Shown: piece by piece, positions 1 through 64,000 of the stretch | How positions within the stretch are numbered: the stretch's first letter is position 1 | Layout: every line of letters begins with the position of its first letter | Source of the DNA: Ruditapes philippinarum | Taxonomy: Eukaryota | Assembly (NCBI RefSeq): GCF_026571515.1 | Contig: NW_026857787.1 | Location: 62,001 to 126,000, forward strand | Direction of reading: 5' to 3' | Length of the DNA stretch: 64,000 bases | Translations under genes and position numbers: made by a program | Notes under the pieces: model-generated | Told to the model about the DNA's origin: nothing | Database searches by the model: none | The model's input: only the letters and a program-made list of their open reading frames with translations

Positions 1-516
1 AAATATCCATTGGCATGTATCGTTAAACGTTCAGTTGATAACAAGTGTGGTGATGTCTTTTTATATTTAAGGCAGTTGTTATATTTTATCCTTACATATT
101 TCATTGCCAAATATTGGTCAATGATCATTATAATTTTCTATCTTTTTTTAATACAAAGTAAATTCACCTCAACCCGACAATAAAAAATAGCATAATGTCA
201 TCAAGTGTTAGTTACATTGATCATGGAAAAAAACATGATATTGATTCAAGGTTTTAACAAATAACGTTTACCTGTAACTTTTTTTCTACATCTTATTAAC
301 ATGTATCTATTATTTACAAGATTTTATGTCGCGTTCAATGTACCCTTGTATTTATCGAAACTGTTAGCATTATACTTAAAGATTAAAAAAATCACAAGTA
401 ACAATTCAATTCATCTTATCTTATAGTTTTCTTTCAAAGAACAAAAAAGAATAGCTTATATGCTTGTACCATTTATATTGATATGATTACAGTGATTTTT
501 AATCTGTTTTATCTAG

Positions 517-723
517 ATTGCGGGAACATAACCTTGTCAAACATTTCAAATGCAAACGAGATATATTTTCTAAATGATACGAAATACGAATCATCAGCTA
601 ATATATCTTGTAACGAGGGATTCACTGTTAAAAACCAAGCTCAGACAAAAGACATATCATCCACTGTGGTAAAATGTGAAGAGAATGGAACCTGGGAGAA
701 ACTCCCTACATGTGTTAAGAAAG
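517..723 (+). CDS. Sushi exon 1 (long class)
   Basis: tctag|ATTGC...AAAG|gtaaac; DCGN...SCNEGF...KCEENGTWEKLPTC. Confidence 0.9.
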
Positions 724-3700
724 GTAAACTATACGGAATATCTTTTTGCATTTTTATTGTCGATAGGGTTATACAGAATTATGCTTCATTTTGTTTTTGT
801 GAGAGTGTAGATATAAAAAATGATTATCAAACAGTTCCGTAGAAATTTTATTATCTCTTAATATACTCGTATAAGATAATTTATCATTATTTTACGCGAG
901 ACAATGATTTAAAGCAGGGCTGTGTTTTCTTTCGAAATTGATAAAAATACCCATATTTTGATATTGAAAAGGTTGTGCATAAAAAGGCGTTGAAATTCAA
1001 TGCATACCGCACGAAATGTTACAAATGTACGATAAGTTTAAATACGATGAAATACAAACTATGACCTAAAAAATGACAAAGAAACGCCTATCATAATTCC
1101 AAATCGCCTTGGTCAATATCATTTGATTTAGTACATGTCACATTATTTGTAAACTTAAAAGCCAGTTACTAATTTATAATAAATGGATGGTGTTTTGATA
1201 AAATATGTCTACGAACACAACACAAGTGGACATCCACTCAGTTTGTTAACTATTTCCAAACATTTACTGGATCCTATTCGAAAATATTTTAAATTAATTT
1301 AAGTTTTCATGAACATAAATTAATAAGTAATTTAATATCTATACGTATGTTGGCAGATTTTCTAAAATCTATTTGTAGAGAAAAACAGTTTATTTATTTT
1401 GAAAGCAAGACTCTTCTTAACTAATCAGGGAAAAGGCATTTCAAAGCTATCTATAAATCATATTATAAACAAGTATATGTTTACCAAAAACATTTGTGAA
1501 TATCAGTATTATCAACCAATTTTTACACCAATATATCAATTGCAGGATGTAATTAATGTTTTTAAGTCGGCATCTAATTTTGTATTGAATTCAAAACTTA
1601 TTTGTTCCTTAGATTGTGGAGACATACACAATTTAAGCATAGACAATGCAGCAGTAAGGCGAAATGTAAATGGTACTTATTTCGGAGATGTAGCGGAAGT
1701 TGATTGCGATGTAGGATACTACCACCGTAATCAGACAAAGGGAATTTCAACAACAAAAATTACATGTTCTGAAACGGGGGAATGGACAGACATACCAAAC
1801 TGCAAACGCAAAGGTTCACAGCATTTTTTTTGTCTTTTAGTTTTATTAAACTTTTTAAGAATTAACGTGACATGTAATGTTCAGCACAACGTTACAATTT
1901 TTTTATAAATTCAGTTCTTAATGTAAACACTAAAATCATGTATGCACTGTCAGCTATGTTTAATCCCCTTATTTACACACATATTGGGCCTTTCTATTAA
2001 GACCACTGGTTTGAATAATACCAGTCGCAGAAACTAATTTTGTTCATCCTTCAGCGATGATCACGTTATCACAAAAAGCTTACCTTTCTACACATGAAAG
2101 AGTGTTTAAGAATAAGCTTACTGATTTTAGAATATATTAATCTTTGACATTAGTAATGAGTCAGGATAACTTACAACTAAGTAAACTTTAATGAGACTCT
2201 ATACTGTTGTTAGCTATTCTTTCTTTTTTGTTAATCTGTAAAGATTCTAAGAGCCATACAAGTAGATTAAAGGATGAAATAAAGATGTCTATATAGATGT
2301 ATATTTTTCTGCGATATGAAGGTTCTCTACGAGGGAATCTAAGCAAGAAATTGTACGCATTGATTTCCTTCAGGGACTTCGGCGGAAGTTCCCAAATTCA
2401 AATTTTTATCTTTTTATGTTAAATTTTAATGTTGAATTCTGCTGATGCTAGGGACGTCGACGGTATCTTACATTTTTAAGTACCGTCCATGTACAGACTC
2501 AATCAAACCGAGTCTGAAGCCATTTCATTTTGGCCTTTCTGGACTTTCTTAAGGGATTTTATTTCTATTTACTATACTGAGCAATAATTTTAGACATGTT
2601 GATTGCATTTCTGTAATGGAAGATGTTATGTATCAAAATTAAATTTTAGGGCTGAAAAATATATAATGATGATATTTTGCATGTTGTGGCCGTAGAGACT
2701 TAATTGAACGAAATGTAATACAATGAATTAGAAAACAACCCATACAGATTAAACATTTAAACACACCAATGACTGTTGTTTGTTGTGTGCATCACAGAAA
2801 ATGGAATGTAATTATATTTGAAATAAGTTGTTTTAATTTGGTGTACACAAGTTTTACACTTAGCTTACGGCTGGCTATATGTTTCTTTTATTGTAATAAC
2901 TGATTTTCTTCTATAATTGTAGACTGCAAGAACATTGCATGTCTGGGTCTAAATTACATAACTTTACCTGCACGTCTAAACAATGACACAATGTACAACT
3001 CTACAGCAGATGTTGATTGTAAAGAAGGTTATTATAACAAGAAGCAAAATCAAACCACTGGGATTTCAACAACAACAATGACATGTTCCGATAACGGGAC
3101 TTGGATAAACAAGCCTACGTGTGAACTTAAAGGTATAACAGATAATGAAGCCTCATGCATTTAATACATAAATGGTAGATTAGATCGATCATAGTGTTTG
3201 CAACATACTGCTAGTTTGTTTATTTTATCACATTTGATATGAAGAGAAAAAATGTTTCTTTACAGTATGGTATGTTAAGACTCACAAGTTGGACATTGTT
3301 TTCCAAAACTATACTCGTGCCTCTTAAAACACAAAATGTTTATGTGCCGTATCTTAGATTTTTTTGTGTACAAGACTTCAAAACATTTTTGAAATGATTA
3401 TAGAATGATATTCGGTCTTCTAATTAAAGGAATATAAGAACCTTTTCTAAATCTCTCTGACAATTTGACCATTCCAAAATGTCCAGGTTTAATACGTGTA
3501 ATATATACTTTTGCTAAATTATATTTATTTTCTCTTTAAAATGTTTTACTGAAAGTTTTAGACAGAGAAACATTGATAGAAATGAGAGAAAATATCAACT
3601 TTTGTCAGTGTGACCATATCAGAGATGAATTTTATTTTGTATTAGTTTGTTCAGCTTTTACTATTACATTAAGATGGCAGTTTATTCCAAAAAAGTTTTA

Positions 3701-6700
3701 TACAGTAACGTTTCAAATACATGTGCTACAATTTACTTTCTTTTATAGTCTATAAAGTTTAAATGTTTTAAATACATTTTTGTCCATCCATTCTTTTTTG
3801 CTGACTGCGAATGCTTGTTTGGGACCAATTTATAAATCATAATTATAAATTGCATGTAGAATAAAGTTCATGTAAATTGTCCAGGCACGTGTTTTGCTAA
3901 TATTAAGATATATATCTAAAATTTAATAGATTTTTTTCATTTCGATGTGTCATGTATAAACATGTATTATCTTTAAATACTTCAGGTATGTATACTTGCA
4001 TTTATATAACGAGGAACTGTAAATGTTCATGATAGACGAGGGAATGTTCTGTTCTGTTTTGTAAAAAAGTTATCTGTTGAATGTTTCAGATTGTGGACCT
4101 TTGGAAGATTTGGAAGATTTATCGAATGCTGGCCTTAGATTACTATTTTCTGAAACGAATTACAGATCGCAAGCCGCTATCACATGCGATGAAGGATATT
4201 ATGATTTAAATAAACACGATCAACCAGAAGGCATTTCAACGACAATGATAACTTGTTCTGTAAATGGAACCTGGACTGGTTTACCAATCTGCACCAAGAA
4301 AGGTGAACTTGTTTTATTCTCAATATCTTCTTTCCTGCCGTCCATCTTCCAAAATATCTATTAGACCAAATTTTAGCAAAGCCATGGATTTGAAACACAA
4401 CTGTTATGAAGGAGAGCAATGCCTATTCAATACGCATTATAATACTGCACGTTTGTAACGTCATTTTTCATTGGATAATAGTGACGTTTATATAGTTTTA
4501 TATACACGGCTGCTGTCGATTCATGAAGAAATCTTACGTTTTTTTCTATAAAAATGATGCTTGCTGTATTATAAATTCGTTATAAAGATTGTTGACAGGT
4601 TATATGGCCGTATATAAACGGCTGTTTGCAATATAACCCTCGCCTAACGGCTCGGGTTATATTTACAAACAGCCGTTTATATAGGGCCATATAACCTGTC
4701 AACGATCTTTATAACTAATAGTATATATTCATATAACGTCAAAGGTGCATTGGACCCATTAAGTGCTGAAATCAATTACATAGCATTTATTAAGTGTCAT
4801 TGGACGATTTTTAAGTATAGCAGTAGAATTTTACATTCATTATTTTTTCTCTCGATTCTGATACATATTAAATAAGAACACCGATATNNNNNNNNNNNNN
4901 NNNNNNNNNNNNNNNNNNNNNNNNNNNNNNNNNNNNNNNNNNNNNNNNNNNNNNNNNNNNNNNNNNNNNNNNNNNNNNNNNNNNNNNNNNNNNNNNNNNN
5001 NNNNNNNNNNNNNNNNGTTATTACTGTCTTCGTAAATACTTTATTCACTCCAAATACAATAGGATTTAACTCAATACAGGATTGGAGCAGTACCTCAAGA
5101 CGCTTGCAGAAATCATGATCACAAAATAGACAAATGTGATTTTTTTCGCAGAATTTCACATTTTTCATTCCTTATCGTATATAAATCGGTGTGAAAAGAT
5201 GAGTTAGACGTTTTAAAGTTCATTCCGTAAGGTAAAAAGGCGAGATTTTACCATATAATCATTCAAGTGTCTTGTCCGGTATGTACCCGGAATACTGTAT
5301 TTAATGTGATGCTCCAATCCTTTTTTCAGTCTCACTCAATACAATAATACTGTATGATCTCTTACAAATGTGATTCTTACAATTGTTCCATCAAAACAAT
5401 ATTTATATTATAAACAAGTGAGCATTGGAGGTATAAGTCGCTCGGGTCGCTCTGATTCCAACAAACACTAAGGACACCAGACGGGTCACGTTTGTTAATT
5501 ATATCGGAGTATACTTTAATGAAACAGTTAAACGAAATCACATGTATCCCGCAATATGTAAACCGAAAAATGTTTAACCTCGTTAACGAAGATATGTACA
5601 GACCACGGTAAACTACATAATGATTTAATATTATATATAACTAGCTTCTTTATGACAAAAATTGGCACCGTACAAATAAACAAGATGACAGAAGAGATTA
5701 CAACGCTTGGGGAATCGGGTATAATTCCGTCAGATATGATAAACATTTCATATGGTTAGATTAAGCCTTATACGGGACAAGGTAAAAATCTTAGCACTAA
5801 GAGCAAAATGAATAATGGATAAACTTTTACTCTGTGCCAATGGGTGACTATCAGCTGTCAAACGCGATAAGTTATCTGAAAGTATCGATAGCCATAATGA
5901 TAGCCTCCAAGTACCACTTAGTATTGAAAATAATCCAGGCCACCAACTTTATCACTGCATTGGTTTTAACATGAACACCATTGTTTCACCCTGGGATAGC
6001 AACGCAATACGCATACGCACATATTGTTTAGCCAAGTATTGGGTGGGGGGAAATATCTCTCAACAATAGCTCAAATCTTAAACAAAATATCTTCCACAAT
6101 GGCAGTGTCATCAAGTATGAATAAAATCTACATACATTTCGCCATTTACATTTATGACAGTAGACACTGCATAGGGTGATATAAACCTTGTAAGGTACAT
6201 GAGTCAATAACGCAACATGTCCTCATTCCACACCTATTCAACTCTGTTACGAATGAGAAAACATTTACAGACTACTATGATGAGGCATTTTTAGATTAAT
6301 GATTCAACTTCATTGATAAGCACATCTAATTTGATCTTAAAATAAATATTTGCAACAAATGGTAGTTTGTGGCGCGTATATCCTTCCAATGCTTGATTTT
6401 TGTTGTAAGGTTTGGGGAAGGGCAGTTACATAAATAAAGTGGACATTCAAAAAAAGAGAACTGCCAACATAATCAGTCGCTCATAAGGATAGGGTACTTA
6501 AAACTATACCCCATACTAATAATTTAAAGCATTCGTCATCTTATGTCAGCATTACTGTGTTTTGAAACAAATAAAGTATTACTATCTTATAATGTTTGAC
6601 ATCACTATCTTTCAAAAAAAGCTTTAAAATTCATTTTTACATTACAATTAGATAAACAATGAATTTACCACTTTATATTGATATTATCATTAATTGTAAT

Positions 6701-9700
6701 GGTTTATCTGTAATTACTTTGATTAATACGAATGTAAATCTGATAAATGAATTAAAATATCTTACATTTACCTATAATAGAATATATTTGATTGTTTTTA
6801 AGAAAGAATAATTTCAAATTTTGTATAGATCTGTATTTTTCTTTTGTAATAACAGTTACTCTTTTATTATTATTGTAAAATAAGAAGACCGTACTAAAAT
6901 ATATACATGTATATGTATGCATGCTCTATCTTTAGATTGTGGTGACGTTAACAAAGAACATATAGATCATGCAGCAAGCATAAATCAGGATAATGGTACC
7001 ACGTTCAAATCAACTGCAAACGTACATTGTGATGAAGGCTATTATATCAAGGGTCAAACTCAATTGATGGAGATATCAACAAGAACAATAACATGCTCTA
7101 AAACGGGAAAGTGGACAGACATGCCGATCTGCATTCCTAAAGGTATCAGTGCAATATTGTAGATCTTTCTTACCACAATTATGCTAGTTGAATCCCTTTC
7201 TGATGTGTCAAAAGTGTCACAATGGATTCCAACCAATCATTAGCAATATAATTCTAACAAAATAATGTTGGAATATTTGATTTCACAAGAACAAAAAGTG
7301 ATTTATGTATAAGACAATTAAAATGTCTATCAGTTTTATAGTACTGTAATAGTAAAATGTAAAACACGGTATTATATATATGTACAACAACAACAACAAT
7401 AACAACAGCAACAACAGGTATTTAGTACTGTAAATACAAAAATGTATAAAAAAAAGGTTTAGTAATTTAATGTAATACAAATAAAACATATTGCTCACTA
7501 GAATTTGTCTCATTTGATTGTCATAATTTTATTCGCCTATTCATTGAATGTGCTGTTTCATATTTCAGATTGTGGAAGTTTACAAAACATAACTATGATG
7601 AACGCAGGTTCCAGAATGCCCATAAATGGAACCAACTATACAGCGATCGCCAATGTTAGCTGTGATGTGGGATTTAAAGATAAAGATGAAACACAGGTGC
7701 CGGGAGTTACAGGCAAGATTATCAGATGTAATGAAAGTGGAGTGTGGGACAATTTACCAAAATGTGTCCGAAAAGGTAAACATATATTTAATATCATGAA
7801 AAAGAAATACGCGAGATATGTGTTAATATTGGTACCCAACAGTCATGTTAATATAGTGAAGGTAACATTATTTTTGTGTAAGATAATTAAAAATAGCTCA
7901 TTTAATAGTTAATGTAAAACGAAACTTATTTAGTTAGAATTGAAATAATTATGTGATAGTTTACATAAAACGATTAAAAGAACTATCTTAATCAGGGTAA
8001 GTATATGAAGTTCCGCTAAGGGGAGTTAATTTGAGAGCAAAACTGGATAAACAAAGCAAATGAGTCTTACTTTAATATCGAGTTATCAATGACTTTGATT
8101 GCTTAAAATTATATCTATTGCTTTCAAGAGATTTGCTTGCGATCATTGAACCAATTTGATAAGATAAACGCACATATGAGTTTATAAAGATACCCTACTT
8201 GTATGTATTTAAGGATATGATACATGTACTTAGTATGCTATAATCAGTCACCAATTTTATGTAGACATTTTACACATTGTCATATGATGGACCGACAACA
8301 GCAGATAATACAACAACAACAACAACAAATACAAAAATTCAATAAATCAAGTTTATTACTCGTATTTACAAAAGAATTGAAATATCTACAAATGGAGAAA
8401 TGAAATGAAAATAAAATTCATTTCATAGACTAAAGCCTGTCATTTACTTTAAGGGAAAGTCGTACACTTTGAAATAAATCCTATACCTTGCACTTACAGT
8501 AACACGTTGTAGTGATACCAAAGTATACTGATACCCATAAAGATACCTATCACAAATTACGTATTGTTCTTGCAACCTCCATGCTGGCTTCTATGTTAAA
8601 TGTTAGCTTTTCTGATCTGACATCAGAAAGATCCAAAAATCACGAAATCAATACGAAAAGTAGGTGTTCGCTTTGAACAGACAGCACGAAAAATCCTTTA
8701 ACTTCATTTGCTGTCTGTAATCGTCAAAAGCGTAGCTCCCACCCTCTTTTGTATACGAGTCGTTATACCTGACACTATCTTCCGGTAATGAAATGTTCCT
8801 AGCCGTCTTTGCCGTATCGTGTCGGGATGGTACACTAGGATCGCTGGTTATCGACATACATGTATAGTCGTCCTTGCTGTATCGTGTCAGGATCGTACAC
8901 TTGGATTGCTGGTTATCGTCATGTTGCCGTCCTTGCTGTATTGTGTCGAGATAGTAGACTAGGATCGCTGGTTATCGTCAAGTAGCCGTCCTTGCTGTAT
9001 AGTATCAGGTTCGTACACTATGATCGCCGGTTATTGTCAAGTAACCGCCCTTGCTGTATCGTGTCGGGATAGTACACTAGGATCGCTGGTTATCGTCAAG
9101 AAGCCGTCCTAGCTGTATCGTGACAGGACCGTACACTAGGATCGCTGGTTATCGTCGAGTAGCCTTCCTTGCTTATCGTATCGGGATCGTACACTAGGAT
9201 CGCTGGTTATCGTCAAATAGCCGTCCTCCCTGTATCGTGTCGGGATAGTACACTAGGATCGCTGGTTATCGTCAAGAAGCCGTCCTAGCTGTATCGTGAC
9301 AGGATCGTACACTTGGATTGCTGGTTATCGTCAAGAAGCCGTCCTTGTTGTATCGTGTCGGGATAGTACACTATGATCGCCAGTTATTGTCAAGTAACCG
9401 CCCTTGCTGTATCGTGTCGGGATAATAAACTAGGATCGCCGGTTATCGTCAAGTAGCCGTCCTTGCTATATCGTTTCGTGATAGAACACTAGGATCGCTG
9501 GTTTTCATCAAGTAGCCGTCCTTGCTGTATTGTGTCGGGATAGTACACAAGGATCGCCGGTTATCGTCAAGAAGCCGTCCTTGCTGTATCGTGTCGGGAT
9601 AATACACTAGGATCGCTGGTTATCGTCAAGTAGCGTCCTTGCTGTATCGTGTCGGGATAGTACACTAGGATTGCCGGTCATCGTCAAGAAGCCGTCCTTG

Positions 9701-12700
9701 CTGTATCGTGTCGTGATAGTACACTAGGATCGCCGGTTATCGTCAAGTAGCCGTCCTTGCTGTATTGTGTCGGGATCGTATAGTAGGATCGCTGGTTATC
9801 GTTAAGCAGCCGTCCTTGCTGTATCGTGTCGGGATAGTACACTAGGAATGCTGGTTATGTCAAGAAGCCGTCCGTGTTGTATCGTGTCGGGATAGTACAC
9901 TAGGATCGCTGGTTATCGTCAAGTAGCCGTCCTTGCTGTATCGTGTCAGAACAGTACACTAGGATCGCTGGTTAACGTCAAGTAGCCGTCCTTGCTGTAT
10001 CGTGCCGGGATAGTACACTAAGATTGCTGGTTACCGTCAAGAAGCCGTCCTTGCTGTATCGTGTCGGGATAATACACTAGGATCGCCGGTTATCGTCAAG
10101 TAGCCGTCCTCACTGTATCGTGTCAGAACAGTACACTACGATCGCTAGTTATCGTCAAGTAGCCGTCCTTGCAGTATCGTGTCGGGATAGTACAGTAGGA
10201 TTGCTGGTTATCGTCAAGAAGCCGTCCTAGCTGTATCGTGTCGGGATAGTACACTAGGATCGCCGGTATCGTCAAGAAGCCGTCCTTCAGTATCGTGTCG
10301 TGATAGTACACTAGGATCGCCGGTTATCGTCAAGTAGCTGTCCTTGCTGTATCGTGTCGAGATAGTAGACTACGGTCGCTGGTTATCGTCAAGTAGCCGT
10401 CCTTGCTGTATTGTGTCAGGATCGTACACAAGGATCACTGGTTATCGTCAAGTAGCATTCCTTGCTGTATCGTGTCGTGATAGTACACTAGGAACGCTTG
10501 TTATCGTCTAGTAGCTTTTCTTGCTGTATCGTGTCAAGACCGTACCTTAGGATCGCTGGTTATCGTAAAGTAGCCGTCCTTGCTGCATCGTGTCGGGATA
10601 GTACACAAGGATCGCTGGTTATCGTTAAGTAGCTGTCATTGCTGAATAGTGTCAGGATAGTACTCTAGGATCGCTGGTTATCGTACAGTAGCCGTCTTTG
10701 CTGTATCGTGTCGGGATAGTACACTAGGATCACTGGTTATCGTCATGTAGCCGTCCTTGCTGTATCGGGTCAGAATCGGGCTTTTCAGACTTTCAACTGC
10801 TATAATCATTGACCAAGTTGTGGAGTCTAGCCCTGGGTCGAATACTTGAGATATAAAGCACCACAAGTCATATAATACTATAAAGCATTGGGCATAAATT
10901 TGCCCAATGTGGTACATCGTACCTTCACTGGTTCCTACAGTTAACGTTTCAAGTAATAAAGATTAGGTGTTACGGTAGTCACTGCTTGTCACCGAATTGT
11001 CACTGTTAATGATATATGAAAGTTGTTTCATTAATTAGTAAACCTGATGTTAAGTAATGACTAATAATTATAACAAGCACCTTGCAGCTAGTACAATCTT
11101 GCAATAAGATTTATGAATGAACATGCATACATGAATACCAAGATGTATAACGGACAAATATAATAACAGCGTTCCATATTTTAAATAATACATCATAATA
11201 AAACTCTGCCAATGGTACAACAAATGTATGTATGTACATTTCCAAAAGTATTTTCAAGTTAAAAGAAACTCTAGATTCTTCTCCCGCAAGCTATCTTTGT
11301 AAAGCAAAACAATTTACGTCAATCTGTAATGATGAAGAAGGAATCATCTGAGGGTTTTCTGCTTTGTCACGTGATAAAATAAATTTTAGTTACTGAACGG
11401 AATTAAAAGATTTTTACATGGAAATGCAAGTTAAGATAACAAGAAATGATACACTATAATAAATCGACATCTAGGATTTATAACACCCTTTCAGAATAAA
11501 ACCTGGAAATTTGCTACTATGTATATATATTGAAAATAGGGCCCGTATGACAATGTCTTTCGTGACACATACAACCTGATAAGCACATGCACTAAATTAT
11601 GCGAGGACCGAAATATTTGAAACGTTTTGAAACATAAAGTTGTTATAAACATCATTGTATAGATAAGCTTTACTGAACTGATTAAATAAAATAAGATGTA
11701 ATGGTATAAATACACTTTATATGGTGTTAATGGTAAGGTGCTTTTTTAAAGATCGCACTTATTTCAAACAACAACCAAACCAAAACTAACTAAAAGGGTG
11801 CAGTTGGTATAAAAATGCTTATTTGGCAGGATATCCTTTAACTTTGAAAATAAGCCTGTCTCTCGGTACTACGCCATTATTTTTTTTACAGCCTAAATTT
11901 ACTTGAAAGTAAGCCGGCCAGAAATAAGACTTTGATAGCATTACACCTAGATTGTATAGTTAACTGATATATGTATAAGGAATATAATTTATTAGACTGC
12001 GTGGTGTATAAAGCATGTGTTATGTTGAGATAAAGTTATGAACAGTTTTAAAAGATCGCCGTTTTGTTTTGTGTGTGGTTTTTGTTTCGATTTTTTTATT
12101 TTTTTAAGTTTCTGTAAACTAATCTATTTATAGACTGTGGTAACGTCAAAGATCTGAACCTCAACAACACAAATGAAACAGTACAACGGCATAATGACAC
12201 CAAGTTTAACTCTACAGCAGACGTGAAATGTCTGGAGGGATATTTCGATAACAACACACAATCACAAACAACTAGCATATCAACAACAACAATTCGTTGT
12301 TCGGATGAAGGGAAGTGGATTAACTTACCTCTCTGTGTACGCAAAGGTATCCACACATTTTAAATCTCCTTGTTGCCATATCAAATTGTGTTATTGTGCT
12401 TTATTTATGCTTATAATTAAAATCTATTAAAAACAAATAATATTCAATATAAAATTTTATCTATTTCTCTAGTATATTCACATTATTTTTATTTTCTGTA
12501 AGCTTAAGACAATTTGATTTTATCGCATAACGTAACGTCATATGCGCTAAACGTATGAAATGATGAAAGTTCTCGGTATTTTTAAATCATGCAAGAACAT
12601 ATAAATTTTATAGCTGTAAACTGTTGTTCGTACATTTAAAATTTATTGTCACTTTATTGTACAGATTCATTACAAAAAATATTGACTGATTACTGAACGT

Positions 12701-15700
12701 TATCATACTCGCCAGAAATTTGAAAATTAAAATCTTATTGAACTTACTAAATACATTGTATATATTTTATGAAAAGAATATTCTTCCGACATCATCTATA
12801 TAGAGCAAACGAAGAAGACAGAGTGACATGAATTACACTTCCGGTATGAATTCAGTTCCCTGAAAACATTACACTTCCTCTTTAAATGTCCGATTACTTG
12901 AAGACGTTAGAATAAATTTTTAATTTTTTAAATGTATTTTTAAAACCCATTTTATTTTTTTTCGGGGACTGTGGGGGTTTATTTTATAAATATACCAAAG
13001 AAAAAAAATTTTAAAAGCTTTTTAAAACGGACGAAGTACATTTCCCCGTTGAAAAATTATCAGCTGTGTTTGGGGGAAATACAGGGAAACAGGAGAACAG
13101 ACGGAGGGAAATATCAAAAAAACAGAAATAAAAAATGTACAAAGGGGACTGGGAATTGTCTAATATACCGACTTGTATCAGAAAAGGTTTGGGCTTTATT
13201 TACGAACATACAATTAGTTTAATTGTTTTCAATTTTAAGTTTAAACATTGTATTTCAACTGATGATTACTTCATTTCATTTTACATTGAATGTACAACAA
13301 AATATACAAGAGTGGAAAAGGCAAAATCTTATAAAGGTCTTTTATCACAGGCACTGGATATGTAGACACCATTCTTTTACGCCCTTGAACATTAAAAACT
13401 AATACTATTTTGTACAAGTACTAGTCTTAACTTGTGTGACATTGTAAAAACTTTAAAAAACAATTTTTAAAACTAATTTCAAAATTTTTAAATTTTAAAA
13501 AGCATGCCCTTTTATTTTTTGTTCAATAGCCCCAGTATATAATATATCATGAGGTGTAAATAACCGACATATTAGCATAGAGTTATATTAATAAAAATTC
13601 ACGTAACGTTATTCAAGTACTTCATCTATAACTTCAACCACTTTTGACAATAGCCACAAGATATTCATTTTTCTAAACATTTTTTTCGAAACAATGCAAT
13701 CCAATAAAATACAATACACATAAATATGATGTTATAAGTGATATATTATATGATATGTGATATATGATATATGCGATATTTTATATATGATATTGAAACA
13801 AATAAATATACTGTTATCTATATTAATTTTTTTTTATGTACAGATTGTGGAAATATATCTATCCTTAATGTGAGTCATGCCCAGGTACGATACCAGAACA
13901 ATGGTACAAAGTATGAGTCAACGGGCGAGATTGTGTGTGATGAAGGATACTACAACCAGGAAGTCGGTCAAACGACTGGAACCTCAACAACAAACATTAC
14001 ATGTACTCATACAGGGAAATGGCAGAATGTGTCCGAATGTATACCAAAAGGTGAAATTATTAGATGATAAATTTTATTTTTTTGTAAAAGTAAATGACAT
14101 TTTATAGAGCAAAGTCATGAAATATTGAATGGGTTCTGTTCAGAAGCAAAGTTTTATAATAACAAAGGCCATATACTAGACCTTAAAAAATAAATATTAT
14201 AGGTTAAGGTTATTTTGAATCAAGAATAAATATCATTCACTTTCAAAAATAAATTGAATATGTAGTTTTTTATTTCTATTCATAACGTTACGTTTGTGTT
14301 TCACATGCATAAATTTGATCATGTTCTAATTAATCTCTAATCGATCTACAAAAAAACAACAGAATGCAATTAAATAATGTTTATATGCACGTACTTAAAT
14401 ACATGTACTGTTTTATTATGTAAAATCTATGTATTGTTTGTTTTTTAACAATATTAAGCTACGGTTGAAACGGTTGGAAAAAAAAGAGCTAGATGTGTTT
14501 AATGAATTCGAAGAAAAACAAATCTGCAAAGGAAATGTTATGAACCCACCATTTAAGCATCATATCATATTTTGAAGTAAACTGTTTTGAATTCGTAACA
14601 TCTTTGATTTACCTGACACTTTATGAATGATATTGTGTTAAAGTTTAGCACATTGTGTTGATGTACTGATTTTTGTTTCCGGTCAACACTTCTGTCTTTC
14701 CTGATGTATTAGAAATATTATGCATAGATGTGTTGAGCATTATGACAACGAGTCCGGCGCAAAAATCTGGTCCCAGCTCAAAGGTCAAGGTCACATTTAA
14801 TTTAAAAAATTATGATATTACTGTTTTAATAAAAGGGCACTTATGGTCATCATTTAACGATGGCTTTAAAAATAACTTGGCATATATATGTTGTACATTA
14901 TGACTACATGTCGCATAGAAAAAGGATTGCCAGCTCAAATGTCAAGGTCAATTTTTTATTTACAAATCATGATATAATATTCATAGTGCACTGATGTTTG
15001 TGTCCGGTCAACAATTATGTCAGTTTTGATGGATTTTAAAATGACTTGCCTAAATGTGTAAGACGTGATGAATACTGATGATGACTTGTGTTGCGCTTAG
15101 GATCCACGTCTCCAGTTAAAAGGTCAAGGTTACACCTTGTTAGTCAAATGTTGTAATTGTGATCAGATGTTCTTCTTTTGAGCATATATTTTGCTATTAA
15201 GGATGGAATTTGGAATAGATATTCACAGATATGTTGCTAATGAAGATGACATGTTGTCAACACATTTCGCAGCATCGCAACTGCAAAATTCACACTAGAA
15301 TGGCAAGGGTCATGATATGACAGTACATTGAGTGTCATATCCAGAACATATCTATGACATTCAGTTACAGCTTTTACAATAATTTGGTACTTTAAAGCAA
15401 TTTGTGCTGCCTGAGAATAAATGTAAAGCTTTAAGACCAAAGTCACTCACTCTAAGACTTTTAAGGGTTCCCTTATATAAAAAGAAATATTGGTCATATA
15501 TTAAGACATCAATTTTGTTTTACATTCACGGAATTTTAAATACCTAGGCCTACTTTTGTAGCATTATGACATTTTGTAACACGCAAAGATCACAGGTCAA
15601 GAGCTAGAAAGATTTAAAATACACTTAGATATCAAGGTTGCACTTTGGTTTTTAAACAATTGGGCACACGTAGAATATGATAAAGTATTTTTAATGTTTC

Positions 15701-18700
15701 TTATTATAGTGACCATGCCTTTGGCGATAATTCCTTTTTCGGACACTACTTTCCGTGATTTATGTGTTTCCAAACAATAATTGTTCTTTGATAATATAAA
15801 AAATGCTGATGATGGATAAATAAGTTTATGCTTATAGAAAAAGACAACATCTAGACACATCTTAGCCTGATGGAGGGGATGGGGAATGGGAGCATTTGAC
15901 TGCTTTACACGACAGGTCCTGTTGTATTGTTCAGTTTTCTTATATGCCACATTTCACTGTCTTTAGATTGTGGAAATTTAACATCACCACCAAATGGCAA
16001 AGTCACGTTGAACAGTACATTATTTAAATCGAATGGCACATATTCGTGTAACAATGGATATAATGTGTTTGGAAATGTTACCGTTACGTGTCAGGCGACT
16101 GGATTCTGGAGTGACAATACCACAGTTTGTCAGATTAAAGGTAATGTACATTCAATATCTATAAACTTAATCATCGGTGATGAATGTTGATTGTCTTGCT
16201 AAATTATCATTAATACAATTACATTCTTTACAAACGGACATCGTTATCTTGAGCTAAATGTCTTTTGTTGTATGGCTTAACATCCGTAATTTAGAATGTC
16301 AAGTGGAGTGCGGATTGTCTTGCCCAACATTACTTTTGTTGAGATTGTATTGGAAACTAATGTATATCGAATGTTAAGCTAAATGTCGATTGTCAAGCTC
16401 AACATTCCTTTTGAAATTGAATTGAAAACTAAAACGAATATCAAATATTGAGCTGATTATTTATTACCAAGCATGACTTTAGATGCCGCCTGTTGATTGC
16501 CTTGTCATGTTATTCAACATAATGGCAGCTTTTGGATACCTTTTGAATTCAAATTTATTGTTTCGGCATACATCAGTTTTTTACTGTACATACTTTGTCA
16601 AAAATCTATTTGTGATGATATATTTGCAAATGGTCAAATATGTTTACAGATTGCGGACACCTTGCAGCACCAGCAAACGGCACCATAACATTTTCTAAAA
16701 ACACCACAGTGTACGGTTCAAACGCTACATTCACATGTGATGCCGGCTATAACCTGACAGGATCGAACACAATAAATTGCATGGCATCAGGACACTGGAG
16801 TGACAATAAAACATATTGCAAAATTAAAGGTTTGACACGTGACTGATTGGTCACATGTTAAATTAAACTAGATAAAAGTTTGCCTAAACGTATTTGTATT
16901 TTTTCATATCGAAAGAATAATTTCACTGATTTCATTAATTTTCAAATGCAAAATATCTTGTTCTTTTTTTTTCAAGCCCCTTTTATTATCTGTGTCATTT
17001 TAATATAGAAATTTGGCCGCGACTCCAAACGGACTTGACGTGAAGTGACACGCTATACTGAAATAAGAAAAAAAAGAATATATGGTCATTTAGTCTTGAG
17101 GTACTTTTTCAGAGTTAAAGTTCCGTTTTTTACGTTGTTGTATTTTATTCAAATTGATATTTTTACTGTTTCAAGATTGTGGAGACCCAGAACAACTAGG
17201 CAACGGTACTGTTGACCTTTCAGATGGAACAATGTTTGGAGCATCAGCCTTATATAAATGTAATCCCGGATATACATTACATGGGGATAACTCTACCACA
17301 TGTCAAGCAGATGGCACTTGGCATGACATTGAACAGAACTGTACATTAAATAGTAAGAACAATTAAGTGAATTTACGTAATATTATTATAAAATGTGATC
17401 AGTCAACTACCGCTATTTTCACCACGTAATGTGGAAAAAAATCTTCTTTTTTTTAATCCAGTCTTATCAATTTAGCTTCAACTTCTTGTCTCCAGTTTAG
17501 TCCAAAAAAACGAATCAAATAGATATTGCACTCCTTCATTTTCATTTTCCGAGTCCATAGAAAAAGAAAAAAGAAGAAGAAAAAAAAGAAAAAAAAAGGT
17601 TTTTCATATTACACATTTTCTACATCGATTCAGTTTCAGTGTCTAAATGTTCAATGTCAAATAAATTTATACTAAAAGTAATCAGAGTTTTTTGATTATA
17701 TAGATACAAAACACTGTTAATTATGTGTTTTTCTTTAATTTATTGTGTTTTTAACAAATTAGTAAATTAGTCTGATATCATTAATCATGCAATAAAACAG
17801 ATAATTATGTTGATTTATGTGATAAAGTCTATAGACATATATCCTCTGCTGCAGTAATCCAATATTGTTATACATCTATCAAATATGCTCCATCATCTTA
17901 GAAAATAACATATGAGCCGCGTCAAGACAAAACCAACATAATGGCTTTACGACCAGCATGGATCCAGACCAGCCTGCGCATCCACGCAGTCTGATCAGGA
18001 TCCATGCTGTTCGCTTACAAACCCTATTACAAGTAGAGAAACTGATAGCGAACAGCATGGATCTTGATCAGACTGCGTGGATGCACAGGCTGGGCTTGAC
18101 CCATGCTAGTCACAAATGCACTATGTTGGTTTTGTCGTGACACGGCTCATATGTCTTTCTTGTAAAAACAACAACGCTAAATGGGTCAAATTTTTCTTTA
18201 TGTGTGTATTTGAAGCATGCACTAAGTCAGCGAATTATACCAACATTACCAATGGCAAAGCAAACGTCACAACGTCTCGGGCGTCTTATCAGTGTGACAT
18301 AGGATTCACCTTACATGGTAACAGCAGTTTGTATTGTTTGCTGAATGGTACATGGAACACAAAGCCACCGACATGCCGAATCACAGGTTCGTTATCTTTT
18401 GATTTTCACTTTTATAAACTAAAACATATATACTAATATTATTATCTTTCCCATACCATGCACGTAAAATATCTTAAAAGAACCTGTCCATACTCCAATT
18501 TTGCAAAACAAATACTGACTGAATAGTGAACAAAGCAAACCATGATTAGACCGTAGAATTCTGCCGTTCGTCTTAGTCTGCAAGTTTCTCATTTGCATAT
18601 CCATTTGCCTCCAAAAGGTTAAGGGGCTACTGAAACGAGCGTATGATTAATTATTATTTATAAGAATCCATTATAATGGATACCTTTTTTTAACAAGAAT

Positions 18701-21700
18701 AATTCCCGTCTTATACAGTTTTGAAGGATACTTGTATAATCATTATATCAGACTGCAGAAAGAGACTAGATTTACAGAGATCGTATGTTTTGCATTCTCA
18801 ACTGGTCTACATCCTCCTATACAATACATTTTCGTATACAATACATCCTCGTCTACAATATATTTTCGTCTGCTCTGCATTCTGGTCTGCTTTATATTTT
18901 TGACTGCATAGAGGATATTTGTTTGTATTGCATGTAAGATTGAAATATAATTTCACTGAGTGAACACCAGATGCAATATTTTCACGAGTGGCGTAGCCTC
19001 GAGTGAAAATATAATAGCTGGTGTTCACGAATGAAATATATTTCAATCTTATATGTAAAAGAAATAAATTTTCTTTTTATTTCATGCTTTTTAAGTGATT
19101 TTAAGTATTTTTTACTGATTTTGCCGCGTAACGTCGCGCATTCTCCTTTGTGACGTCATCACATCATGACGTCTCATCATCAATTTTGAAATATAGTTCT
19201 GTTAGATTTCTCTGAATTTTGTTACATTTTAACCATGATTTATGATGACATCGACTTTCTTTTCCTAAAGAAGCAAATTTATTTATTTATCTGTTATTCC
19301 ATTTAGTTATGATTTTCTTTTCATCCGCATTCAGATATTGTCCGGCTACAGTGAAAATTATATATTTATAAATTCCACTAGTGGTTTATCAGAATATAAT
19401 CATCTGATATATTACAATAAAACACTGGAAAGCATGAAATAAACTGCAATCTCATCTACACTACATCCTCATCTACAATACATTTCGTCTACTCCACATT
19501 CTAGTCTGCACTACACTTTTGTCTTCTCTACATTCTTGTCTTCTCTTAACGCTCATCGCTCTACGTGATCAGATGTCGTATCAATGGTCTGTCAATTTAA
19601 CTCCACGCGATTCTGTAAAGTTCCAAAAGTAAATAACTACTTCAAAGGTAATTATAACGAGCAAACAGATATCAAATATAATTCTGTATGCCATACGTAT
19701 TTTATTCCAATAGATTGTGGCAATCTGACAAAACCAGATAATGGAAATGTAACATTCGTAAACACGACATATAATTCTATTGCAACATTTACATGCAACG
19801 ATGGTTATAGCTTAACTAAGAATGGATCATCGGTATGTAATGCTTCTGGCTATTGGAACAGTATTCCAAAATGCAATATCAAAGGTAAGTGTCGGTTATA
19901 TTTAAAAATGTTTTCTTTCAAGTAAATTAAATTGCATGAAATTATTATGATAGAAGTTTCGGCTCGGCTTGTTGGTTAAAGTAAAGGATCATTCTACTGT
20001 TACGTTTGAAAATGTTGGAACACTTAATCGACGGGTGAAATATTATTCAGGACAAAACAAATGCCGGCTGTAAATGAATTGTTGTTTATGAAATTCTAAT
20101 ATAGACAAAAATGTTACAAAAAAGAACTATTAAACGGTAAGTATACTTAATAATCCAATGTACCTGATGACTTTTGTACATTAAGTGGTTAAGTTAGCGA
20201 CGCTGAAATTTCTCGAATTGGTGAAAATCGCTTAAATTTCCACTTGCGTAAATATCAACTAACTTGTCATTAAATTTTACCCCGGGCGAAACTTCTTGGA
20301 CTTTTCAATTCGCTAACTTATCGACAGGCGGAAATATACACTTAAGTCGTTCTGCAAATGTAACATATAAAAGGGTGAGTTTATTGTATGAGTTCTCAAG
20401 TCGATCCCTAGCAAATTATATAGTTTTGATGAAATTTAAAGATCTATTTCTTATATAATTCTTTTAAACACATTATCAATACGAATGAGTATTAGACGAC
20501 ATAAATAATATGTCGACTGGCGGCTGCTCATTTCTTGTTGTTACTTTTTTCAGACTGTAGAAATATTACCGACCCTACAAATGGTACTGTTGACCAAAGC
20601 AACGGAACAACATACTTATCCGTATCAACATACAGCTGTGATGTTGGATATACCTTAAATGGTAGTAACATAACAACTTGCACTAAAAACGGGACTTGGG
20701 ATTACCCCCACGTACAATGCAAAATAAATGGTATAAAACAGATTTATTTCTTGGTAGTATTTCTGTTTATTCAGTTTTATGTAGTCTATGTTCCAGTCAA
20801 CAATACATCACGTTCAGCAGTACCAAAATTGATGTTTACTTAACAATTTAATTTGCTGTTCACATTTTTATTTTTTTTTGCATTCAAGTTGGTATCAATG
20901 ATCTGGTTAAAACTCCACACACTAATTTGTAATAATAATAGGAGGCAACTGTCCAAGACCCATAACTCAAACATAGATTTCTTTTACAGAATTATTTTCG
21001 CTTTCTGCACTTATAAAATTCCATAATATTCAGGCTTTTGTTTTACTATCAAACATAGAAAATAGTCAAGCACGCTATCCTACTGACAGCTCTTGTTAAT
21101 TTTAGATTGCAAAAACCTTTCAAATATTTCGAACGGAAATGTTTCTCTACTCAATGGTGCAACAACGTATGAATCGGTTGCGATTTACACATGTAACGAA
21201 GGCTATTATACCAACACCTCAACGACAAGAATATGTCAGGCGAACGCAACGTGGAGCGGGTCTGCTCCTAATTGTTCGATAAAAGGTATGTAACCATGCT
21301 TGCTAAAGCCCGTCTCACACAAAACACGGTTGGGCTCACGGTTCCCATACGGTATACTCGGTTATACACGGATTGACTGGTACGAGTATTTAGCTCCATC
21401 CGTGCCTGGGGACGAGTTAGACTCGAATATAGCACGAGCATGTACGTATATAGCACGGATATACTTGGTCAAACAAGGTTTGAACACGATTTGCATACGA
21501 TTACATACGATTGTTGCACGTCTCCAAGTACAGCTTGGTACGATTAAACACGATTTTTTCTCGATTTACTCGACTTTCACAGGGTTAACATAGGGTTCCG
21601 CCGTCTTTTGTTCGAGTTATGCTCGAACTATCACATATTCGTGTGTTTTGATATGAATTGACCCATTCTGATGTCTTGGCTTCATAAAATTTCAAACTTT

Positions 21701-24700
21701 CAAAGAAGAACACCTATGAATATATATGTGAATATTGGTTATATAAAACATTGCCAGATGCAACAGATAACAGGATAAGGTTATTAGAAATCATGGTAAG
21801 ACTTATAGACATTGGAGGGTCCCCCTGCTCACCAGGTTCGGCAGGGTCAGAAGGTTGGAGTGGTCGGTGATCCTGGATGGCCCTTCTTGCATTCCTTCTG
21901 TGCGTGGGAACTTTCTTCTTTGGACACATTCTAGTATGATGCAGCAAGTACTCTGGGTAGATCTAGCAATTGAGGGTGTTAGCAGGTAGTTGTGGTTTTC
22001 GTTGTACAGTTCATGGTGATGTAGAGGCCGTGTAAGACCGTACGAGGCTGTGTGAGACCGTGTTTACCCGAACTATACCGTGTCTGCCATGTAAGATTCG
22101 TACTTGAACCATATCGGTCGTATAGCGATCGTATGAAACCGTATGTGCACTGGTGTGAATCGTTCAGTGATCGTGTGACATTCGGATGTTAATGTGTTGG
22201 ATGTAGGACTTGGGGACGGTCTTGAACGATTCTATACGCTTTATATACGATCTTGGCACGATTGGGCTCACTCGTGGAGTGGACTTCACATACGATTGTA
22301 TATACGGTCTCAAACGGTCTCACACGGTCTCTTACGGTCTTGTACGGTCGTTAATACGATCATACACGGAAATTGCATCCGTACCAGTTTTTTAAAAGTT
22401 AAAAAAAATACACGGCTTGCACGGATACACTCGAATGGCCCGAGTGTAACACGGTTAAACTCACGGTTAGTTCGGTTGAATGTACGGTTTACACGGGTGG
22501 CTAACCGTATAAACCGTGTGTTCTGTGTGAGATGGGCTTAAGGGAGAGATTTGCAAAAGATCATAAAATATGCTCGGAATTGAAATGAAAATGGTATTTT
22601 TGTGCCATTCTATACCCAGTCGAGTTAAAAGCGTGGCAATGCTTTTCAAAGGTTGGTCATTATTTCACAATTAGAATTATCATACTGGAAAAAAGGAGTG
22701 AGCGAATGGTCTGGACTTTTGCAAACAAGTTATTGGTCTAGACCTACATCAAATGGAAAATTAATCTCGAAAAATCATTTCCATGTCCCCTAATGTTAAA
22801 AAAAACCCTCAGTGTCGAGACACTTTAAAACTTACGGAATATTCATTATTGTTCTATCTGAAAGATATTCTTATGCACTTCTTATGATATTAAAAAAATA
22901 ACAAAAACTAAACAATTTCTTTCCTTTTACAAAATTCTATATCTTTTTATTTGTACTATTTAAAATACATGGTAGTTTTGATCAAAAACTTTCATAAAAA
23001 TATATTTTCATATCGTAAGAAATTTATTTCAGTACCTGTTGTTTAAAAGTTTCTGGTAATTTTTAAACTGTAATTGTAGTAACAGCATTATCTCTGTGCT
23101 TCAAACTACAACAATTTGTTTTCTTAATGTTCCGAAAGCTCATCTCTCTTTTCACATAACTTTTACATTCTGTTTACATGTATTTGTTAAGTTTATTGAG
23201 TTTTCTCCCTGAAACGGCCGTGGTATTCTGTAACAGAAAAAAAGTTTAGTATGTAATCATTTTAGTGTATTTATGCTCGTATTTCTGTTGCTCATATTTG
23301 CTCCACCATCTGAAAAATTTGCCTGCATCTTTTTGAAGTTATGGTAGAACACAGTAGTCTCCTCGTTTAAAAGGCTTCCCTGGTCGTTTTACATGCCCTA
23401 TATAGAACACCGATAACACGGGTTTTAAGTTTCGGTAAAGAGTTATCTTTCTTAATAGTCAATGGCGTTTTATGGACTCTTTATAGACGCTGACGACCTA
23501 AAAAAGACTTTCTGTTTATGGTTACATTCTTGTTATACAAAGACATCTGCATTTACATGAAATTTTGATATAGGAGGTTCCCTTTTAATTCACAATCTTA
23601 AATTAACATTGAAAATTCAACAGTCATTCCCGTTAATGATTCTTTTTTGTTAGTTTATTAGTTTTTTTTTGGTTTTTTTAAATTTACTAATTTATGTATT
23701 TATTTTGTGAAAAACGTGTACAGTAATTCATAAATTGATAGCAGCCGTAAATATAGTTCATATAATCGTCACAAGTATCCAATGAAATGCACCGTTACAA
23801 AACGTGCAGTAGAATAAATATGAGTGTACGTGTTTTACAGATTGCGCCAAATTGAAAGATCCTGCACACGGTAAAGTTAACCTTACAAATGGGACTGAAT
23901 ATCAGTCCGTGGCAAGGTACACATGCGACATAGGCTATACGCTGTATGGTGATAATGCAGCACGTTGTCAATCATCAGGAAATTGGACGGAACATTACCT
24001 AAATTGCACAATAAATGGTATTTGATTTGTTTTAATCTTTGTAATATCTAACTGTCCTTTTTATGCATGCATGTTTTCTATGTGTTCTTAAAATATCTTA
24101 AATATTTATTTGGTTAAATTGACGATGGATACTTTGCGTTTTTTTTTCAAAAGTTGATAGGTCTGCAATTGGCACATTTTCCATAAGTTTTTCAAATATT
24201 GATAAAAGCAAAATAAATGTATAATTTGGATATTCTAACAAAATATTATTTAAAAAATTTTGATCAAATTCTAAGTTATTTAAAATAAGCATTTATATGA
24301 TGTATTACAATATTTGTTCTTGAACATGTTAATTAATTGAATATATACTAAGGTTATATCGCATCATGTATTTCACATTTGCTAAAAGCATACATATATA
24401 ATTCCTTCTTTGATACTAAATGCTATTTACATAGTTATTTATTGTATACCTTCCATTGTAGACCAATTCAGTTTGACTTTGATTATGAGATACATGCAAT
24501 ACCTTGTTTCTTTTATACAGTATAGTACATGTTTTATACATGTATAATGATTTTGATCAAGATAATTTCTAAGACATAAGATGATAATTTGAACCAATCT
24601 GAGTTCTTCCTTTAGATATTTTCTGACATTTCTTTTCTATAATTTAAAATGCAGTGGCTTACTTCTAACCTCAATTTATGATAATAGTTAAAAAGAGTGT

Positions 24701-27700
24701 TGACAGGTGATATGACTCCATTTTAATACAAAAATATAACCTCTCAGAAATATATAAATAACGAATAAGTAATGAAACAAGCATCTTTTTTTTAATTTGA
24801 GAAAAAAGTGTGATTTATTGATAAACTGACAGTAACAAAACTATATAAACATCAACATTATTATTATAACTTTATTATATATAAAAACAACCTAAATAAT
24901 TTTTCAAGAAAGATCTGAAACTTTACAGATTGTGGCCAGCCTGCAGGTCCCACTTATGGAAACATAACAACAGATAATGGTACAACTTTCCAATCCGTTG
25001 CCATATACAGTTGCTATGTCGGCTACGATTTGATTGGTACTAACACAACAAAATGTCAGGCAAACAAAACATGGAGTTTACGTTTACCAAGATGTGACAT
25101 CAGAAGTTAGTTAAAATTCATAGTTATCTTCTTCGTACACACATATAATGTTTTCCTTAGTCAGTAAAGATGTTCCCATATATATTTAATTTATATTATT
25201 TTTATTATAATATTTATGTTCTGTTCATTTATTAAAAATGTGTTCAATTTTCTTAAAAACGCCCGTCAACTTGGCATGTACTTTAACGTATAATTCATTT
25301 TTTGTGTTTCTATAATGATTATCATAGGTTTAGGTAATATCAGCGGGTCGTTAAGTGACGTCACGTAATGTTACGCTGGAAATAAATCAGTGATGTATGA
25401 TAATATCGTGGGCTGTTACACAATTAGTTGCTAATACACCATTGTTTGTTGTTACATATTGATTGCTGTTACACCATTTGTTGCTGTTACATTTGTGTAA
25501 ATATCATTCTTGACCGTTTTCTAAGATTGTAGTCATCCGGATAATCCCGCTAATGGTACAGTTGATACGAGCAATGGAATAGTGTACATGTCAAATATAA
25601 CATACAGCTGTAATCCAGGGTATAACCTACAAGGAAATAACACCGCATTTTGCCTAGCTAACAAAACCTGGAGTTCGAAAAGACCGTCGTGCAATATAAA
25701 AAGTGAGTTCTTATTGAAGAAAATATGACACTTTTGTTGTTAAAAAGAATTATGATAGAAATGAAATATAATGATCATAATTAGCAATAGTCTTGGCCTT
25801 ATTATATTTTCTTTCTTAAACAATGCCTTCTAATAATTTTATGACATCCTGTCATATAAATTCAGTGTGTGGTTATCAAAAACCTAATCATAGTGTGAAG
25901 AGTGTTGAACTTAGAGGCCTTTCCACGCCTTTATTAACATAATTAAGTTTCATGTGTGATCTGGGATATGTGATATGTGTAAAGCAGAGGGATATGTAAT
26001 CGGTAGCAGAGATATATTTAGCCCAAATGGTATGTGGCCGAGAGATATGTGGAAGGTATATTTCAGAGTGATGTGTGATCGGCATATTGCGCAGTGATTT
26101 GTAATCGGTATATGACAAAGTGATATGTGATTGGCATGTAGTAGAATTGTGTGTGATCATAATACGATAGAGTGTTGTGTGATCGGCATGTAGCAGAAGT
26201 ATGGGTGATTGGCATATGTCAGAGTGATGTATGATCGGCATTTAGCAGAATGACGTGTGATTATAATATGATAGAGTGTTGTGGGATCGGCATGTAGCAG
26301 AATAATGTGTAATCATAATATGGTAGAGTGATGTGTGCTCGGCATGTAGCAGAATGACGTGTGATCATAATATGATAGAGTAGTGTGCGATCGGCATTAA
26401 GCAAGGTGATGTGTGATTACAATATGATAGAGTGTTGTGGGATCGGCATGTAGCAGATGTATGTGTGATTGGCATATGTCTGAGTGATGTATGGTCGGCA
26501 CATGGAATAGTGATATGTGATCGGTATATCGAACTGATATTTTATATATTATCGACCTATTGCAGAGTGTCATGAGAATGGCATATAGAAGAATAACATG
26601 CCCGACATATAGCAGCCTGATGTATGATCAGTATATTATAAAGTTTTTGTGATCGGCATATATCAGAGTGATAGATTATCATTGGCATATTACAGATTAG
26701 TGGTGTATGATCGGTATATTGTAGTGTGCGGCATACAGCAGAGTGATGTATTATAGGCATATTGCAGAGTTATGTATGATCGATATATTGTAGAGTGATG
26801 TTTGGTCGGCATTTTGTAGAGTGATATATGATCGGCATTTGCAGAGTAATGTGTGATCGGTATATTGTAGAGTGATGTGTGATTTGCATATAACAGAGTG
26901 ATGTATGATCGGCAATTGGCAGAGTGATGTGTGATCAGCATTTTGCAGAGTGATGGAGTATAGCAGAAATATATGTGATCTGTATATGGCTGAGAAATAC
27001 ATGATGATTGATTATGTATCAAATATTCGTATTTCTTATTTTTCAGCATGTGACAGGCTTGATAACCCTACCAATGGTTATATAAATCCTGCACCGGGCC
27101 ACACAATGAATTATAATGATAATGCTACATATACGTGCAATACAGGATACCGCATACAAGGTGTCGACTTTGTCACGTGCACCGCAAGTGGTAACTGGAG
27201 TAGTCCTCCCCCAGTATGTAAAGGTATATATATATGTTTGACAACCAGAAGTACTTAGTTAATGCATTTATGATACGAATGCTTCGGCCTCTAAATCTGG
27301 AAAAATAAAGCGCAGCCATGTTTTAATGGTAAGTTATTATAGTATACTTAACCACCGCGGAAACAATTAAGTAACGTGTAAATATTTGGATCAAGCGATT
27401 TGTCAGACACAGCTGAGCATGCCCAATTATACATTACATCATGCAAACATATAATTTTACGTGATTATTGTTTATTACTTATGAAAAATATTTTTACTCT
27501 TCCGTCTTTCAAATTAATTCAAGAAACTGTCCAAAGCGATAGTGAAATTATCTATGGGAACCGTGCTATAACATGTACTTGTAATTTGAAAAAAATAGCG
27601 TTATGATGAAGCTTGTGAGATACCATAGCCATTAGGAAGGTTCTGGTTTCTGTAGCCAAATATTTCCCTATTTTTAACTTGTGAAATTTTTTTGGTAGTG

Positions 27701-30700
27701 GTAGTTCTGTCCAAATAAACATCGAAATGAAACTTGTATAATCACTGAAACATAAAGACGCCAAATCATGTCTGTTCTAAATAAGAAATGTATTCAAACT
27801 ATTACTAATACTTTTTTTCAAAGTTTGGCGGACAACTTTTTTTTTGAATAACCTCCATTGGCGTATTACATTTAATACTTCCCTTTGATAAACATCAAAT
27901 TATTAATGTACTAATGTGCTCGGGTAAAATCTAAAGAATTGCTTTTATTGTATTTACGTTAACCGTACTAAAAACCAAAAGGCAACGGATGCAAAAGATG
28001 TTTCAGGTAATTTGCCATTGAGTAAGTTACTTTTTTGAAAATATATCAGAACACGAAAAGTAAAATTTTCAAACATAACAATTAAAGCATTTATGGCGCA
28101 TAGTGGTTCTTTATTATTCGGGATTTAACCCGCTGCAGTGTTAGAGCAGTACCTATAGACGATTGCAGAAATCATGATCACAAAGTTGAAAATACAGCTT
28201 TCTTCACCAAATCCATTATCGTATATAAATCGGTGTGAAGAGATGAATTGGACGTTTTAAGTTCATTCCGTTTGGTGAAAAGGCAATATTTTTGCATTTA
28301 ATCATGTAAGCGCCTTGTCCGGTGTATACAGACATACGATATTTAGTGTCGTGTTCTAATCTTTTTTAAGTCTTACACTAATATTTGTACTATTGTTATC
28401 CTCGAAAGACATAGATGAGTGTGCCGAATACCACACAGATTGCGACTTGTATGCTTCATGCACAAATAGCAAAGGATCTTACAGCTGTAATTGTCAAAAA
28501 GGGTTCAGAGACCTCTCGAATGGGAGGGGACAAAAATGTCAAGGTAAAGATTTTTTTTCCTTAAGCCAAAATGCAAATGTCGAATATTATCTTAAATAAC
28601 AATGACCATGAATTTTATATGGCGGTTGCATATCCTGTATTCTTAATTACCAATACAAATTGCATGTTTCATAAATTTGCTTTTTATCATGTTCTTGGCA
28701 GCATGCCAAGCCAACTTATTTAGAAAGTAATCATAAAAAACAAGTTTGTCTAATAATGAAGTTAAATACAAATAATGAAGAGTTTAAGGTGAATTGTAAA
28801 GAAAGAAAGAAAAGAAAGAATACATTTAAATACGCTTTTTATTCACTTCAAAGTACTGGTTAGCTGATTTACACATTTTTTTAACGGGCGTCTTAAAATA
28901 CAACACAGACAATTAAGGCACATAAAGAGTTCTAATATCCACCACTCTGCCAATAGTAGTTTTATGGTTACACTTGTACAAGGTTGTTATATCTTGCACA
29001 TGTAGTTGACGTGTCCTTTACTGCTGAAAAAGGCTTAACACCTTCACTTTCAGCAATGTAGGTTTAACTATTTGTCATTTTCACAACAGTAAATGTTGGC
29101 TTTTATAATTATACATGTACTAACGTTTCCTGATTTTAATATACTTTATTTATTGTCAATTGAAACATATAGTATACCCTACCCCGATCGTTTTTCTGGT
29201 GCCTCCTTAAACTCTGGTTACCGTAATATTACTAGTTTACTTTTCGTAATTGAGCACGTTTATCTGTTGTTATTCATATTAATACCGATTCATGTATAAC
29301 TAGGCAACGTCAAAAACAAATCTTAAAAAGAAAATTGAGACCACCTTGGTAATATTGTAACAGTTGTGAAAATAAAAACGATTGCATATTGATTGCATTG
29401 ACTGGTTTGTCATAAAATGTTCATTTGAAAACACAGTTGAAAACTGTTACTGGAATATTCACGATTTCGATAAATTAAAATGAAAATGAATAGTTATTGT
29501 GGCCATTTCAATTTCTGATGTGTATGTAACAAGCGTTTTATCGGTGCTTTAAGTCCTTTGATTTTCTACGTATATTTGTCCGTAGATGTATTCATAAAAC
29601 GAAATGCTACATAACAATTTTATCGTAATTGTTTATAAACAGAGACCATTATAGACCCCAAATAATATTTGTTTTGACATATGATATACAATATCTATAC
29701 AGATAATATATATACAAATAATATTCGTTTTGACATATGATATACAATATCTATACAGATATAGACGAATGTTCCAATTCTAGTACAAACTTCTGTAACA
29801 AGAATGGTTCTCGGTGCATCAATTATATGGGCGGCTTCATTTGCATGTGTTTTCAAGGATGGACAGGTGGAAACTGCACAGAAGGTAAATAAATATAGAT
29901 GATTCGAAATATATAATTTTCTTTGATTTTCATCAGACATACTTTATCATGTACATAGTTTGGCCTTAAATGTTTTTGTCATGTTTTTGTTCAAGGTTAT
30001 ACTATAATAAATATCTGATAAATATTAATTTCTCGGAATCATTTAAATCAGCAAAACTACATGAAAATTGCAGAATCGGTTTGATTGAGTCTGTACATAA
30101 GGGATAATGAATAAGTCACTGTTTCTGCTATTGTTTGTTGTTGCTGTTGTTGTTTTTTAGATACTGATGAATGTGCTGATAGTACAACGTGCGGTCCGCA
30201 TGCTAAATGTACAAATTCACCCGGAAGTTACAACTGCACGTGCGACGTAGAATATTCGCAAGGAGATCCTAAAGTACACTGTTACAGTAAGACTAAGTTT
30301 ACGATTCATTATTACATGTACTTGCATAATATGTTGTTTAATGTTAAATGATTGGTCCTACCTCAGATATAACTTTTAATCATTTCCTTAGACAAGTATT
30401 TATTTTAACTACGAAAAGATACAATCGTATGTAAGAATCTCAACCAATTTTTGATCTTATTGTTGTGAAGTGGATGATTAAGAAACGCACAGATGTTTCA
30501 CATTTTATAACTCATACATAAGTGTATATCTGCTCTGGTCAAATACCAAATTCGAACTCCCTAGACAGGCCTTTTCGACCAGTATTCATGAAATTCGTAT
30601 AATCTAGCCGACTCCCAAATACATTATCTATCATTTTTTACATTTGTCCATGTTGTTTTCGTATAGTGTAATATAATATGTCAGGCTAAGAGTTCACATT

Positions 30701-33700
30701 ATGAAATAGAAATATATTGTAAAACCGTGTTCATTATTCATTTACATAAAATTATGTCTTACTAATTAACCTGTGCAAACAGTATTTATCTCAACTATAC
30801 GACATTATATTTCTAAAACATCTAACGCCAAACAAGAAAAACATAAATAAAGTAAATAGATAAGTAAAACATAAAGTAAAATGAAAAAAAACTTGAAGTC
30901 ACAAAGCAGCAGGCTTATCTTAGATTTCCTTTCCATGTATCATAAGGAAACAAGGCAAATAAGATTTAATCTTAGCTATCACAAATTAAAGCAACGAATT
31001 TCTCCCGCATATTTTAAAATTTTCTGTTCTACTTATATAATGATACTAGTATTTATATGTATATCTATATTAGTTCAAAACCATTTAAATTTCACGTAAT
31101 ATAAAAACATTGACTCAATAATACTATAACAAATGAACTCGAACAATAATGCAGTATCTTTACATGGTGGCTGATTTGTGCCAGTGTGTTTTTTCCCGGC
31201 GAAAAGTCGAGAATTAACAAGTTCAAAAACCGGGGGCGTGGAGCGAAAAGTCGTTATTAGCGAGGGCACGGGACGAAGTTTAATAATTAAAACTTCGCGC
31301 GAAGGGTCGCGCAGCGAAATTTAAGAAATGAAACAGCGTGGGTGCGGAGCGAAAACACGATAATAAGCGGGGGCGCGGAACAAAGTTTAAGATATAAAAC
31401 TTGTTTCTTAAATTTCACTGCGCGACGCCGCGGTGCGAAGTTTTATTTATTAAAACTGAGCAAAACTAAAAGCTGAGCGAAAACACGAATGACACAAATC
31501 AGCCACCATGTCTTTAATATTTTCAGCGGCGAAACTTCCAATAGGCCATGACCTATTGCTAATTTTTCAGGAAAAAAATGTCTAACATAATTGTAATTGT
31601 CTCCCTGAAATTTCAAAAGACAAACTTTAATATCGTTTCTATCTAAATTTACGCTAAAACACAATTATAGCAATATAGAGCAACACAAACAGGTTCTAGG
31701 CGATGAATGCTCCGGAGTCAACTACACTATAACTCAAACCCACCTACGTCCCTGACTTTTAGAAATATGGATGTTTTATTTGTATTATGAAATTCAAATG
31801 AAAAACATTGATAGAGAATCAATATCTTATTTAAGTTATATTAATTCAATATTACAATAGTCTCTTAAATAGAATATATAAACAAGAAGGCTGTATATAT
31901 ACATATGCATTGTTACAATATGAAATCAACATTACTATTATTTTGTTGTAGAGTTTACCTAAATGTTCCTCAGATGGTTGAATGCATCATTTCGGCATGT
32001 GCTTAAGATTTTTGAATCAATTTACATTAGTTGTTTGATATATTATTAATAGTATTATGTATGGTATAACGCTATTTAAGCGAATAAGTCTTTAATGAAA
32101 GGTCTGTATAAATACAAGAAATAATTATGTTGATAGTATTTAGTATCAGACAAACAAACCACGAAAGAATTATCTATGAATGTTGTTATACATGATCTGA
32201 TAATACATATATTCATATAGCACATTATATTATTGTTTATCATATTTAAATGTTTATGCTGGATCATTTAGAAAGTAATAAGCATTTTTCCAAGCAATTT
32301 TTTATCAGAATATTCATATATTTCATTTCTATCATTTCCATCCATATTTGAAATACTTATGGAAAATATGACAATTGTAGACCAATCCACTTTAAGAATA
32401 CTTCACTTTTCCAAACCTCATCAAACCATAATTAATTTCCAACATTTCAATAGCTCATTTTATATATACATTATGATAATTTTCTACGGAAATAATGGTT
32501 TATCGCATTTGGGTCCCTGTACATGTATTAAATGTCAGGCTCTGGTTGGTCAGTTTTGACCTCAACAACAATATAAACAACCAAACAACAACAACAATAA
32601 AAACAACAAACTTAGCAGTATTTTAACGAAATTGGCACCGGCCTTTAATGTATGCTAGTTTATCAAGAATTGGAACACCAACTGTACATGCGCTCTGGAA
32701 TGTTCAAAACACATTATTTAACAAATGAGTGCCTGATAAATGACTGATCTTTTTATAATTATACTTCAGAAAAAGTGATCATAGATCTTTTAACACCGGT
32801 GGCAATACACAGAGGAGATAATCAGCTGATAGGAGCAGAGTCTATACATTATAGATTTCCATATTTCGGTACAAACTACAACTCATTTCGGGTAATTTGC
32901 ACTTTTCTTTTTATATGATTTTACATTGCAGAATTTGTTAAAGTAATGAGCTCACAATTGTTTGTGTTGATTATGTACAATGCATATCTCATGTTTACTT
33001 CGTGAGTGAGTGTGGCGACTTCGTGCCCTTCACCGTTATGATTTTGAATGGCTTATTTTTGAAAGTAAAAATAATTAAATCTATGAGCAAAACGCCTGTT
33101 AGCTCTTTTGTTCTCAACTTCAAACGGCTTATCAGCGTATTAAAAATCTATAGCTTGCGAAGATTTGGAATAAATCATTTATAATTAATGGTGGTATATT
33201 ACTGCCAACAGTTAACAATGTAATGATCGCGTTAACTATCTTACTAACTAGATAGTTTTCGTCTTTTCGGAATTTCGATACAGATGTTCATTGACAAATC
33301 TCGATTTGTATTTTGTAACTTTTCTTAGCAGAAAAATTTATATAATAAAAGTCTAAACTTTTGACTACAGAAACGGTCATAAGTTAGTCGAATAGTTTGT
33401 CATTAGTAATAGCACTTAGGATAGACTAGATAGACTAGGACTTTCTATGAAACGCATCCCTTGGGTAGAGAATACAAAAATAATGTTGCTTTTCAACGTG
33501 GAGTCAATGAGGATGTGATAGTCATATTTTGTTCCCATTTCTACTCGATAGCCCAACATGAATGGCTTTCTCACTCTCGGATACCAGCCTTTGTATGAAA
33601 ACTATGGAGCCGAGAATCCAAACGACTGGAAAAGATTCAGCAATGGACAAACTGTAATCGCTCCGTTTTGGACGGACCTTGATTCTACTGATCTTACAGG

Positions 33701-36700
33701 AGGAGTTGAAGTTCACCTGCTACAGTATTATACCAATTATGGCCAAAACGATACCTTGCATAAAGACCTAGCTGATCTTGGACAAAAGTTTACTAACTAC
33801 CTTAACTTAACAGACTTTAAGCCACGTATTGCCATTGTAGTTACCTGGCGCAACGTCACACAACATTCCTACATTATTCCAGCCAGGCTTATCAGAACAC
33901 AGGTATGAAAAACCGATAAAGTAGTAAAATGTCATTGTATTTTCAAAGTAAGCTTGCCTTGTCTATTGAACATCTAAAAAGTATTATACTTATAAATATA
34001 GTGGTGGTGTAGCCGAGTGGTTAACTAGTAATCTAAGGATTGCTAACCGCGTGGTTTCAAACCCAGTCGGGAACAAGCCGTTGTTTCATTGAGAAAGAAA
34101 CATTGCATTAATTGCTTAGTACTGGTTGATTCCAGGAACATATTCGTGAGTGTTTCAATATGCTTATAGCTTCCAGCTGAACTGATATTATTTTGAATAA
34201 ACTTATTATGATTAAGCGTGATTTTAATAAATAATTTATGATTATGGCTGTTTTGATACAGAAAATATATGGATATAACAGCCGTGCACCAATAAGTTTA
34301 ATTTACTTTTCCATTATTCTTTAGGTAGGTTTTTATAACAAATTGCATAGATGTTTCTGTAATTGCATGTAATGTCATCAAGCCTAGTCAGTGTACAGGT
34401 CATTTCAGTCCGACCAGAGATCTATATATCTTAGTATTTTAATTTTCACCTCTGTCGTAAAAAGACAAAATGCATAAATCAACACAGGCCCGATTCGTCA
34501 TAGTACTATTTGTTTTATAAGTGAGACGGATAATATTAAATTCAATTAACTTACATATTTTAGAACGCAACGATGCAGGCTATTCTAATATCTGACGGAA
34601 TTTATTCCTATGTTATGTTTAATTACGACCACGAGTTGTGGTCGTTAAAGTTGGACGACAACATTCCAAGCTCTGCTGGATATAGTCTACCTGACAAGAC
34701 AGGGTTTATTTCTGGGACTAGTAATAACATGTCAATGCTAAATAGTGAATCTAATGTTCATCCAGGTGAGTATGAATATTTTTATACATGTATACAACTA
34801 GTATACAAGAATAATAAAACAGATCATGGGAAAATATTTTATTATAACTATACTTATTATCACAAACACTATTAAGATAGATAAAATAAATCCTAAACTA
34901 ATCTGACTCGAGAGAACTTTATGTATAGTCAATGAAATATATAAATATTAACAGTATAGGTAAAATTTAAAAAAAAATCACAAATTGATAAACCTTTTAA
35001 TTTTCATCCCAACAGTTTTAAAATGCCTGTTTATTTTGAAAAAAATGGGTTATTATTTGTGGATATTTTAAGGCGTTTCCTATTCTTTTTGGTCCATACA
35101 CCTATGTTACAAGAATAAAATTATTAACTGACATTACTTACTTACTTACGTCATTTTTACAAGGCAAACAAGGAACATTTGCACAAGTGAACATATTTTT
35201 TTCTTTTTGAATTATGCATACAATTTCAGCATATTCCGAACCTTGATCAAGAAAATCAAATAATGTGGTGATTTCTGCGGTTTTGAGTGATCTGCTCATG
35301 AAAACTTTCCTGAAACAAAACATCAGTTCCGATTCCAGGTGCAGATAACTAAAGAAAAACAGCATTTATGCCCAAACTGTTTCATTTCTTTAATATTTTC
35401 TATTCAATTTCAATTTTCTTGTATCGTTCAAAGTTTTACGAAATTTCTATTTACATGTTTAAACAATTATCCATTATTTGCTTTACGTAAGTAAAGATAA
35501 AAAACTGATAAACAGAAAGAAAGAAAAACCTTGTGGAAACGTCTTTGAGTTATCACTGAATTAACAACCTCAAATATCTGAACAAAAGACAAATCTGAGG
35601 CATACTGCTTTTTATGCGATTGACCGACTTTCCCTTAGTTGCATTTGTATTCTGATATATGCGGTTAGAAATAATAATCTTGATAATTTGGTAAAGATAT
35701 AAATATTTGTTTATATTGGCGTTGTTTTGAGTAAAATCGATACAATAAGAGCACATATTGTAAACAAATTAGAATTATAATGGCCGTGACTCTTGGTCGA
35801 ATACAAAATCTATAAGTCTTCAAAATCGTACTACATAATATATAAGCATCCTGTTGAAATTCGAACCCAGATCAGATCAGTCTAAATCATGGATACCAAC
35901 CAGCTATCAACGTAGGTCCTATTGATGAGTAAAGCTTTATACAAGTTACAAATTATTGTCAGACATTGAACGCTAGATACATATTTAGACACTGGAAGTA
36001 TGCATTAATTCTTGTTGTACTATTAATTTTATACAAACCTGCAGCACAATATAAGTTTTAATCTTTTTAATTCACTTGCGACAGCCTTAGCAGGAAGATG
36101 GATATTTAACGTCAGTAGCAATGATAACAAAACGAACCAGTTATTGCGGAACGAAAGCGAATGTATTCAATTTAGACACAATTCTACTATCCGAAATTGG
36201 ATAACGGAGAACAGGAAATTGGCCTATGCATGTCCCTGCACTCAGCAGCAGATGGACCTTGACTACAGTTACCGTACTGTTAACCCGTTGTACAAGAACT
36301 CACTACCTACGACATGTTATGAGGCGTGGTTCTTTAACAATGATGGAGTGAAGCAGACCTGTTGCTACAGGTAAATAAGGATAATCACATGCTATTCTCA
36401 ATGTTTGTATTCATCGAGTTGACTTTGTAAACTTTGTTTTTCGCAAGCCCGAAATAATATTAAATGATAATAATATTTGAAGAACGTGGCCTTAGATATT
36501 TTTGTGTAAAGCATTGTAACGTCGACCACAACAATGTTTGAAAAATCATGACCCGGTTTGTCAGGGGACTTGGTGACAGTTGTGTTATTTAATATGTAAC
36601 ACAAAGAAAATTTGAACATTTGTACAGGTTCAGGTGAAATATTGAATAATGGCTAATCTTGATTTTGATCAAGTTACCTTTCACAAACTTTCAAATTCTG

Positions 36701-37929
36701 AATTATTCCATCATATTGGTTTATTATACAGCTATGACCACTAGCACATTTTTTATGCGCAATTTATCTCTGATATCAGGAGGACTATGATTTTGACAAA
36801 GAAATCTATTTTTATGATATGGTCTTTGACCTATAAATTTGAAAATTCATAAACTTTTGGCTTGTGCTTCCTTTAAATCAAGTATGGAAAACGACAGACA
36901 CCAAAAACACTACAATCATAAAAAGGTCACCTCAGTAGTTTGTGCTCAATTGTTCTACACATTAGATAGACACAAATGTTGAGTCAAGGTCAAATGATTT
37001 AGCATCTTATACGGTTTATTTCTTCTTCAACATGCGACAAAATCTATGGTTTTGTTACTTATTTTCGCCAGCAAAATATTTTTTTTCTAAATGTCTCAGT
37101 TGATCTTAAGTCGTTTCAATTTTTATCTAATTGTCTGAGATTCAGTATGGGTTGTCTTAGCTTTATTTGTCTTATTTGTATAAAATGAAATTGATTTTTA
37201 TGCTTTTAACTGTCTCATTCGCTTCTGTTCAGTTGCTGTTCTCGAAGAGATACCGGTAGGATTTAGAATTCTAAAGTTAAATTTAGTTATAACACCTGAA
37301 TTTAGAATTTTCATTTTCGAATAATATATGGCACATCTAGATTTACAATTGTCCCATTAAGATTATAAAATCGTAATTTATGGATAAAAAAAATGTTTAT
37401 TTCTTTTGAATTTCAATCGGTAACATGTGGAACCACAATTTTCTTATTCAGATTTTGATACCATATTTAACATTTGGATTTGATTATAACATTTGTATCA
37501 TATGCATTTGTCTCATTAGGATTTGACAAAATTTTCCACTTGATTATCTTTCTAAGTTAAATGTAAGGTGTCTCGTGCAGAATTTTCAATTTGATCAAAA
37601 TACGTCTATGTTTCATATATATTTTTAGTTATGGGGCTTTAATGAAAGGTAACGTAGGAGGCGGTTTTGCTACCTTTGAAAAGGACGACTACAAGACTTT
37701 ACAATATTTCTACAAATGCTGTGGTGGAGACAAACATTTGTGCCATTTATTCTATGAAATGAACCCGTCTGATGATTGCTCTAATTTTAACCCTGCAGAT
37801 GAGCCCATTGCCAGGAAAAGGCGATCTGTTGTTACATACTTCAGTGGTGGAAGTGAACAACGCGTTTCAGTTAACTTGGTAGTTTATTTGATCCTCATCT
37901 CCGGACAGTTAAGCTACCTCTTTGAGTAG
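517..37929 (+). CDS. Multi-exon gene, 5' end outside the window: Sushi/CCP x>=20 - EGF_Ca x3 - NIDO - AMOP - RKRR - hydrophobic tail; MUC4/SUSD2/SNED-like extracellular glycoprotein
   Basis: 28 exons read by hand. All have AG/GT boundaries with compatible phases except one corrupted exon near 12967. Sushi and EGF exons are all phase 1-1. Stop TAG at 37927-37929. Confidence 0.88.
1613..1813 (+). CDS. Sushi exon 2 (long class)
   Basis: cttag|ATTGT...AAAG|gttcac; DCGD...DCDVGY...TCSETGEWTDIPNC. Confidence 0.9.
2923..3132 (+). CDS. Sushi exon 3 (long class, not in ORF track)
   Basis: tgtag|ACTGC...AAAG|gtataa; DCKN...DCKEGYY...TCSDNGTWINKPTC. Confidence 0.88.
4090..4302 (+). CDS. Sushi exon 4 (long class)
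   Basis: ttcag|ATTGT...AAAG|gtgaac; DCGP...TCDEGYY...TCSVNGTWTGLPIC. Confidence 0.9.
4579..4715. repeat. Near-perfect palindrome of about 137 bp (fold-back element)
   Basis: Left arm gttataaagattgttgacaggttatatggcc...aaacggctgtttg pairs with right arm caaacagccgttt...ggccatataacctgtcaacgatctttataac around the centre gcc-taac-ggc. Confidence 0.85.
4888..5016. other. Assembly gap (129 N)
   Basis: Run of n. Confidence 1.
5065..5340. repeat. Dispersed repeat fragment, second copy at about 28120-28380
   Basis: Shared blocks gagcagtacct..agacg.ttgcagaaatcatgatcacaaa and tatcgtatataaatcggtgtgaa.agatga.tt.gacgtttta. Confidence 0.75.
6936..7142 (+). CDS. Sushi exon 5 (long class)
   Basis: tttag|ATTGT...AAAG|gtatca; four Cys and the conserved Trp. 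Confidence 0.9.
7569..7775 (+). CDS. Sushi exon 6 (long class)
   Basis: ttcag|ATTGT...AAAG|gtaaac. Confidence 0.9.
8800..10770. repeat. 59-bp CpG-rich minisatellite, roughly 33 copies, intronic
   Basis: Head-to-tail unit gtatcgtgtcgggatagtacactaggatcgctggttatcgtcaagtagccgtccttgct. Confidence 0.95.
12134..12346 (+). CDS. Sushi exon 7 (long class, + frame not in ORF track)
   Basis: tatag|ACTGT...AAAG|gtatcc; DCGNVKDL...KCLEGYF...RCSDEGKWINLPLC. Confidence 0.9.
12967..13186 (+). pseudogene. Corrupted Sushi exon 8 (frameshifted; pseudo-exon or unpolished sequence)
   Basis: Starts gactgtgg (DCG) and ends NIPTCIRK+G|gtttgg like its neighbours. The middle is broken by expanded homopolymers and there is no clean AG acceptor. 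Confidence 0.7.
13844..14050 (+). CDS. Sushi exon 9 (last of long class)
   Basis: tacag|ATTGT...AAAG|gtgaaa. Confidence 0.9.
14670..15640 (+). mobile_element. Degenerate Helentron/HINE-like element with internal tandem subunits
   Basis: Recurring aaggtcaaggtca, ttttaaaat.acttg and gtccggtca motifs at about 160-180 bp spacing; resembles 56666-57340. Confidence 0.5.
15967..16140 (+). CDS. Sushi exon 10 (first of short canonical class)
   Basis: tttag|ATTGT...AAAG|gtaatg; DCGNLTSPPNG...YSCNNGY...TCQATGFW. Confidence 0.92.
16650..16829 (+). CDS. Sushi exon 11
   Basis: tacag|ATTGC...AAAG|gtttga. Confidence 0.92.
17176..17352 (+). CDS. Sushi exon 12
   Basis: tcaag|ATTGT...AATA|gtaaga. Confidence 0.92.
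17908..18154. mobile_element. Fold-back MITE, about 245 bp
   Basis: Termini acatatgagccgcgtcaagacaaaaccaacata and tatgttggttttgtcgtgacacggctcatatgt, plus nested internal inverted repeats (cagcatggatc...gatccatgctg). Confidence 0.85.
18216..18386 (+). CDS. Sushi exon 13
   Basis: tgaag|CATGC...ACAG|gttcgt; YQCDIGF...YCLLNGTWNTKPPTC. Confidence 0.88.
18912..19445. mobile_element. Non-autonomous element with a palindrome of about 160 bp, inserted in a degenerate minisatellite
   Basis: tgtaagattgaaatat...gtgaacaccag...atattttcacgag pairs with ctcgagtgaaaatat...ctggtgttcac...atatttcaatctta. tctacaatacat-type short repeats lie on both sides (18800-18900, 19445-19560). Confidence 0.65.
19714..19884 (+). 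CDS. Sushi exon 14
   Basis: aatag|ATTGT...AAAG|gtaagt. Confidence 0.92.
20554..20730 (+). CDS. Sushi exon 15
   Basis: ttcag|ACTGT...AATG|gtataa. Confidence 0.92.
21106..21285 (+). CDS. Sushi exon 16
   Basis: tttag|ATTGC...AAAG|gtatgt. Confidence 0.92.
21307..22538. mobile_element. Non-autonomous PIF/Harbinger-like DNA transposon (1232 bp)
   Basis: TIRs agcccgtctcacacaaaacac and gtgttctgtgtgagatgggct; TAA on both sides (21304-21306, 22539-22541); GC-richer interior with many acacgg/ccgtgt subterminal motifs. Confidence 0.8.
23841..24017 (+). CDS. Sushi exon 17 (not in ORF track)
   Basis: tacag|ATTGC...AATG|gtattt; DCAKLKDPAHG...YTCDIGY...RCQSSGNW. Confidence 0.9.
24929..25105 (+). CDS. Sushi exon 18 (not in ORF track)
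   Basis: tacag|ATTGT...AGAA|gttagt; DCGQPAGPTYG...YSCYVGY...KCQANKTW. Confidence 0.9.
25526..25702 (+). CDS. Sushi exon 19 (not in ORF track)
   Basis: ctaag|ATTGT...AAAA|gtgagt; DCSHPDNPANG...YSCNPGY...FCLANKTW. Confidence 0.9.
25950..27000. repeat. Degenerate minisatellite, unit about 26-27 bp
   Basis: Variants of agagtgatgtgtgatcggcatattgc repeated throughout. Confidence 0.85.
27047..27223 (+). CDS. Sushi exon 20
   Basis: ttcag|CATGT...AAAG|gtatat; YTCNTGY...TCTASGNWSSPPPVC. Confidence 0.92.
28409..28543 (+). CDS. Calcium-binding EGF exon 1
   Basis: DIDECAEYHTDCDLYASCTNSKGSYSCNCQKGF...KC; phase 1-1. Confidence 0.92.
29759..29884 (+). CDS. Calcium-binding EGF exon 2 (not in ORF track)
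   Basis: tacag|ATATAGACGAATGT; DIDECSNSSTNFCNKNGSRCINYMGGFICMCFQGWTGGNC; donor GAAG|gtaaat. Confidence 0.9.
30161..30286 (+). CDS. Calcium-binding EGF exon 3 (not in ORF track)
   Basis: DTDECADSTTCGPHAKCTNSPGSYNCTCDVEYSQGDPKVHC; donor TACA|gtaaga. Confidence 0.9.
31162..31511. mobile_element. GC-rich MITE, about 350 bp
   Basis: TIRs acatggtggctgatttgtg and cacaaatcagccaccatgt; internal cggagcgaaaa repeats. Confidence 0.8.
32770..32891 (+). CDS. NIDO region exon 1
   Basis: ttcag|AAAAAGTG...; GDNQLIGAESIHYRFPYFGTNYNSFR (FPYFG motif); phase 1-0. Confidence 0.85.
33552..33902 (+). CDS. NIDO region exon 2
   Basis: PNMNGFLTL...IAPFWTDLD...F.P..AIVVTW; phase 0-0. Confidence 0.92.
34001..34190 (+). 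mobile_element. tRNA-derived SINE remnant
   Basis: A-box-like TAGCCGAGTGG and B-box-like GGTTTCAAACCC, followed by a non-tRNA body (ttgcttagtactggttgattccaggaa). Confidence 0.6.
34564..34765 (+). CDS. NIDO region exon 3
   Basis: NATMQAILISDGIYSYVMFNY...SNV; phase 0-1. Confidence 0.92.
36085..36370 (+). CDS. End of NIDO and AMOP domain exon 1
   Basis: GRWIF...CPCTQQQM...QTCCY; phase 1-2. Confidence 0.9.
37629..37929 (+). CDS. AMOP exon 2 and terminal coding exon
   Basis: CC....LCHLFYEMNPSDDC, then RKRR, SGGS, hydrophobic VSVNLVVYLILI and TAG. Confidence 0.85.
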
Positions 37930-38965
37930 CTTTGAAGTAAACATTCTTCAGATTTAACTATTCTATGAGGAAAACATTTAATTTGAACATACATGTATGT
38001 CATATCTGTTTGGTACCCTACTAAGAGTGTTTATAGAGTAGGAAGTGAGGAAAATTGAGGATTTAGACTAAACAAAACTTGAAACCTGATCAACAAGTTC
38101 GCACAGAAGTCGACAGAAGATTACCCCTAAATTAATCTAATGTGTGTCTACAATTAGACGATGCTGTTTATTCTATAGTTTGCACATTTTATTCACGTTG
38201 TTTCTCCTTTTTTAACGTTTTATACGACAAGCCTTTAATAATGAAATGTGTTACTTTTACAATGAAAATTGTCTTCGCATTTATTTTTTTTATCTTTTTT
38301 ATTTTATTTTTGTTGCACTTTTGCCGGCTTTTATCTTATATTGCATACAATTCAAACTTAAAAATCAAAGTTTTACGTTATGTTTTCAATGGAATATACA
38401 GTTCACTGATTGCCAATCGTCACACAATTTACTATTTCCAAAAATATCTTTTACTCTATATTGTATTGTTTTTCTTCATAAGTGCGCCATTGTTTTACCT
38501 TTTAGTTTGTAAATGCGTTACGAAAAAATTATTTGTGTTGATGATTTTTTCAATAATTGTTTCTTGATATGACGATTGAACAGTTATATAAAAATGTATT
38601 TCAATCATTGCTTTTTACCCCATGAGTTGTATTTTTATCGGATATCTTGAACATATTCTATAGTTACTCTTTCACTTTTATTGTTCATTTGTGTTCCGTT
38701 TAATAATGTAAGTATGCATAAGACTAATTGCGTTTTTGGTTTATTTTAATTAAACTGGCAAGAATGTATACTTCATTTGCTTACCTTACCTATTATTGGG
38801 ACCTCAATAATTTTAAGCTTTTAAAATTAGAAAAATGTTTGAAGAACGGTTTACTAGAGTTTGTAACCAGAATCGTCTCGGCCTCATTGGCTGTTGTAAA
38901 AAAAAATATTATCACTCGTAAATTGTGCTGAGCATTAGGTTATTTGTCATAAAAGTCAATCCGAT

Positions 38966-39970
38966 TTTTTGTGCCCCCTCTTGGGGGGAGGGGGGGGTAG
39001 ATTTACCCTTGTCCGTTCGTCCGTCCGTTCTTCCGTTCTCTTTTGTGTCGCACGTAACTCAATAAGTATTTGACATAGAGTCATGAAACTTAACGGAAAT
39101 GTTGATTAGCATGTGTAGTTGTGCACCTTTGTATTTTCGTTGGGATTTATTTATTAGTTTTAGAGTAATTGCCCTTGACTTGTTGAATTTTCAACTCTTG
39201 TCGCATGTAACTCGAAAAGGATTTGACCTAGAGTCATGACACTTTACAGGAGTGTTGATCAGCATGTGTAGTTGTGTACATAGATATTTTCGTGTGAAAT
39301 TATGTAGAATTTTTATAGTTATTGCCCTTGACTTAGTACAATTTTGCAATTTTCAATTTGTGTCGCATGTAACTCAAAAAGGATTTTACATATAGTCATG
39401 AAACCTTACGGGAATGTTGCTCAGCATATGTAATTGTGCATCCTGGGTTTCGCTTGTGAATTAATCCAGTATTTGTAAAGTAATTGCCCTTGACTTAGTT
39501 AAAACCGTTTCATTATGGTGTGTTATTTGTTCATTGAGTGCTTTAGTTAGAATCAACCAACTTTACAGGAATAATGATCAACATCACTAAATTACAGGAA
39601 TAATTATCAACATCACTTTGAAGCTATGTACCTGGGACTCGCATGTGGATTTCTTCAGTTTTTGCCCTTGACTTACAGTTGTATAAATTTGCAATTTTCT
39701 ACTTGTTCATGCATAACGGAAAATGCATAGGCCTGAAAGATTACAAGAATGTTGGTCAGCATGTGTACTTATGCACCTTGGGGTTTGTTTGTGGATTTAT
39801 TCAGTATTTGTAAATTAGTATTTGTAAAGTTATTGCCGTATACTTAGTAAAAGATTTTTAGTTTTCAACTTGTGGCACATGAAGTCCATAACATATTTGA
39901 CTTAGAGTCATAAGATTGACAGAACAGTGGTGTGTGGGGGCACCCGTGTCCTTTGCACACATTTCTAGAT
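38966..39970 (+). mobile_element. Helentron/HINE-like non-autonomous element with 150-175 bp internal repeats
   Basis: 5' tttttgtgccccc followed by (ccgt)n; repeated ttgcccttgact and gtcgcatgtaactc; 3' gggggcac (inverted copy of the 5' end), a small hairpin and ctag. Confidence 0.7.
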
Positions 39971-40819
39971 GTAAATGTCACACCAATGAAATTAAAAAAA
40001 AATTGAAATTGCATAACAAAGCCCGGTACATAGCAATGTACCTTTTCCCCACAATCCTCCATGGTACATTTACACTTTTTAATTCGCTTCGCCCTTGTGC
40101 GCGATCTGTTTTTGTTTGGAGAGATGCTTAACGTTGTTAGTGGATCTGTGTTGTTCGGCTGCGTTTATTGAATGCCGCCCTTCATTGCTGATCATGATTC
40201 TCATATTCTGACAAGGTATTCACTGGAAATGAAAGAAATCAGTCGCTAAGAAATTTGTAAAATAATTTATAATGATTATTTAAATATAAAAGTCAAATGA
40301 AATGCTGATTTTCGCCGGATGGTTATATCAAGGTCTTATTTCAGTTGGCTTTTCTGTGTATTGTGTTTTAATAGTATATATACCAATAAAGATAACTGTA
40401 CGTTGTCCCTCTCGACGCCTTAAACGATATTGTATTACATTTTTCGAATCAAATTTAGTTTGAAAGCATGTTCAGTTCAACAGATGTTGCTTAAATAACT
40501 GTATTACCCGGTGTATTCACTTATATACACGGCACCGGAAAAAAAAGAAAAAAAAACCTTTAATGACCGTTGACCGAATGAGACTGCCAAGTTAGTCTGC
40601 ACTCTGTTGCATTTCTTATGTGTTTAAAAAGAAACCAAATGTTCAGATCTTTTTTTTTTCTGACAGAAATACTTTTATATGTGTATGTTCATCATAATTG
40701 TTGCCATTTACTATCATTTTACTACATTTTCATATTTGAGAAAAATAAATTTGACGCTAGTTTGATTTCGTTACTTTGTTAAACTTTATCTCAAGAAACA
40801 AAGCCGCTATTTTGGTATG

Positions 40820-41532
40820 TATTGAAGCTCAACAGAGCTTGATCAGAGTGAGCTTTGAGGATCGTTGAATGTCCATCTTTTGTCGTCCGTCAACATTTAG
40901 ATATGACGTTTTGTTTATTATGAATACTAGCAGCAAATGTTTCGGCCTAGATTTAAAGCAAAATAGTCGGAAAGACTGTTTATAATAAATGAACTCTAGC
41001 TCAAGATCGAATAGTGGTGATCTAGTGTTAAAAACTAGTCCACGCAGCCAAAATATAGATAGAAAAAAACTTGGTAACAGTCAAATAGCTAATGTTCTGG
41101 TCAACATTAACTGGACAGGTTGTTTTGATTATGGGTCATCTGGGGTTAAAATCTAGATCACGTAAATCACATAGATCTAATATTGAAAAACATTGTTGCG
41201 TTTTAGTCCAAATATCCGTTAAACTGGTCAGATATTTTTTTGATGAAACATTAGACAACACAGTCAAATTAAGGAAAGCAATTTTTAACGCTGTTAATGT
41301 AAATATTTAAACACATCACCTGATAATTTGTCAACAAGGTTGTTTGAATGATTTCGTTGTCAAATTCGAGACCATGTATGGAAAAAACCTTGTTTAGATT
41401 TGCAATATTTCAGGTGCAGATATGAACATTATGATATCAGTTTAAGATTATGACATTTTATCTGCTTTTAATTATTAATAAGCAACATTTTAATCAGGTG
41501 AACGATATAAGAGATATCATGGTCCTCTTGTT
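40820..41532 (+). mobile_element. Degenerate Helentron/HINE-like element
   Basis: 5' agctca...tgagct hairpin, gtcgtccgtc tract, 3' caggtgaacgat...catggtcctcttgtt; termini resemble those of the opposite-strand element at 52695-54165. Confidence 0.5.
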
Positions 41533-43846
41533 TAAATAAAGATGTGTAAGTCGAAAACACTCTTCCGGACATACAAGTCACTTGAATAATCAATACAGAA
41601 CATATGGTATGAAATCAAATCCAATTCCAGGATAAATGTGCACATTTCGTATTGTAGTTGTTAAAATGTATTAAGCCTATCCGTAGGTATAAAGTTAGTG
41701 AACAGATGAAAGTCAATAATCAAGTTTTTTATTTTGCCGTCATTTCTGTCAGTTTTAATTTTTTTCTTTGCATGAACGGTAAATAACTCGAAAAGTCTAG
41801 GGTAATTAAAATGTCACGTTTCATTTGTCCTTTCTATACCAGTCGTTTCCCGACGCCAAGACATAATTAAAGTTCTTAAAAGGCTTTTATACCTACTTTG
41901 TTATATTTTCTTGCTCTTTTTTTCAATTGTCTGCATTACTTATGCACACTGGAATTAAGGAATTGTTGTTGCAAGTCACGATTTTGTTGGAATGAAGAAT
42001 GCACTGAGCAATGCATAAGTGTCTTTTTACAGGTAGATGGTTCTGCAAGAGACATGTTTTCGCTGCGAAAAAATATTTGTTCTTCAATGCAACAAAATCG
42101 TCGTTACCTGCGACAACCTTTTAGAATTTCAAGTTAGAATATTAAAATCATATGACATAATGACAAAACAGAAGTGTCAACTGAGAGTTTAAATTTCTTG
42201 CGGTGAGGGCACGTATTTTAAAGTCAACGATGACATTTATTTGACAAAAATAATGAAGCAATATTCAAGTATTTGCGAGGATGACATCCCTACATCTTTC
42301 TTATGTATTTTTCTCGATATTTCCTTCTATTCAACGGCCTCTAAGGCCTCTACAACCTTCAGGTTATAATAGACAATTGCATATACCGAACGAACATGCA
42401 GTTCTTTGTCCTATCTATTCATAATATCTATTCATAATTTCATACAAGATGATAATTATGTTTCCGTTGGTATTTTTACTCTATACATTTGGTATTGAAA
42501 ATTCATTTATCCAACATCTTCTGTTTTCTTTATATTTACATGTAGCAAGACAAATATTAACAGCAAAGTTTTGTAAAAGAAATTTTTATGAAACGTAGTG
42601 CTTAAGTAGCATACAGCTCACAGTAACCTTACGTTAATATGTATTGTATTATCGAAAGAGGACTAGCGCCGTGCTTTCGTTTCGCACAACAAAGAGCATG
42701 TATCTCCCAATCTGTTTTATTTTCAAACGGATTTATTCTTTAAGTTTATTCTATGTAAAAAAAAACATTTACGTCATGTTATAATGAAAAAAAAAGGAAA
42801 TTTTAATAATATCAGTATATATAATTGGAACACTGACCCTATCAAACAGTTGATGGTCGATTTGACTCCACAATAAGACCACTTATATACATTATGAGCT
42901 GCTTGTCCTTTTAATAAAATATTGTGTCCCAATTAAGGAAGAAACCAATATAAAAATGGTAATTTGGTAGTCTACCGGCCATTCTGAATATCCAACCTTT
43001 AATAGCCGATTTCTCCACAGTCAGATGACAGGCCACAAGTCCAACACAATTCTCTCCTCTCACCGTTGATCGAGAAATCATTTAGGATTTCATTTAGTAG
43101 TCAGTCACTCGAGAATACATTGGTAATTTCCGGTTAGTTATCTAGGAAGCCGATTTGATGGAACGACCACCGATATTTCACCAAATAAACTGTTAACCTT
43201 GGTGTAAAAACAAATCAAAAACACATCTGCTTGTGTTCTTGTTCATTTCCGATCTAAAGCACGAAATCACTAATTTAAAAGAGGTCTTTTATGTCTACTT
43301 CCACAAGTAAATATGAAAGGTCAGTAACGTGACCTGAAATTAAAATTATCTTGACCGAAACATGGTGTATCCTATAGTTAAAGATGAAAATAATAAAAGA
43401 ACAGTATGTCAATAGACAGTATAAGCATTCATCTCAAACGAAATTATAACTGTATTGTTAGGCACAAGACTTAGTCGGTATAACGTAAAAATAACAATAA
43501 CAAACATGTATGAATTCGTTTATTTTCATTTTTTTGTGTAAAATTTTAGTGACTTATTACAAAGCATGTACATGTCAATTAAATAAACAAGGAAAGAAAC
43601 TAATCACTTTTGAAGCACATCAAAACGTATATTTAATATACTTTTTAAGAGTAATTTATATCTAATCAATCATATTGACAAATTCATTCAAATATTTTTT
43701 TCAATTTATTACATTGTATGTTATCACTTTTTAAAATCAGCACAATGTTGATGCTATTAACTTATATTTCTTGTTTTATTTTGGTTGGCGGCCTTTATGT
43801 GCTGTTTTCTAGTCTTTGGCACACACCAGTTAACGTATCAATAAGT

Positions 43847-44419
43847 TCAGAACCTGTTGATAATATTCCTTAAAACATCCCAATTAACATGTAAATTATC
43901 CGTGTCGCAGTCTTCTATTGCTTGTACAATAACGTCTAGTGTAGCTTGATCCCCTTCTTTCTTTTCCCATTTCAAAAACATTTCATATATGCGCATTGCA
44001 GCAGTATCTTTATTCATACAAATGTGATCTAAAATTATTTTATCAAGACCAAGTTGCAACCCGAGAAGCTCCCAACCTTTCCCAATTGCCATTGCCAAAG
44101 TGCTATACTCTTTATTTGATAATTTTCTCTTCGGAACAGTATCAACTTTTAAATCTGGCTTTAACCATTCCTTCACAATAGTGTGTGTCTGAAGGCAGTG
44201 ACTCGCTCTATCCGGACATGGTACTTTCTCATCACTACATGATTGTATATTGTCAATAGCAAATGTTTCATAACTTCCCTTGCTCCCATGATCTTGGTGT
44301 AAACATCTTGCAGAAATATGACTGATAAAATGCCCCTCATGTTTATTGTCATGCAATTTATGCATCCGTTTGATAATAACCGTCTCTACGTATCTCCGAA
44401 ACATATCACAGACAGCAGC
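43847..44419 (-). CDS. Roco gene: end of COR and C-terminal Death domain (downstream of the premature stop)
   Basis: LSNKEYSTLAMAIGKGWELLGLQLGL...IYEMFLKW...ATLDVIVQAI fits the death-domain pattern; same frame as the COR ORF. Confidence 0.85.
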   Translation of the reverse strand, partial: AAVCDMFRRYVETVIIKRMHKLHDNKHEGHFISHISARCLHQDHGSKGSYETFAIDNIQSCSDEKVPCPDRASHCLQTHTIVKEWLKPDLKVDTVPKRKLSNKEYSTLAMAIGKGWELLGLQLGLDKIILDHICMNKDTAAMRIYEMFLKWEKKEGDQATLDVIVQAIEDCDTDNLHVNWDVLRNIINRF

Positions 44420-45141
44420 CTAAACATTGTCTGGAGGACAGAGACTAACAACAAGAAGCTCGAGTTTGTTTTTCGACAGCATCAGTACACCAGCATGTCC
44501 TCGTTCTATTTCACATGCAGCTACATTATCATATAAAACAGGGTTGCCATTGAACTTGACCAGTGGCCACCGTCCAATTATACGGGCCAAACACGTCTGA
44601 AAAGTGAAGGGCACCATCGTTTCATTTTCAAACTCGTAGCACAAAGAAACAGTTGACAAGGGTTTTCCTTCCAAAAATAACCTCATATTGTCATCATCGG
44701 CTGAAATCTTGAGTAAACTTGGTACAATGAAAAACCCTAATCGCTCAACAGTCATCCCAGAATTATGATTATAAGCTAGGACCTCCGCTATAATATGATG
44801 TTTTTGCATGTACCCTATCAGCAATTGTTTGAATTCATAAAAATCGTTATCTTTTTCTTGTCTCCAAACCTCTTCAAAAAGGTCTGCGCGTAAAATTGCT
44901 GTCGTACACAATTCCTTCCATAAGCTTCTCATTTTCGGACGCACTTTGCAAAATTTTTCAGATGTTATAACGCACCTGAAAGCATCAACAAGAAACTGTG
45001 GATCTAAGACAACATGGTCTGACAAATTATCCTCATCAAAATAACAGAATGTTCCCTTTGAATGATGATATGAAAGAAACAGTTTGATCTGGTCCATTGT
45101 TTCTCTTGAGTTGTCAGTTTGTAATGGACTGTCCGTTTGAC
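44420..45141 (-). CDS. Roco gene: COR domain segment
   Basis: FLSYHHSKGTFCYF...VVLDPQFLVDAFRCVIT...FIVPSLL; TAG at 44422-44420. Confidence 0.88.
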
Positions 45142-45314
45142 ATGTAGTTCTCCGCGTTACATCGTATAGACGGAGAACTGTTGTCTCAACAGGTGCGATA
45201 TCAAAACTGGTATAACCAGTTTGGTCACGTGATAAGAGTTATTGACCGTGCGTACGTACGATTAGTGGTCAGTTCTACAGAGACTCTCGCTTGGTACACG
45301 TCGTTAACTACATT
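45142..45314 (+). repeat. Split direct repeat A1 (173 bp)
   Basis: Identical by eye to 50501-50673. Confidence 0.95.
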
Positions 45315-45328
45315 GGGAAGTTTTTATC

Positions 45329-45623
45329 ATGGATCGAGATACTCACGACATTATCAAGGACGTTTGTAAAGGACACCGTGGAGAAAGCAGGCAGTCTTTA
45401 CTTCAAGAAATTGGGACGATGTTCGAAAAGATAAGTGAACAAAATAATTCTTCTCAATTTGCTAGAATAAGCAATTTAGTGGCATCATCTCAGCCAAAAT
45501 TTAAAAGGAAAAGCAACGAAGAACAGTTTTGTCATAATAGTAAATTTATGTTGAAGCTTAATGAAGCCGAGTCTAAGTTAGATAGCAGTAAAATTGAGGA
45601 GGCCAAAAGCAGTATTACAACAG
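45329..45623 (+). CDS. DIRS gag-like exon 1
   Basis: MDRDTH...KFKRKSNEEQF...AKSSITT; donor ACAG|gtttgt. Confidence 0.75.
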
Positions 45624-46560
45624 GTTTGTGTTTAAAAAACAAAACAAAAACTTAATGAATTCTACTCTATTCCATTTATAAGAAGCATTTTCAATTTGCA
45701 AAAGCTTGGTTTTTATTCAGCAGTTTTAAATTCGGGATACAATTAATAAATTCGCTATTTTCTAATAGTTTTTACGTGTTTAATGTGTAGACCACGTGGT
45801 CTCGATACACGTGTCTTTTGTTATACTAGAGGTGAATTGTTCTGTATGAAGATTGTTGGGATATGTTTATTGCTAAAGGAATAGTAATGCTAATAATAAG
45901 AATGATAATAAATATAAAAATTATATGTCTATTATATTTAAAAAAAAAAAAAAATCTTTGTTTCTTCTGTTTTCAAATTTATTTAGATTAATGTCTTTTT
46001 GGACATAAGTACATAAAAAAAAAAAAAAAAAAAAAAGATAAAGATTTTATAAGCTGATGTGATCAATATAGATGTTTTTTGCATGGTTAGCAATGACTAA
46101 TGTGGACTCGCCTTTTCTTTAACATGTATAAATAGGGGATTCATGTTTTATAGTATTACTGATATAGTTACATTATAAACTTGCATACGCATGTCACAGA
46201 TTTAAAACCCGTTGCGTTGGTAATGCGCAGGCCGATATGAATAAGTTAGAGTAGTATCATTTATAAATAAATTAAGTGATACTATAAATGGCGGTAGCAC
46301 GGGTTTTGCATGTTTACTGATTGAGATATTTTTAAAGTATAGCAAACACAGGAAAACTACGAATGACGGTAATATATTAGTATTTGTTAGATACGGCTTC
46401 TTTTATTTTCAAAGTTTGTAAGAAAATTATGTATTATATCAATGTGATTTTCAGTTACAAGGATTATATCACAGGAGTTGATTATATTGACTCATAAAGA
46501 TTATATTATTTATAGAAATTATGTTAAATATTTTTAGTAATAGGCAAATTTTTCTTTCAG

Positions 46561-47970
46561 CCTTGGATATTTTGTCACACCGACAAAAGATGATACAGTT
46601 GGCGGATGCTAGTGAATTGGGGTGGAGAGTAGTTCATGAGTATGAACAAAATCCTCTAGCAGACGACAGCGATGATGAAAAGAAAATGTATAAAGCTGAA
46701 GTCAGGGCTGACAGGAAGTTCAAAGCTGAGAAAAATAAGAAGTCTAAAAAGTTTAGAACCAAGCCTTACACCAGGAGTGTACCTGCACGAGCTACAAGTC
46801 AATCCACTTCGCAGCAATTTGGTGTACAGAAACCAGGCTTATGTTTTTACTGTGGAAAGCCGGGTCACTGGAGAAAAGAATGTCCAGCAAATACTACAAA
46901 TTTGAATAATAAGATGAGTACATTTTGTTTATTTAATAAACATTGCGATATGCTAGACAGTGATTCATTGAATCACAATTACAGGGAACAAATAAATAAT
47001 GAGGCAATTAGTTGCGATTCGAACCAAAATGATTCAGAAAATGAAATCGTTGTATTTCCTAAAAAATGTTTAAATCTTAATGTTTCTTCTGTGAATCACG
47101 GATATTGTTCTCAGCTGAACAGTGAATGCTCAGTATCAGTAGCAGAGCATTTTGGGTCTAAAAAAGAAAAACTTAAATGTGTAATATCGCCAGTAGGAAG
47201 ATTGAAGGCTCATGCTAGCAAATGGCGATCTATCAATGGCGATTCTTTCATTGTAGACGTTATAGAAAATGGTTACAAATTGCCATTTAGAAATATTCCT
47301 AGTAAAGTAATGCTTAAAAATAATAAGTCCGCTAGAGACAATCCGTCTTTTGTTACGACGGAAATAGAGTGTTTACTAGAAAAACATGTTATTTCGGTAG
47401 TAGATCACGTGCCTGAAGTTGTAAATCCGTTGACTGTGGCTTATAATAAGGCCGGAAAAGCAAGGTTGGTTTTAGATTGTAGGCATGTAAATCAGTTTTT
47501 GCATCTATTCAAAATCAAGTTTGAAGATGTTCGTGTCGCTCAGTCTCTATTTAGTGCTGGGGTTTTTGCTTTTACTTTTGATTTGAAAGGAGCTTATCAT
47601 CACATCGATATTTTTCAAGCTCATAGGAAATATTTAGGTTTTTCATGGATCTATAATGGTCAACAGACTTATTTTGTGTTTAATTCACTTCCATTTGGAA
47701 TAGCTAGCGCAGGGCATATTTTTTCTAAAACTGTCCGAGTATTGGTCATGTACTTAAGGTCATTAGGTCATAAGGTGATAATGTATCTTGACGATGGCAT
47801 CGGTGGTCATATTAATTTCCGAGAAGCATTAGAAAGTAGTGCATTTGTAAAAAGTACATTGATTAAATATTATATAATAGTTTTTTTGTTTGCGGAAGAA
47901 AAGTGTCATTGGTTTTCCTGTCAAAAAGTCACATGGTTAGGTTGTAATTTTTTTTTCATAATAAGTTTTT
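46561..47970 (+). CDS. DIRS gag exon 2 (CCHC knuckle) continuing in frame into reverse transcriptase
   Basis: RQKMIQLADASELGW...DDSDDEKK; CFYCGKPGHWRKEC; FDLKGAYHHIDI, LPFG, YLDD. Frameshift in the T-runs near 47950-47970. Confidence 0.92.
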
Positions 47971-48847
47971 TGTCACAGAAGAACGAATGTCTGTCACAGA
48001 CAACTCAATTGGGTCTGAATTACATCAGATAAGTTGTGACAAGTGTAGTGTTCTACCAGTCCGTGTGTTAGCGTCTTTGGTTGGACGTCTGATTTCTCTT
48101 CAATTTGTCTTTGGTAACATAGTGAGATTGAGAACGAGAGAGATGTATAAATGTATCATCTCTAGGGCTAGTTGGGACTCGCCAGTTTTAGTGAGCGAAT
48201 CAGCCATACATGAAATTATGTACTGGAAAGAAAATGTAAGAAAATTGAATGGATCAGGTAAATACATGTCTGAAATGAAAGTGTACGATATACACGTATT
48301 TTGCGATGCCAGTGGATCTGGTTATGGTGGTTACCTATATTTTCCGAGCAATGAAGCTCAATTACATTCTAATATTCAAATGAGTGGAACATTGCTATCC
48401 CCGGAAGTGGATTGCATGTCGAATGTTATGTTGAAATCACCGATTTCTTCAGCTGTTTCCCCGGAAGTGGAAAAATGTATGCTAGATAATACAAAGAAAA
48501 GTATAGATATAGATACGAAAGTCACTGGAAGTTGGCTTTTTGAAGAACAGATTAAAAGTTCTTCTTGGCGTGAGGTTGAGGCAGTGAATAGGGTTGTTAG
48601 AAGTCAAGCACAATTTCTCAAAAACAAAAATGTGAAAGTTTTTTCTGATAATCAAAATGTAAAATCGATTCTTTTGAACGGCAGTGTTAACGCAGAGCTT
48701 CAAAAAATTGCTTTAGGTTTCAATGATTTTTGTGAAGAAAATAATATCCATATTAGCCCGGAATGGATACCTAGAGACAATAATCAGATATCAGATTATT
48801 TGAGTAGATGTCTTGTTTGTGATGATTGGTCAATATCAGATCGTTGA
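47971..48847 (+). CDS. DIRS RT connection and RNase H
   Basis: FCDASGSGYGG...SSSWREVEAV...FSDNQNV...WIPRDNNQISDYLSR. Confidence 0.9.
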
Positions 48848-49260
48848 TTCAGATATTTTGATTGTATTTGGGTAATACACACAATAGATAGGTTTTCTAC
48901 TCATTATAACACTCATTGTGAAAGGTTTAACTCTTAGTGGTGGGTACCAGGAACGGAAGCTATAAATGCTTTGGATCAGTCCTGGAAAATGATAATAATT
49001 GGTTAGTTCCCCACTCGGCTAATAGTAGAGTGTATAAACAAAATTGTAAAGGAAAATGAAAGTTGCACATTAATTATACCAAAGTGGAAATCTTCAGCTT
49101 TTTTTTGGCCTTGCTTGTTTGATACAAAACGTAATTTTAAAACTTACATAAGAAATGCAGAGGTTTTTACAAAAAATGGAATAATACGTACTGCGAAAGG
49201 TAATAACGGCGTGTTTGCACACACACAATTGCGTTTTGTATGCTGGCACTTAAGATCAGG
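48820..49260 (+). pseudogene. Degenerate DIRS adenine-methyltransferase-like domain
   Basis: DDWSI...HTIDRFSTHYN..C.RFNS*WW.PG.EA.NA..Q.W / NNWLVP / TLIIPKWKS..FWP, with two stops and frameshifts. Confidence 0.75.
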
Positions 49261-49317
49261 TTTTAGTTTGGAGTGCCAATATAGAGACATGTACTGTATT
49301 CTATTTTACAGTATTTT

Positions 49318-50361
49318 ATGAAGTTTATGATATTTGTCATTTCGATTATAGGTGTTGACTTAAAACCTTCAATCAGGAGCATGATGAACAACGCAGGAGT
49401 GGACATTCAAAAACATCAAACTGTTATTGATCACATGGCAGGTTATATTGTACAATCCCGGGCAGTTTCTACTAGACAGAAATATATGAACTATTTCAAA
49501 CATTTCGAAAAATATTGTGTCAAAAATGGTTTTGTTTCCAAGCCAGCTTCATCTATAGTTGTAGCAATGTATTTAACAAACATGTTAGATCACGGAAAGT
49601 CGTACGGTGTTATTTCTTCTACCGTATATTCTATTAAATGGATGCATTCTTTGCATGATTATGTGGATCCTACTACGAATTCAATGGTTAAACATTTATT
49701 GGAAACAAGTAAACGAGAATGCTATGAACCTGTTAAAAAGAAAGATACAATAGATTCGGAAATGTTACAAACATTATGTGATAATTTTTCAGATTCCAGC
49801 GACGTGGTAACCTTAAGAGATCTGTCAATTATTCTTTTAGGTTTCGCTGGGTTTTTACGTTTCAACGAACTGAATTCTTTAATTTGTTCAGATATAACAT
49901 TCAATGATGATCACTTAGTGATAAACATTCGTAAGAGCAAAACTGATGTGTATAGGCAAGGAAAATCTGTTCCGATTTGTAAGGGTACTACTAATGCATG
50001 TCCTTTTAATATGCTTAAAAAATATATGAGGGCAGCTTGTCTTGACGTAACCTGTAATGAATTTTTGTTTAGGCCATGTTTTAGGTCAAAGGGGGTATCG
50101 GCGCTTATAAAAAGTAATAAAAAGTTGTCTTACACACGAGTTAGGGAATGCATTTTGTCTAAATTAAAGTTAGTAGCACCAAATTTAAATTTAGGTACAC
50201 ATTCTCTGAGAGCTAGTGGAGTTACGGTGGCCGCTAACTCAGGTGTGTCTGATAGATGTTTAAAGAGACATGGCCGTTGGAAAACTGATATAGCTAAGGA
50301 CGGTTATATTGTTGATTCATTAGGCAGTCGATTGTCAATTACAAAAAAGTTAAAGTTATAA
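49318..50361 (+). CDS. Tyrosine recombinase (intact ORF)
   Basis: Catalytic set GFLRFNE (R), KSKTD (K), HSLR (H..R), HGRW and DGY (Y). Confidence 0.95.
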   Translation: MKFMIFVISIIGVDLKPSIRSMMNNAGVDIQKHQTVIDHMAGYIVQSRAVSTRQKYMNYFKHFEKYCVKNGFVSKPASSIVVAMYLTNMLDHGKSYGVISSTVYSIKWMHSLHDYVDPTTNSMVKHLLETSKRECYEPVKKKDTIDSEMLQTLCDNFSDSSDVVTLRDLSIILLGFAGFLRFNELNSLICSDITFNDDHLVINIRKSKTDVYRQGKSVPICKGTTNACPFNMLKKYMRAACLDVTCNEFLFRPCFRSKGVSALIKSNKKLSYTRVRECILSKLKLVAPNLNLGTHSLRASGVTVAANSGVSDRCLKRHGRWKTDIAKDGYIVDSLGSRLSITKKLKL

Positions 50362-50442
50362 GTATTTTATAGATACTTTTTTATAAACATATGAATAATT
50401 AATTGAATTTTAATGTTTTTCGTCTCAAGCTTTGTAATTTCT

Positions 50443-50673
50443 ATACGTGTCTCGCCTTGCAGTTGTTGTTGTTGTTGTTTTGGATAGTGCCTGTTGAGAC
50501 ATGTAGTTCTCCGCGTTACATCGTATAGACGGAGAACTGTTGTCTCAACAGGTGCGATATCAAAACTGGTATAACCAGTTTGGTCACGTGATAAGAGTTA
50601 TTGACCGTGCGTACGTACGATTAGTGGTCAGTTCTACAGAGACTCTCGCTTGGTACACGTCGTTAACTACATT
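50443..50673 (+). repeat. Internal B1+A2 junction of the split direct repeats
   Basis: B1 50443-50500 abuts A2 50501-50673 directly. Confidence 0.95.
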
Positions 50674-51137
50674 AAAATTCAATAACATTTGTGCAAAATG
50701 ATGTTTATATATGCTTTTATTTGTTTAATTAAGAGGCATGTCTGAACTGTTTCCGTTGTTCAGTATTTCTAGGAATAGTCGGGGCATTTCAATGTTAACG
50801 CATTGACTAGGCTACGGAAACACGTTTCCTCCTGTTTTTAAAAAATAATGAAAAGAAAAGATAGGGGGTTTTTCGTGGGCGGCCCGTATTCTGATGAAGA
50901 AATATACGTTTGAATTTTCGATTTCCGTCATGATTGAAAACATTCTGGCTTTGCTTTAGAGGTTTTATCAGATTATTAACATGACGCAAATCGCATTTTC
51001 GATTGTAGCATGCTTATATTTATCTAATAGAATACACATGATTAATGAGTGATTAATTCTTGAGTTATAGAATTATATTGTAATAGAAAAGTATTATTGT
51101 AATAACGAATGTTTACTCCTCAGTTGTGTACCAATAA

Positions 51138-51195
51138 ATACGTGTCTCGCCTTGCAGTTGTTGTTGTTGTTGTTTTGGATAGTGCCTGTTGAGAC
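51138..51195 (+). repeat. Split direct repeat B2 (58 bp), preceded by AATAAA
   Basis: Identical to B1, including (gtt)6; aataaa at 51133-51138. Confidence 0.95.
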
Positions 51196-52365
51196 TGTCT
51201 ATTTCTATAAGTTCATCAAGTTTTATAATTCTTTTGTGTTTGTTCATTTTAAGTGCTTTCTCAAGTAGAATCCATTTAGCCGGAATTCTTGTTTTCATTT
51301 GTATTTTTCCTAAACGTGTTATATACGACCGTAAAGCATCAATTTCGCTTTCTGACTCACTTGTATTTGAAATAGCAAATTGATCAGGTTGAATATGATT
51401 AAGACATACACTGTCGTCAAATATTTGCCTGACCTCCTCAAAATAGTCCTCGACCTTACTGTCCATATTTAGTTTGTCCGTGTGGGTTCCTACTAAAATA
51501 ATAGCCGGTTCCATTCCATCCCTACTGCCAACAAATGAATTTACAGAAGCCACCCAGAATTTTAAATAGTCCCTCATTCTCTTTTGATGTAATGGGAACT
51601 CCTTATCTTCAATTATTGTGTCCAGGGATATGCTTAAATTAAACACTAGCACATAAACAGCATGTTTTGAATGAAATATTTGATGGGTAGCATAATAGAC
51701 AAACTGTCCTCCGAAGTCCCATATATTTAGCGTAACATTGTTGTCAAGGTTTATTGCCGCCTCAATGGATTCAACTCGTTTTAATTCAGTCTGAAATGAA
51801 TTTAAATTTTCGTAATTGACTGTTTTATTTCTAACATAAATATCAACAGCGCCAGCAATTTTAGTTTTGTTTTCTTTAACGTTTTCTCTTCTTTTGCCAT
51901 TGTACTCATCAGATATATCAATTATTTCGAGACCACGTGCTGAACAAATTTTGTTTTTATCTCTTGTTCTTGATATATCCGTAACTGAAGTGGGTGCTTC
52001 TTCATCTTTGTTAAGCAGTCCTTTTTCCCCATGAGTAACCGATGCAAATGTCTCGTACGTTCTTTCTCTTAGTGCAATATTGACCAAGCGCTGAACAGTT
52101 TCTTCGTCAAGATCTTCATTGTCTAACTTCTTCCATTCATTTTCGCTGATAACTGTGCATTTATGCAAGTCAATACCGTTGGTTGTTTCAACTCCTTCAA
52201 CTGACTTTTTCAATAAACGCCTTACTAATGACGTTTTGCCTTGCTCGCAACAACCAATAACCATAACTCGTATTGTGTTATCATTTTCTGTCCCTTTCTC
52301 TAATGCTTTTTCATAGAGTTCTCTTGTTTTTGGATCATTTGAAAGCTCATCTGGTACTGTATTTT
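51196..52365 (-). CDS. Roco gene: Roc GTPase domain and start of COR
   Basis: Acceptor ttttatag|AAAATACA; G1 GCCEQGKTS, G2 TNGID, G3 WDFGGQ, G4 VGTHTD, G5 ISN; then IPAKWILLE. Confidence 0.93.
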
Positions 52366-52694
52366 CTATAAAAAAACAAACATTAAACTACCATTTTTTC
52401 GTTACATGTGTTAAAACTTAGCCCATTCAAACAAAATATCTTTTTCAGCGTTTGCATTTTAATGGCGAACTTAAAATATCAATCAATATCCAAGACAACT
52501 AGGGGAAGGTTAATATATTAAGGTACTCAATCTACATAAATTTTGTAGATTTTTTGGGCCCTTTTTTAAAATGCCATCAGACATTTAGGAAAATAAGATC
52601 TGTTAATTGTAATTCTAAACTTTGCAGTACGGAAAAATTGGAAAGGTTGCATGTAGGATACAAATTAAGTCTAAAGAAGCATCAAACAATATTT

Positions 52695-54165
52695 ACAAAA
52701 GGGCCATGAGTCCTGAGTCGTTCACCAGAAACAACTGCTTTTCAGTAGAAGATAAAAGACGCCCCTAATAATGCTACAGACAAAGTTTGGTGATCATCCA
52801 TCAATCATTTCAGTTGGAGATGATGTTCAAATGTTTTTCTAATTACAGCTTTAGCGGCCCATAAATGGGGCAAATCAAATTGATACGAGCAAATGTGATA
52901 AAAGACTACCTAAGAATACTACAGACAAAATTTTGTGATCAACCATAAACTATTTCAGTAGGAGATGATGTTCAAAGGTGTTTCTACGTTTAGCTGTATC
53001 GGCCCCTAAAAGGGGCAAATCAAATTAATATGAGCAAACTTGTGAAAAGACAACCTGCGACTGCTACAAACAAAGTTAAATGATCATCCGTCATTTATTT
53101 CAAAAGGAGTTGATGTTCAAAGGTTTTTCTATTTTTAACTTAAGCAACCCCTAAAAGGGCCAATCAAATTAATATTAGCAAACTTGATAAAAGACTACCT
53201 AAGAATGCTACTGACAAAATTTGGTGATCATCCATCGATTAGTTTTGTAGAAGGAGACGTTTAAAAGTATTTCTGATTTTAGCTTAAGCAGTCCCTAGAA
53301 GAGGCCAATCAAATTAATATGAGCAAACTTGATAAAAGACTACCTCGGAATGCTACAGACATAATTTGGTGATAATCCATCAATAATTCAGTAGGAGATG
53401 ATGTTCAAATATGTCTAATTTAAGCTTTAGCGGCCCCTAAAAGGGGCCAACCAAATTAATATGAGCAAACCTGATAAAATACTACCTAAGAATGCTACAG
53501 ACAAAATTGGTGATCATCCATCAATTAGTTCTGTGGAAGGAGACCTTCAAAGGTATTTCTTATTCTAGCTTTATCGGCACCTGAAAGGGGCCAATCAAAT
53601 TAATATGAGCAAACTTCATAAGGCATTACTTAAGAATGCTACAGACAAAATTTGGTGATCATGCATCAATAATTCTTTAGGAGATGATGTTCAAATGTTT
53701 TTCTTTTTTAGCTTTAGCGGAACCAAAAAGTAGCCAACCAAATTAATATGAGCAAACTTGATTAAATACTACCTAAGAATGCTACAGACAGAGTTTGGTG
53801 ATCATCCATCACTTACTGAAGTTCTGCACAAGGAGATTTCTAAAGGCGTTTCTTTTTTTAAGTCTAGAAACCCCTAAGAATGCTACAAACAAATGTTGGT
53901 GATCATCCATAATTTAATTTAGTAGTAGAAGATGTTTTAAGGTTTTTCTATCTTTAGCTCTGTTGACTCTTAAAAGGGTCCAATTGAAATGACATGAGCA
54001 AATTTAAGTGTGACTGTCACAAGGATGCTACAGACCAAATTTGAGGTAAATCTGCCCATTATTTGCAGAATAGAAGATGATTGTTTACACATGACGACGG
54101 ACCCCGAGTACCCCCTTTGATACTAATAGCTCAACCTGAATCTGCATCTCTGATTAGCTATAAAT
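52695..54165 (-). mobile_element. Helentron/HINE-like element with about nine 144-bp tandem subunits (Roco intron)
   Basis: Unit atgctacagacaaa.tttggtgatcatccatc...aaattaatatgagcaaact; termini acaaaagggccatg and atagctcaacctg...agcta. Confidence 0.75.
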
Positions 54166-54175
54166 GGCGACTCAC

Positions 54176-54263
54176 CATTGCTTTTCGTTTCGTTCATTTC
54201 GTGTTTGTCTAATGGTGCGGTTAATTTTATACCAAAATTGAGAATGGTATGGTTAGTGTAATA
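54176..54263 (-). CDS. Roco gene: SH2 C-terminal exon
   Basis: tttcag|TATTAC; YYTNHTILNFGIKLTAPL...SN+G|gtgagt. Confidence 0.85.
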
Positions 54264-54902
54264 CTGAAACGAAATAATGATCAAATAAATAATTTAGCGC
54301 ATATATTCATACCAGCTTTTGCATTATAAAGCAAGTGGTCTTGGATATTTCATAGGAATATAACGCTTATCACGCTAACGCTTTAATGATGCATCTTCTA
54401 TTTAGTAGTGATTTTCCGTCATAAGTTATTGTTAATCATGTGGATTTTGTTTGTTTGTTTCATTTTACGCCTTTTCCCAACACTATTTCAGTCATATAGG
54501 CGGGTAGTTTCCTAACCATTGTTCCTGGAGAGTTACACCAGTACTAGACAACCTTCCTCCGCGCTAAACTATAATCACGTGGAAAGCTTTGCTATGATGT
54601 TAAAACATATATATTATAAATATTATAAAACAATATATATATGCTGTTTCTTAGTTCAAACAATTAAGCATGTAAATTGAAAATAACATTTTATGCTATA
54701 ATACTAAGTAATATCCAAATGAATATTATTACTAATCAATATGTCTTTTTATAAACAAACAAAACTGGTTATTGCTTCTCATTTCATGTATATCAAATGT
54801 GTATACAGGAAATGCAACACTGGCACTTATTTTAGCAAAGGAAAATGTTCATGCTTAAAAGAACTTAAAAGCAATAGAAATTTACAATTTTATCTTACTT
54901 AC

Positions 54903-55140
54903 TTCTATAAGTTTTGGTATACTAAAGAAAATATTATCATCCCTCTCAATTTGAAAATATTCACCAGGATTTGTGTACTTGATTTGAAACTGGAGTGCTT
55001 GTTTTCCAAGCGTTGGTCTTTTTACAACAAGAACAAGCCAATCTGGATGTGATTGACTTCGTCGTACGAGAAAGGTTCCATTTTCCTGATATTTCAGAAG
55101 TTTCTCTGATTTAGCATAAGAAATATTTCCATGGAACCAC
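54903..55140 (-). CDS. Roco gene: main SH2 exon
   Basis: WFHGNIS...GTFLVRRSQS...FFSIPKLIE|gtaagt. Confidence 0.93.
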
Positions 55141-55449
55141 CTGGAATTTGAATTTCCGAGTTCGTTCAACACAGCATATATAATTTGAATCTGTGATATG
55201 TATCTATTTAAGATGTCTTAATACGGAAATGTTAGAGCTACATGAAAATAAACGGAAAATACGCGGAAATGAGTAGAACTCTATATTGGTTGTCTTTAGA
55301 TTTCACTCCTTAGCTGGAAATGAAATGGTTACAGTTTATGTCCTTGTAAAAAAAAGACTTTATCTGTAGCTTTTTGTAAGTATTATTAATTCAATGTTTT
55401 CTCTTTTTTGGTTGTTAATCTGTAAAAAAAGAAATTATTTAATACTCAC

Positions 55450-55505
55450 GGGAAATCGTCAAGAGGGGCATCCGCTTCAATGACGTTGATCCAGTCCTTG
55501 CCATA
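55450..55505 (-). CDS. Roco gene: WW-SH2 linker exon
   Basis: YGKDWINVIEADAPLDDF(P) joins WFHG in phase 2; donor gtgagt. Confidence 0.82.
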
Positions 55506-55905
55506 CTTAAAATTAATATCGTAATTGTCAATTTTCCGGATGGTCAAAATAATACTCAAGATAATGCCATGAATATGTGTTTATAATTGTATATAGGTAT
55601 GATCACATGATTATATTAATTAAGAGGACATCCTATGCGGATGTGTGGATGCATGCTAGATACTGGGTCATTTATATACAGTTTAAATGTTGGGTATGTA
55701 GAGTTGCTATCTCGTGTATTGTAGTTACGAATTAAATACAAAGAATATTTAAGTGTTGTTGAATTTAAAAAACCTAAGGTTCACTGACATTTTTTTTCTT
55801 TCGACTTTACTCCTTACTATATTTAAACAACAACAACACTGACAACAACTAAAACATCATGTATTGTGGAAAATTATTTTAGTTCATATATTTAAGTTAA
55901 CATAC

Positions 55906-55961
55906 TTTTTTGGTTTGGACACCAGATTCTTTTGGATCTTCCAACTGGGCCAGCCTTTTTT
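55906..55961 (-). CDS. Roco gene: WW C-terminal exon
   Basis: tctttag|AAAAAAGG; KKRLAQLEDPKESGVQTKK|gtatgt. Confidence 0.8.
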
Positions 55962-56665
55962 CTAAAGAAAAGACGCAAAATGATGCAAAAACTGGCGTGT
56001 TATTTAGCTACCTTTTATAGAATTAAAATAAATGTAGATAAGGTTAAAATAGTCTTGAGTTCTCTTTTTATAATAAATACGGTAGTAATTTCCTTAAAGG
56101 CCAGAACAAATATTTTGTGGTGTTATGTGTTCATGTTCGTCTTTTGTCCATTTGTTATGGGTGATTGAACTGGTTTTGCAAGTTATGTGATGGATGATTG
56201 ATTTTGGTATGCAAGTTATTTTTAGATGATTTGGTTCTGGAATGTAACAATTTTTACTCCATGACTCGTTTTTGAAGTGACAACATTAATCCTTCACTGT
56301 TTTTCAGTAATTTCTCTACAGAAATAATTGCTTTTTATTTTTATTAATTATTAAACTCTTCTCTCTTCTATCAAGCCTTTATACATTATAAACAATTTCA
56401 CAAATAAATATATGTTGTGTAATATGTTGTACTATGTATTTTGTGAAATGCATTTGTCTTGTTAAATATGTGTTACGTAAGTGATGTCTTATTGTTATTC
56501 ATTTGTTGCAGGTTTAATTCGTTATTAAATAAATACATCTAAACCTCATTGCGTGTTGGATTGACATAAACCCCACCACTACATATTGGCTCCCATGTTG
56601 ACATTGATGAAAGTCAACTTAAACGCTCTCGACTCTTGTTAAACATGATTGCGATGTTGTTGGGG

Positions 56666-57340
56666 TTTTTTATGCCCCCGAAGGCAGGCATAATATAATC
56701 GCACCGTATGTCTGTCCGTCCGGGTATCCGTCCGTCCGTAGGTCCGTCTGTGCGTCCCCACTTCATTCGTGTCGGACTGTAACTTTGTTATACATTAAGG
56801 GATTTTGAAATAACTTGGCACAAATGTCTACCACATCAAGACGATGTGTGGCGTCCAATAACCACGTCCCGACCTCAAAGGTCAATGTCACACTATCGTT
56901 TTGAAGTTTTACATTATTGTAATGAGAGTCAATAGGTTCACACATTGGTCATGCATCGAATGATTTTAAAATAACTTGGCATTATGTCTTCCACATCAAG
57001 ACAATGTGTCGCGTCTAAGAATTACGACTCTACCACAAAGGTCAATGTGACACTAACATCTGGAAGTTTCACATCACATTTAGAATTAATAGGTACACAC
57101 AATCGTGTCCGGGCTGTAACTTTGTCATGCATGGAAGGATTTTTAAATAACTTAGCATAAATGTCCACAACATCAAGACGATGTGTCGCGTTTAATAATA
57201 ACGTCCCTTTCTCAAAGATCAAGGTCACACTACCATGTTGAAGTTCACTTAAGCACAATTAAAGTTTAAAGGTACACACATTCGTGTCCGGGCTGTAACT
57301 TTGTCAGGCATTGAAGGATTTTAAAATAACTTATAACATA
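56666..57340 (+). mobile_element. Truncated Helentron/HINE-like element with about 175-bp subunits
   Basis: tttttatgccccc...ggcata, (ccgt)n, repeated tcgtgtcc.ggctgtaactttgt and aaggtcaa.gtcacac. Confidence 0.7.
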
Positions 57341-57512
57341 AAATACCTAGCAGCTGAAAGGTACGATATTAATTAATTACCCTTAGATTTATACGTTTGT
57401 GTGTGTATTAAAACATACGCCTTAGAACATGCTTAACGTCTATGAAACAAAAAGAGATGTCATACTTTACGTTAACGGAAATGATCGGGATAAGATAAAA
57501 GATAAAACTTAC

Positions 57513-57570
57513 TAGGGTGAACATAAAATACACGACCATGGATAGTATCATATCTCTTCTCCCATCCATC
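57513..57570 (-). CDS. Roco gene: WW domain exon
   Basis: ttttcag|GATGGATGG; DGWEKRYDTIHGRVFYVHP+A|gtaagt. Confidence 0.85.
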
Positions 57571-57890
57571 CTGAAAATAATGCATTAAAAAAAACTGTAA
57601 GGCATCACAAGTTTATCCTACCATAATTCAATCTAGGGCAGCACTAAATTTATAAATAATAAACATGAATTCAAGTAGAGGAATAGGAACGAGATTTAGC
57701 TTTAAAATATTTATTGTTAATGGTTTTGTACGAAATGACAGGCATAGGCATAAATTGTGGTTATTCCAAATTCTAACACAACACGACCCTCATTTTTCCC
57801 TTATTGAACATTAGGACCGAAGTGTGGTGTGTGTTAATATGTAATAACATTACTGTTATAAAATCATTGTCGAAAACAAGTGATTCTTAC

Positions 57891-57920
57891 TTCTAAGCTT
57901 TCTTCTCTGGAGTCTTCCAT
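57891..57920 (-). CDS. Roco gene: probable first coding exon
   Basis: aactATGGAAGAC; MEDSREESLE|gtaaga, phase 0; an acceptor (ttttgtgcag) just upstream suggests a 5' UTR intron. Confidence 0.72.
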
Positions 57921-60900
57921 AGTTTATATCTCACAATCCCTGCACAAAAAGGAATGCTTCTTCAGTGTCTATACCGCTGAAGTGTTACAGTGTTAAAAAA
58001 TATATTTAAGTTTATTGATTTAAGTTGATTATTATTCAGGACAAATTAAAACAACATATATCTTGATACAACTTTTGTACATGACAAATATAAATCAATC
58101 TATAAAGCTTCTACAAAATTATCTTATACTCAGAACTAGGGCATATTTGCCAGCTTTAACATTCGCAAATAAAAATTTGCTTTACACTTCACGCGTTATG
58201 ATGAACACACAATTTGCTTCATTGAAAATTTTTAAAAAATGCAATACCACTCAATATCCGCCTCACTTCTTATTCTTTGACATACCATGTAAACATAACA
58301 TATATATCTAGATCCAATGCAATTATTTCCTTATGGTTTAATTTTTATCTTTCTGGCTTTGATTATACATTATTTTTATTTATTACCATGTATATTTGTG
58401 ACCGGTAAAGTGATTTGTATCGATCATGTTATGTTGTTATTTATAAATTTTCAAAGGATGCAATCTTTTTATTCTTATACTTTATCTTTTTAAACGGCGA
58501 CAACAATAATGCTTTGAAGTAGATTTAATATAAAAACAGAAACAGAAATATCAACTTCATAATTTAGCGTCTATCATTGTTTGTGTTTGATACTGTTTTA
58601 CAACAGACCATATTCCAATTATTGTTTTAGCGGTTGTAAGTCAATCAAACCAGTGTTCCGCACTTCTTTACCCGTATAAACTAAAATACGTACTCAAATA
58701 CACAAGCACGCACACACACGCACGCACATTCGCACAAACACGTACACTAACAAAAAGGAACAACGAGCTGCTTATGATGACCCTGCATCTCAAAAGAGAG
58801 TTACATATTGTCAAAGCACGCTAAATTTAATTGACTGTTCAATGTCAAATGTCAGTCACACTTGGTTTGTCGTTTTTAAACAGACTACATGTTTTTGTTT
58901 CTTTATATTACTTAAATATATATTTTGCAAAATGATTCCTGACTCTAAGCCTCTTGGCATTGTATTTTCACATAATTAATTAAACATATTGAGCTAGTAC
59001 GTTCTATACATCTATACACTTAGTGACCCTTCAGGAAGCAACATCCACATTTGAACCGAGGGTTGGAGACATGATTTATTTAATTTTATAGTGGACAACA
59101 AGGTGAAACCTAAGTAAAATAAATGACCCCCAACAGCAAGCTATTTATAAACCTCATTGCCATTACTAATTTCACTTTCATAAAGATCAACAAGGCAATA
59201 CTAAATGCAAAAACTATTTGTAATGAAGTAATACGACAGAAGACTTTGATGTATTTCTTTAAACAAGCTTATATTAAGTCACCCCCGGGTTTCGGCCACT
59301 TTTCATCCCAGAAGGTTTATATAACACCTGTAGAGGACCACACGGTGATTCTTTGTGCAAAATAGCTTAGCTCCAATCATTATACTTCCAGAGCAGAAGC
59401 TTGTCAAGACACGTTTAAATTGTATAAATTAAATGAACCAAATTAAACGCTCGCCCATTTTTGACCCTAGAGGCATCATATTATCTTCTTGAAGAGATCA
59501 AACTAGGCAACACTACCCATCATATATGTAATTTATTGTCATATAATTGTTGTTTTAAAACAAAACTTTTTTGTATGATATTTAAATACAAATGAAATTC
59601 TCTCCGGAATCGGACCAGTTTTGACCTTAGAGGCATGATTTATTTTTAACTTTTGTCGAAAATGACTAGGTACATGCCAAATATAAAGATAATGGTTCTT
59701 CTTGAAAAAGACTTTTACTTGACAAATCATTTTAAACAAACCCTCAAGAAAGTGTATTGTTACCGTAGAGGCAAAATTATATAATTTTGTACAAATCAAC
59801 TTGGCAATGCGTCATGCCAAATATCTAAGCCTTCTCTTGAAATTGAAGTTTTCCAAATTCTAAGAAGACTTAAATGTATATTCCGATTCACTTCTCTTTA
59901 AACTACAACAAGAGCATGATTTATATCAATTTTGTTCGGGATCGCTAGATCATCCTACATACCTAATATTTAAGACATAGACATTGAAGGTTTTGAACAG
60001 TCCTTTGTGATATTTCACTTTAAATGTCTACATAAATTTCGTGAGACCTGGTTGAGAACCAAGTTTTACGTCAGAGGTTTGCTTTACATAAATTTTTTAG
60101 CGATTTTAATAATTGATAATGCCAAATATCTGAGCTCTGTGCATTTTAGTTCCATGTATATTGGCATAATAAATGAAGTGATCTATAGGGTGGGCAATAT
60201 TTTGATCAAATAAGTATGAGTTATTTAAGTTAGCAGAGCACAAGTTGATGTCAAACATCTTAATTCTAGGCATTGTTGTTTTTGAGAATATTTCATTTTA
60301 AGTTTTTTTTTTGCTCCTGTAGCCTGCCTACTAATGCATTCAACTGTAATCATTTATACACATTTTAATGTTTTGTTTGTCCAAATCAAATCCAAAGTTT
60401 TGGGGAAATGTTTGTGTGCGTGTGTGTATTTTATCTATTTATTTATAATCAATTTATTTTATTAGAAATTGTAGGTGGAGGACAGACAATAATGCTGTCA
60501 AAAATGCCTATTTTCATCTCTATTTTTTTGGAAAATGTTGTGTACAAACATTAGCATTATAAAACTTTGGTGCAAGCTGTTTATTTTGTTGTTTTTAATG
60601 TTTACACTTTAGAATGCGAGTTAAGGCGATTCGGAAATGTAAACAATGTAAATACATACTTAGGTATTACAATTGTTATACATCTCAAATGTGTTTTGAA
60701 TTGTGGATTTGTATTGTTCAGCTGTTGCCAATAGTTAAAGTGTTATTTACATATAACATGTTTAACCGAAACCATTACTAAGATTTGTTTTAAAACAAAA
60801 CAAAATTTTATTTATTGCTTAATATATGTTCCTGCACAGTAAATTGTATTGTTAAAACAAAACTAAACATTCCTCAAATAGTTTCTAACAAACGAGAGCT

Positions 60901-62879
60901 GATACGCGTGTCAATAACAATAAATCAGACATTTTATGTGATAAAAACCTATTGTAATTAATATTTTAAGAACATTAACATATCCTTTAAAAATGAATAA
61001 TAATTATTAATAAAACTTAATAAGATAGAACAGAACAACACTTCCTTAACTCTTGCAACATGTTTTATAGTATACAAAGCAAAGTTTGTAAATATATAAT
61101 AAGTGACATGCCGACTGAGCATCTGAAGGAATACTATCAATATTTTCTATTATTTGGACATCATATCATTACAAAGCGGTCGGATTTGGGGTAAATGTAC
61201 ACATATTTTGGCGATTGTTTAACAAAATTGGTCAATTTTGAAACGGATTATAGGTATGGAGGTTTAGGCGGATCGGTGATATTTATAAACTACTGTGAAT
61301 AAAATACTAAGGCAAGAGCTGATCATAATGAAAATTAGTGAAAAGAAATGGACCTGATGTGAATTAATTGATTAATTTAGGTATCGTAAGTATTTCATTA
61401 CCTATATTTTCATATTTACAATTCTAATAGAACCTTTTACAAATAAGTAGCTTTAAAGCAGTTTAACATATTACATGTTTAACAGTTTAATACTGTATAG
61501 AAGTTATAAATTTACGCGACTGAATTCTTCAGTTAGGTTGTATGACAGAATTACTTGTGAATAGTTGGCTGAATCTGAAATTATTAGGTCTATTATAATA
61601 ATATACATCAAAAACGGTCCTTGTAACCGATCGTTAAACAAATCGTCTGCTACCGCATTAGAATCACAGACTGTTATAACTATTGTAACCATTTCTAAAA
61701 ATTAATGTGCAGACATTATTGTTATAAATATTATAACTATTTCTTTAAGATAACAGTTAGCATCCGGTTATGGAGGGCGATCGTTGCCAAAATTCCAGAC
61801 ATGTAAAGTGTTCCTTTTTAAAATGACTTTTGAAAATGCGAACTTGTATGCCTACCATTTTTATTGTATGCCTTTTAATTCAATCTTTTAATTGAAGGTT
61901 ACCGCCTTTATATAACAAGTTTACATATATATCGTAACAACTGACCTAACATCTAAAACGACAACAAATTTACAAGTTCGTATCTTCCATTGCATGCAAA
62001 ACATACGCATGTTTGCACACTTATAGATCTGTAATATACAAATGAAATGTAAAACTCGAATACGGAAAATAGAGTTTAAGAAAACGTGTTACCAGTTGTA
62101 GAACTACAAGAGTACGTTAACACAGTTACATGTTTAAAATGACAAAAGTAGATTCACAAAGTTAAACGATTTTAAGTCAAGCATAACGCCCCGCCCCTCT
62201 CGGAGTATTTACGACCTTCTATTGCGGACAGGTATAAAACGGCGCCTCTCCCATATTTTTAAATAAAACTGAAGGACAACATACGGCATTTTTCATAACA
62301 TATATATGTTGCATTTGTTACAAAAGTTTTGTCACTAGCAACATCACTTGAAAATTGCTGATTTTACCATTTATGATGAAGATAACTTGTGCATTACCTT
62401 ATTATTTAACATCGTGTTCTTATCAGTTACAAATTATTTATCATTTTAGTGATTAGCCTGTCCGTGCTATGCCTAGTGCCCTGGCCATGTGTTTTGTTTG
62501 GGGACCGCCTGGGCTTCTTGCCACTTGTTCTTGTTGCTGGGTCATGTAGGGTTGCGTTCATTGAGCGCCGCCTTTCCTTGTTGATCTTGTTTATCATATA
62601 TTCCTGAGAAACATCGGCGATTTGGAAATTTTTAGGGGAAACAATGACCAACTTCAAGGGAGTAATTTTATTGATAATGTAAAAACATCCAATACTCTTA
62701 TTGGTATCATTGAAAAATGTATTGGCACAAATTTCACTTTCAACAAAAACTATGCAAGTATTTGCAAAAATAGGATTTTAAAGCGGCCACCGAGATTTCC
62801 TTTCCGAAATCAAGAAAATACTTATCCGTAGCACATATGTACAATCTTTAATACGGTATTTTCAGTATGAATAAAAACT

Positions 62880-64000
62880 TTTTGCACTTGTTCATTATCC
62901 CTCATGTACAGACTCAATCAAACCGAGTCTGCAATTCTTATGTAATTTTGTAGTGATTAATGCTTCCGAGGGATCATTTTGTTTCCAGATTTTAATACTT
63001 CACAACAGCAGGTGCCAAGTGCCGTGTGGCAGTTGTAAAAAGTTGCCCCGTACTTCACTTCAGTGTTTTTCTGGTCATTCGGGATCATTGATGCCAGCGC
63101 TATTAAGTGTTTAGAATTGAGTACCGTTCAAGCCGGTGCTAGGGGGCGTGTCACTTACGTGTCACATTGAAGGTTGCATGATAATCGTCACTTGTTCATT
63201 ATCCCTCATGTGCAGACTCAATCAAACCGAATCTGCAATTCTTATGTAATTTTCCGCCGCCTTTCCTTGATGATCTTGTTTATTATCAAAATTGACCAAG
63301 AAATAAAAAAAGTAAGTAGGGGGCGCCATGTTTTTTTCTTACTGAATTTCAGAGTGTGTTTTTTTTTTACTTGGGGATCATATGCCGTTTTTCATGGTAT
63401 GGCACTTACGTGTCACATTGAAGGTTCCATGATAATCGCCATATTAACACATCTGCGGATGTTTCAAAATTGTACCAGTTCATGTTGAATTTTGCTTAAG
63501 CCGGTGCTAGGGGGCGTGGACGATAACTTGCTCTTTCCATTACCGTCCATGAGCAGGCTCAATCAAACCGGGCCTGCAACATTCTCAATTTTGTCGTTTT
63601 GAGCGTTCTTTAGGGATTCTTATTTTCTCTATTTTACAAAAAGTAACATGATAAACTTTTTAACGAAAGTTAATTCAGTTTGATTTAATTCATTTTTATT
63701 TTTAGGCATTATATAATTATATATCATAAATCGTATGAAGCACACTTTTATTTCAATCCAAAATTATCAAAATATATTACGAACTTAAAAAAAAGTTTGG
63801 AGGGAACGCCGTGTTTTTCTTACCAATTCGAGAGTGTTATTTTCAGAGTAAAAAAACCTAAAAATTCCATACATCTATTTAATTCATTTTTATTTCCGAG
63901 GCACTCATAGAAAGCTTATGGAGTAATCTTTCATTTGATACCAATAATATTGGACTTTTTATAGAAATAAAAAAGTTAGAATGGACGCCGTGTTTTCCTT
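62880..64000. repeat. Cluster of internally duplicated repeat blocks; related fragment at about 2480-2580
   Basis: catgt.cagactcaatcaaaccga and its variants at about 2488, 62903, 63207 and 63548; aagccggtgctagggggcgtg twice; cacttacgtgtcacattgaaggtt twice. Confidence 0.65.

Follow-up and report, generated by a model that had tools for sequence, protein, structure and literature searches.

A Roco gene of the Manila clam with WW-like and SH2 exons ahead of a Roc-COR-Death core, probably disabled twice in the assembled haplotype

Roco proteins have, to our knowledge, been studied almost solely via LRRK2 and DAPK1, and the purpose of the Roc-COR switch that they carry is still debated. A locus in the Manila clam, Ruditapes philippinarum, raises the question of whether such a switch can stand between WW and SH2 domains on one side and a Death domain on the other, as the original prediction for this DNA had proposed, and whether the assembled gene can still make the protein. 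The locus was analyzed within a window of 64,000 nucleotides (contig NW_026857787.1, positions 62,001 to 126,000), in which the gene LOC132751023, labelled in RefSeq as an uncharacterised protein, occupies positions 43847-57920 of the minus strand. The best explanation, which as a whole we consider probable, is that this is a transcribed seven-exon gene for an ancestral Roco of about 995 amino acids with WW-like, SH2, Roc, COR and Death domains. In this explanation the gene belongs, with at least 47 further loci, to a cassette family with different N-terminal exons, and in the assembled haplotype it has been disabled twice, by a recent antisense element and by an AAG-to-TAG change in COR.

Exon structure and transcripts

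All of the peptides on which the original prediction relied were located on the minus strand where it had placed them, and its proposal that small exons splice in phase with the SH2 and Roc exons was upheld, with canonical GT-AG borders and compatible phases at each of the seven exons (Table 1). The exon 1 peptide is identical to the N-terminus of the RefSeq protein P0165, and exon 4 has 72-89% identity to the copy of the gene on contig C4484 and to protein P0154 of the hard clam Mercenaria. The exon lengths add up to 2,988 nt, or 996 codons, and in this respect the proposed 996-codon model fits, but it can be read only if position 51196 is joined to 45138 and an in-frame TAG is read through.

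Table 1. Features of the LOC132751023 locus, in window positions
Feature	Positions	Strand	Remarks
Exon 1	57891..57920	-	start ATG at 57920, 10 codons, phase-0 end, donor GTAAGA
Exon 2	57513..57570	-	WW-like domain, first two strands (GWEKRYD...VFYVHP); junctions confirmed in X1 contig
Exon 3	55906..55961	-	end of WW-like domain; second signature Trp position is Leu (QLEDP)
Exon 4	55450..55505	-	linker (YGKDWINVIEADAPLDDFP), phase-2 end
Exon 5	54903..55140	-	SH2 core (WFHG...FLVRRS...)
Exon 6	54176..54263	-	SH2 C-terminal strand and linker (KLTAPL...), phase-1 end
Large exon, upstream part	51196..52365	-	linker and Roc GTPase; phase-1 acceptor
Inserted tyrosine-recombinase (DIRS-order) retroelement	45139..51195	+	6,057 bp, antisense to gene, GAC at both ends
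Large exon, downstream part	43847..45138	-	COR-A, COR-B, Cys/His-rich stretch, Death, stop codon
In-frame TAG	44420..44422	-	inside COR, upstream of Death
Candidate poly(A) signal ATTAAA	43632..43637	-	inferred; 26 nt before predicted end of element-free reading of X1 contig

The RNA check that had been suggested for the six junctions, particularly 54176/52365, gave a direct answer. A single transcript contig of 3,387 nt (run X1), at least 99% like the window, holds all six predicted junctions exactly, including 57891|57570 between exons 1 and 2 and 54176|52365 at the entry to the large exon. Runs X3 and X4 contain three and two of the junctions, respectively, and both use an alternative acceptor at 52356, 9 nt further in (junction 54176|52356). 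Correctly spliced transcripts of the gene were found in at least three studies. The transcript contigs therefore bear out the join of the SH2 exon to the Roc exon, and contradict the possibility, allowed for in the original prediction, that no reads would connect the two. It is very improbable that the WW-SH2 exons form a separate adaptor gene upstream of a Roc-COR-Death gene, so that the fusion is an artefact: the X1 contig carries all six junctions into the Roc exon, the same exon order is seen in the C4484 copy, the same architecture occurs in two genes of Mercenaria, and the joined model needs neither a start codon nor a promoter-like break between the parts. Within the introns there is also a very deep repeat at 54446-54571, for which Rfam and tRNA scans provided no explanation.

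Domains of the clam protein and its orthologs

Pfam was run exon by exon, and P0165 was used where a joined N-terminus was needed. The results agree with the proposed order of WW-like, SH2, Roc, COR and Death domains lacking LRR or kinase, with the WW match falling below threshold. The SH2 domain of exon 5 (3.2e-14, 53 bits against a cut-off of 21) contains the FLVR arginine (FLVRRS); at the alpha-A position, where Mercenaria has an arginine, the two Manila clam copies have Tyr. Roc is matched in two stretches (3.6e-15, 56.7 bits against 27), and the motifs G1 GCCEQGKTS, G3 WDFGGQ and G4 THTD can be read in the sequence. COR-A (1.2e-7) is matched at profile positions 37-142, its first third being severed by the inserted element, and Death is matched at 6.1e-10 (39.5 bits against 22.6). 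With Pfam, no kinase or ankyrin match was found in any exon, P0165, P0154 or P0001, and no NACHT or NB-ARC ATPase was found, Roc being the only NTPase domain.

Two intact genes of the hard clam (LOC123559654 and LOC123559656) encode proteins of this architecture, P0154 and P0001, in both of which COR-A is full-length. The predicted structure of P0154 has an overall pLDDT of 77, and its top Foldseek matches are the RocCOR of LRRK1, LRRK2 and the C. tepidum Roco (structure matches 3dpu and 6hlu, with 3dpt for COR alone); the SH2 domains of SHP-2 and Src were also matched. For its SH2 domain the closest solved domains are the SHP-2 C-SH2 and CSK. The model places helices at 905-991 in the Death region, mostly at pLDDT 82-94 (mean about 90), and the interval between G1 and G3 of Roc has about 150 extra residues, some 80 of which are predicted to be disordered in the P0154 model.

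For the WW-like region, the recognition of proline motifs put forward in the original prediction is doubtful. Exon 2 alone gives a Pfam WW match of 9e-5 at profile positions 3-21 of 31, and the full-length match on P0165 (profile positions 1-31) reaches 21.0 bits, below the cut-off of 26.9, as are the scores of P0154 (20.4) and P0001 (18.9). The first signature Trp is present (GWE), but the second, which belongs to the ligand groove, is missing; of the four genes, P0001 has Lys in its place and the remaining three have Leu. The P0154 model has strands at 14-18, 23-28 and 33-35 in this region, at a pLDDT of only 62-69.

Lesions in the window copy and the fate of the gene

The single large Roc-COR-Death exon that had been predicted is not intact in the window; it is split by the DIRS-order element of Table 1, which interrupts the stretch from Roc to COR at a GAC core. 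The element has the features of that order, with split direct repeats (45139-45314 matching 50498-50673, and 50443-50500 matching 51138-51195) and Pfam matches to zf-CCHC (a Gag knuckle), RVT_1, RNase H and Phage_integrase. The paralogs hold an empty insertion site (...ATAGACAGTCAAACGG...) in which GAC occurs once rather than at both ends of an element. Once the element is removed, the two halves of the large exon share a frame, and the downstream half is collinear with 11 paralogs. The repeats are 100% identical, and the insertion is therefore very recent. As assembled, the reading frame terminates inside the element, and RefSeq P0165, at 589 amino acids, matches the exons and ends in element-derived residues. 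A further lesion is the TAG in COR, where each of the six close paralogs has a Lys codon (AAG or AAA). With its frame interrupted by the element and by this nonsense codon, the window copy is unable to produce the 996-amino acid protein, and it offers a dated case of a Roco gene of the cassette family inactivated by a retroelement.

How these lesions are to be read depends on whether they are shared by the population. The gene may be functional there, with intact alleles expressed and the reference carrying a null allele in which the insertion, and perhaps the TAG, is polymorphic, a reading that we regard as a serious possibility falling just short of probable. The perfect identity of the repeats, with the very recent insertion that it implies, fits this reading, as does the X1 contig, in which 2,300 nt beyond 51960 fit, as indirect evidence, an element-free mRNA ending 26 nt past the ATTAAA. 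Run X3 points to a further haplotype. Between the two Ruditapes WW-SH2 copies, dN/dS is 0.30 at a dS of 0.16, which argues for purifying selection until recently. On the other hand, the protein collection searched contains no intact Manila clam protein of the WW-SH2-Roc-COR-Death type.

The same locus can be read as a fixed, still transcribed pseudogene within a WW-SH2 subfamily that is decaying in Ruditapes and retained in Mercenaria, and this too is a substantial possibility, if not one that we would call likely outright. The window copy has two independent lesions, and C4484, the only full sister copy in the genome (90% identical), has a TAA of its own in Roc. A third locus with the SH2 exon, C7878, is reduced to exons 4-6; the roughly 9 kb downstream of it hold no Roc exon, and no WW exon was found. 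With truncation in the reference affecting the window copy as well as its only sister, the WW-SH2 variant may be disappearing from the Manila clam. However, three observations speak against a pseudogene: the dN/dS value shows that constraint acted for most of the time since the two copies diverged, the element inserted very recently, and the transcripts are correctly spliced in at least three studies.

A cassette family with probably exchanged N-termini, and its parallels

Returning to the preferred explanation, in which the gene is a disabled member of a larger family, at least 47 further loci in the Ruditapes genome have a Roc-COR-Death exon with an open frame of 700 amino acids or more. The family cassette consists of one exon, about 2.46 kb long, with a conserved phase-1 acceptor at its start, and the N-termini attached to it, as predicted in RefSeq models, include HEPN-nSTAND3, Ig, SH2-tyrosine kinase, SH3-SH2, PDZ and Ras-like domains. 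WW-SH2 as the general front end of the family was ruled out, because the 7-8.5 kb upstream of each of ten further paralogs contained no WW or SH2 exons. For a core tree, the two sides of the large exon of the window copy were combined into a single row, in which X marked the element break and the TAG. Both Ruditapes WW-SH2 copies fall within a fully supported, species-specific clade of seven, whose five remaining members have no WW-SH2; the sister of this clade is the WW-SH2 pair of Mercenaria. At the level of sequence this indicates front-end replacement among recent paralogs, and it thereby sustains the earlier idea of a swappable sensor end, in keeping with the different N-termini that close relatives carry on the same core. 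In such a tree, the pattern expected from swapped N-termini could also be produced by gene conversion between large exons.

In the proposed action of the intact protein, its SH2 domain would dock it onto a tyrosine-phosphorylated partner, the Roc-COR tandem would act as a GTP-dependent switch of conformation or dimerisation, like that of other Rocos, and the C-terminal Death domain would then nucleate homotypic death-domain complexes. SH2 domains contact phosphotyrosine via the FLVR arginine, and Death domains engage in homotypic assembly. Such a mechanism would follow the sensor-switch-adaptor scheme known from NLR/STAND proteins, with a Roco GTPase as its base. Reviews describe Roc-COR as a GTP-regulated dimer switch (PMC6337361, PMC4104024). 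More speculatively, and in our estimation rather unlikely as a complete account, the family could be a venerid Roco counterpart of NLR signalling, in which exon shuffling gives dozens of single-exon Roc-COR-Death cassettes new recognition ends (WW-SH2, SH2-tyrosine kinase, SH3-SH2, HEPN-nSTAND3, Ig, PDZ) within short spans of evolutionary time; the WW-SH2 form would then link phosphotyrosine signalling straight to the assembly of death-domain complexes and segregate as presence and null alleles. One Roc-COR-Death core wired to many recognition domains amounts to a natural experiment on the purpose of Roc-COR, and it suggests that Roc-COR can act as a general switch from signals to death domains. 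Sessile marine invertebrates, whose toolkits for innate immunity and cell death are expanded, would thereby gain a further branch based on a GTPase, and the intact Mercenaria genes make the Roc-COR-Death question testable.

A literature search found no description of the WW-SH2-Roc-COR-Death architecture or of its four gene identifiers, and there are parallels in several known systems. DAPK1 is likewise a Roco with a Roc-COR tandem followed by a C-terminal Death domain, but it has an N-terminal Ser/Thr kinase, a calmodulin-binding segment and ankyrin repeats where the clam protein has WW-like and SH2 domains and neither kinase nor ankyrin, and the clam core forms a large lineage-specific family of its own. 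With LRRK1, LRRK2 and bacterial Rocos (C. tepidum, M. barkeri), the top Foldseek matches to the P0154 model, the clam protein has the Roc-COR fold in common, but it lacks LRR, kinase and WD40 and has the G1-G3 insert and the C-terminal Death domain. The list of animal Rocos given as established in the original prediction holds for vertebrates only; the Trichoplax expansion, in which Rocos carry Ras-like, CARD and death domains (PMC4104024), has already been published, as have Aplysia proteins that combine Roc-COR with TIR or Death and for which a role in immune signalling has been proposed (PMC9334734). These resemble the clam family in joining an invertebrate Roc-COR to death-fold, TIR or Ras-like domains, but WW or SH2 front ends, the single-exon Roc-COR-Death cassette and the venerid expansion are reported in neither study. 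The likeness to NLR/STAND proteins is one of logic only, in that a recognition end that varies is combined with an NTPase switch and a death-fold adaptor, and that both have undergone lineage-specific expansion among sessile marine invertebrates (framework in PMC8195603); the clam NTPase is a Ras-like Roc GTPase with COR rather than a NACHT or NB-ARC ATPase, and the domain order is reversed. Finally, the LRR-ROCO genes of brown algae are an exon-shuffled Roco family proposed to be an immune receptor repertoire (PMC11378527), but the algae shuffle LRR exons inside one architecture, whereas the clams exchange whole unrelated N-terminal domains.

A transcribed and spliced WW-SH2-Roc-COR-Death gene

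The gene LOC132751023 lies on the minus strand, and every peptide that the original prediction had quoted from it was located at its reported position. The window accommodates seven exons whose borders are canonical GT-AG and whose phases match, and exons 2-6 are 100% identical to P0165, RefSeq's joined protein for isoform X2 (589 aa), whose terminus falls inside a retroelement. The proposed count of 996 codons agrees with the exon sum (2,988 nt), but only when position 51196 is joined directly to 45138.

Coordinates of features in the window
Feature	Positions	Strand	Basis or remark
Exon 1	57920-57891	minus	GT-AG border, phase
Exon 2	57570-57513	minus	GT-AG border, phase
Exon 3	55961-55906	minus	GT-AG border, phase
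Exon 4	55505-55450	minus	GT-AG border, phase
Exon 5	55140-54903	minus	GT-AG border, phase
Exon 6	54263-54176	minus	GT-AG border, phase
Exon 7 (large exon)	from 52365	minus	GT-AG border, phase
Inserted element (6,057 bp)	45139-51195	plus	split direct repeats, reading-frame matches
Direct repeat pair	45139-45314 = 50498-50673		100% identity
Direct repeat pair	50443-50500 = 51138-51195		100% identity
In-frame TAG	44422-44420	minus	within COR
Roc insert	51730-52130	minus	P0154 residues 256-380
Cys/His pattern	~44200-44350	minus	P0154 residues 835-890
Probable repeat in intron 5-6	54446-54571		~125 bp
Run of 129 N	4888-5016

Four R. philippinarum transcript runs were compared with window 51960-57959. 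A single contig of run X1 (3,387 nt), with 1-4 mismatches in each exon segment, leaves out precisely the six introns that the model predicts, every one of them CT..AC when read on the plus strand, and thus bears out all six junctions for which RNA support had been sought, including 52365|54176 between the SH2 and Roc exons. In runs X3 and X4, 54176 is spliced to 52356, 9 nt inside the large exon; this acceptor is the one used in RefSeq isoform X2. The exact intron skipping, the absence of coverage from parts of the introns in the four runs, and the lack of an intronless copy in the reference genome show that these contigs are spliced RNA. The X1 contig runs 2,300 nt past 51960; we infer that this extension is consistent with an mRNA that lacks the element and stops 26 nt past the ATTAAA signal at 43637. 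Within intron 5-6, a short segment has a summed contig depth of 15,000-52,000 in all four runs, with many unrelated loose contig ends at 54444-54446; a highly abundant interspersed repeat is the probable explanation, and Rfam and tRNA scans gave no match for the segment.

Domains were searched exon by exon, and the joined-protein match was taken from P0165. The exon searches detected SH2 (E 3e-14), Roc (E 4e-15, in two stretches, with ~150 additional residues separating G1 from G3), COR-A (E 1e-7, profile positions 37-142, the start of the domain falling across the element) and Death (E 6e-10). Exon 2 by itself matches WW (E 9e-5), and on P0165 the whole WW profile is covered, with a score of 21.0 bits that falls short of the 26.9 cut-off. 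Of the four genes with the WW-SH2 architecture, three have Leu and one has Lys at the position of the second signature Trp. With a dN/dS of 0.05-0.4 across its exons, the WW-like domain is conserved, yet canonical proline binding by it is doubtful. From the known behavior of such domains, SH2 would dock onto a phosphotyrosine site, Roc-COR would then switch or dimerise with GTP, and the Death domain would seed a homotypic complex.

Two lesions in the window copy, and intact orthologs in Mercenaria

The large Roc-COR-Death exon that had been predicted is broken twice, by the inserted element and by an in-frame TAG. The reading frames of the element match a zinc knuckle, reverse transcriptase, RNase H and a phage-integrase-type tyrosine recombinase, and on this basis it is a DIRS-order retroelement. 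Both of its ends are flanked by GAC. In the closest paralog the empty site is unbroken (...ATAGACAGTCAAACGG...) and holds one GAC, which on the coding strand reads GTC, and the next two paralogs also keep this core; the single GAC at the empty sites shows that insertion was precise. In the assembled gene the frame enters the element and terminates after 27 foreign residues, and taking the element out brings the reading frame back. The TAG occupies a position that is AAG or AAA (Lys) in six of six close paralogs. The window copy is a disabled allele or pseudogene.

The sole other full copy in the genome, on contig C4484, is 90% identical, with matching upstream exons; a TAA of its own interrupts Roc, and the RefSeq protein of this copy is truncated at 367 aa. 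The two copies differ with a dN/dS of 0.30 at dS 0.16, and therefore each was under constraint until recent times. The SH2 module occurs a third time (exons 4-6, 69-80% identical), at C7878:41106-41342 and its flanks. The ~9 kb downstream hold no Roc-COR-Death exon, and WW exons were not detected; this locus is a gene fragment or else belongs to another gene.

The suggested search of other molluscs for the same architecture recovered two intact genes on one chromosome of Mercenaria mercenaria, encoding P0154 (993 aa) and P0001 (989 aa). The P0154 model (pLDDT 77) resembles LRRK1, LRRK2 and C. tepidum Roco in its RocCOR and SHP-2 and Src in its SH2, and its C-terminal Death domain is helical. 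In this model the ~150-residue insert between G1/switch I and G3 forms two long helices around ~80 residues predicted disordered; most family hits likewise match Roc in two stretches. Between COR-B and Death, a Cys/His pattern (C842, H847, C871 and H877 of P0154, each at least 90% conserved among 61 family members) lies in a small strand-and-helix unit that is modelled with confidence and may bind zinc.

A modular Roc-COR-Death family

A Roc query found 47 further loci in the R. philippinarum genome whose open frames span 700 aa or more, and 11 aligned paralogs are collinear through COR and Death. Across the paralogs examined, a homologous phase-1 acceptor marks the start of the large exon, ahead of a (V/L)P(D/E)E motif. 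Predicted models from RefSeq and other sources place varied front ends before this core: HEPN_DZIP3 with nSTAND3, Ig, HEPN alone, a Ras-like GTPase, DUF4559, SH2 with tyrosine kinase, SH3 with SH2, a Ser/Thr kinase, and helicase-C with PDZ. On contig C7470, a predicted gene model has HEPN-nSTAND3 exons 3.2 kb upstream, on the same strand. The predicted P0168 and P0169 (R. philippinarum) and P0183 (ENA) carry SH2 and tyrosine kinase, or SH3 and SH2, before Roc-COR-Death; P0168 and P0169 would be Rocos that carry a tyrosine-kinase module at the N-terminus.

A literature search for these genes and their WW-SH2-Roc-COR-Death architecture found no account of either. Invertebrate Rocos with death-fold or TIR domains have been described in Trichoplax (PMC4104024) and Aplysia (PMC9334734), a brown-alga ROCO family diversified via exon shuffling (PMC11378527), and sessile marine animals show lineage-specific expansions of death-fold proteins (PMC8195603). 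The WW-SH2 Roco is a real, unusual Roco variant inside a large undescribed modular family.

In a tree of the core, both Manila clam WW-SH2 copies fall inside a fully supported, species-specific clade of seven, the other five members of which are without WW-SH2, and the sister of this clade is the Mercenaria WW-SH2 pair. This pattern reflects either replacement of the front end once the species had separated or homogenisation of the large exons by gene conversion. The SH2-kinase and SH3-SH2 forms are distant on the same tree and their SH2 domains share only ~27% identity. The family probably acquired SH2 on more than one occasion, a tentative reading because the branches are long. The Mercenaria proteins P0007 and P0008 have nearly identical cores (branch lengths ~0.09) with different front ends, Ig I-set versus HEPN_DZIP3, and are a candidate second case of a recent front-end swap.

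Follow-up and report, generated by a model that had tools for sequence, protein, structure and literature searches.

The described retrotransposons closest to the clam element are the PAT-like members of the DIRS order (PAT, TOC and kangaroo), as defined in the relevant sections of PMC4157794 and PMC3266345. As far as those sections describe them, PAT-like elements and the clam element have in common split direct repeats (A1-B1-A2-B2), a zinc-knuckle gag, RT/RH, a methyltransferase (MT)-like domain and a tyrosine recombinase (YR) in the same orientation. The clam element differs from them in a 464-nt spacer between A2 and B2, in a spliceosomal intron that splits gag, in having pol inside a second, likely AT-AG intron, and in the decay of the MT domain in the clam copy. 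The layout A1-[ORFs]-B1A2B2 and a YR are also found in Ngaro elements, which, in the portions of PMC8547959, PMC3783388 and PMC9210276 that treat them, are without an MT domain, whereas the clam element carries an MT remnant.

According to the sections of PMC3266345 and PMC7192593 on DIRS1-like elements, these share with the clam element an MT domain, the lack of a target duplication and a 3-bp circular junction, predicted in the case of the clam element, equal to the first and last trinucleotide of the element. Their terminal repeats are inverted and come with an ICR, whereas those of the clam element are direct, and their trinucleotides are mostly NTT (23 of 28 elements in PMC3266345), whereas the clam element has GAC. 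The published model, in which the trinucleotide of the circular junction recombines with an identical trinucleotide in the genome, is stated in the same sections for the DIRS1-like (inverted-repeat) elements and not explicitly for split-repeat ones. For the Crypton YR transposons of Chlamydomonas, recombination between a short motif of the donor and a target of nearly the same sequence is also described, with clean excisions that leave one target motif (bioRxiv 10.1101/2022.05.23.493040, in the part on these elements). Cryptons are DNA transposons with a 5-bp core and without RT, in contrast to the clam element, which has RT and a candidate 3-nt core.

Layout and class of the element

The insertion of about 6 kb (6054 nt, 45142-51195) lies within a ROC-COR-Death exon of a venerid clam, and its parts stand in the order A1-gag-RT-RNaseH-decayed MT-YR-B1A2-spacer-B2. 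Coordinates refer to the window, the whole 64-kb stretch of DNA that was analysed.

45142-45314, plus strand: split direct repeat A1, 173 nt, 173/173 identical to A2
45329-45623, plus strand: gag exon 1, 98 codons plus 1 nt, homologous to the N-termini of gag relatives
46561-46913, plus strand: gag exon 2 with the CCHC zinc knuckle (PF00098, E 1.4e-6)
46914-49351, plus strand: pol region and likely intron 2, 2438 nt, AT..AG, with RT, RNase H and decayed methyltransferase
49351-50361, plus strand: tyrosine recombinase ORF, open, catalytic motifs present (PF00589, E 3.8e-7, above cut-off)
50443-50500, plus strand: repeat B1, 58/58 identical to B2, ending in the internal GAC
50501-50673, plus strand: repeat A2, identical to A1
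50674-51137, plus strand: unique spacer between A2 and B2, 464 nt, from sequence
51138-51195, plus strand: repeat B2, with the right GAC (51193-51195) as its last letters

The pol of the clam copy is interrupted by stops and frameshifts. In the profile search RT scored above the cut-off (PF00078, E 1.7e-9) and RNase H below it (PF17917, E 1.3e-4), and the pair is counted as the RT and RNase H of a PAT-like element. The MT remnant that follows RNase H is below the Pfam cut-off (PF05869, E 0.064, with X at stops), and matches locus L003 (E 1.8e-15), where the MT domain reaches 33.6 bits against a Pfam cut-off of 28.1; we count it as the methyltransferase-like domain of PAT-like elements in decayed form, and it sets the element apart from Ngaro. 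No inverted terminal pair was found among the 25 longest of the 43 inverted repeats listed, nor in a self-comparison; the terminal repeats are direct and thus unlike the inverted terminal repeats with ICR that mark the DIRS1-like group, and split direct repeats A1-B1-A2-B2 are present. Judged by its layout and domains, the element is a PAT-like tyrosine-recombinase retrotransposon of the DIRS order.

The window holds no further copy and no solo repeat. The YR alignment search of genome contigs gave six loci (31-43% identical), none with both repeat pairs and their flanks, and none of three candidates in viral contigs was a YR. Two exact matches to the start of the A repeat in metagenome contigs were rejected as 19-nt chance hits in unrelated GC-rich DNA. 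Contigs of the same family show no difference from the clam copy over 46271-47245 (0 of 975 letters) and over 49423-49883 (0 of 461), whereas over 46884-49379 they differ from it at 48 letters and have 33 gap positions. Since its pol is defunct but its gag, YR and repeats agree with those of the family, the clam copy was likely mobilised in trans. In runs X1, X4 and X15, contigs break off 30 nt short of where A1 and A2 end, as would be expected of a two-copy repeat. The summed contig depth, which was not taken as a measure of expression or copy number, is higher over YR and the spacer.

Observed and proposed splicing of the element

The splice sites considered here are the following, a slash marking the exon border.

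45624-46560, plus strand: intron 1, GT..AG, 937 nt, splices in frame
46911-46919, plus strand: likely non-canonical 5' splice site AAG/ATGAGT, phase 0, read as K-M-S in Gag-Pol
49330-49351, plus strand: 3' splice site ending in GATTATAG, phase 1 of the YR frame, from the joint and a frame check

The donor of gag exon 1 is in phase 1 (CAG/GTTTGT), and the intron 1 joint (45620->46558) was seen in RNA run X15 and also in X6, a run guessed to be DNA. An RNA contig contains a second joint (46911->49350), which leads from gag at AAG/ATGAGT to the YR acceptor and removes pol. The likelier explanation is that pol is spliced out. Alternatively, K-[ILM]-S might be conserved as a protein motif where Gag meets Pol, and the join that skips pol might stem from template switching or from transcription of a deleted copy; we regard this as possible but rather unlikely. 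The family does include deletion derivatives (the 48712->49284 joint in X4 and X6), and the pol-skipping joint comes from a single contig of a single RNA run, the overlap being 2 nt (AG). However, the joint falls exactly on a TAG acceptor with a pyrimidine tract and on a donor that matches the U2 consensus everywhere except at +1, and it is absent from three runs guessed to be DNA. YAG stands at the same acceptor place in L003, L005, L006 and L008.

The gag relatives bear on both explanations. In 92 of 96, [KQE]-[ILM]-[SCA] is kept at the donor, and none has Val. A protein motif could account for part of this pattern: Val is also absent from 1 of 16 Ile-dominated alignment columns, and, with all 120 proteins aligned, the probable motif column has 4 Val among 118. 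The residue at position -1, however, is K, Q or E (NAG codons) and never R in the 92 cases; Leu at the motif in 22 of them indicates that T or C at +1 is seemingly used too. P0369, a distant relative (39% identical in exon 1) whose contig may be RNA- or DNA-derived, ends in NNK-VLV-stop, as the same splice predicts, and the distant locus L006 has a canonical G/GTGAGT after its knuckle, which likewise argues against a mere protein motif or artefact. Together with the RNA joint, these observations point to a conserved non-GT 5' splice site.

We therefore consider an expression plan that is partly shown. Gag RNA loses intron 1 by splicing, and a second, likely inefficient splice from AAG/ATGAGT to the YR acceptor would take pol out, with Gag ending three residues later, within the opening codons of the YR exon. 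If the donor is recognised but inefficient, enough RNA would keep pol, and this intron 2-containing RNA would serve as the Gag-Pol message and as the genomic template. For YR, the phase-1 exon-1 donor is predicted to join the same YR acceptor, so that YR would follow the N-terminus of Gag in frame. Exon-1/YR fusion proteins were found neither among 120 listed YR matches nor among 54 exon-1 matches, which is not evidence of absence. We give about even chances to the proposal that, in mollusc PAT-like elements, the output of Gag, Gag-Pol and recombinase is set by alternative splicing at a conserved but inefficient 5' site that is without the near-invariant +1 G (NAG/HTRAGT).

Some fungal DIRS elements are reported to contain introns. 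In the accessible papers covered, no description of splicing in DIRS-order elements was found, nor one of a non-GT 5' splice site in this order. Removal of pol by splicing to give a Gag-only message, as in the plan for the clam element, is known from Drosophila copia, which differs in being an LTR element with an integrase and canonical splice sites. The telomerase RNA intron of Aspergillus has a 5' site, AUA(A/C)GU, that resembles the candidate donor in carrying A for G at +1 and in being otherwise standard, and this AU 5' splice site is described, in the relevant part of PMC4299874, as conserved across species for a purpose. There, the second step is blocked and the 5' exon is released, whereas for the clam element a completed join is seen, in protein-coding RNA; in addition, relatives of the clam element apparently accept T or C at +1, unlike the Aspergillus intron.

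The GAC junctions and the insertion

The insertion site and the interrupted host gene comprise the following features, a slash marking the junction.

45139-45141, plus strand: GAC core of the left junction, common to target and element, TTTGAC/ATGTAG
50498-50500, plus strand: internal GAC of the B1/A2 junction, TTGAGAC/ATGTAG
51193-51195, plus strand: right GAC, TTGAGAC/TGTCTA
51196-52384, minus strand: ROC part of the host gene, on the upstream side of the insertion (PF08477, E 4.6e-15; 72% identical to P0001)
44423-45141, minus strand: COR part of the host gene, on the downstream side of the insertion (PF16095, E 1.6e-7; 81% identical to P0001)
43847-44422, minus strand: nonsense codon of the host gene (44420-44422), with the Death domain in frame (PF00531, E 6.1e-10)

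All three junctions were reproduced as first described. Apart from one GAC per end there is no target duplication, and no base is gained or lost at either end. Removing 45142-51195 keeps the minus-strand host frame open across the site, with Ser as the spanning codon (...EIDSQTDSPLQ...), in agreement with the original prediction, which further held that the coding target fixes the crossover to the base. This further claim had to be given up. Removals to 51192 or 51198 keep the frame just as open, and 45139-51195 is likewise a multiple of 3; a 3-nt core is invisible to the frame, which is open with 0, 1 or 2 copies of GAC and therefore does not fix the base. Within an identical core, sequence alone does not reveal where the strands are cut.

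The number of GAC copies at the empty site is settled by homologs. Ten of 31 anchored homologs have 24 residues between the anchors, as one GAC predicts, and none has 23 or 25 (69 of 109 matches were examined, 38 were unanchored, and in 21 distant ones the loop counts 16-18 residues); the pattern in the four closest homologs is D-S-[H/E/K/S]-T-D-S-P. The single GAC of the original prediction is thus supported by spacing and not by the reading frame. Paralog contigs from X1, X4 and X6 (about 15% different), among the 32 of 764 pieces shown, match as far as 51194, 51193 and 51194, inside the core, and their remaining 99, 150 and 109 letters are not B2.

For the predicted reversibility, the arithmetic holds, but no excision or empty allele of the host gene was seen, and a second nonsense codon remains: after removal of the element the host frame is open only as far as the stop at 44420-44422, where P0001 has Lys and where 4 of 4 sequencing runs have a different letter at full depth. 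The empty-allele joint (45141->51196) was absent among the 15 of 16 joints shown (four runs; rows near repeats dropped), and no loose contig ends at the element ends were found among 24 of 234 shown. A variant at 45105 lies 34 nt from a contig end in 4 of 4 runs, the side not being given. By analogy, the clean excision of Cryptons, as described in the part of the preprint on these elements, is the closest experimental support for reversibility, which is putative for the clam element.

Following the published model, an RNA reaching from inside A1 to inside B2 would be reverse-transcribed, with the internal B1A2 block as the template for the missing ends; joining of the ends would give a circle with the B1/A2 sequence at its junction, and YR would recombine the circle with a genomic GAC. 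Over 58 + 173 nt, the junction of the predicted circle would have the same sequence as the internal B1/A2 junction. We hold with considerable confidence that the element was probably inserted by YR crossing the GAC of the predicted circle's B/A junction with the GAC of the exon, an account that includes the mobilisation in trans and the splicing plan. Integration of a circular intermediate by the tyrosine recombinase, as originally proposed, fits the class of the element, the single-GAC empty site and the absence of duplication; the novelty that it implied does not stand, since trinucleotide recombination is in print for DIRS1-like elements and the GAC integration part is therefore known. GAC without target duplication was found at one insertion site, and the contig searches gave no flanks of other copies.

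One could also envision that the 3-nt overlap is due to chance or to repair microhomology, a linear cDNA or a blunt circle junction having been joined at a break with no sequence-specific core. An overlap of at least 3 nt with the B/A junction occurs at 236 of 3650 host-exon positions (6.5%, both strands), and beyond the core the donor and target arms agree at just 4/20 and 5/20 letters, so that extended att-like arms were rejected. The single experimental study, as presented in the pertinent part of PMC7192593, found mostly linear single-stranded DIRS-1 cDNA in vivo and no circle-junction PCR product. We think that chance or repair is unlikely, however, in view of the clean ends, of a 3-nt core that is the very prediction of the family model, and of an intact YR with its catalytic motifs. 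An ordinary 3-bp target-site duplication would put GAC at each outer end and a single GAC in the empty site, as seen, but is highly improbable, given that it makes a coincidence of the same GAC inside the element between B1 and A2 (p about 0.009 for this exact word at a given place) and that the domain search gave YR alone, with no DDE integrase or endonuclease.

Significance for DIRS-order elements

The GAC core is an example of a model published as early as the first DIRS surveys, to which it contributes a non-NTT core and a coding target, and no new mechanism. The clam element provides a donor and a target that are both defined, with which a DIRS-order recombinase could be tried in vitro; the specificity of such an enzyme is called untested in the section of PMC7192593 that deals with it. 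The splicing plan matters more than the GAC core, with the likely intron that starts with AT as the fresher point. The literature examined says little on the expression of three proteins by YR retrotransposons or on the balance between Gag and Pol, and the AT-donor splice, if real, may set the amounts of Gag and Gag-Pol. If true, the plan would explain why gene callers mis-build such elements, and the non-G donor would be easily tested with existing RNA reads. A widely conserved natural non-G +1 donor in animals, if true, would be a rare case for spliceosome biology.

Element structure and class

The element is laid out in the order A1, ORFs, B1A2, 464 nt and B2, and the two copies of repeat A (173 nt), like the two of repeat B (58 nt, with GAC at its end), show zero differences from each other. 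The three GAC junctions of the original prediction, at 45139-45141, 50498-50500 and 51193-51195, were confirmed in the sequence. Encoded in the element are a gag zinc knuckle, reverse transcriptase (RT), RNase H and a tyrosine recombinase (YR) whose frame is open, as well as a methyltransferase (MT)-like stretch that is decayed in this copy and weak alone (PF05869, E 0.064). The stretch matches L003, a relative's locus, at E 1.8e-15, and the MT segment of L003 exceeds the Pfam cut-off. In the classification passage of PMC4157794, split direct repeats with MT define the PAT-like group and rule out Ngaro, and an Ngaro identity was rejected on that scheme; the element is a new PAT-like family. 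Animal-type DIRS-order retrotransposons also occur in bacterial and archaeal MAG records (loci L003-L008; proteins P0141, P0165, P0273 and P0346), which are likely host DNA binned with symbionts.

Compared with family contigs, this copy has 0 differences over 46271-47245 and over 49423-49883, 3 over 49350-50451, and 48 plus 33 gap positions over 46884-49379. The differences are confined to the pol region (47466-49350), while gag, YR and the repeats match. Because the repeats are identical while pol has decayed, this copy is suggested to be a recently inserted member of a pol-dead sublineage mobilised in trans, or a recombinant. A deletion derivative without the MT stretch (48712-49284) was seen in sequencing runs X4 and X6. 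Summed contig depth over the spacer (50674-51137) was higher in X6 and in the RNA run X15. Solo A-spacer-B units may account for this; depth is an unreliable measure.

The insertion site and the host gene

It had been proposed that the coding frame fixes the empty site to the base. However, deletions leaving 0, 1 or 2 copies of GAC are all multiples of three, and frame cannot settle the copy number because the core itself has three letters. A single GAC is backed instead by homolog spacing. Among 69 of 109 host homolog matches examined, anchors on either side could be placed in 31. Ten of these have the 24 residues between anchors expected for one GAC and none has 23 or 25; in the remaining 21, which are distant, the loop is shorter, at 16-18 residues. 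The four closest homologs among those examined read D-S-x-T-D-S-P at the empty site, and two letters of the core belong to the host Ser codon. In three paralog pieces from the public contigs of three studies, the match ends at 51194, 51193 and 51194, and the pieces run on for 99-150 letters, none of them B2, in a direction deduced from the ends of other pieces at the repeats. The joints listed for the run contigs (15 of 16) did not include the empty allele of this particular gene.

The chance of the exact word GAC is p about 0.009. As the boundary was not known beforehand, the fair figure is an overlap of at least 3 nt, found at 236 of 3650 exon positions (6.5%), and the sharing would exceed chance modestly. 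Att-like arms beside the core were rejected, with donor/target matches of only 4/20 and 5/20. Searches for further copies in metagenome contigs gave chance matches only, viral contigs yielded nothing (0 of 3 candidates), and six distant loci in genome contigs had no usable element ends. The target reads GACTGT(C) (45139-45141/51196-51199), and the palindromic GGACTGTCC (45127-45135) lies 11 nt off; their likeness is probably incidental, because both encode host Asp-Ser.

Recombination of a circle-junction trinucleotide with an identical genomic one is the published DIRS1-like model, and the relevant passages of both PMC3266345 and PMC7192593 treat inverted-repeat DIRS1-like elements. The latter passage describes YR specificity as untested, cDNA as mostly linear and single-stranded, and circle-junction PCR as giving no product. 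In Chlamydomonas, Cryptons are described as inserting and excising cleanly at a 5-bp motif (bioRxiv 10.1101/2022.05.23.493040, in the part concerned), whereas the core here is the three-letter GAC. Of the predicted circle integration by a tyrosine recombinase, the junctions and the single GAC fit the published model, and the circle and the recombination step are presumed. The insertion would exemplify a known model cleanly; its interpretation is partly supported and already in print. Goodwin and Poulter, and the kangaroo paper, reportedly extended the model to split-repeat elements.

The interrupted host gene lies on the minus strand and is of the ROC-COR-Death type, with its closest relatives in Ruditapes and Mercenaria. 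Excision would leave this gene disrupted, despite the exact reversibility that had been claimed, because a second stop codon (44420-44422) stands ahead of the Death domain and would persist. The close homolog P0001 has Lys there, and the stop is missing from all 4 runs, each showing another letter. Upstream on the host strand is an SH2 domain exon (54882-55217, minus strand; PF00017, E 5.6e-14), and the related proteins P0003 and P0004 join SH2 with ROC-COR-Death. The window also contains the following repeats.

Repeats elsewhere in the window
8797-10861: tandem array, period about 59 nt
26006-26998: tandem array, period about 26 nt
52723-54063: tandem array, period about 145 nt
39033-39846: tandem array, period about 153-178 nt
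17908-18154: long inverted repeat, MITE-like; 108 nt, 88%, 31 nt between arms
4575-4719: long inverted repeat, MITE-like; 57 nt, 93%, 31 nt between arms

Splicing of the element's transcript

Splice joints were sought in the contigs of four runs, and two relevant joints were obtained. One (46911 to 49350, 2438 nt) occurs in X15 and in none of the other three.

Probable pol-skipping splice sites
46911-46919, plus strand: donor, RNA joint in X15
49330-49363, plus strand: acceptor, same joint

With a 2-nt overlap counted, the joint runs AAG/ATGAGT to TTATAG/GTG. The acceptor is standard, as is the donor save for A at +1, a letter shared by the family (contig 18 of X4 is identical there). The joint is phase 0 on the donor side and the acceptor is phase 1, giving a Gag that ends V-L-T-stop. 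The pol region (46914-49351) is likely removed as an AT-AG intron.

Among the best 120 of 199 gag-pol matches, 96 have a recognisable knuckle, and 92 of these carry [KQE]-[ILM]-[SCA] within 30 residues of it in an otherwise variable linker. The first position is K in 86, Q in 5, E in 1 and R in 0; the second is I in 65, L in 22, M in 5 and V in 0; the third is S in 89. A looser pattern is present over the following 30 residues in 19/96, with V in 10. The motif would be what NAG/HTRAGT encodes, and a GT donor would yield Val. A less likely alternative is that K-[ILM]-S is a conserved protein motif and the join a template-switch artefact or a deleted copy's transcript. In its favor, one other Ile-dominated column out of 16 likewise has no Val, the full alignment shows 4 Val in 118 at the column that is probably the motif's, and the donor reading of the relatives is drawn from protein sequences. 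Against it, P0369, a Gag from a 2025-nt Logan contig that is 39% identical in exon 1, ends NNK-VLV-stop, as it should if the YR exon, with its conserved G-[IV]-G-L-K start, is read in the other frame. This protein is one of 54 exon-1 matches; the other search covered proteins of at least 237 residues. A canonical G/GTGAGT also follows the knuckle in the distant locus L006, which again favors splicing. A phase-1 YAG acceptor precedes YR in L003, L005, L006 and L008 (four of five loci inspected; L004 is ambiguous). Behind the lead of pol-skipping splicing stand a single RNA contig, an independent protein and the conservation pattern. No such splicing is described in the openly readable literature searched on DIRS-order elements.

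Recombinase expression and the gag intron

Among the best 120 YR matches, 57 extend at least 30 residues upstream, and 46 of these contain G-[IVL]-x-L, which in 44 sits 24-30 residues ahead of the first conserved Met position. In 28 of the 46 no Met lies between the two, which makes it likely, judging from these proteins, that YR depends on a phase-1 exon further upstream. The exon-1 donor of gag is phase 1, and relatives with continuous gag have G then I, M or K at that site in 35/37, which would fit a retained G/GTA donor. We propose that YR could be made by splicing the exon-1 donor to the YR acceptor; this join was absent among the joints listed in the contigs of the four runs.

The second joint (45620 to 46558, 937 nt, GT..AG; intron at 45624-46560) connects an exon of 98 codons with the remainder of gag and keeps the frame. 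Its position is common to relatives: RefSeq models continue through it with E-A, and many ORF calls end or begin there. The joined form is present in X15 and also in X6, a run guessed to be DNA, where it is possibly an intron-less retrocopy. Should X6 indeed be DNA, there is a copy without the intron, and it would attest directly to an RNA intermediate.

Follow-up and report, generated by a model that had tools for sequence, protein, structure and literature searches.

The window analysed here, a stretch of 64,000 nucleotides of Ruditapes philippinarum DNA (contig NW_026857787.1, positions 62,001 to 126,000), contains a young PAT-like tyrosine-recombinase (YR) retrotransposon whose gag gene is interrupted by an intron that is almost certainly real, spliced and inherited. 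The explanation that best covers the whole, and that we consider probably correct, is that this intron is spliced from the RNA of the element and kept in its DNA, and that the element makes four RNA forms. Two parts of this account go beyond an earlier note on this DNA, namely a probable second splice that removes pol and a likely second use of the donor of the gag intron.

Architecture of the element and its insertion site

The element occupies positions 45139–51195 and interrupts a host gene (^ marks a splice border here and below).

45139–45314, + strand: repeat A1 of the split direct repeats, 176 nt, 100% identical to A2, starting with the 3-nt core GAC
45329–45623, + strand: gag exon 1, from the ATG at 45329; 295 nt, or 98 codons plus 1 nt (phase 1)
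45624–46560, + strand: intron 1, 937 nt, GT..AG, 26% G+C, phase 1; spliced in RNA-type contigs, unspliced in DNA
46561–46913, + strand: gag exon 2, with the conserved Gag core and a CCHC knuckle at about 46839–46886
46911–46919, + strand: AAG^ATGAGT, a non-canonical donor in phase 0 (46914 is the first base skipped) that related elements have conserved
46914–49266, + strand: pol, in frame with gag, with RT, RNase H and a methyltransferase-like end
46914–49351, + strand: second, alternative intron, 2438 nt, AT..AG, containing all of pol; joint in X10 only
49352–50361, + strand: YR exon, behind the acceptor ...GATTATAG^GTG, phase 1 to the YR frame
50443–50500, + strand: repeat B1, 58 nt, 100% identical to B2, with no AATAAA ahead of it
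50498–50673, + strand: repeat A2, sharing a GAC overlap with B1
51133–51138, + strand: AATAAA directly ahead of B2, predicted to direct polyadenylation of the full-length RNA
51138–51195, + strand: repeat B2, 58 nt, ending in GAC
43847–52387, − strand: host Roc-COR-Death gene, interrupted by the element, its frame continuous across the empty site

The repeats follow the split-direct-repeat layout A1-ORFs-B1A2-spacer-B2. The presence of AATAAA ahead of B2 and of none ahead of B1 would fit a single RNA ending in B2. Pfam matches to zf-CCHC, RVT_1, RT_RNaseH (below cut-off) and Phage_integrase were found, giving a gene set of gag, RT/RNase H and tyrosine recombinase with no DDE integrase. A match to Pfam Dam follows RNase H, with an E value of 0.004 for the Logan protein P0029 and values from 5e-6 to 6e-5 for three relatives. 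The match is weak, none of these values reaching the curated cut-off, and points to a PAT-like rather than a Ngaro element, an assignment made from layout and domains, the RT tree covering unnamed relatives only. Ngaro, which was the first guess, shares the repeat layout and gene order but was dropped, since Ngaro elements are described in the available text of PMC3266345 as having no methyltransferase-like domain. A DIRS1-like identity was also set aside; the ends show only direct repeats, and neither inverted terminal repeats nor an internal complementary region was found.

Contigs from four read runs (X10, X5, X1 and X18), of 20 containing the element, were compared at the element, and runs X21–X24 (share 0.00–0.04) were left out of the comparison. 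X10 is recorded as RNA and X5 is RNA by guess only, while X18 was taken as DNA solely by inference from size, its contigs totalling 1,723 million letters, which suggests genomic DNA. All of the run evidence is in the form of assembled contigs, which carry neither strand nor RNA level. Empty sites, with 45141 joined to 51196 and a shared core GAC, were present in X10, X5 and X18, loose ends being recorded in the same three runs. The same core is found at both ends of the element and at B1/A2, with no long target duplication. The identity of the A and B repeats, the 3-nt core and the empty alleles agree with a recent integration by YR. Exon 1 of the window differs from all four runs in a short frame-shifted stretch near 45363–45382, and its pol is broken at approximately 47870–48030 and 48850–49290, where all four runs also differ. 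With terminal repeats that are identical, the breaks in pol may be an assembly error.

The Roc-COR-Death gene has an additional in-frame stop at 44420–44422, between COR and Death, and X10, X5 and X18 contain several gene variants in which the site is empty. Element ORFs also hold short tandem duplications that have CC(G/T)G(A/G)(A/G)G as their core, located in the part encoding RNase H in the window (48395–48480) and in the related locus L010 (3022–3112), and between gag and RT in the related locus L006 (844–1036). Elsewhere in the window are three putative exons resembling sushi/CCP domains (402–7912, + strand), an open frame resembling an SH2 domain exon (54882–55217, − strand) and tandem arrays at 8800–10771 (period 59), 26055–26983 (period 52/26), 39042–39500 (period 153–162 nt), 52751–53815 (period 145) and 56948–57333 (period 179 nt).

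The gag intron in RNA, in DNA and among relatives

On inspection of the sequence, intron 1 starts at the donor ACAG^GTTTGT at 45624 and ends in TTTCAG at the acceptor TTTTTCTTTCAG^CCTTGG (46560/46561), where the acceptor tract is caaatttttctttcag. Joining exon 1 to exon 2 gives ...AKSSITTALDILSHRQKMIQLADASELGW..., open for 588 aa, and the borders, length and phase-1 join are exactly those that the earlier note had proposed. Its description of the segment as AT-rich and non-coding with long A-runs was equally accurate, with runs of 15 nt (45940) and 22 nt (46015) in a sequence of 26% G+C, in which the longest stop-free stretch is 41–66 codons, depending on frame. The GT..AG ends, the pyrimidine tract and the precise removal in RNA are features of a U2-type intron; a strict YTRAY branch point was not found within the last 60 nt.

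The earlier note had predicted spliced RNA across this border, and the exact 937-nt GT..AG joint (45623>46561) was present in the contigs of two of the four runs, X10 and X5. It was not found in the contigs of X1 or of X18, the X18 set of joints omitting one at a repeat. The depth in X10 was 35.2 for the spliced joint and 11–13 for intron-holding contigs, and in X5 the corresponding values were 24.4 and 11.2. In the probable DNA of X18, intron 1 is covered at depths like those of the rest of the element, the bin with the A-runs excepted. X1 holds only the intron-containing form of the element. Over window positions 45139–50440, the X1 sequence has a depth of about 116, is unspliced only, lacks the host flank and has a variant B repeat; its source may be either DNA of the element or RNA that was not spliced. 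The joined form is represented by P0029, a 998 aa spliced Gag-Pol on a 4260-nt contig, and is also carried by the NCBI models P0001 and P0002 (Ruditapes and Mercenaria). The nearest named protein is a Ruditapes philippinarum model with 94% identity over exon 1.

Both ends of an intron were found at the same phase-1 codon in seven of 80 metagenome loci, which are related and not independent, with lengths of 177–927 nt (L002, 301; L003, 397; L007, 178; L009, 177; L010, 822; L045, 927; L066, 240). The acceptor side alone was visible in L001, L004 and L055. Despite the shared codon and phase, the intron sequence is unrelated between families. In a quick tree of 55 rows, all of the intron-bearing loci included grouped with the window family in a single 18-row clade (SH-aLRT 98). 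P0129, P0140 and P0143, mislabelled as the intron type by the script, fell outside this clade, P0015, P0016 and P0086 are unlabelled, and P0002 and P0318 were excluded for short RT. One intron gain would be the simplest reading of these sequences.

As the relatives with the same-codon intron are approximately 50–58% identical in Gag, the intron appears to have survived many rounds of RNA-mediated copying, and this survival would need an unspliced template. The proposal of the earlier note that unspliced RNA is the template while spliced RNA makes the protein is thus supported by an intron that is cut from RNA-type contigs and kept in DNA, and we consider it likely that unspliced RNA is the copying template and that the spliced RNAs make the proteins. 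Retention of the intron in other copies, a further point of that note, held for the seven loci above and not for L005, which shares 94–96% identity over gag with L007, L009 and L066 and has lost intron 1 precisely, together with the donor. This loss indicates that spliced RNA is sometimes copied. The 4.6 kb upstream of the L005 gag looks like host DNA.

The earlier note had also named two findings that would count against an inherited intron, a family with no spliced RNA and a secondary insertion with its own ends. Spliced contigs exist. An AT-rich segment with A-runs could be accounted for by a secondary insertion confined to one copy or family, or by a spread of copies through DNA duplication in which the intron never passed through RNA. 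The window and retrieved loci, however, yielded no second copy of the segment, no terminal inverted or other terminal repeat, no target duplication and no dispersed copies of the kind expected from a MITE or SINE insertion. The occurrence of unrelated intron sequences at the same codon and phase in diverged families, and the identical A/B repeats, 3-nt core and empty alleles that fit fresh YR integration, argue further against this reading, to which we give next to no credence.

Other matches were of several kinds. The contig ends of L006 (1–99/4211–4309) and L010 (1–39/5492–5530) are direct repeats, as expected for split-repeat elements assembled as circles, and are no evidence of free circles. 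Viral contigs included no true relatives, only knuckle matches. The four matching GTDB loci, one of them a duplicate, look like animal DNA inside bacterial bins. The YR-related proteins P0225 and P0238 and loci L103–L106, which carry bacterial MAG names, are probably host-animal DNA in bins.

Probable splicing around pol and the recombinase

The AT..AG joint (46913>49352) was found in one of the four runs, X10, in one contig with 28 nt on the short side, at a depth of 16.5, the pol contig having a depth of 28.1. The joint has a 2-nt AG ambiguity and, allowing for this, reads AT..AG. It drops pol, and the YR exon is then read in phase 0 as three residues and a stop, so that Gag ends NNK-VLT-stop at 219 aa. 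The doubly spliced RNA of the window element is 1929 nt to B1.

Comparison with related elements supports this splice strongly. Of 13 loci in which the gag-pol frame is open, 12 have AAG^(A/T)T(A/G)AGT downstream of the knuckle in phase 0, the +1 base being A in 11, T in one and G in none, hence never GT; L034, which has an aberrant short junction, was left uncounted. The donor codons are fixed (AAG, ATA/ATG/TTA, AGT) and the background codon shares are 0.39 for AAG, 0.34 for ATA and 0.22 for AGT, in a comparison listing 10 of the 12 donor sites, L005 and L012 being excluded by the length filter. At the protein level, a K/Q/E/R-(I 61, L 18, M 9, V 0)-S/C motif was present in 88 of 128 homologous proteins with the knuckle. 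The pyrimidine-rich AG acceptor is also conserved in relatives, with a stop 1–3 codons on in five of the six loci inspected, L018 being the exception. P0048, a Logan protein from another family (225 aa, on a 2025-nt contig), ends NNK-VLV-stop, as predicted for the doubly spliced form. The short gag proteins P0054, P0069, P0084, P0092 and P0102, with ends K-A-stop, Q-V-stop or K-stop, were not counted, being annotation models with no paired unspliced form.

A U12-type second intron was considered and rejected, because the donors ATGAGT, ATAAGT and TTAAGT have a U1-type context unlike the U12-type donor consensus RTATCCTT. For human cells, the available text of PMC6280755 ranks non-canonical donors GC > TT > AT and has AT-AG hybrids as thought to be U2-spliced, and the AT-AG cases tabulated in the accessible part of PMC1557818 are rare U12 types.

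In L009, which has kept intron 1, the non-GT donor is the exact point at which, within 921–1119, the copy gives way to unrelated sequence, and the tail matches neither pol nor YR. In the distant relatives L013–L033 and L036–L040, gag is closed by a stop and pol is in a separate frame; the phase-0 non-GT donor is absent, the phase-1 donor and YR acceptor are mostly kept, and some show AAG^(A/T)TAAGT further down, in phase 1.

Even with a real intron 1, the AT..AG joint could be a template-switch artefact or come from a deleted DNA copy, in which case AAG^nTRAGT would be an uncut U1-binding element acting, for example, in nuclear RNA retention or in suppression of early polyadenylation. The single contig from a single run, the 2-nt AG microhomology, a +1 base that is never G and the break in L009, which makes a DNA or RT breakpoint at the donor site possible, are all compatible with this. 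It does not, however, explain why the joint lands on a conserved pyrimidine-rich AG with a stop shortly after it or why the same product is found in another family as P0048, and neither the AT..AG joint among the X18 contigs nor a pol-deleted gag-YR locus among the 32 loci holding both gag and YR was found. We regard an artefact as quite improbable and the pol-removing splice as quite likely real.

The acceptor of this splice also bears on expression of the recombinase. Among 120 YR homologues, similarity starts at the Gly that is split by the acceptor, and for 63 of the 64 homologues scored, the residue before this Gly is compatible with YAG. In 13 of 15 families, the acceptor that scored best at the start of YR was in phase 1; the score is a crude one and placed the window's own YR acceptor, confirmed in RNA, second. 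No Met precedes the conserved S[RK]xxT motif in six of the 15 families. Relatives without intron 1 have a Gly at the intron codon, encoded by GGT in 17 of 20 contexts against a background of 38%, and in 10 of 22 loci, scored with a frequency table, this codon ranks first among the gag donors. A GGT donor in intronless relatives, together with a phase-1 YR acceptor, suggests that the donor is older than the intron. Judged from these sequence comparisons, the exon-1 donor probably serves YR, and intron 1 probably originated at a donor that YR was using already.

Computed joining of exon 1 to the YR acceptor gives a frame open for 434 aa. The corresponding joint (45623>49352) was found in none of the four runs. 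In X5, the exon-1 depth of 36 is fully accounted for by the two known branches (24.4 + 11.2), and the contig continues unbroken through the YR acceptor. No exon-1-YR fusion was present among the 120 YR homologues, or in an exon-1 search of longer proteins, which gave two hits among 58 candidates. The NCBI gag-YR models P0014, P0200 and P0318 were rejected as support for a fusion, as they use other GT donors with the same YR acceptor and support the acceptor only.

These negative results would suit an alternative in which the intron is kept only because unspliced RNA wins a packaging race and YR is translated from the doubly spliced RNA by re-initiation at a Met of its own, with no second use of the donor. 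In-frame YR ATGs at 49381, 49384 and 49435, 18–75 nt past the Gag stop, and a Met approximately 27 residues into YR that is kept in 102 of 116 homologues are in keeping with it, and an internal YR start at this conserved Met may occur. Yet YR similarity begins upstream of that Met, at the acceptor Gly, six of 15 families have no Met there at all, and a GT donor is kept at the same codon in intronless relatives. We consider re-initiation with no second donor use rather unlikely and prefer use of the exon-1 donor for YR. That such a dual-use donor locks intron 1 in place is possible, and in our estimate falls only a little short of an even chance.

A model of expression and its relation to known systems

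In the model that we favour, a single primary transcript would extend from A1 to B2. The unspliced RNA would serve as the template. Removal of intron 1, for which the joint was found, would give Gag-Pol (998 aa in P0029), and removal of intron 1 and the AT..AG intron, the joint found in one run, would give the 219-aa Gag alone with YR downstream. The non-GT donor would keep this pol-removing splice partial. Finally, splicing of the exon-1 donor to the YR acceptor would produce a 434-aa leader-YR protein. A single gain would have placed intron 1 behind a donor already in use for YR in relatives that lack the intron. Because precise intron loss removes the donor, intronless copies would be poor founders. 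More tentatively, and in our view somewhat less likely than not, there may be a broad animal PAT-like clade with retrovirus-like splicing, in which a U2 donor that is never GT (AAG^ATAAGT, ATGAGT, TTAAGT) meters Gag against Gag-Pol and a phase-1 leader donor supplies the recombinase. The non-coding intron of one subclade would then have been born on the leader donor and be locked there, since its loss would destroy recombinase expression.

In Ty1/Copia elements (Arabidopsis EVD, barley BARE and Drosophila copia) and in retroviral env splicing, a pol-dropping spliced RNA gives Gag and the unspliced RNA is the genome. Unlike the clam element, these are LTR elements with a DDE integrase and canonical GT donors. 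We know of no non-coding intron in Ty1/Copia elements or retroviruses whose removal is needed to read Gag. Introns have reportedly been mentioned for some fungal elements.

PAT-like elements (order DIRS), as described in the available text of PMC3266345, PMC7192593 and PMC6681497, have the same A1-ORFs-B1A2-B2 layout, the same gag-RT/RH-MT plus YR gene set and integration with a 3-nt core; the clam element differs in adding a spliceosomal intron in gag, an in-frame gag-pol, an AT..AG splice that removes pol and a YR behind an acceptor. Penelope-like elements also retain introns through transposition, but differ in RT class and endonuclease, and the introns cited in the available text of PMC8557442 are mostly in the 5' UTR, whereas that of the clam element lies within the coding part of gag and is linked to which protein is made. 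An engineered intron was lost in new DIRS-1 copies, according to the part of PMC7192593 available, which indicates that YR elements can copy spliced RNA. Among the papers found by a literature search, none describes native introns or splicing for elements of the DIRS order. The word 'intron' is absent from the DIRS-order surveys PMC3783388, PMC9210276, PMC6681497 and PMC3266345, and no native DIRS-order introns appear in the available text of PMC13465315, PMC9341512, PMC8226300, PMC5718144, PMC10294476, PMC8547959 and PMC12477816.

How DIRS-order elements express three proteins has been little studied, and inherited retrotransposon introns have so far been treated as a Penelope speciality. The contigs described here support, at the level of RNA, an intron inherited within the coding region of a YR retrotransposon from an animal. 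With intronless sister lineages and a precise loss event, intron gain and RNA-mediated intron loss can be studied in one family. The splice structure also explains the wrong starts assigned by gene callers to these Gag and YR proteins. Conservation of a non-GT donor in many invertebrate elements would be a natural example of selection favouring a weak splice site.

What the first reader, a model, noticed from the sequence alone, without database searches (positions are those of the whole stretch)
50490..50552. Stem-loop that forms only at the B-A junction and contains the crossover triplet
Seen in sequence: cctgttgagaca (50490-50501, end of B plus GAC plus the first base of A) is the reverse complement of tgtctcaacagg (50541-50552, inside A). 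Nested inside, agttctccg (50505-50513) pairs with cggagaact (50530-50538). The outer stem needs B joined to A, so it cannot form at either integrated end. Established: integron attC sites and the CTX phage attP are folded single-strand substrates for tyrosine recombinases. Inference: this retroelement may recombine a folded single-stranded junction, or use the hairpin for strand transfer or circularisation, which would also make integration directional.
Basis: partly seen in the sequence, partly recalled or inferred. Interest (0 to 1): 0.8.

Follow-up and report, generated by a model that had tools for sequence, protein, structure and literature searches.

The report
Conserved hairpin at retrotransposon circle junction
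The stem-loop is real: it is the core of a roughly 90-base hairpin across the internal B-A repeat junction of a clam Ngaro-type retrotransposon, it is kept by compensatory mutations in at least 15 related families, and it gives a testable clue to how these poorly understood elements join their ends and integrate.

Summary
The host element is a 6,054-bp Ngaro-type tyrosine-recombinase (YR) retrotransposon, A1-ORFs-B1A2-X-B2, inserted without duplication in a Roc-COR exon of a bivalve genome.

The 63-nt hairpin extends to three tiers (50477-50566). The same architecture occurs in 13 families of this genome (YR 46-59% identical) and in two families from metagenome contigs. Covariation is strong: 82.5% of cells are paired against 64.6% in shuffles, and 20 of 24 pairs change on both sides. 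Even the conserved AGAC/GTCT core covaries (GGAC/GTCC, GTAC/GTAC).

The B|A boundary always falls where the outer helix opens into an asymmetric internal loop. The two hairpin halves are the segments predicted to be missing from the transcript ends.

The "GAC crossover triplet" is not general. One of 13 independent insertions has GAC before A1, although targets show a bias (A at -2 in 13/13).

A structured junction is well supported. Its use as a folded substrate for the YR is plausible but unproven. The helices lack G·U pairs, which favours a DNA-level role. Rivals are a reverse-transcription role and a duplex-only site.

The parts
45139..45141 (+). Host-derived GAC immediately 5' of A1. It happens to equal the last 3 nt of B.
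   Evidence: other copies of the family have GAT, TAC, AAA, GAA, CAT, TAT or TTA at this position.
45142..45314 (+). A1, the left split direct repeat. It carries a copy of the inner hairpin (45146-45179) and of the outer 3' arm (45182-45193), but has no B arm upstream.
   Evidence: In the CM search, A1 copies score 44-50 bits against 60-80 bits for junction copies.
45269..45274 (+). Initiator-like TCAGTT, the predicted transcription start. It lies 44 nt before the end of A and is repeated in A2 at 50628-50633.
   Evidence: one TCA(G/C/T)T..CTA motif lies 37-54 nt before the end of A in 11 of 11 families, and a TATA box lies 28-30 nt upstream in 5 of them. This is inference from motifs.
45329..45655 (+). 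First gag-like ORF (exon 1). RNA contigs join 45620 to 46558, a GT..AG skip of 937 nt.
46521..48032 (+). ORF with a CCHC zinc knuckle and reverse transcriptase.
   Evidence: PF00098, PF00078.
47987..48847 (+). ORF with weak RNase H-like hits.
   Evidence: PF17917 at 22.6 bits, below the 24.8-bit cut-off.
49318..50361 (+). Tyrosine recombinase ORF of 347 aa. The C-terminal HSLR...GRW...GY motifs are readable.
   Evidence: (PF00589, 30.6 bits against a 27.1 cut-off).
50443..50500 (+). B1, the internal copy of the right split repeat. Its last ~24 nt (50477-50500) form the 5' strand of the junction hairpin.
50477..50566 (+). The whole three-tier junction hairpin. Third tier: 50477-50486 with 50558-50566. 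Outer helix: 50487-50501 with 50541-50555. Internal loop: 50502-50504 opposite 50539-50540. Inner helix: 50505-50514 with 50528-50538, with A50529 bulged. Conserved loop: 50515-50527.
50497..50500 (+). AGAC, the conserved last 4 nt of B. The element's 3' end and 5' end are joined immediately after it (50500|50501).
   Evidence: AC is invariant in 15 families, and the AG positions covary with the partner GTCT.
50541..50545 (+). TGTCT in A. The T is invariant and GTCT is the partner of AGAC.
50501..50673 (+). A2, the internal copy of the left repeat.
50674..51137 (+). X, the unique segment between A2 and B2.
   Evidence: RNA contigs cover it.
51133..51138 (+). AATAAA polyadenylation signal created at the X|B2 boundary. 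There is none before B1.
   Evidence: the same arrangement is seen in 10 of 12 families.
51138..51195 (+). B2, the right end of the element. It ends ...TTGAGAC in every copy examined.
44420..45138 (-). Downstream (COR) part of the host Roc-COR exon that the element interrupts.
   Evidence: PF16095. In-silico removal of 45142-51195 gives one 637-aa open frame across the joint.
51196..52264 (-). Upstream (Roc GTPase) part of the interrupted host exon.

Best explanation
The stem-loop is the core of a conserved, roughly 90-nt, three-tier hairpin/palindrome. It is built from the tail of repeat B (5' strand) and the head of repeat A (3' strand plus a nested inner hairpin). It exists as a contiguous unit only where B is joined to A, that is at the internal B1-A2 junction and at the junction of a circularised copy.

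I read it as the element's att-like recombination site, selected at the DNA level. The conserved AGAC at the end of B pairs with GTCT in A to form the outer helix. The helix opens into an asymmetric internal loop (about 5-6 nt opposite 3-4 nt) exactly at the point where the element's ends are joined and exchanged with the target. The inner helix and its conserved 13-nt loop follow. This helix-bubble-helix layout mimics a YR core site in the way folded attC and CTX attP(+) sites do. The most likely use is presentation of the junction to the element's YR in a folded (hairpin or cruciform) form.

Shown here: the structure, its conservation and covariation, the position of the boundary, and the target bias.

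Inferred: that the YR binds it, that it acts folded, and that it acts as DNA.
For: Stems and energy are.

The same architecture is found in 13 families of this genome with YR only 46-59% identical and in two families from metagenome contigs. One of those has no match in this genome and the other matches it at no more than 83%.

On a MAFFT alignment that was not fitted to the structure:
- 82.5% of cells are paired against 64.6% in shuffles (0 of 500 reach the observed value).
- The covariation score is 0.509, against 0.171 shuffled and 0.08-0.13 for slid controls.
- 20 of 24 pairs change on both sides.
- RNAalifold predicts the same two helices on its own.

Arms pair better within a family than across families in all three tiers, with permutation p of 1e-4 or lower for two tiers and 2.5e-4 for the third.

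The core covaries: AGAC/GTCT becomes GGAC/GTCC in L059 and GTAC/GTAC in L051.

The 3' arms would make a second, inverted 'site' with a spacer of only 3-4 bp. That is too short for a duplex YR core, so their conservation is best explained by pairing.

The helices are almost purely Watson-Crick. There are 0 G·T and 0 A·C among 150 inner-helix cells, and 12 G·T against 6 A·C in the outer helix. This is unlike helices constrained only as RNA.

Insertions are precise and lack duplications. Element and target share no spacer homology to the right of the crossover. Left flanks show family-specific motifs that share an A at -2 with the B end, in 13/13, 14/15 and 14/20 insertions.

Published work shows that DIRS-1 uses single-stranded cDNA intermediates and needs its internal junction copy (PMC7192593).
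Against: - There is no biochemical evidence that the YR binds or cleaves this structure, in either form.
- The crossover is off-centre, about 28 nt from the dyad. This is unlike duplex core sites and unlike the centred ITR-ITR junction of DIRS1-like elements.
- The DIRS-1 single-stranded cDNA is antisense, and nothing is known for Ngaro elements.
- The strongly conserved loop lies in the promoter-bearing repeat A, so it could be conserved for transcription instead.
- More distant families (YR 36-39%) place a different hairpin entirely inside B, so 'needs B joined to A' is specific to this clade.
- Covariation of inverted repeats can also arise when a dimeric protein and its two duplex half-sites co-evolve.
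Confidence: 0.45

Rival explanations
1. The hairpin works in replication and not in integration. It would be a structure of the genomic RNA or of the nascent cDNA that guides reverse transcription. Possible roles are pausing or template switching while the missing termini are copied from the internal B1-A2 unit, holding the B tail next to the A head for circle closure, fold-back priming of the second strand, or packaging and RT recognition.
For: The two hairpin halves coincide with the segments predicted to be absent from the transcript ends. AATAAA is created at the X|B2 boundary in 10 of 12 families and is absent before B1. An initiator-like TCAGTTCTA lies 37-54 nt before the end of A in 11 of 11 families, with TATA 28-30 nt upstream in 5. 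The internal copy is therefore the only template for exactly this region.

The junction is present in RNA-seq contigs of a mollusc, together with a spliced form of the element.

The sense strand folds more stably in 12 of 13 families.

DIRS-1 needs its internal junction copy to restore its ends, and its priming is unknown (PMC7192593).
Against: The conserved helices show no G·U enrichment (0 of 150 inner cells). This is atypical for a structure constrained only as RNA.

The sense-strand advantage comes mainly from the GT-rich flanks and is only 1.4 kcal/mol with DNA parameters.

The exact coincidence of the element boundary with the helix/loop border, and the AGAC-like bias of targets, are not explained by an RT role alone.

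Transcript ends are inferred from motifs. Only contigs were available, not raw reads.
Confidence: 0.3
2. The hairpin never forms. The region would be a duplex recombination site made of inverted protein-binding repeats for the YR or accessory factors. The apparent covariation would reflect co-evolution of each family's recombinase with symmetric half-sites, as in loxP, rox or vox.
For: - The AGAC-type B end is echoed in target left flanks.
- In 10 of 15 families the inner 5' arm starts GTTC or GTAC 5-6 nt after AGAC, which loosely resembles an inverted half-site at core-site spacing.
- A few right flanks carry GTTCT at the same offset.
- Strict Watson-Crick symmetry is expected for duplex inverted repeats.
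Against: - Three nested tiers of complementarity over about 90 nt are far more than any YR core needs.
- The crossover lies outside both inverted-repeat centres.
- The inverted copy of the putative core has a 3-4 bp spacer.
- Stem sequences differ almost completely between families while the loop is conserved. This is the opposite of what is expected if the arms were the recognition elements and the centre a spacer.
- Some of the flanks that look like A are old A copies.
Confidence: 0.17
3. The hairpin is an incidental or host-directed structure: a chance palindrome, a pre-miRNA-like hairpin derived from a transposon, or an element that blocks polyadenylation at B1.
For: Rfam gives weak pre-miRNA-like matches (mir-2941 at 23.7 bits, mir-255 at 23.6 bits). 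The B tail is GT-rich like a downstream polyadenylation element, and it is sequestered only at B1.
Against: Both Rfam scores are far below the gathering thresholds of 60 and 50 bits. Covariation across 15 families excludes chance. B1 lacks an AATAAA anyway, so occlusion is not needed.
Confidence: 0.05

Closest known systems
Ngaro-type tyrosine-recombinase retrotransposons (DIRS order), with split direct repeats A1-[ORFs]-B1A2B2
   Same: - Repeat layout and ORF order (gag, RT/RH, YR).
- No methyltransferase domain detected.
- Insertion without target-site duplication.
- An internal B1-A2 copy of the joined ends (layout as described in PMC8547959 and PMC13465315).
   Different: The open papers I could read describe the split repeats only as direct repeats. 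None mentions complementarity between the B tail and the A head, or a junction hairpin. The original Ngaro papers were not available to me.
DIRS1-like elements: inverted terminal repeats, internal complementary regions and a 3-bp circle junction
   Same: - An internal copy of the joined termini.
- A short junction motif echoed in the target.
- No duplication on insertion.
- Because the termini are inverted repeats, the DIRS1 circle junction is also a palindrome. Self-complementarity is central to the DIRS-1 model (PMC3266345, PMC7192593).
   Different: - Here the terminal repeats are direct, not inverted.
- The internal copy is identical to the termini and not complementary to them.
- The palindrome is offset, with the crossover about 28 nt from the dyad.
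- Identity between the junction triplet and the target is only a bias, with exact GAC in 1 of 13 insertions.
Integron attC sites (folded bottom strand recombined by IntI)
   Same: - An imperfect palindrome in which pairing is conserved more than stem sequence.
- Two helices separated by an unpaired central spacer.
- A crossover at the edge of the outer helix.
- Precise junctions without spacer homology to the partner site.
   Different: - This is a eukaryotic retroelement whose YR is not an IntI.
- The terminal loop is conserved in sequence, whereas in attC it is variable.
- No conserved extrahelical bases were seen. The bulged A50529 is specific to this family.
- Single-strand usage is untested.
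CTX phage attP(+), a folded single-stranded site for XerCD
   Same: Two inverted segments of a single strand fold to mimic a duplex core site with a mismatched central region.
   Different: The recombinase there is a host enzyme, the genome is DNA, and the arms are about 90 nt apart. No homology was found.
Duplex YR core sites (loxP, FRT, dif)
   Same: Inverted repeats lie near the crossover, and the recombinase belongs to the same superfamily (PF00589).
   Different: The crossover is not between the inverted repeats. The repeats are nested and span about 90 nt. No spacer identity with targets is seen.

Membership tests
Ngaro-type YR retrotransposon (DIRS order) | Split direct repeats arranged A1-[ORFs]-B1A2-B2 | tested here: met
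   A is at 45139-45314 and 50498-50673, B at 50443-50500 and 51138-51195, each pair 100% identical. The same layout is found in 14 related loci.
Ngaro-type YR retrotransposon (DIRS order) | Encodes gag-like, RT/RNase H and tyrosine recombinase proteins in that order | tested here: met
   zf-CCHC plus RVT_1 (46521-48032), a weak RNase H match (47987-48847) and Phage_integrase (49318-50361).
Ngaro-type YR retrotransposon (DIRS order) | No methyltransferase domain (distinguishes Ngaro from DIRS1-like and PAT-like elements) | tested here: inconclusive
   There is no Pfam hit other than RT/RH, and only about 470 nt lie between the RH ORF and the YR ORF. The DIRS methyltransferase-like domain has no dedicated model in the scan I ran.
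Ngaro-type YR retrotransposon (DIRS order) | Integration without target-site duplication | tested here: met
   Flanks of 13 copies show no duplication. Removing 45142-51195 restores a 637-aa host reading frame.
DIRS1-like elements | Inverted terminal repeats plus internal complementary regions | tested here: not met
   One search finds no inverted repeats of 30 nt or more in 40000-64000. The termini are direct repeats. Only a sub-terminal complementarity of about 25 nt exists (B2 end against A1 45182-45207).
attC-like folded recombination site | Imperfect palindrome with helix, unpaired central spacer and helix; pairing conserved by covariation | tested here: met
   The internal loop is about 5-6 nt opposite 3-4 nt in all 15 families.
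attC-like folded recombination site | Conserved extrahelical bases that mark the recombined strand, and a variable terminal loop | tested here: not met
   The bulged A50529 occurs only in this family, and L036 has a bulged C. The terminal loop GTTAC..GTATA is the most conserved part.
attC-like folded recombination site | Recombined as single-stranded DNA by its recombinase | not testable with these tools
   This needs binding and cleavage assays with the YR on folded and on duplex oligonucleotides.
Duplex YR core site (loxP/FRT type) | Two inverted recombinase-binding elements flanking a 6-8 bp spacer that contains the crossover | tested here: inconclusive
   AGAC is followed after 5-6 nt by GTTC or GTAC in 10 of 15 families. 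The two arms are only loosely inverted copies of each other, and 5 families lack this.
Rfam pre-miRNA families mir-2941 and mir-255 | Score at or above the family gathering threshold | tested here: not met
   23.7 bits against 60, and 23.6 bits against 50.

The most novel reading that the evidence does not exclude
Ngaro-type retrotransposons use a folded single-stranded junction hairpin as the actual substrate of their tyrosine recombinase. This would be a eukaryotic counterpart of integron attC and CTX attP(+) recombination.

A related variant is that the fold-back of the cDNA end primes second-strand synthesis and is then resolved by the YR at AGAC|, in a rolling-hairpin-like way.

Either version would explain the precise, homology-independent and duplication-free insertions. 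It would also link them to the single-stranded cDNA intermediates reported for DIRS-1.
Probability: 0.25. Interest if true: 0.85.

Novelty: new variant of a known kind. Interest (0 to 1): 0.62.

Why it matters
How DIRS-order retrotransposons restore their ends, circularise and integrate is still largely a model. Only DIRS-1 has been tested experimentally, and nothing comparable exists for elements with split direct repeats.

This work gives a structure that is conserved and covarying, and that places the joining and crossover point at a helix/bubble border. That supplies defined oligonucleotide substrates and defined compensatory mutants, so the question of a folded versus a duplex substrate becomes directly testable. 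If the folded form is used, single-strand recombination by tyrosine recombinases would extend from bacteria (integrons, CTX phage) to animal retroelements.

The family also looks recently active. It has copies identical across the 231-nt B-A repeat query at different loci, it has interrupted a host exon, and it is transcribed and spliced. Experimental material should therefore be obtainable.

Tried and rejected
1. Strand of folding. Minimum-energy folds suggested a sense-strand (RNA) bias: the plus strand is more stable in 12 of 13 families, with 52 G·U against 10. When I restricted the count to the conserved helices the bias vanished (inner 0 and 0; outer 12 G·T against 6 A·C, p 0.24). I do not use it as evidence for RNA.
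2. The 'crossover triplet' as an obligatory 3-bp identity, as in DIRS1-like elements. Rejected, because only 1 of 13 insertions has GAC before A1.
3. Spacer homology between element and target, which classical two-strand YR exchange requires. The right flanks show none.
4. Known RNA families and tRNA-like primers. Rfam gave only sub-threshold miRNA-like hits and ARAGORN found no tRNA.
5. Cross-species context through the look-up of encoding contigs for the Mercenaria, Dreissena, Mytilus and Pinctada homologues.
I continued with short stretches.
7. The first pattern for the metagenome scan had too few specified bases. I corrected it and ran it.
8. The original Ngaro papers (Goodwin & Poulter 2004; Poulter & Butler 2015) are not held. 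Prior description of such a hairpin cannot be fully excluded.
9. Only contigs, not raw reads, were available for the RNA runs. Transcript starts and ends could not be measured.

Full report
**The observation.** The 83-nt stretch 50480-50562 folds at -22.4 kcal/mol as DNA (z -8.1) and at -45 kcal/mol as RNA (z -8.6). None of 200 dinucleotide shuffles folds as well. The repeat search confirms A (45139-45314 and 50498-50673) and B (50443-50500 and 51138-51195), each pair 100% identical. The 5' arm of the outer stem is therefore the end of B, and the 3' arm lies inside A.

**The element.** Between A1 and B1 lie four ORFs: a gag-like ORF, a CCHC knuckle plus RT, a weak RNase H match, and a 347-aa tyrosine recombinase (YR). 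This is the Ngaro layout A1-[ORFs]-B1A2B2 described in PMC8547959. The element sits inside a Roc-COR exon on the minus strand. Removing 45142-51195 in silico gives one open frame of 637 aa across the joint, so the ends are right and there is no target duplication.

The genome is 1.4 Gb. The closest YR proteins come from bivalves (Mercenaria, Ruditapes, Dreissena, Mytilus, Pinctada). A Ruditapes philippinarum protein is recorded on a contig of 34,663 bp, the same length as contig C10636 of this assembly, which suggests the species. That is inference.

RNA-seq contigs labelled 'mollusc metagenome' hold the element, including the B1-A2 junction. They show a GT..AG joint from 45620 to 46558, so the family is transcribed and spliced. 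A copy on another contig, with different flanks, is 100% identical across the 231-nt B-A repeat query. The family is therefore young.

**The 'crossover triplet'.** In every copy of the family examined, B2 ends ...TTGAGAC and A1 begins ATGTAG. The three bases before A1 are GAC only in this copy. Elsewhere they are GAT, TAC, AAA, GAA, CAT, TAT or TTA. The 3-nt overlap of A and B in the window is thus supplied by the target.

There is nevertheless a clear target bias. For this family the left flank reads A(-5) A(-4) G/T(-3) A(-2, 13 of 13) and never G at -1. Two metagenome families prefer RTAA| and AAA|. The A at -2 and -4 is shared with the B end AGAC. Right flanks have no consensus and no identity to the first bases of A. 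A few right flanks turn out to be old, diverged A copies, which indicates insertion next to resident elements.

**Comparative test.** The YR finds well over a hundred relatives in the same genome, many with open frames at 34-59% identity. I fetched 20 full loci and mapped A1/A2 and B1/B2 in 14 of them. Eleven of these 14 (ten distinct families, YR 46-59% identical) show the same layout:
- B ends in AGAC.
- About 5 unpaired, AT-rich bases follow.
- Next comes an inner helix of 9-10 bp closing a conserved 13-nt loop (GTTAC/GTTTC...GTATA).
- 3-4 unpaired bases follow, ending in an invariant T.
- Then comes GTCT and an extension complementary to the end of B.

Examples of the outer helix are CCTGTTGAGAC/GTCTCAACAGG (window), CATGTTAAGAC/GTCTTAACATG (L040) and GCGTTAAGAC/GTCTTAACGC (metagenome family M2). 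Even the core covaries, as GGAC/GTCC in L059 and GTAC/GTAC in L051. A third tier pairs the GT-rich part of B with a CAAAAC-type segment of A. In the window this is 50477-50486 with 50558-50566.

**Covariation statistics.** I used a plain MAFFT alignment of 15 families, not fitted to the structure.

| Measure | Observed | Control |
|---|---|---|
| Cells forming a standard pair | 82.5% | 64.6% after shuffling partners (0 of 500 reach it) |
| Covariation score | 0.509 | 0.171 shuffled; 0.08-0.13 slid |
| Pairs with changes on both sides | 20 of 24 | - |
| Inner helix cells paired | 94% | - |
| Outer helix cells paired | 74% | - |

RNAalifold recovers the same two helices unaided. Pairing each family's 5' arm with other families' 3' arms is clearly worse than pairing it with its own, for all three tiers (permutation p of 1e-4 or lower, 1e-4 or lower, and 2.5e-4).

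A covariance model built from the alignment finds at least 123 sites in the genome. Junction copies score 60-80 bits. A1 copies, which lack the B arm, score 44-50 bits.

Two further families come from metagenome contigs. One has no match in this genome and the other matches it at no more than 83%. The feature is therefore not confined to this assembly.

**What the hairpin is made of.** In 10 of 12 families an AATAAA is created exactly at the X|B2 boundary (window 51133-51138) and is absent before B1. The GT-rich tail of B follows it like a downstream polyadenylation element. In 11 of 11 families a single initiator-like TCAGTTCTA lies 37-54 nt before the end of A (window 45269-45274), and in five families a TATA box lies 28-30 nt upstream.

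If these motifs are used, the genomic RNA lacks the tail of B2 and the first ~130 nt of A1, the stretch that holds the hairpin's 3' half. Those are the two strands of the hairpin, and the internal B1-A2 copy is then their only template. This is inference from motifs. The RNA runs were available only as contigs, which cannot show transcript ends.

**RNA or DNA?** Whole-region folds favour the sense strand (12 of 13 families). Inside the conserved helices there is no wobble signature. There are 0 G·T and 0 A·C among 150 inner-helix cells, and 12 against 6 in the outer helix. Helices that covary this much yet avoid G·U are unusual for a purely RNA constraint. They fit selection on DNA complementarity better.

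A duplex-only reading has three problems:
- The inverted copy of the putative core has a 3-4 bp spacer.
- The crossover lies outside both repeat centres.
- The stems vary while the loop is conserved.

**Mechanism.** I therefore favour a DNA-level, att-like junction site that acts in a folded form. The YR would cleave after AGAC where the outer helix meets the internal loop (confidence 0.45). Supporting logic is that precise junctions without spacer homology are what single-strand exchange followed by replication produces in integrons. DIRS-1 is known to use single-stranded cDNA and to need its internal junction copy (PMC7192593).

The main rival is a role in reverse transcription, circle closure or fold-back priming (0.3). 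The two are not mutually exclusive. A duplex-only site (0.17) and incidental or host-directed roles (0.05) are less likely. The Rfam pre-miRNA-like hits are far below threshold.

**Limits.**
- There is no biochemistry.
- The comparative set is bivalve-centred.
- The founding Ngaro papers are not in the library, so novelty is judged from the open literature searched.
- More distant families in this genome (YR 36-39%) carry a different hairpin wholly inside B that ends at the junction. A junction-adjacent hairpin may therefore be general, while the B-plus-A construction is specific to this clade.

Noticed in passing
window 45620-46558: RNA-seq contigs of two runs join 45620 to 46558 (937 nt skipped, GT..AG). 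Other contigs run through the intron. The retrotransposon's gag region is therefore spliced in part of its transcripts, yet genomic copies keep the intron.
   Followed up: partly
window 44420-45138 and 51196-52264 (minus strand): The element interrupts an exon of a Roc-COR (Roco) gene. Precise in-silico excision restores a 637-aa open frame, so this is a recent, gene-disrupting insertion.
   Followed up: partly
G000 contigs C15451 (80821-81528), C10412 (L015), C4555 (L018), C8968 (L030); C3942/C7303 (L008, L029, L025): Reduced forms of the same family exist. 'A-X-B' lacks the ORFs and B1, and 'A-ORFs-B' lacks A2-X. Both are expected either from recombination between the direct repeats or from YR-mediated resolution at B-A junctions.
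   Followed up: no
L048 about 6618-6660, L049 about 6785-6819, L050 about 6686-6727: More distant Ngaro-like families (YR 36-39% identical) have a different hairpin lying entirely in B, and its 3' arm ends at the B|A boundary. L048 and L049 share a conserved loop (TTGAG.G.AACGAATTA), and the stems of L048 and L050 covary.
   Followed up: partly
window 45195-45235 (A1) and 50554-50594 (A2): Just 3' of the hairpin, A carries a small palindrome (ctggtataaccag; AAACCGGTTT in other families) and an E-box-like palindrome TCACGTGA. These are probably promoter elements.
   Followed up: no
L033 A1 left flank (about 1858-1874 in the oriented locus): The host flank of one insertion (TAAGGTATGACCATAC) resembles that family's own B end (TAAGGTAGAGATGAGAC) over 17 nt. 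Several right flanks are old A copies. Insertions seem to favour sites resembling, or lying beside, resident elements, as reported for DIRS-1.
   Followed up: partly
window 52723-54063: There is a tandem array with a period of about 145 bp (6-7 copies at 60-80% identity) downstream of the Roc exon. It is unrelated to the element.
   Followed up: no
proteins P0028, P0046, P0113: Close YR homologues are deposited as 'Candidatus Thiodiazotropha' MAG proteins. Given the bivalve distribution of the family, they are probably host (clam) retrotransposon contigs binned into symbiont genomes.
   Followed up: no
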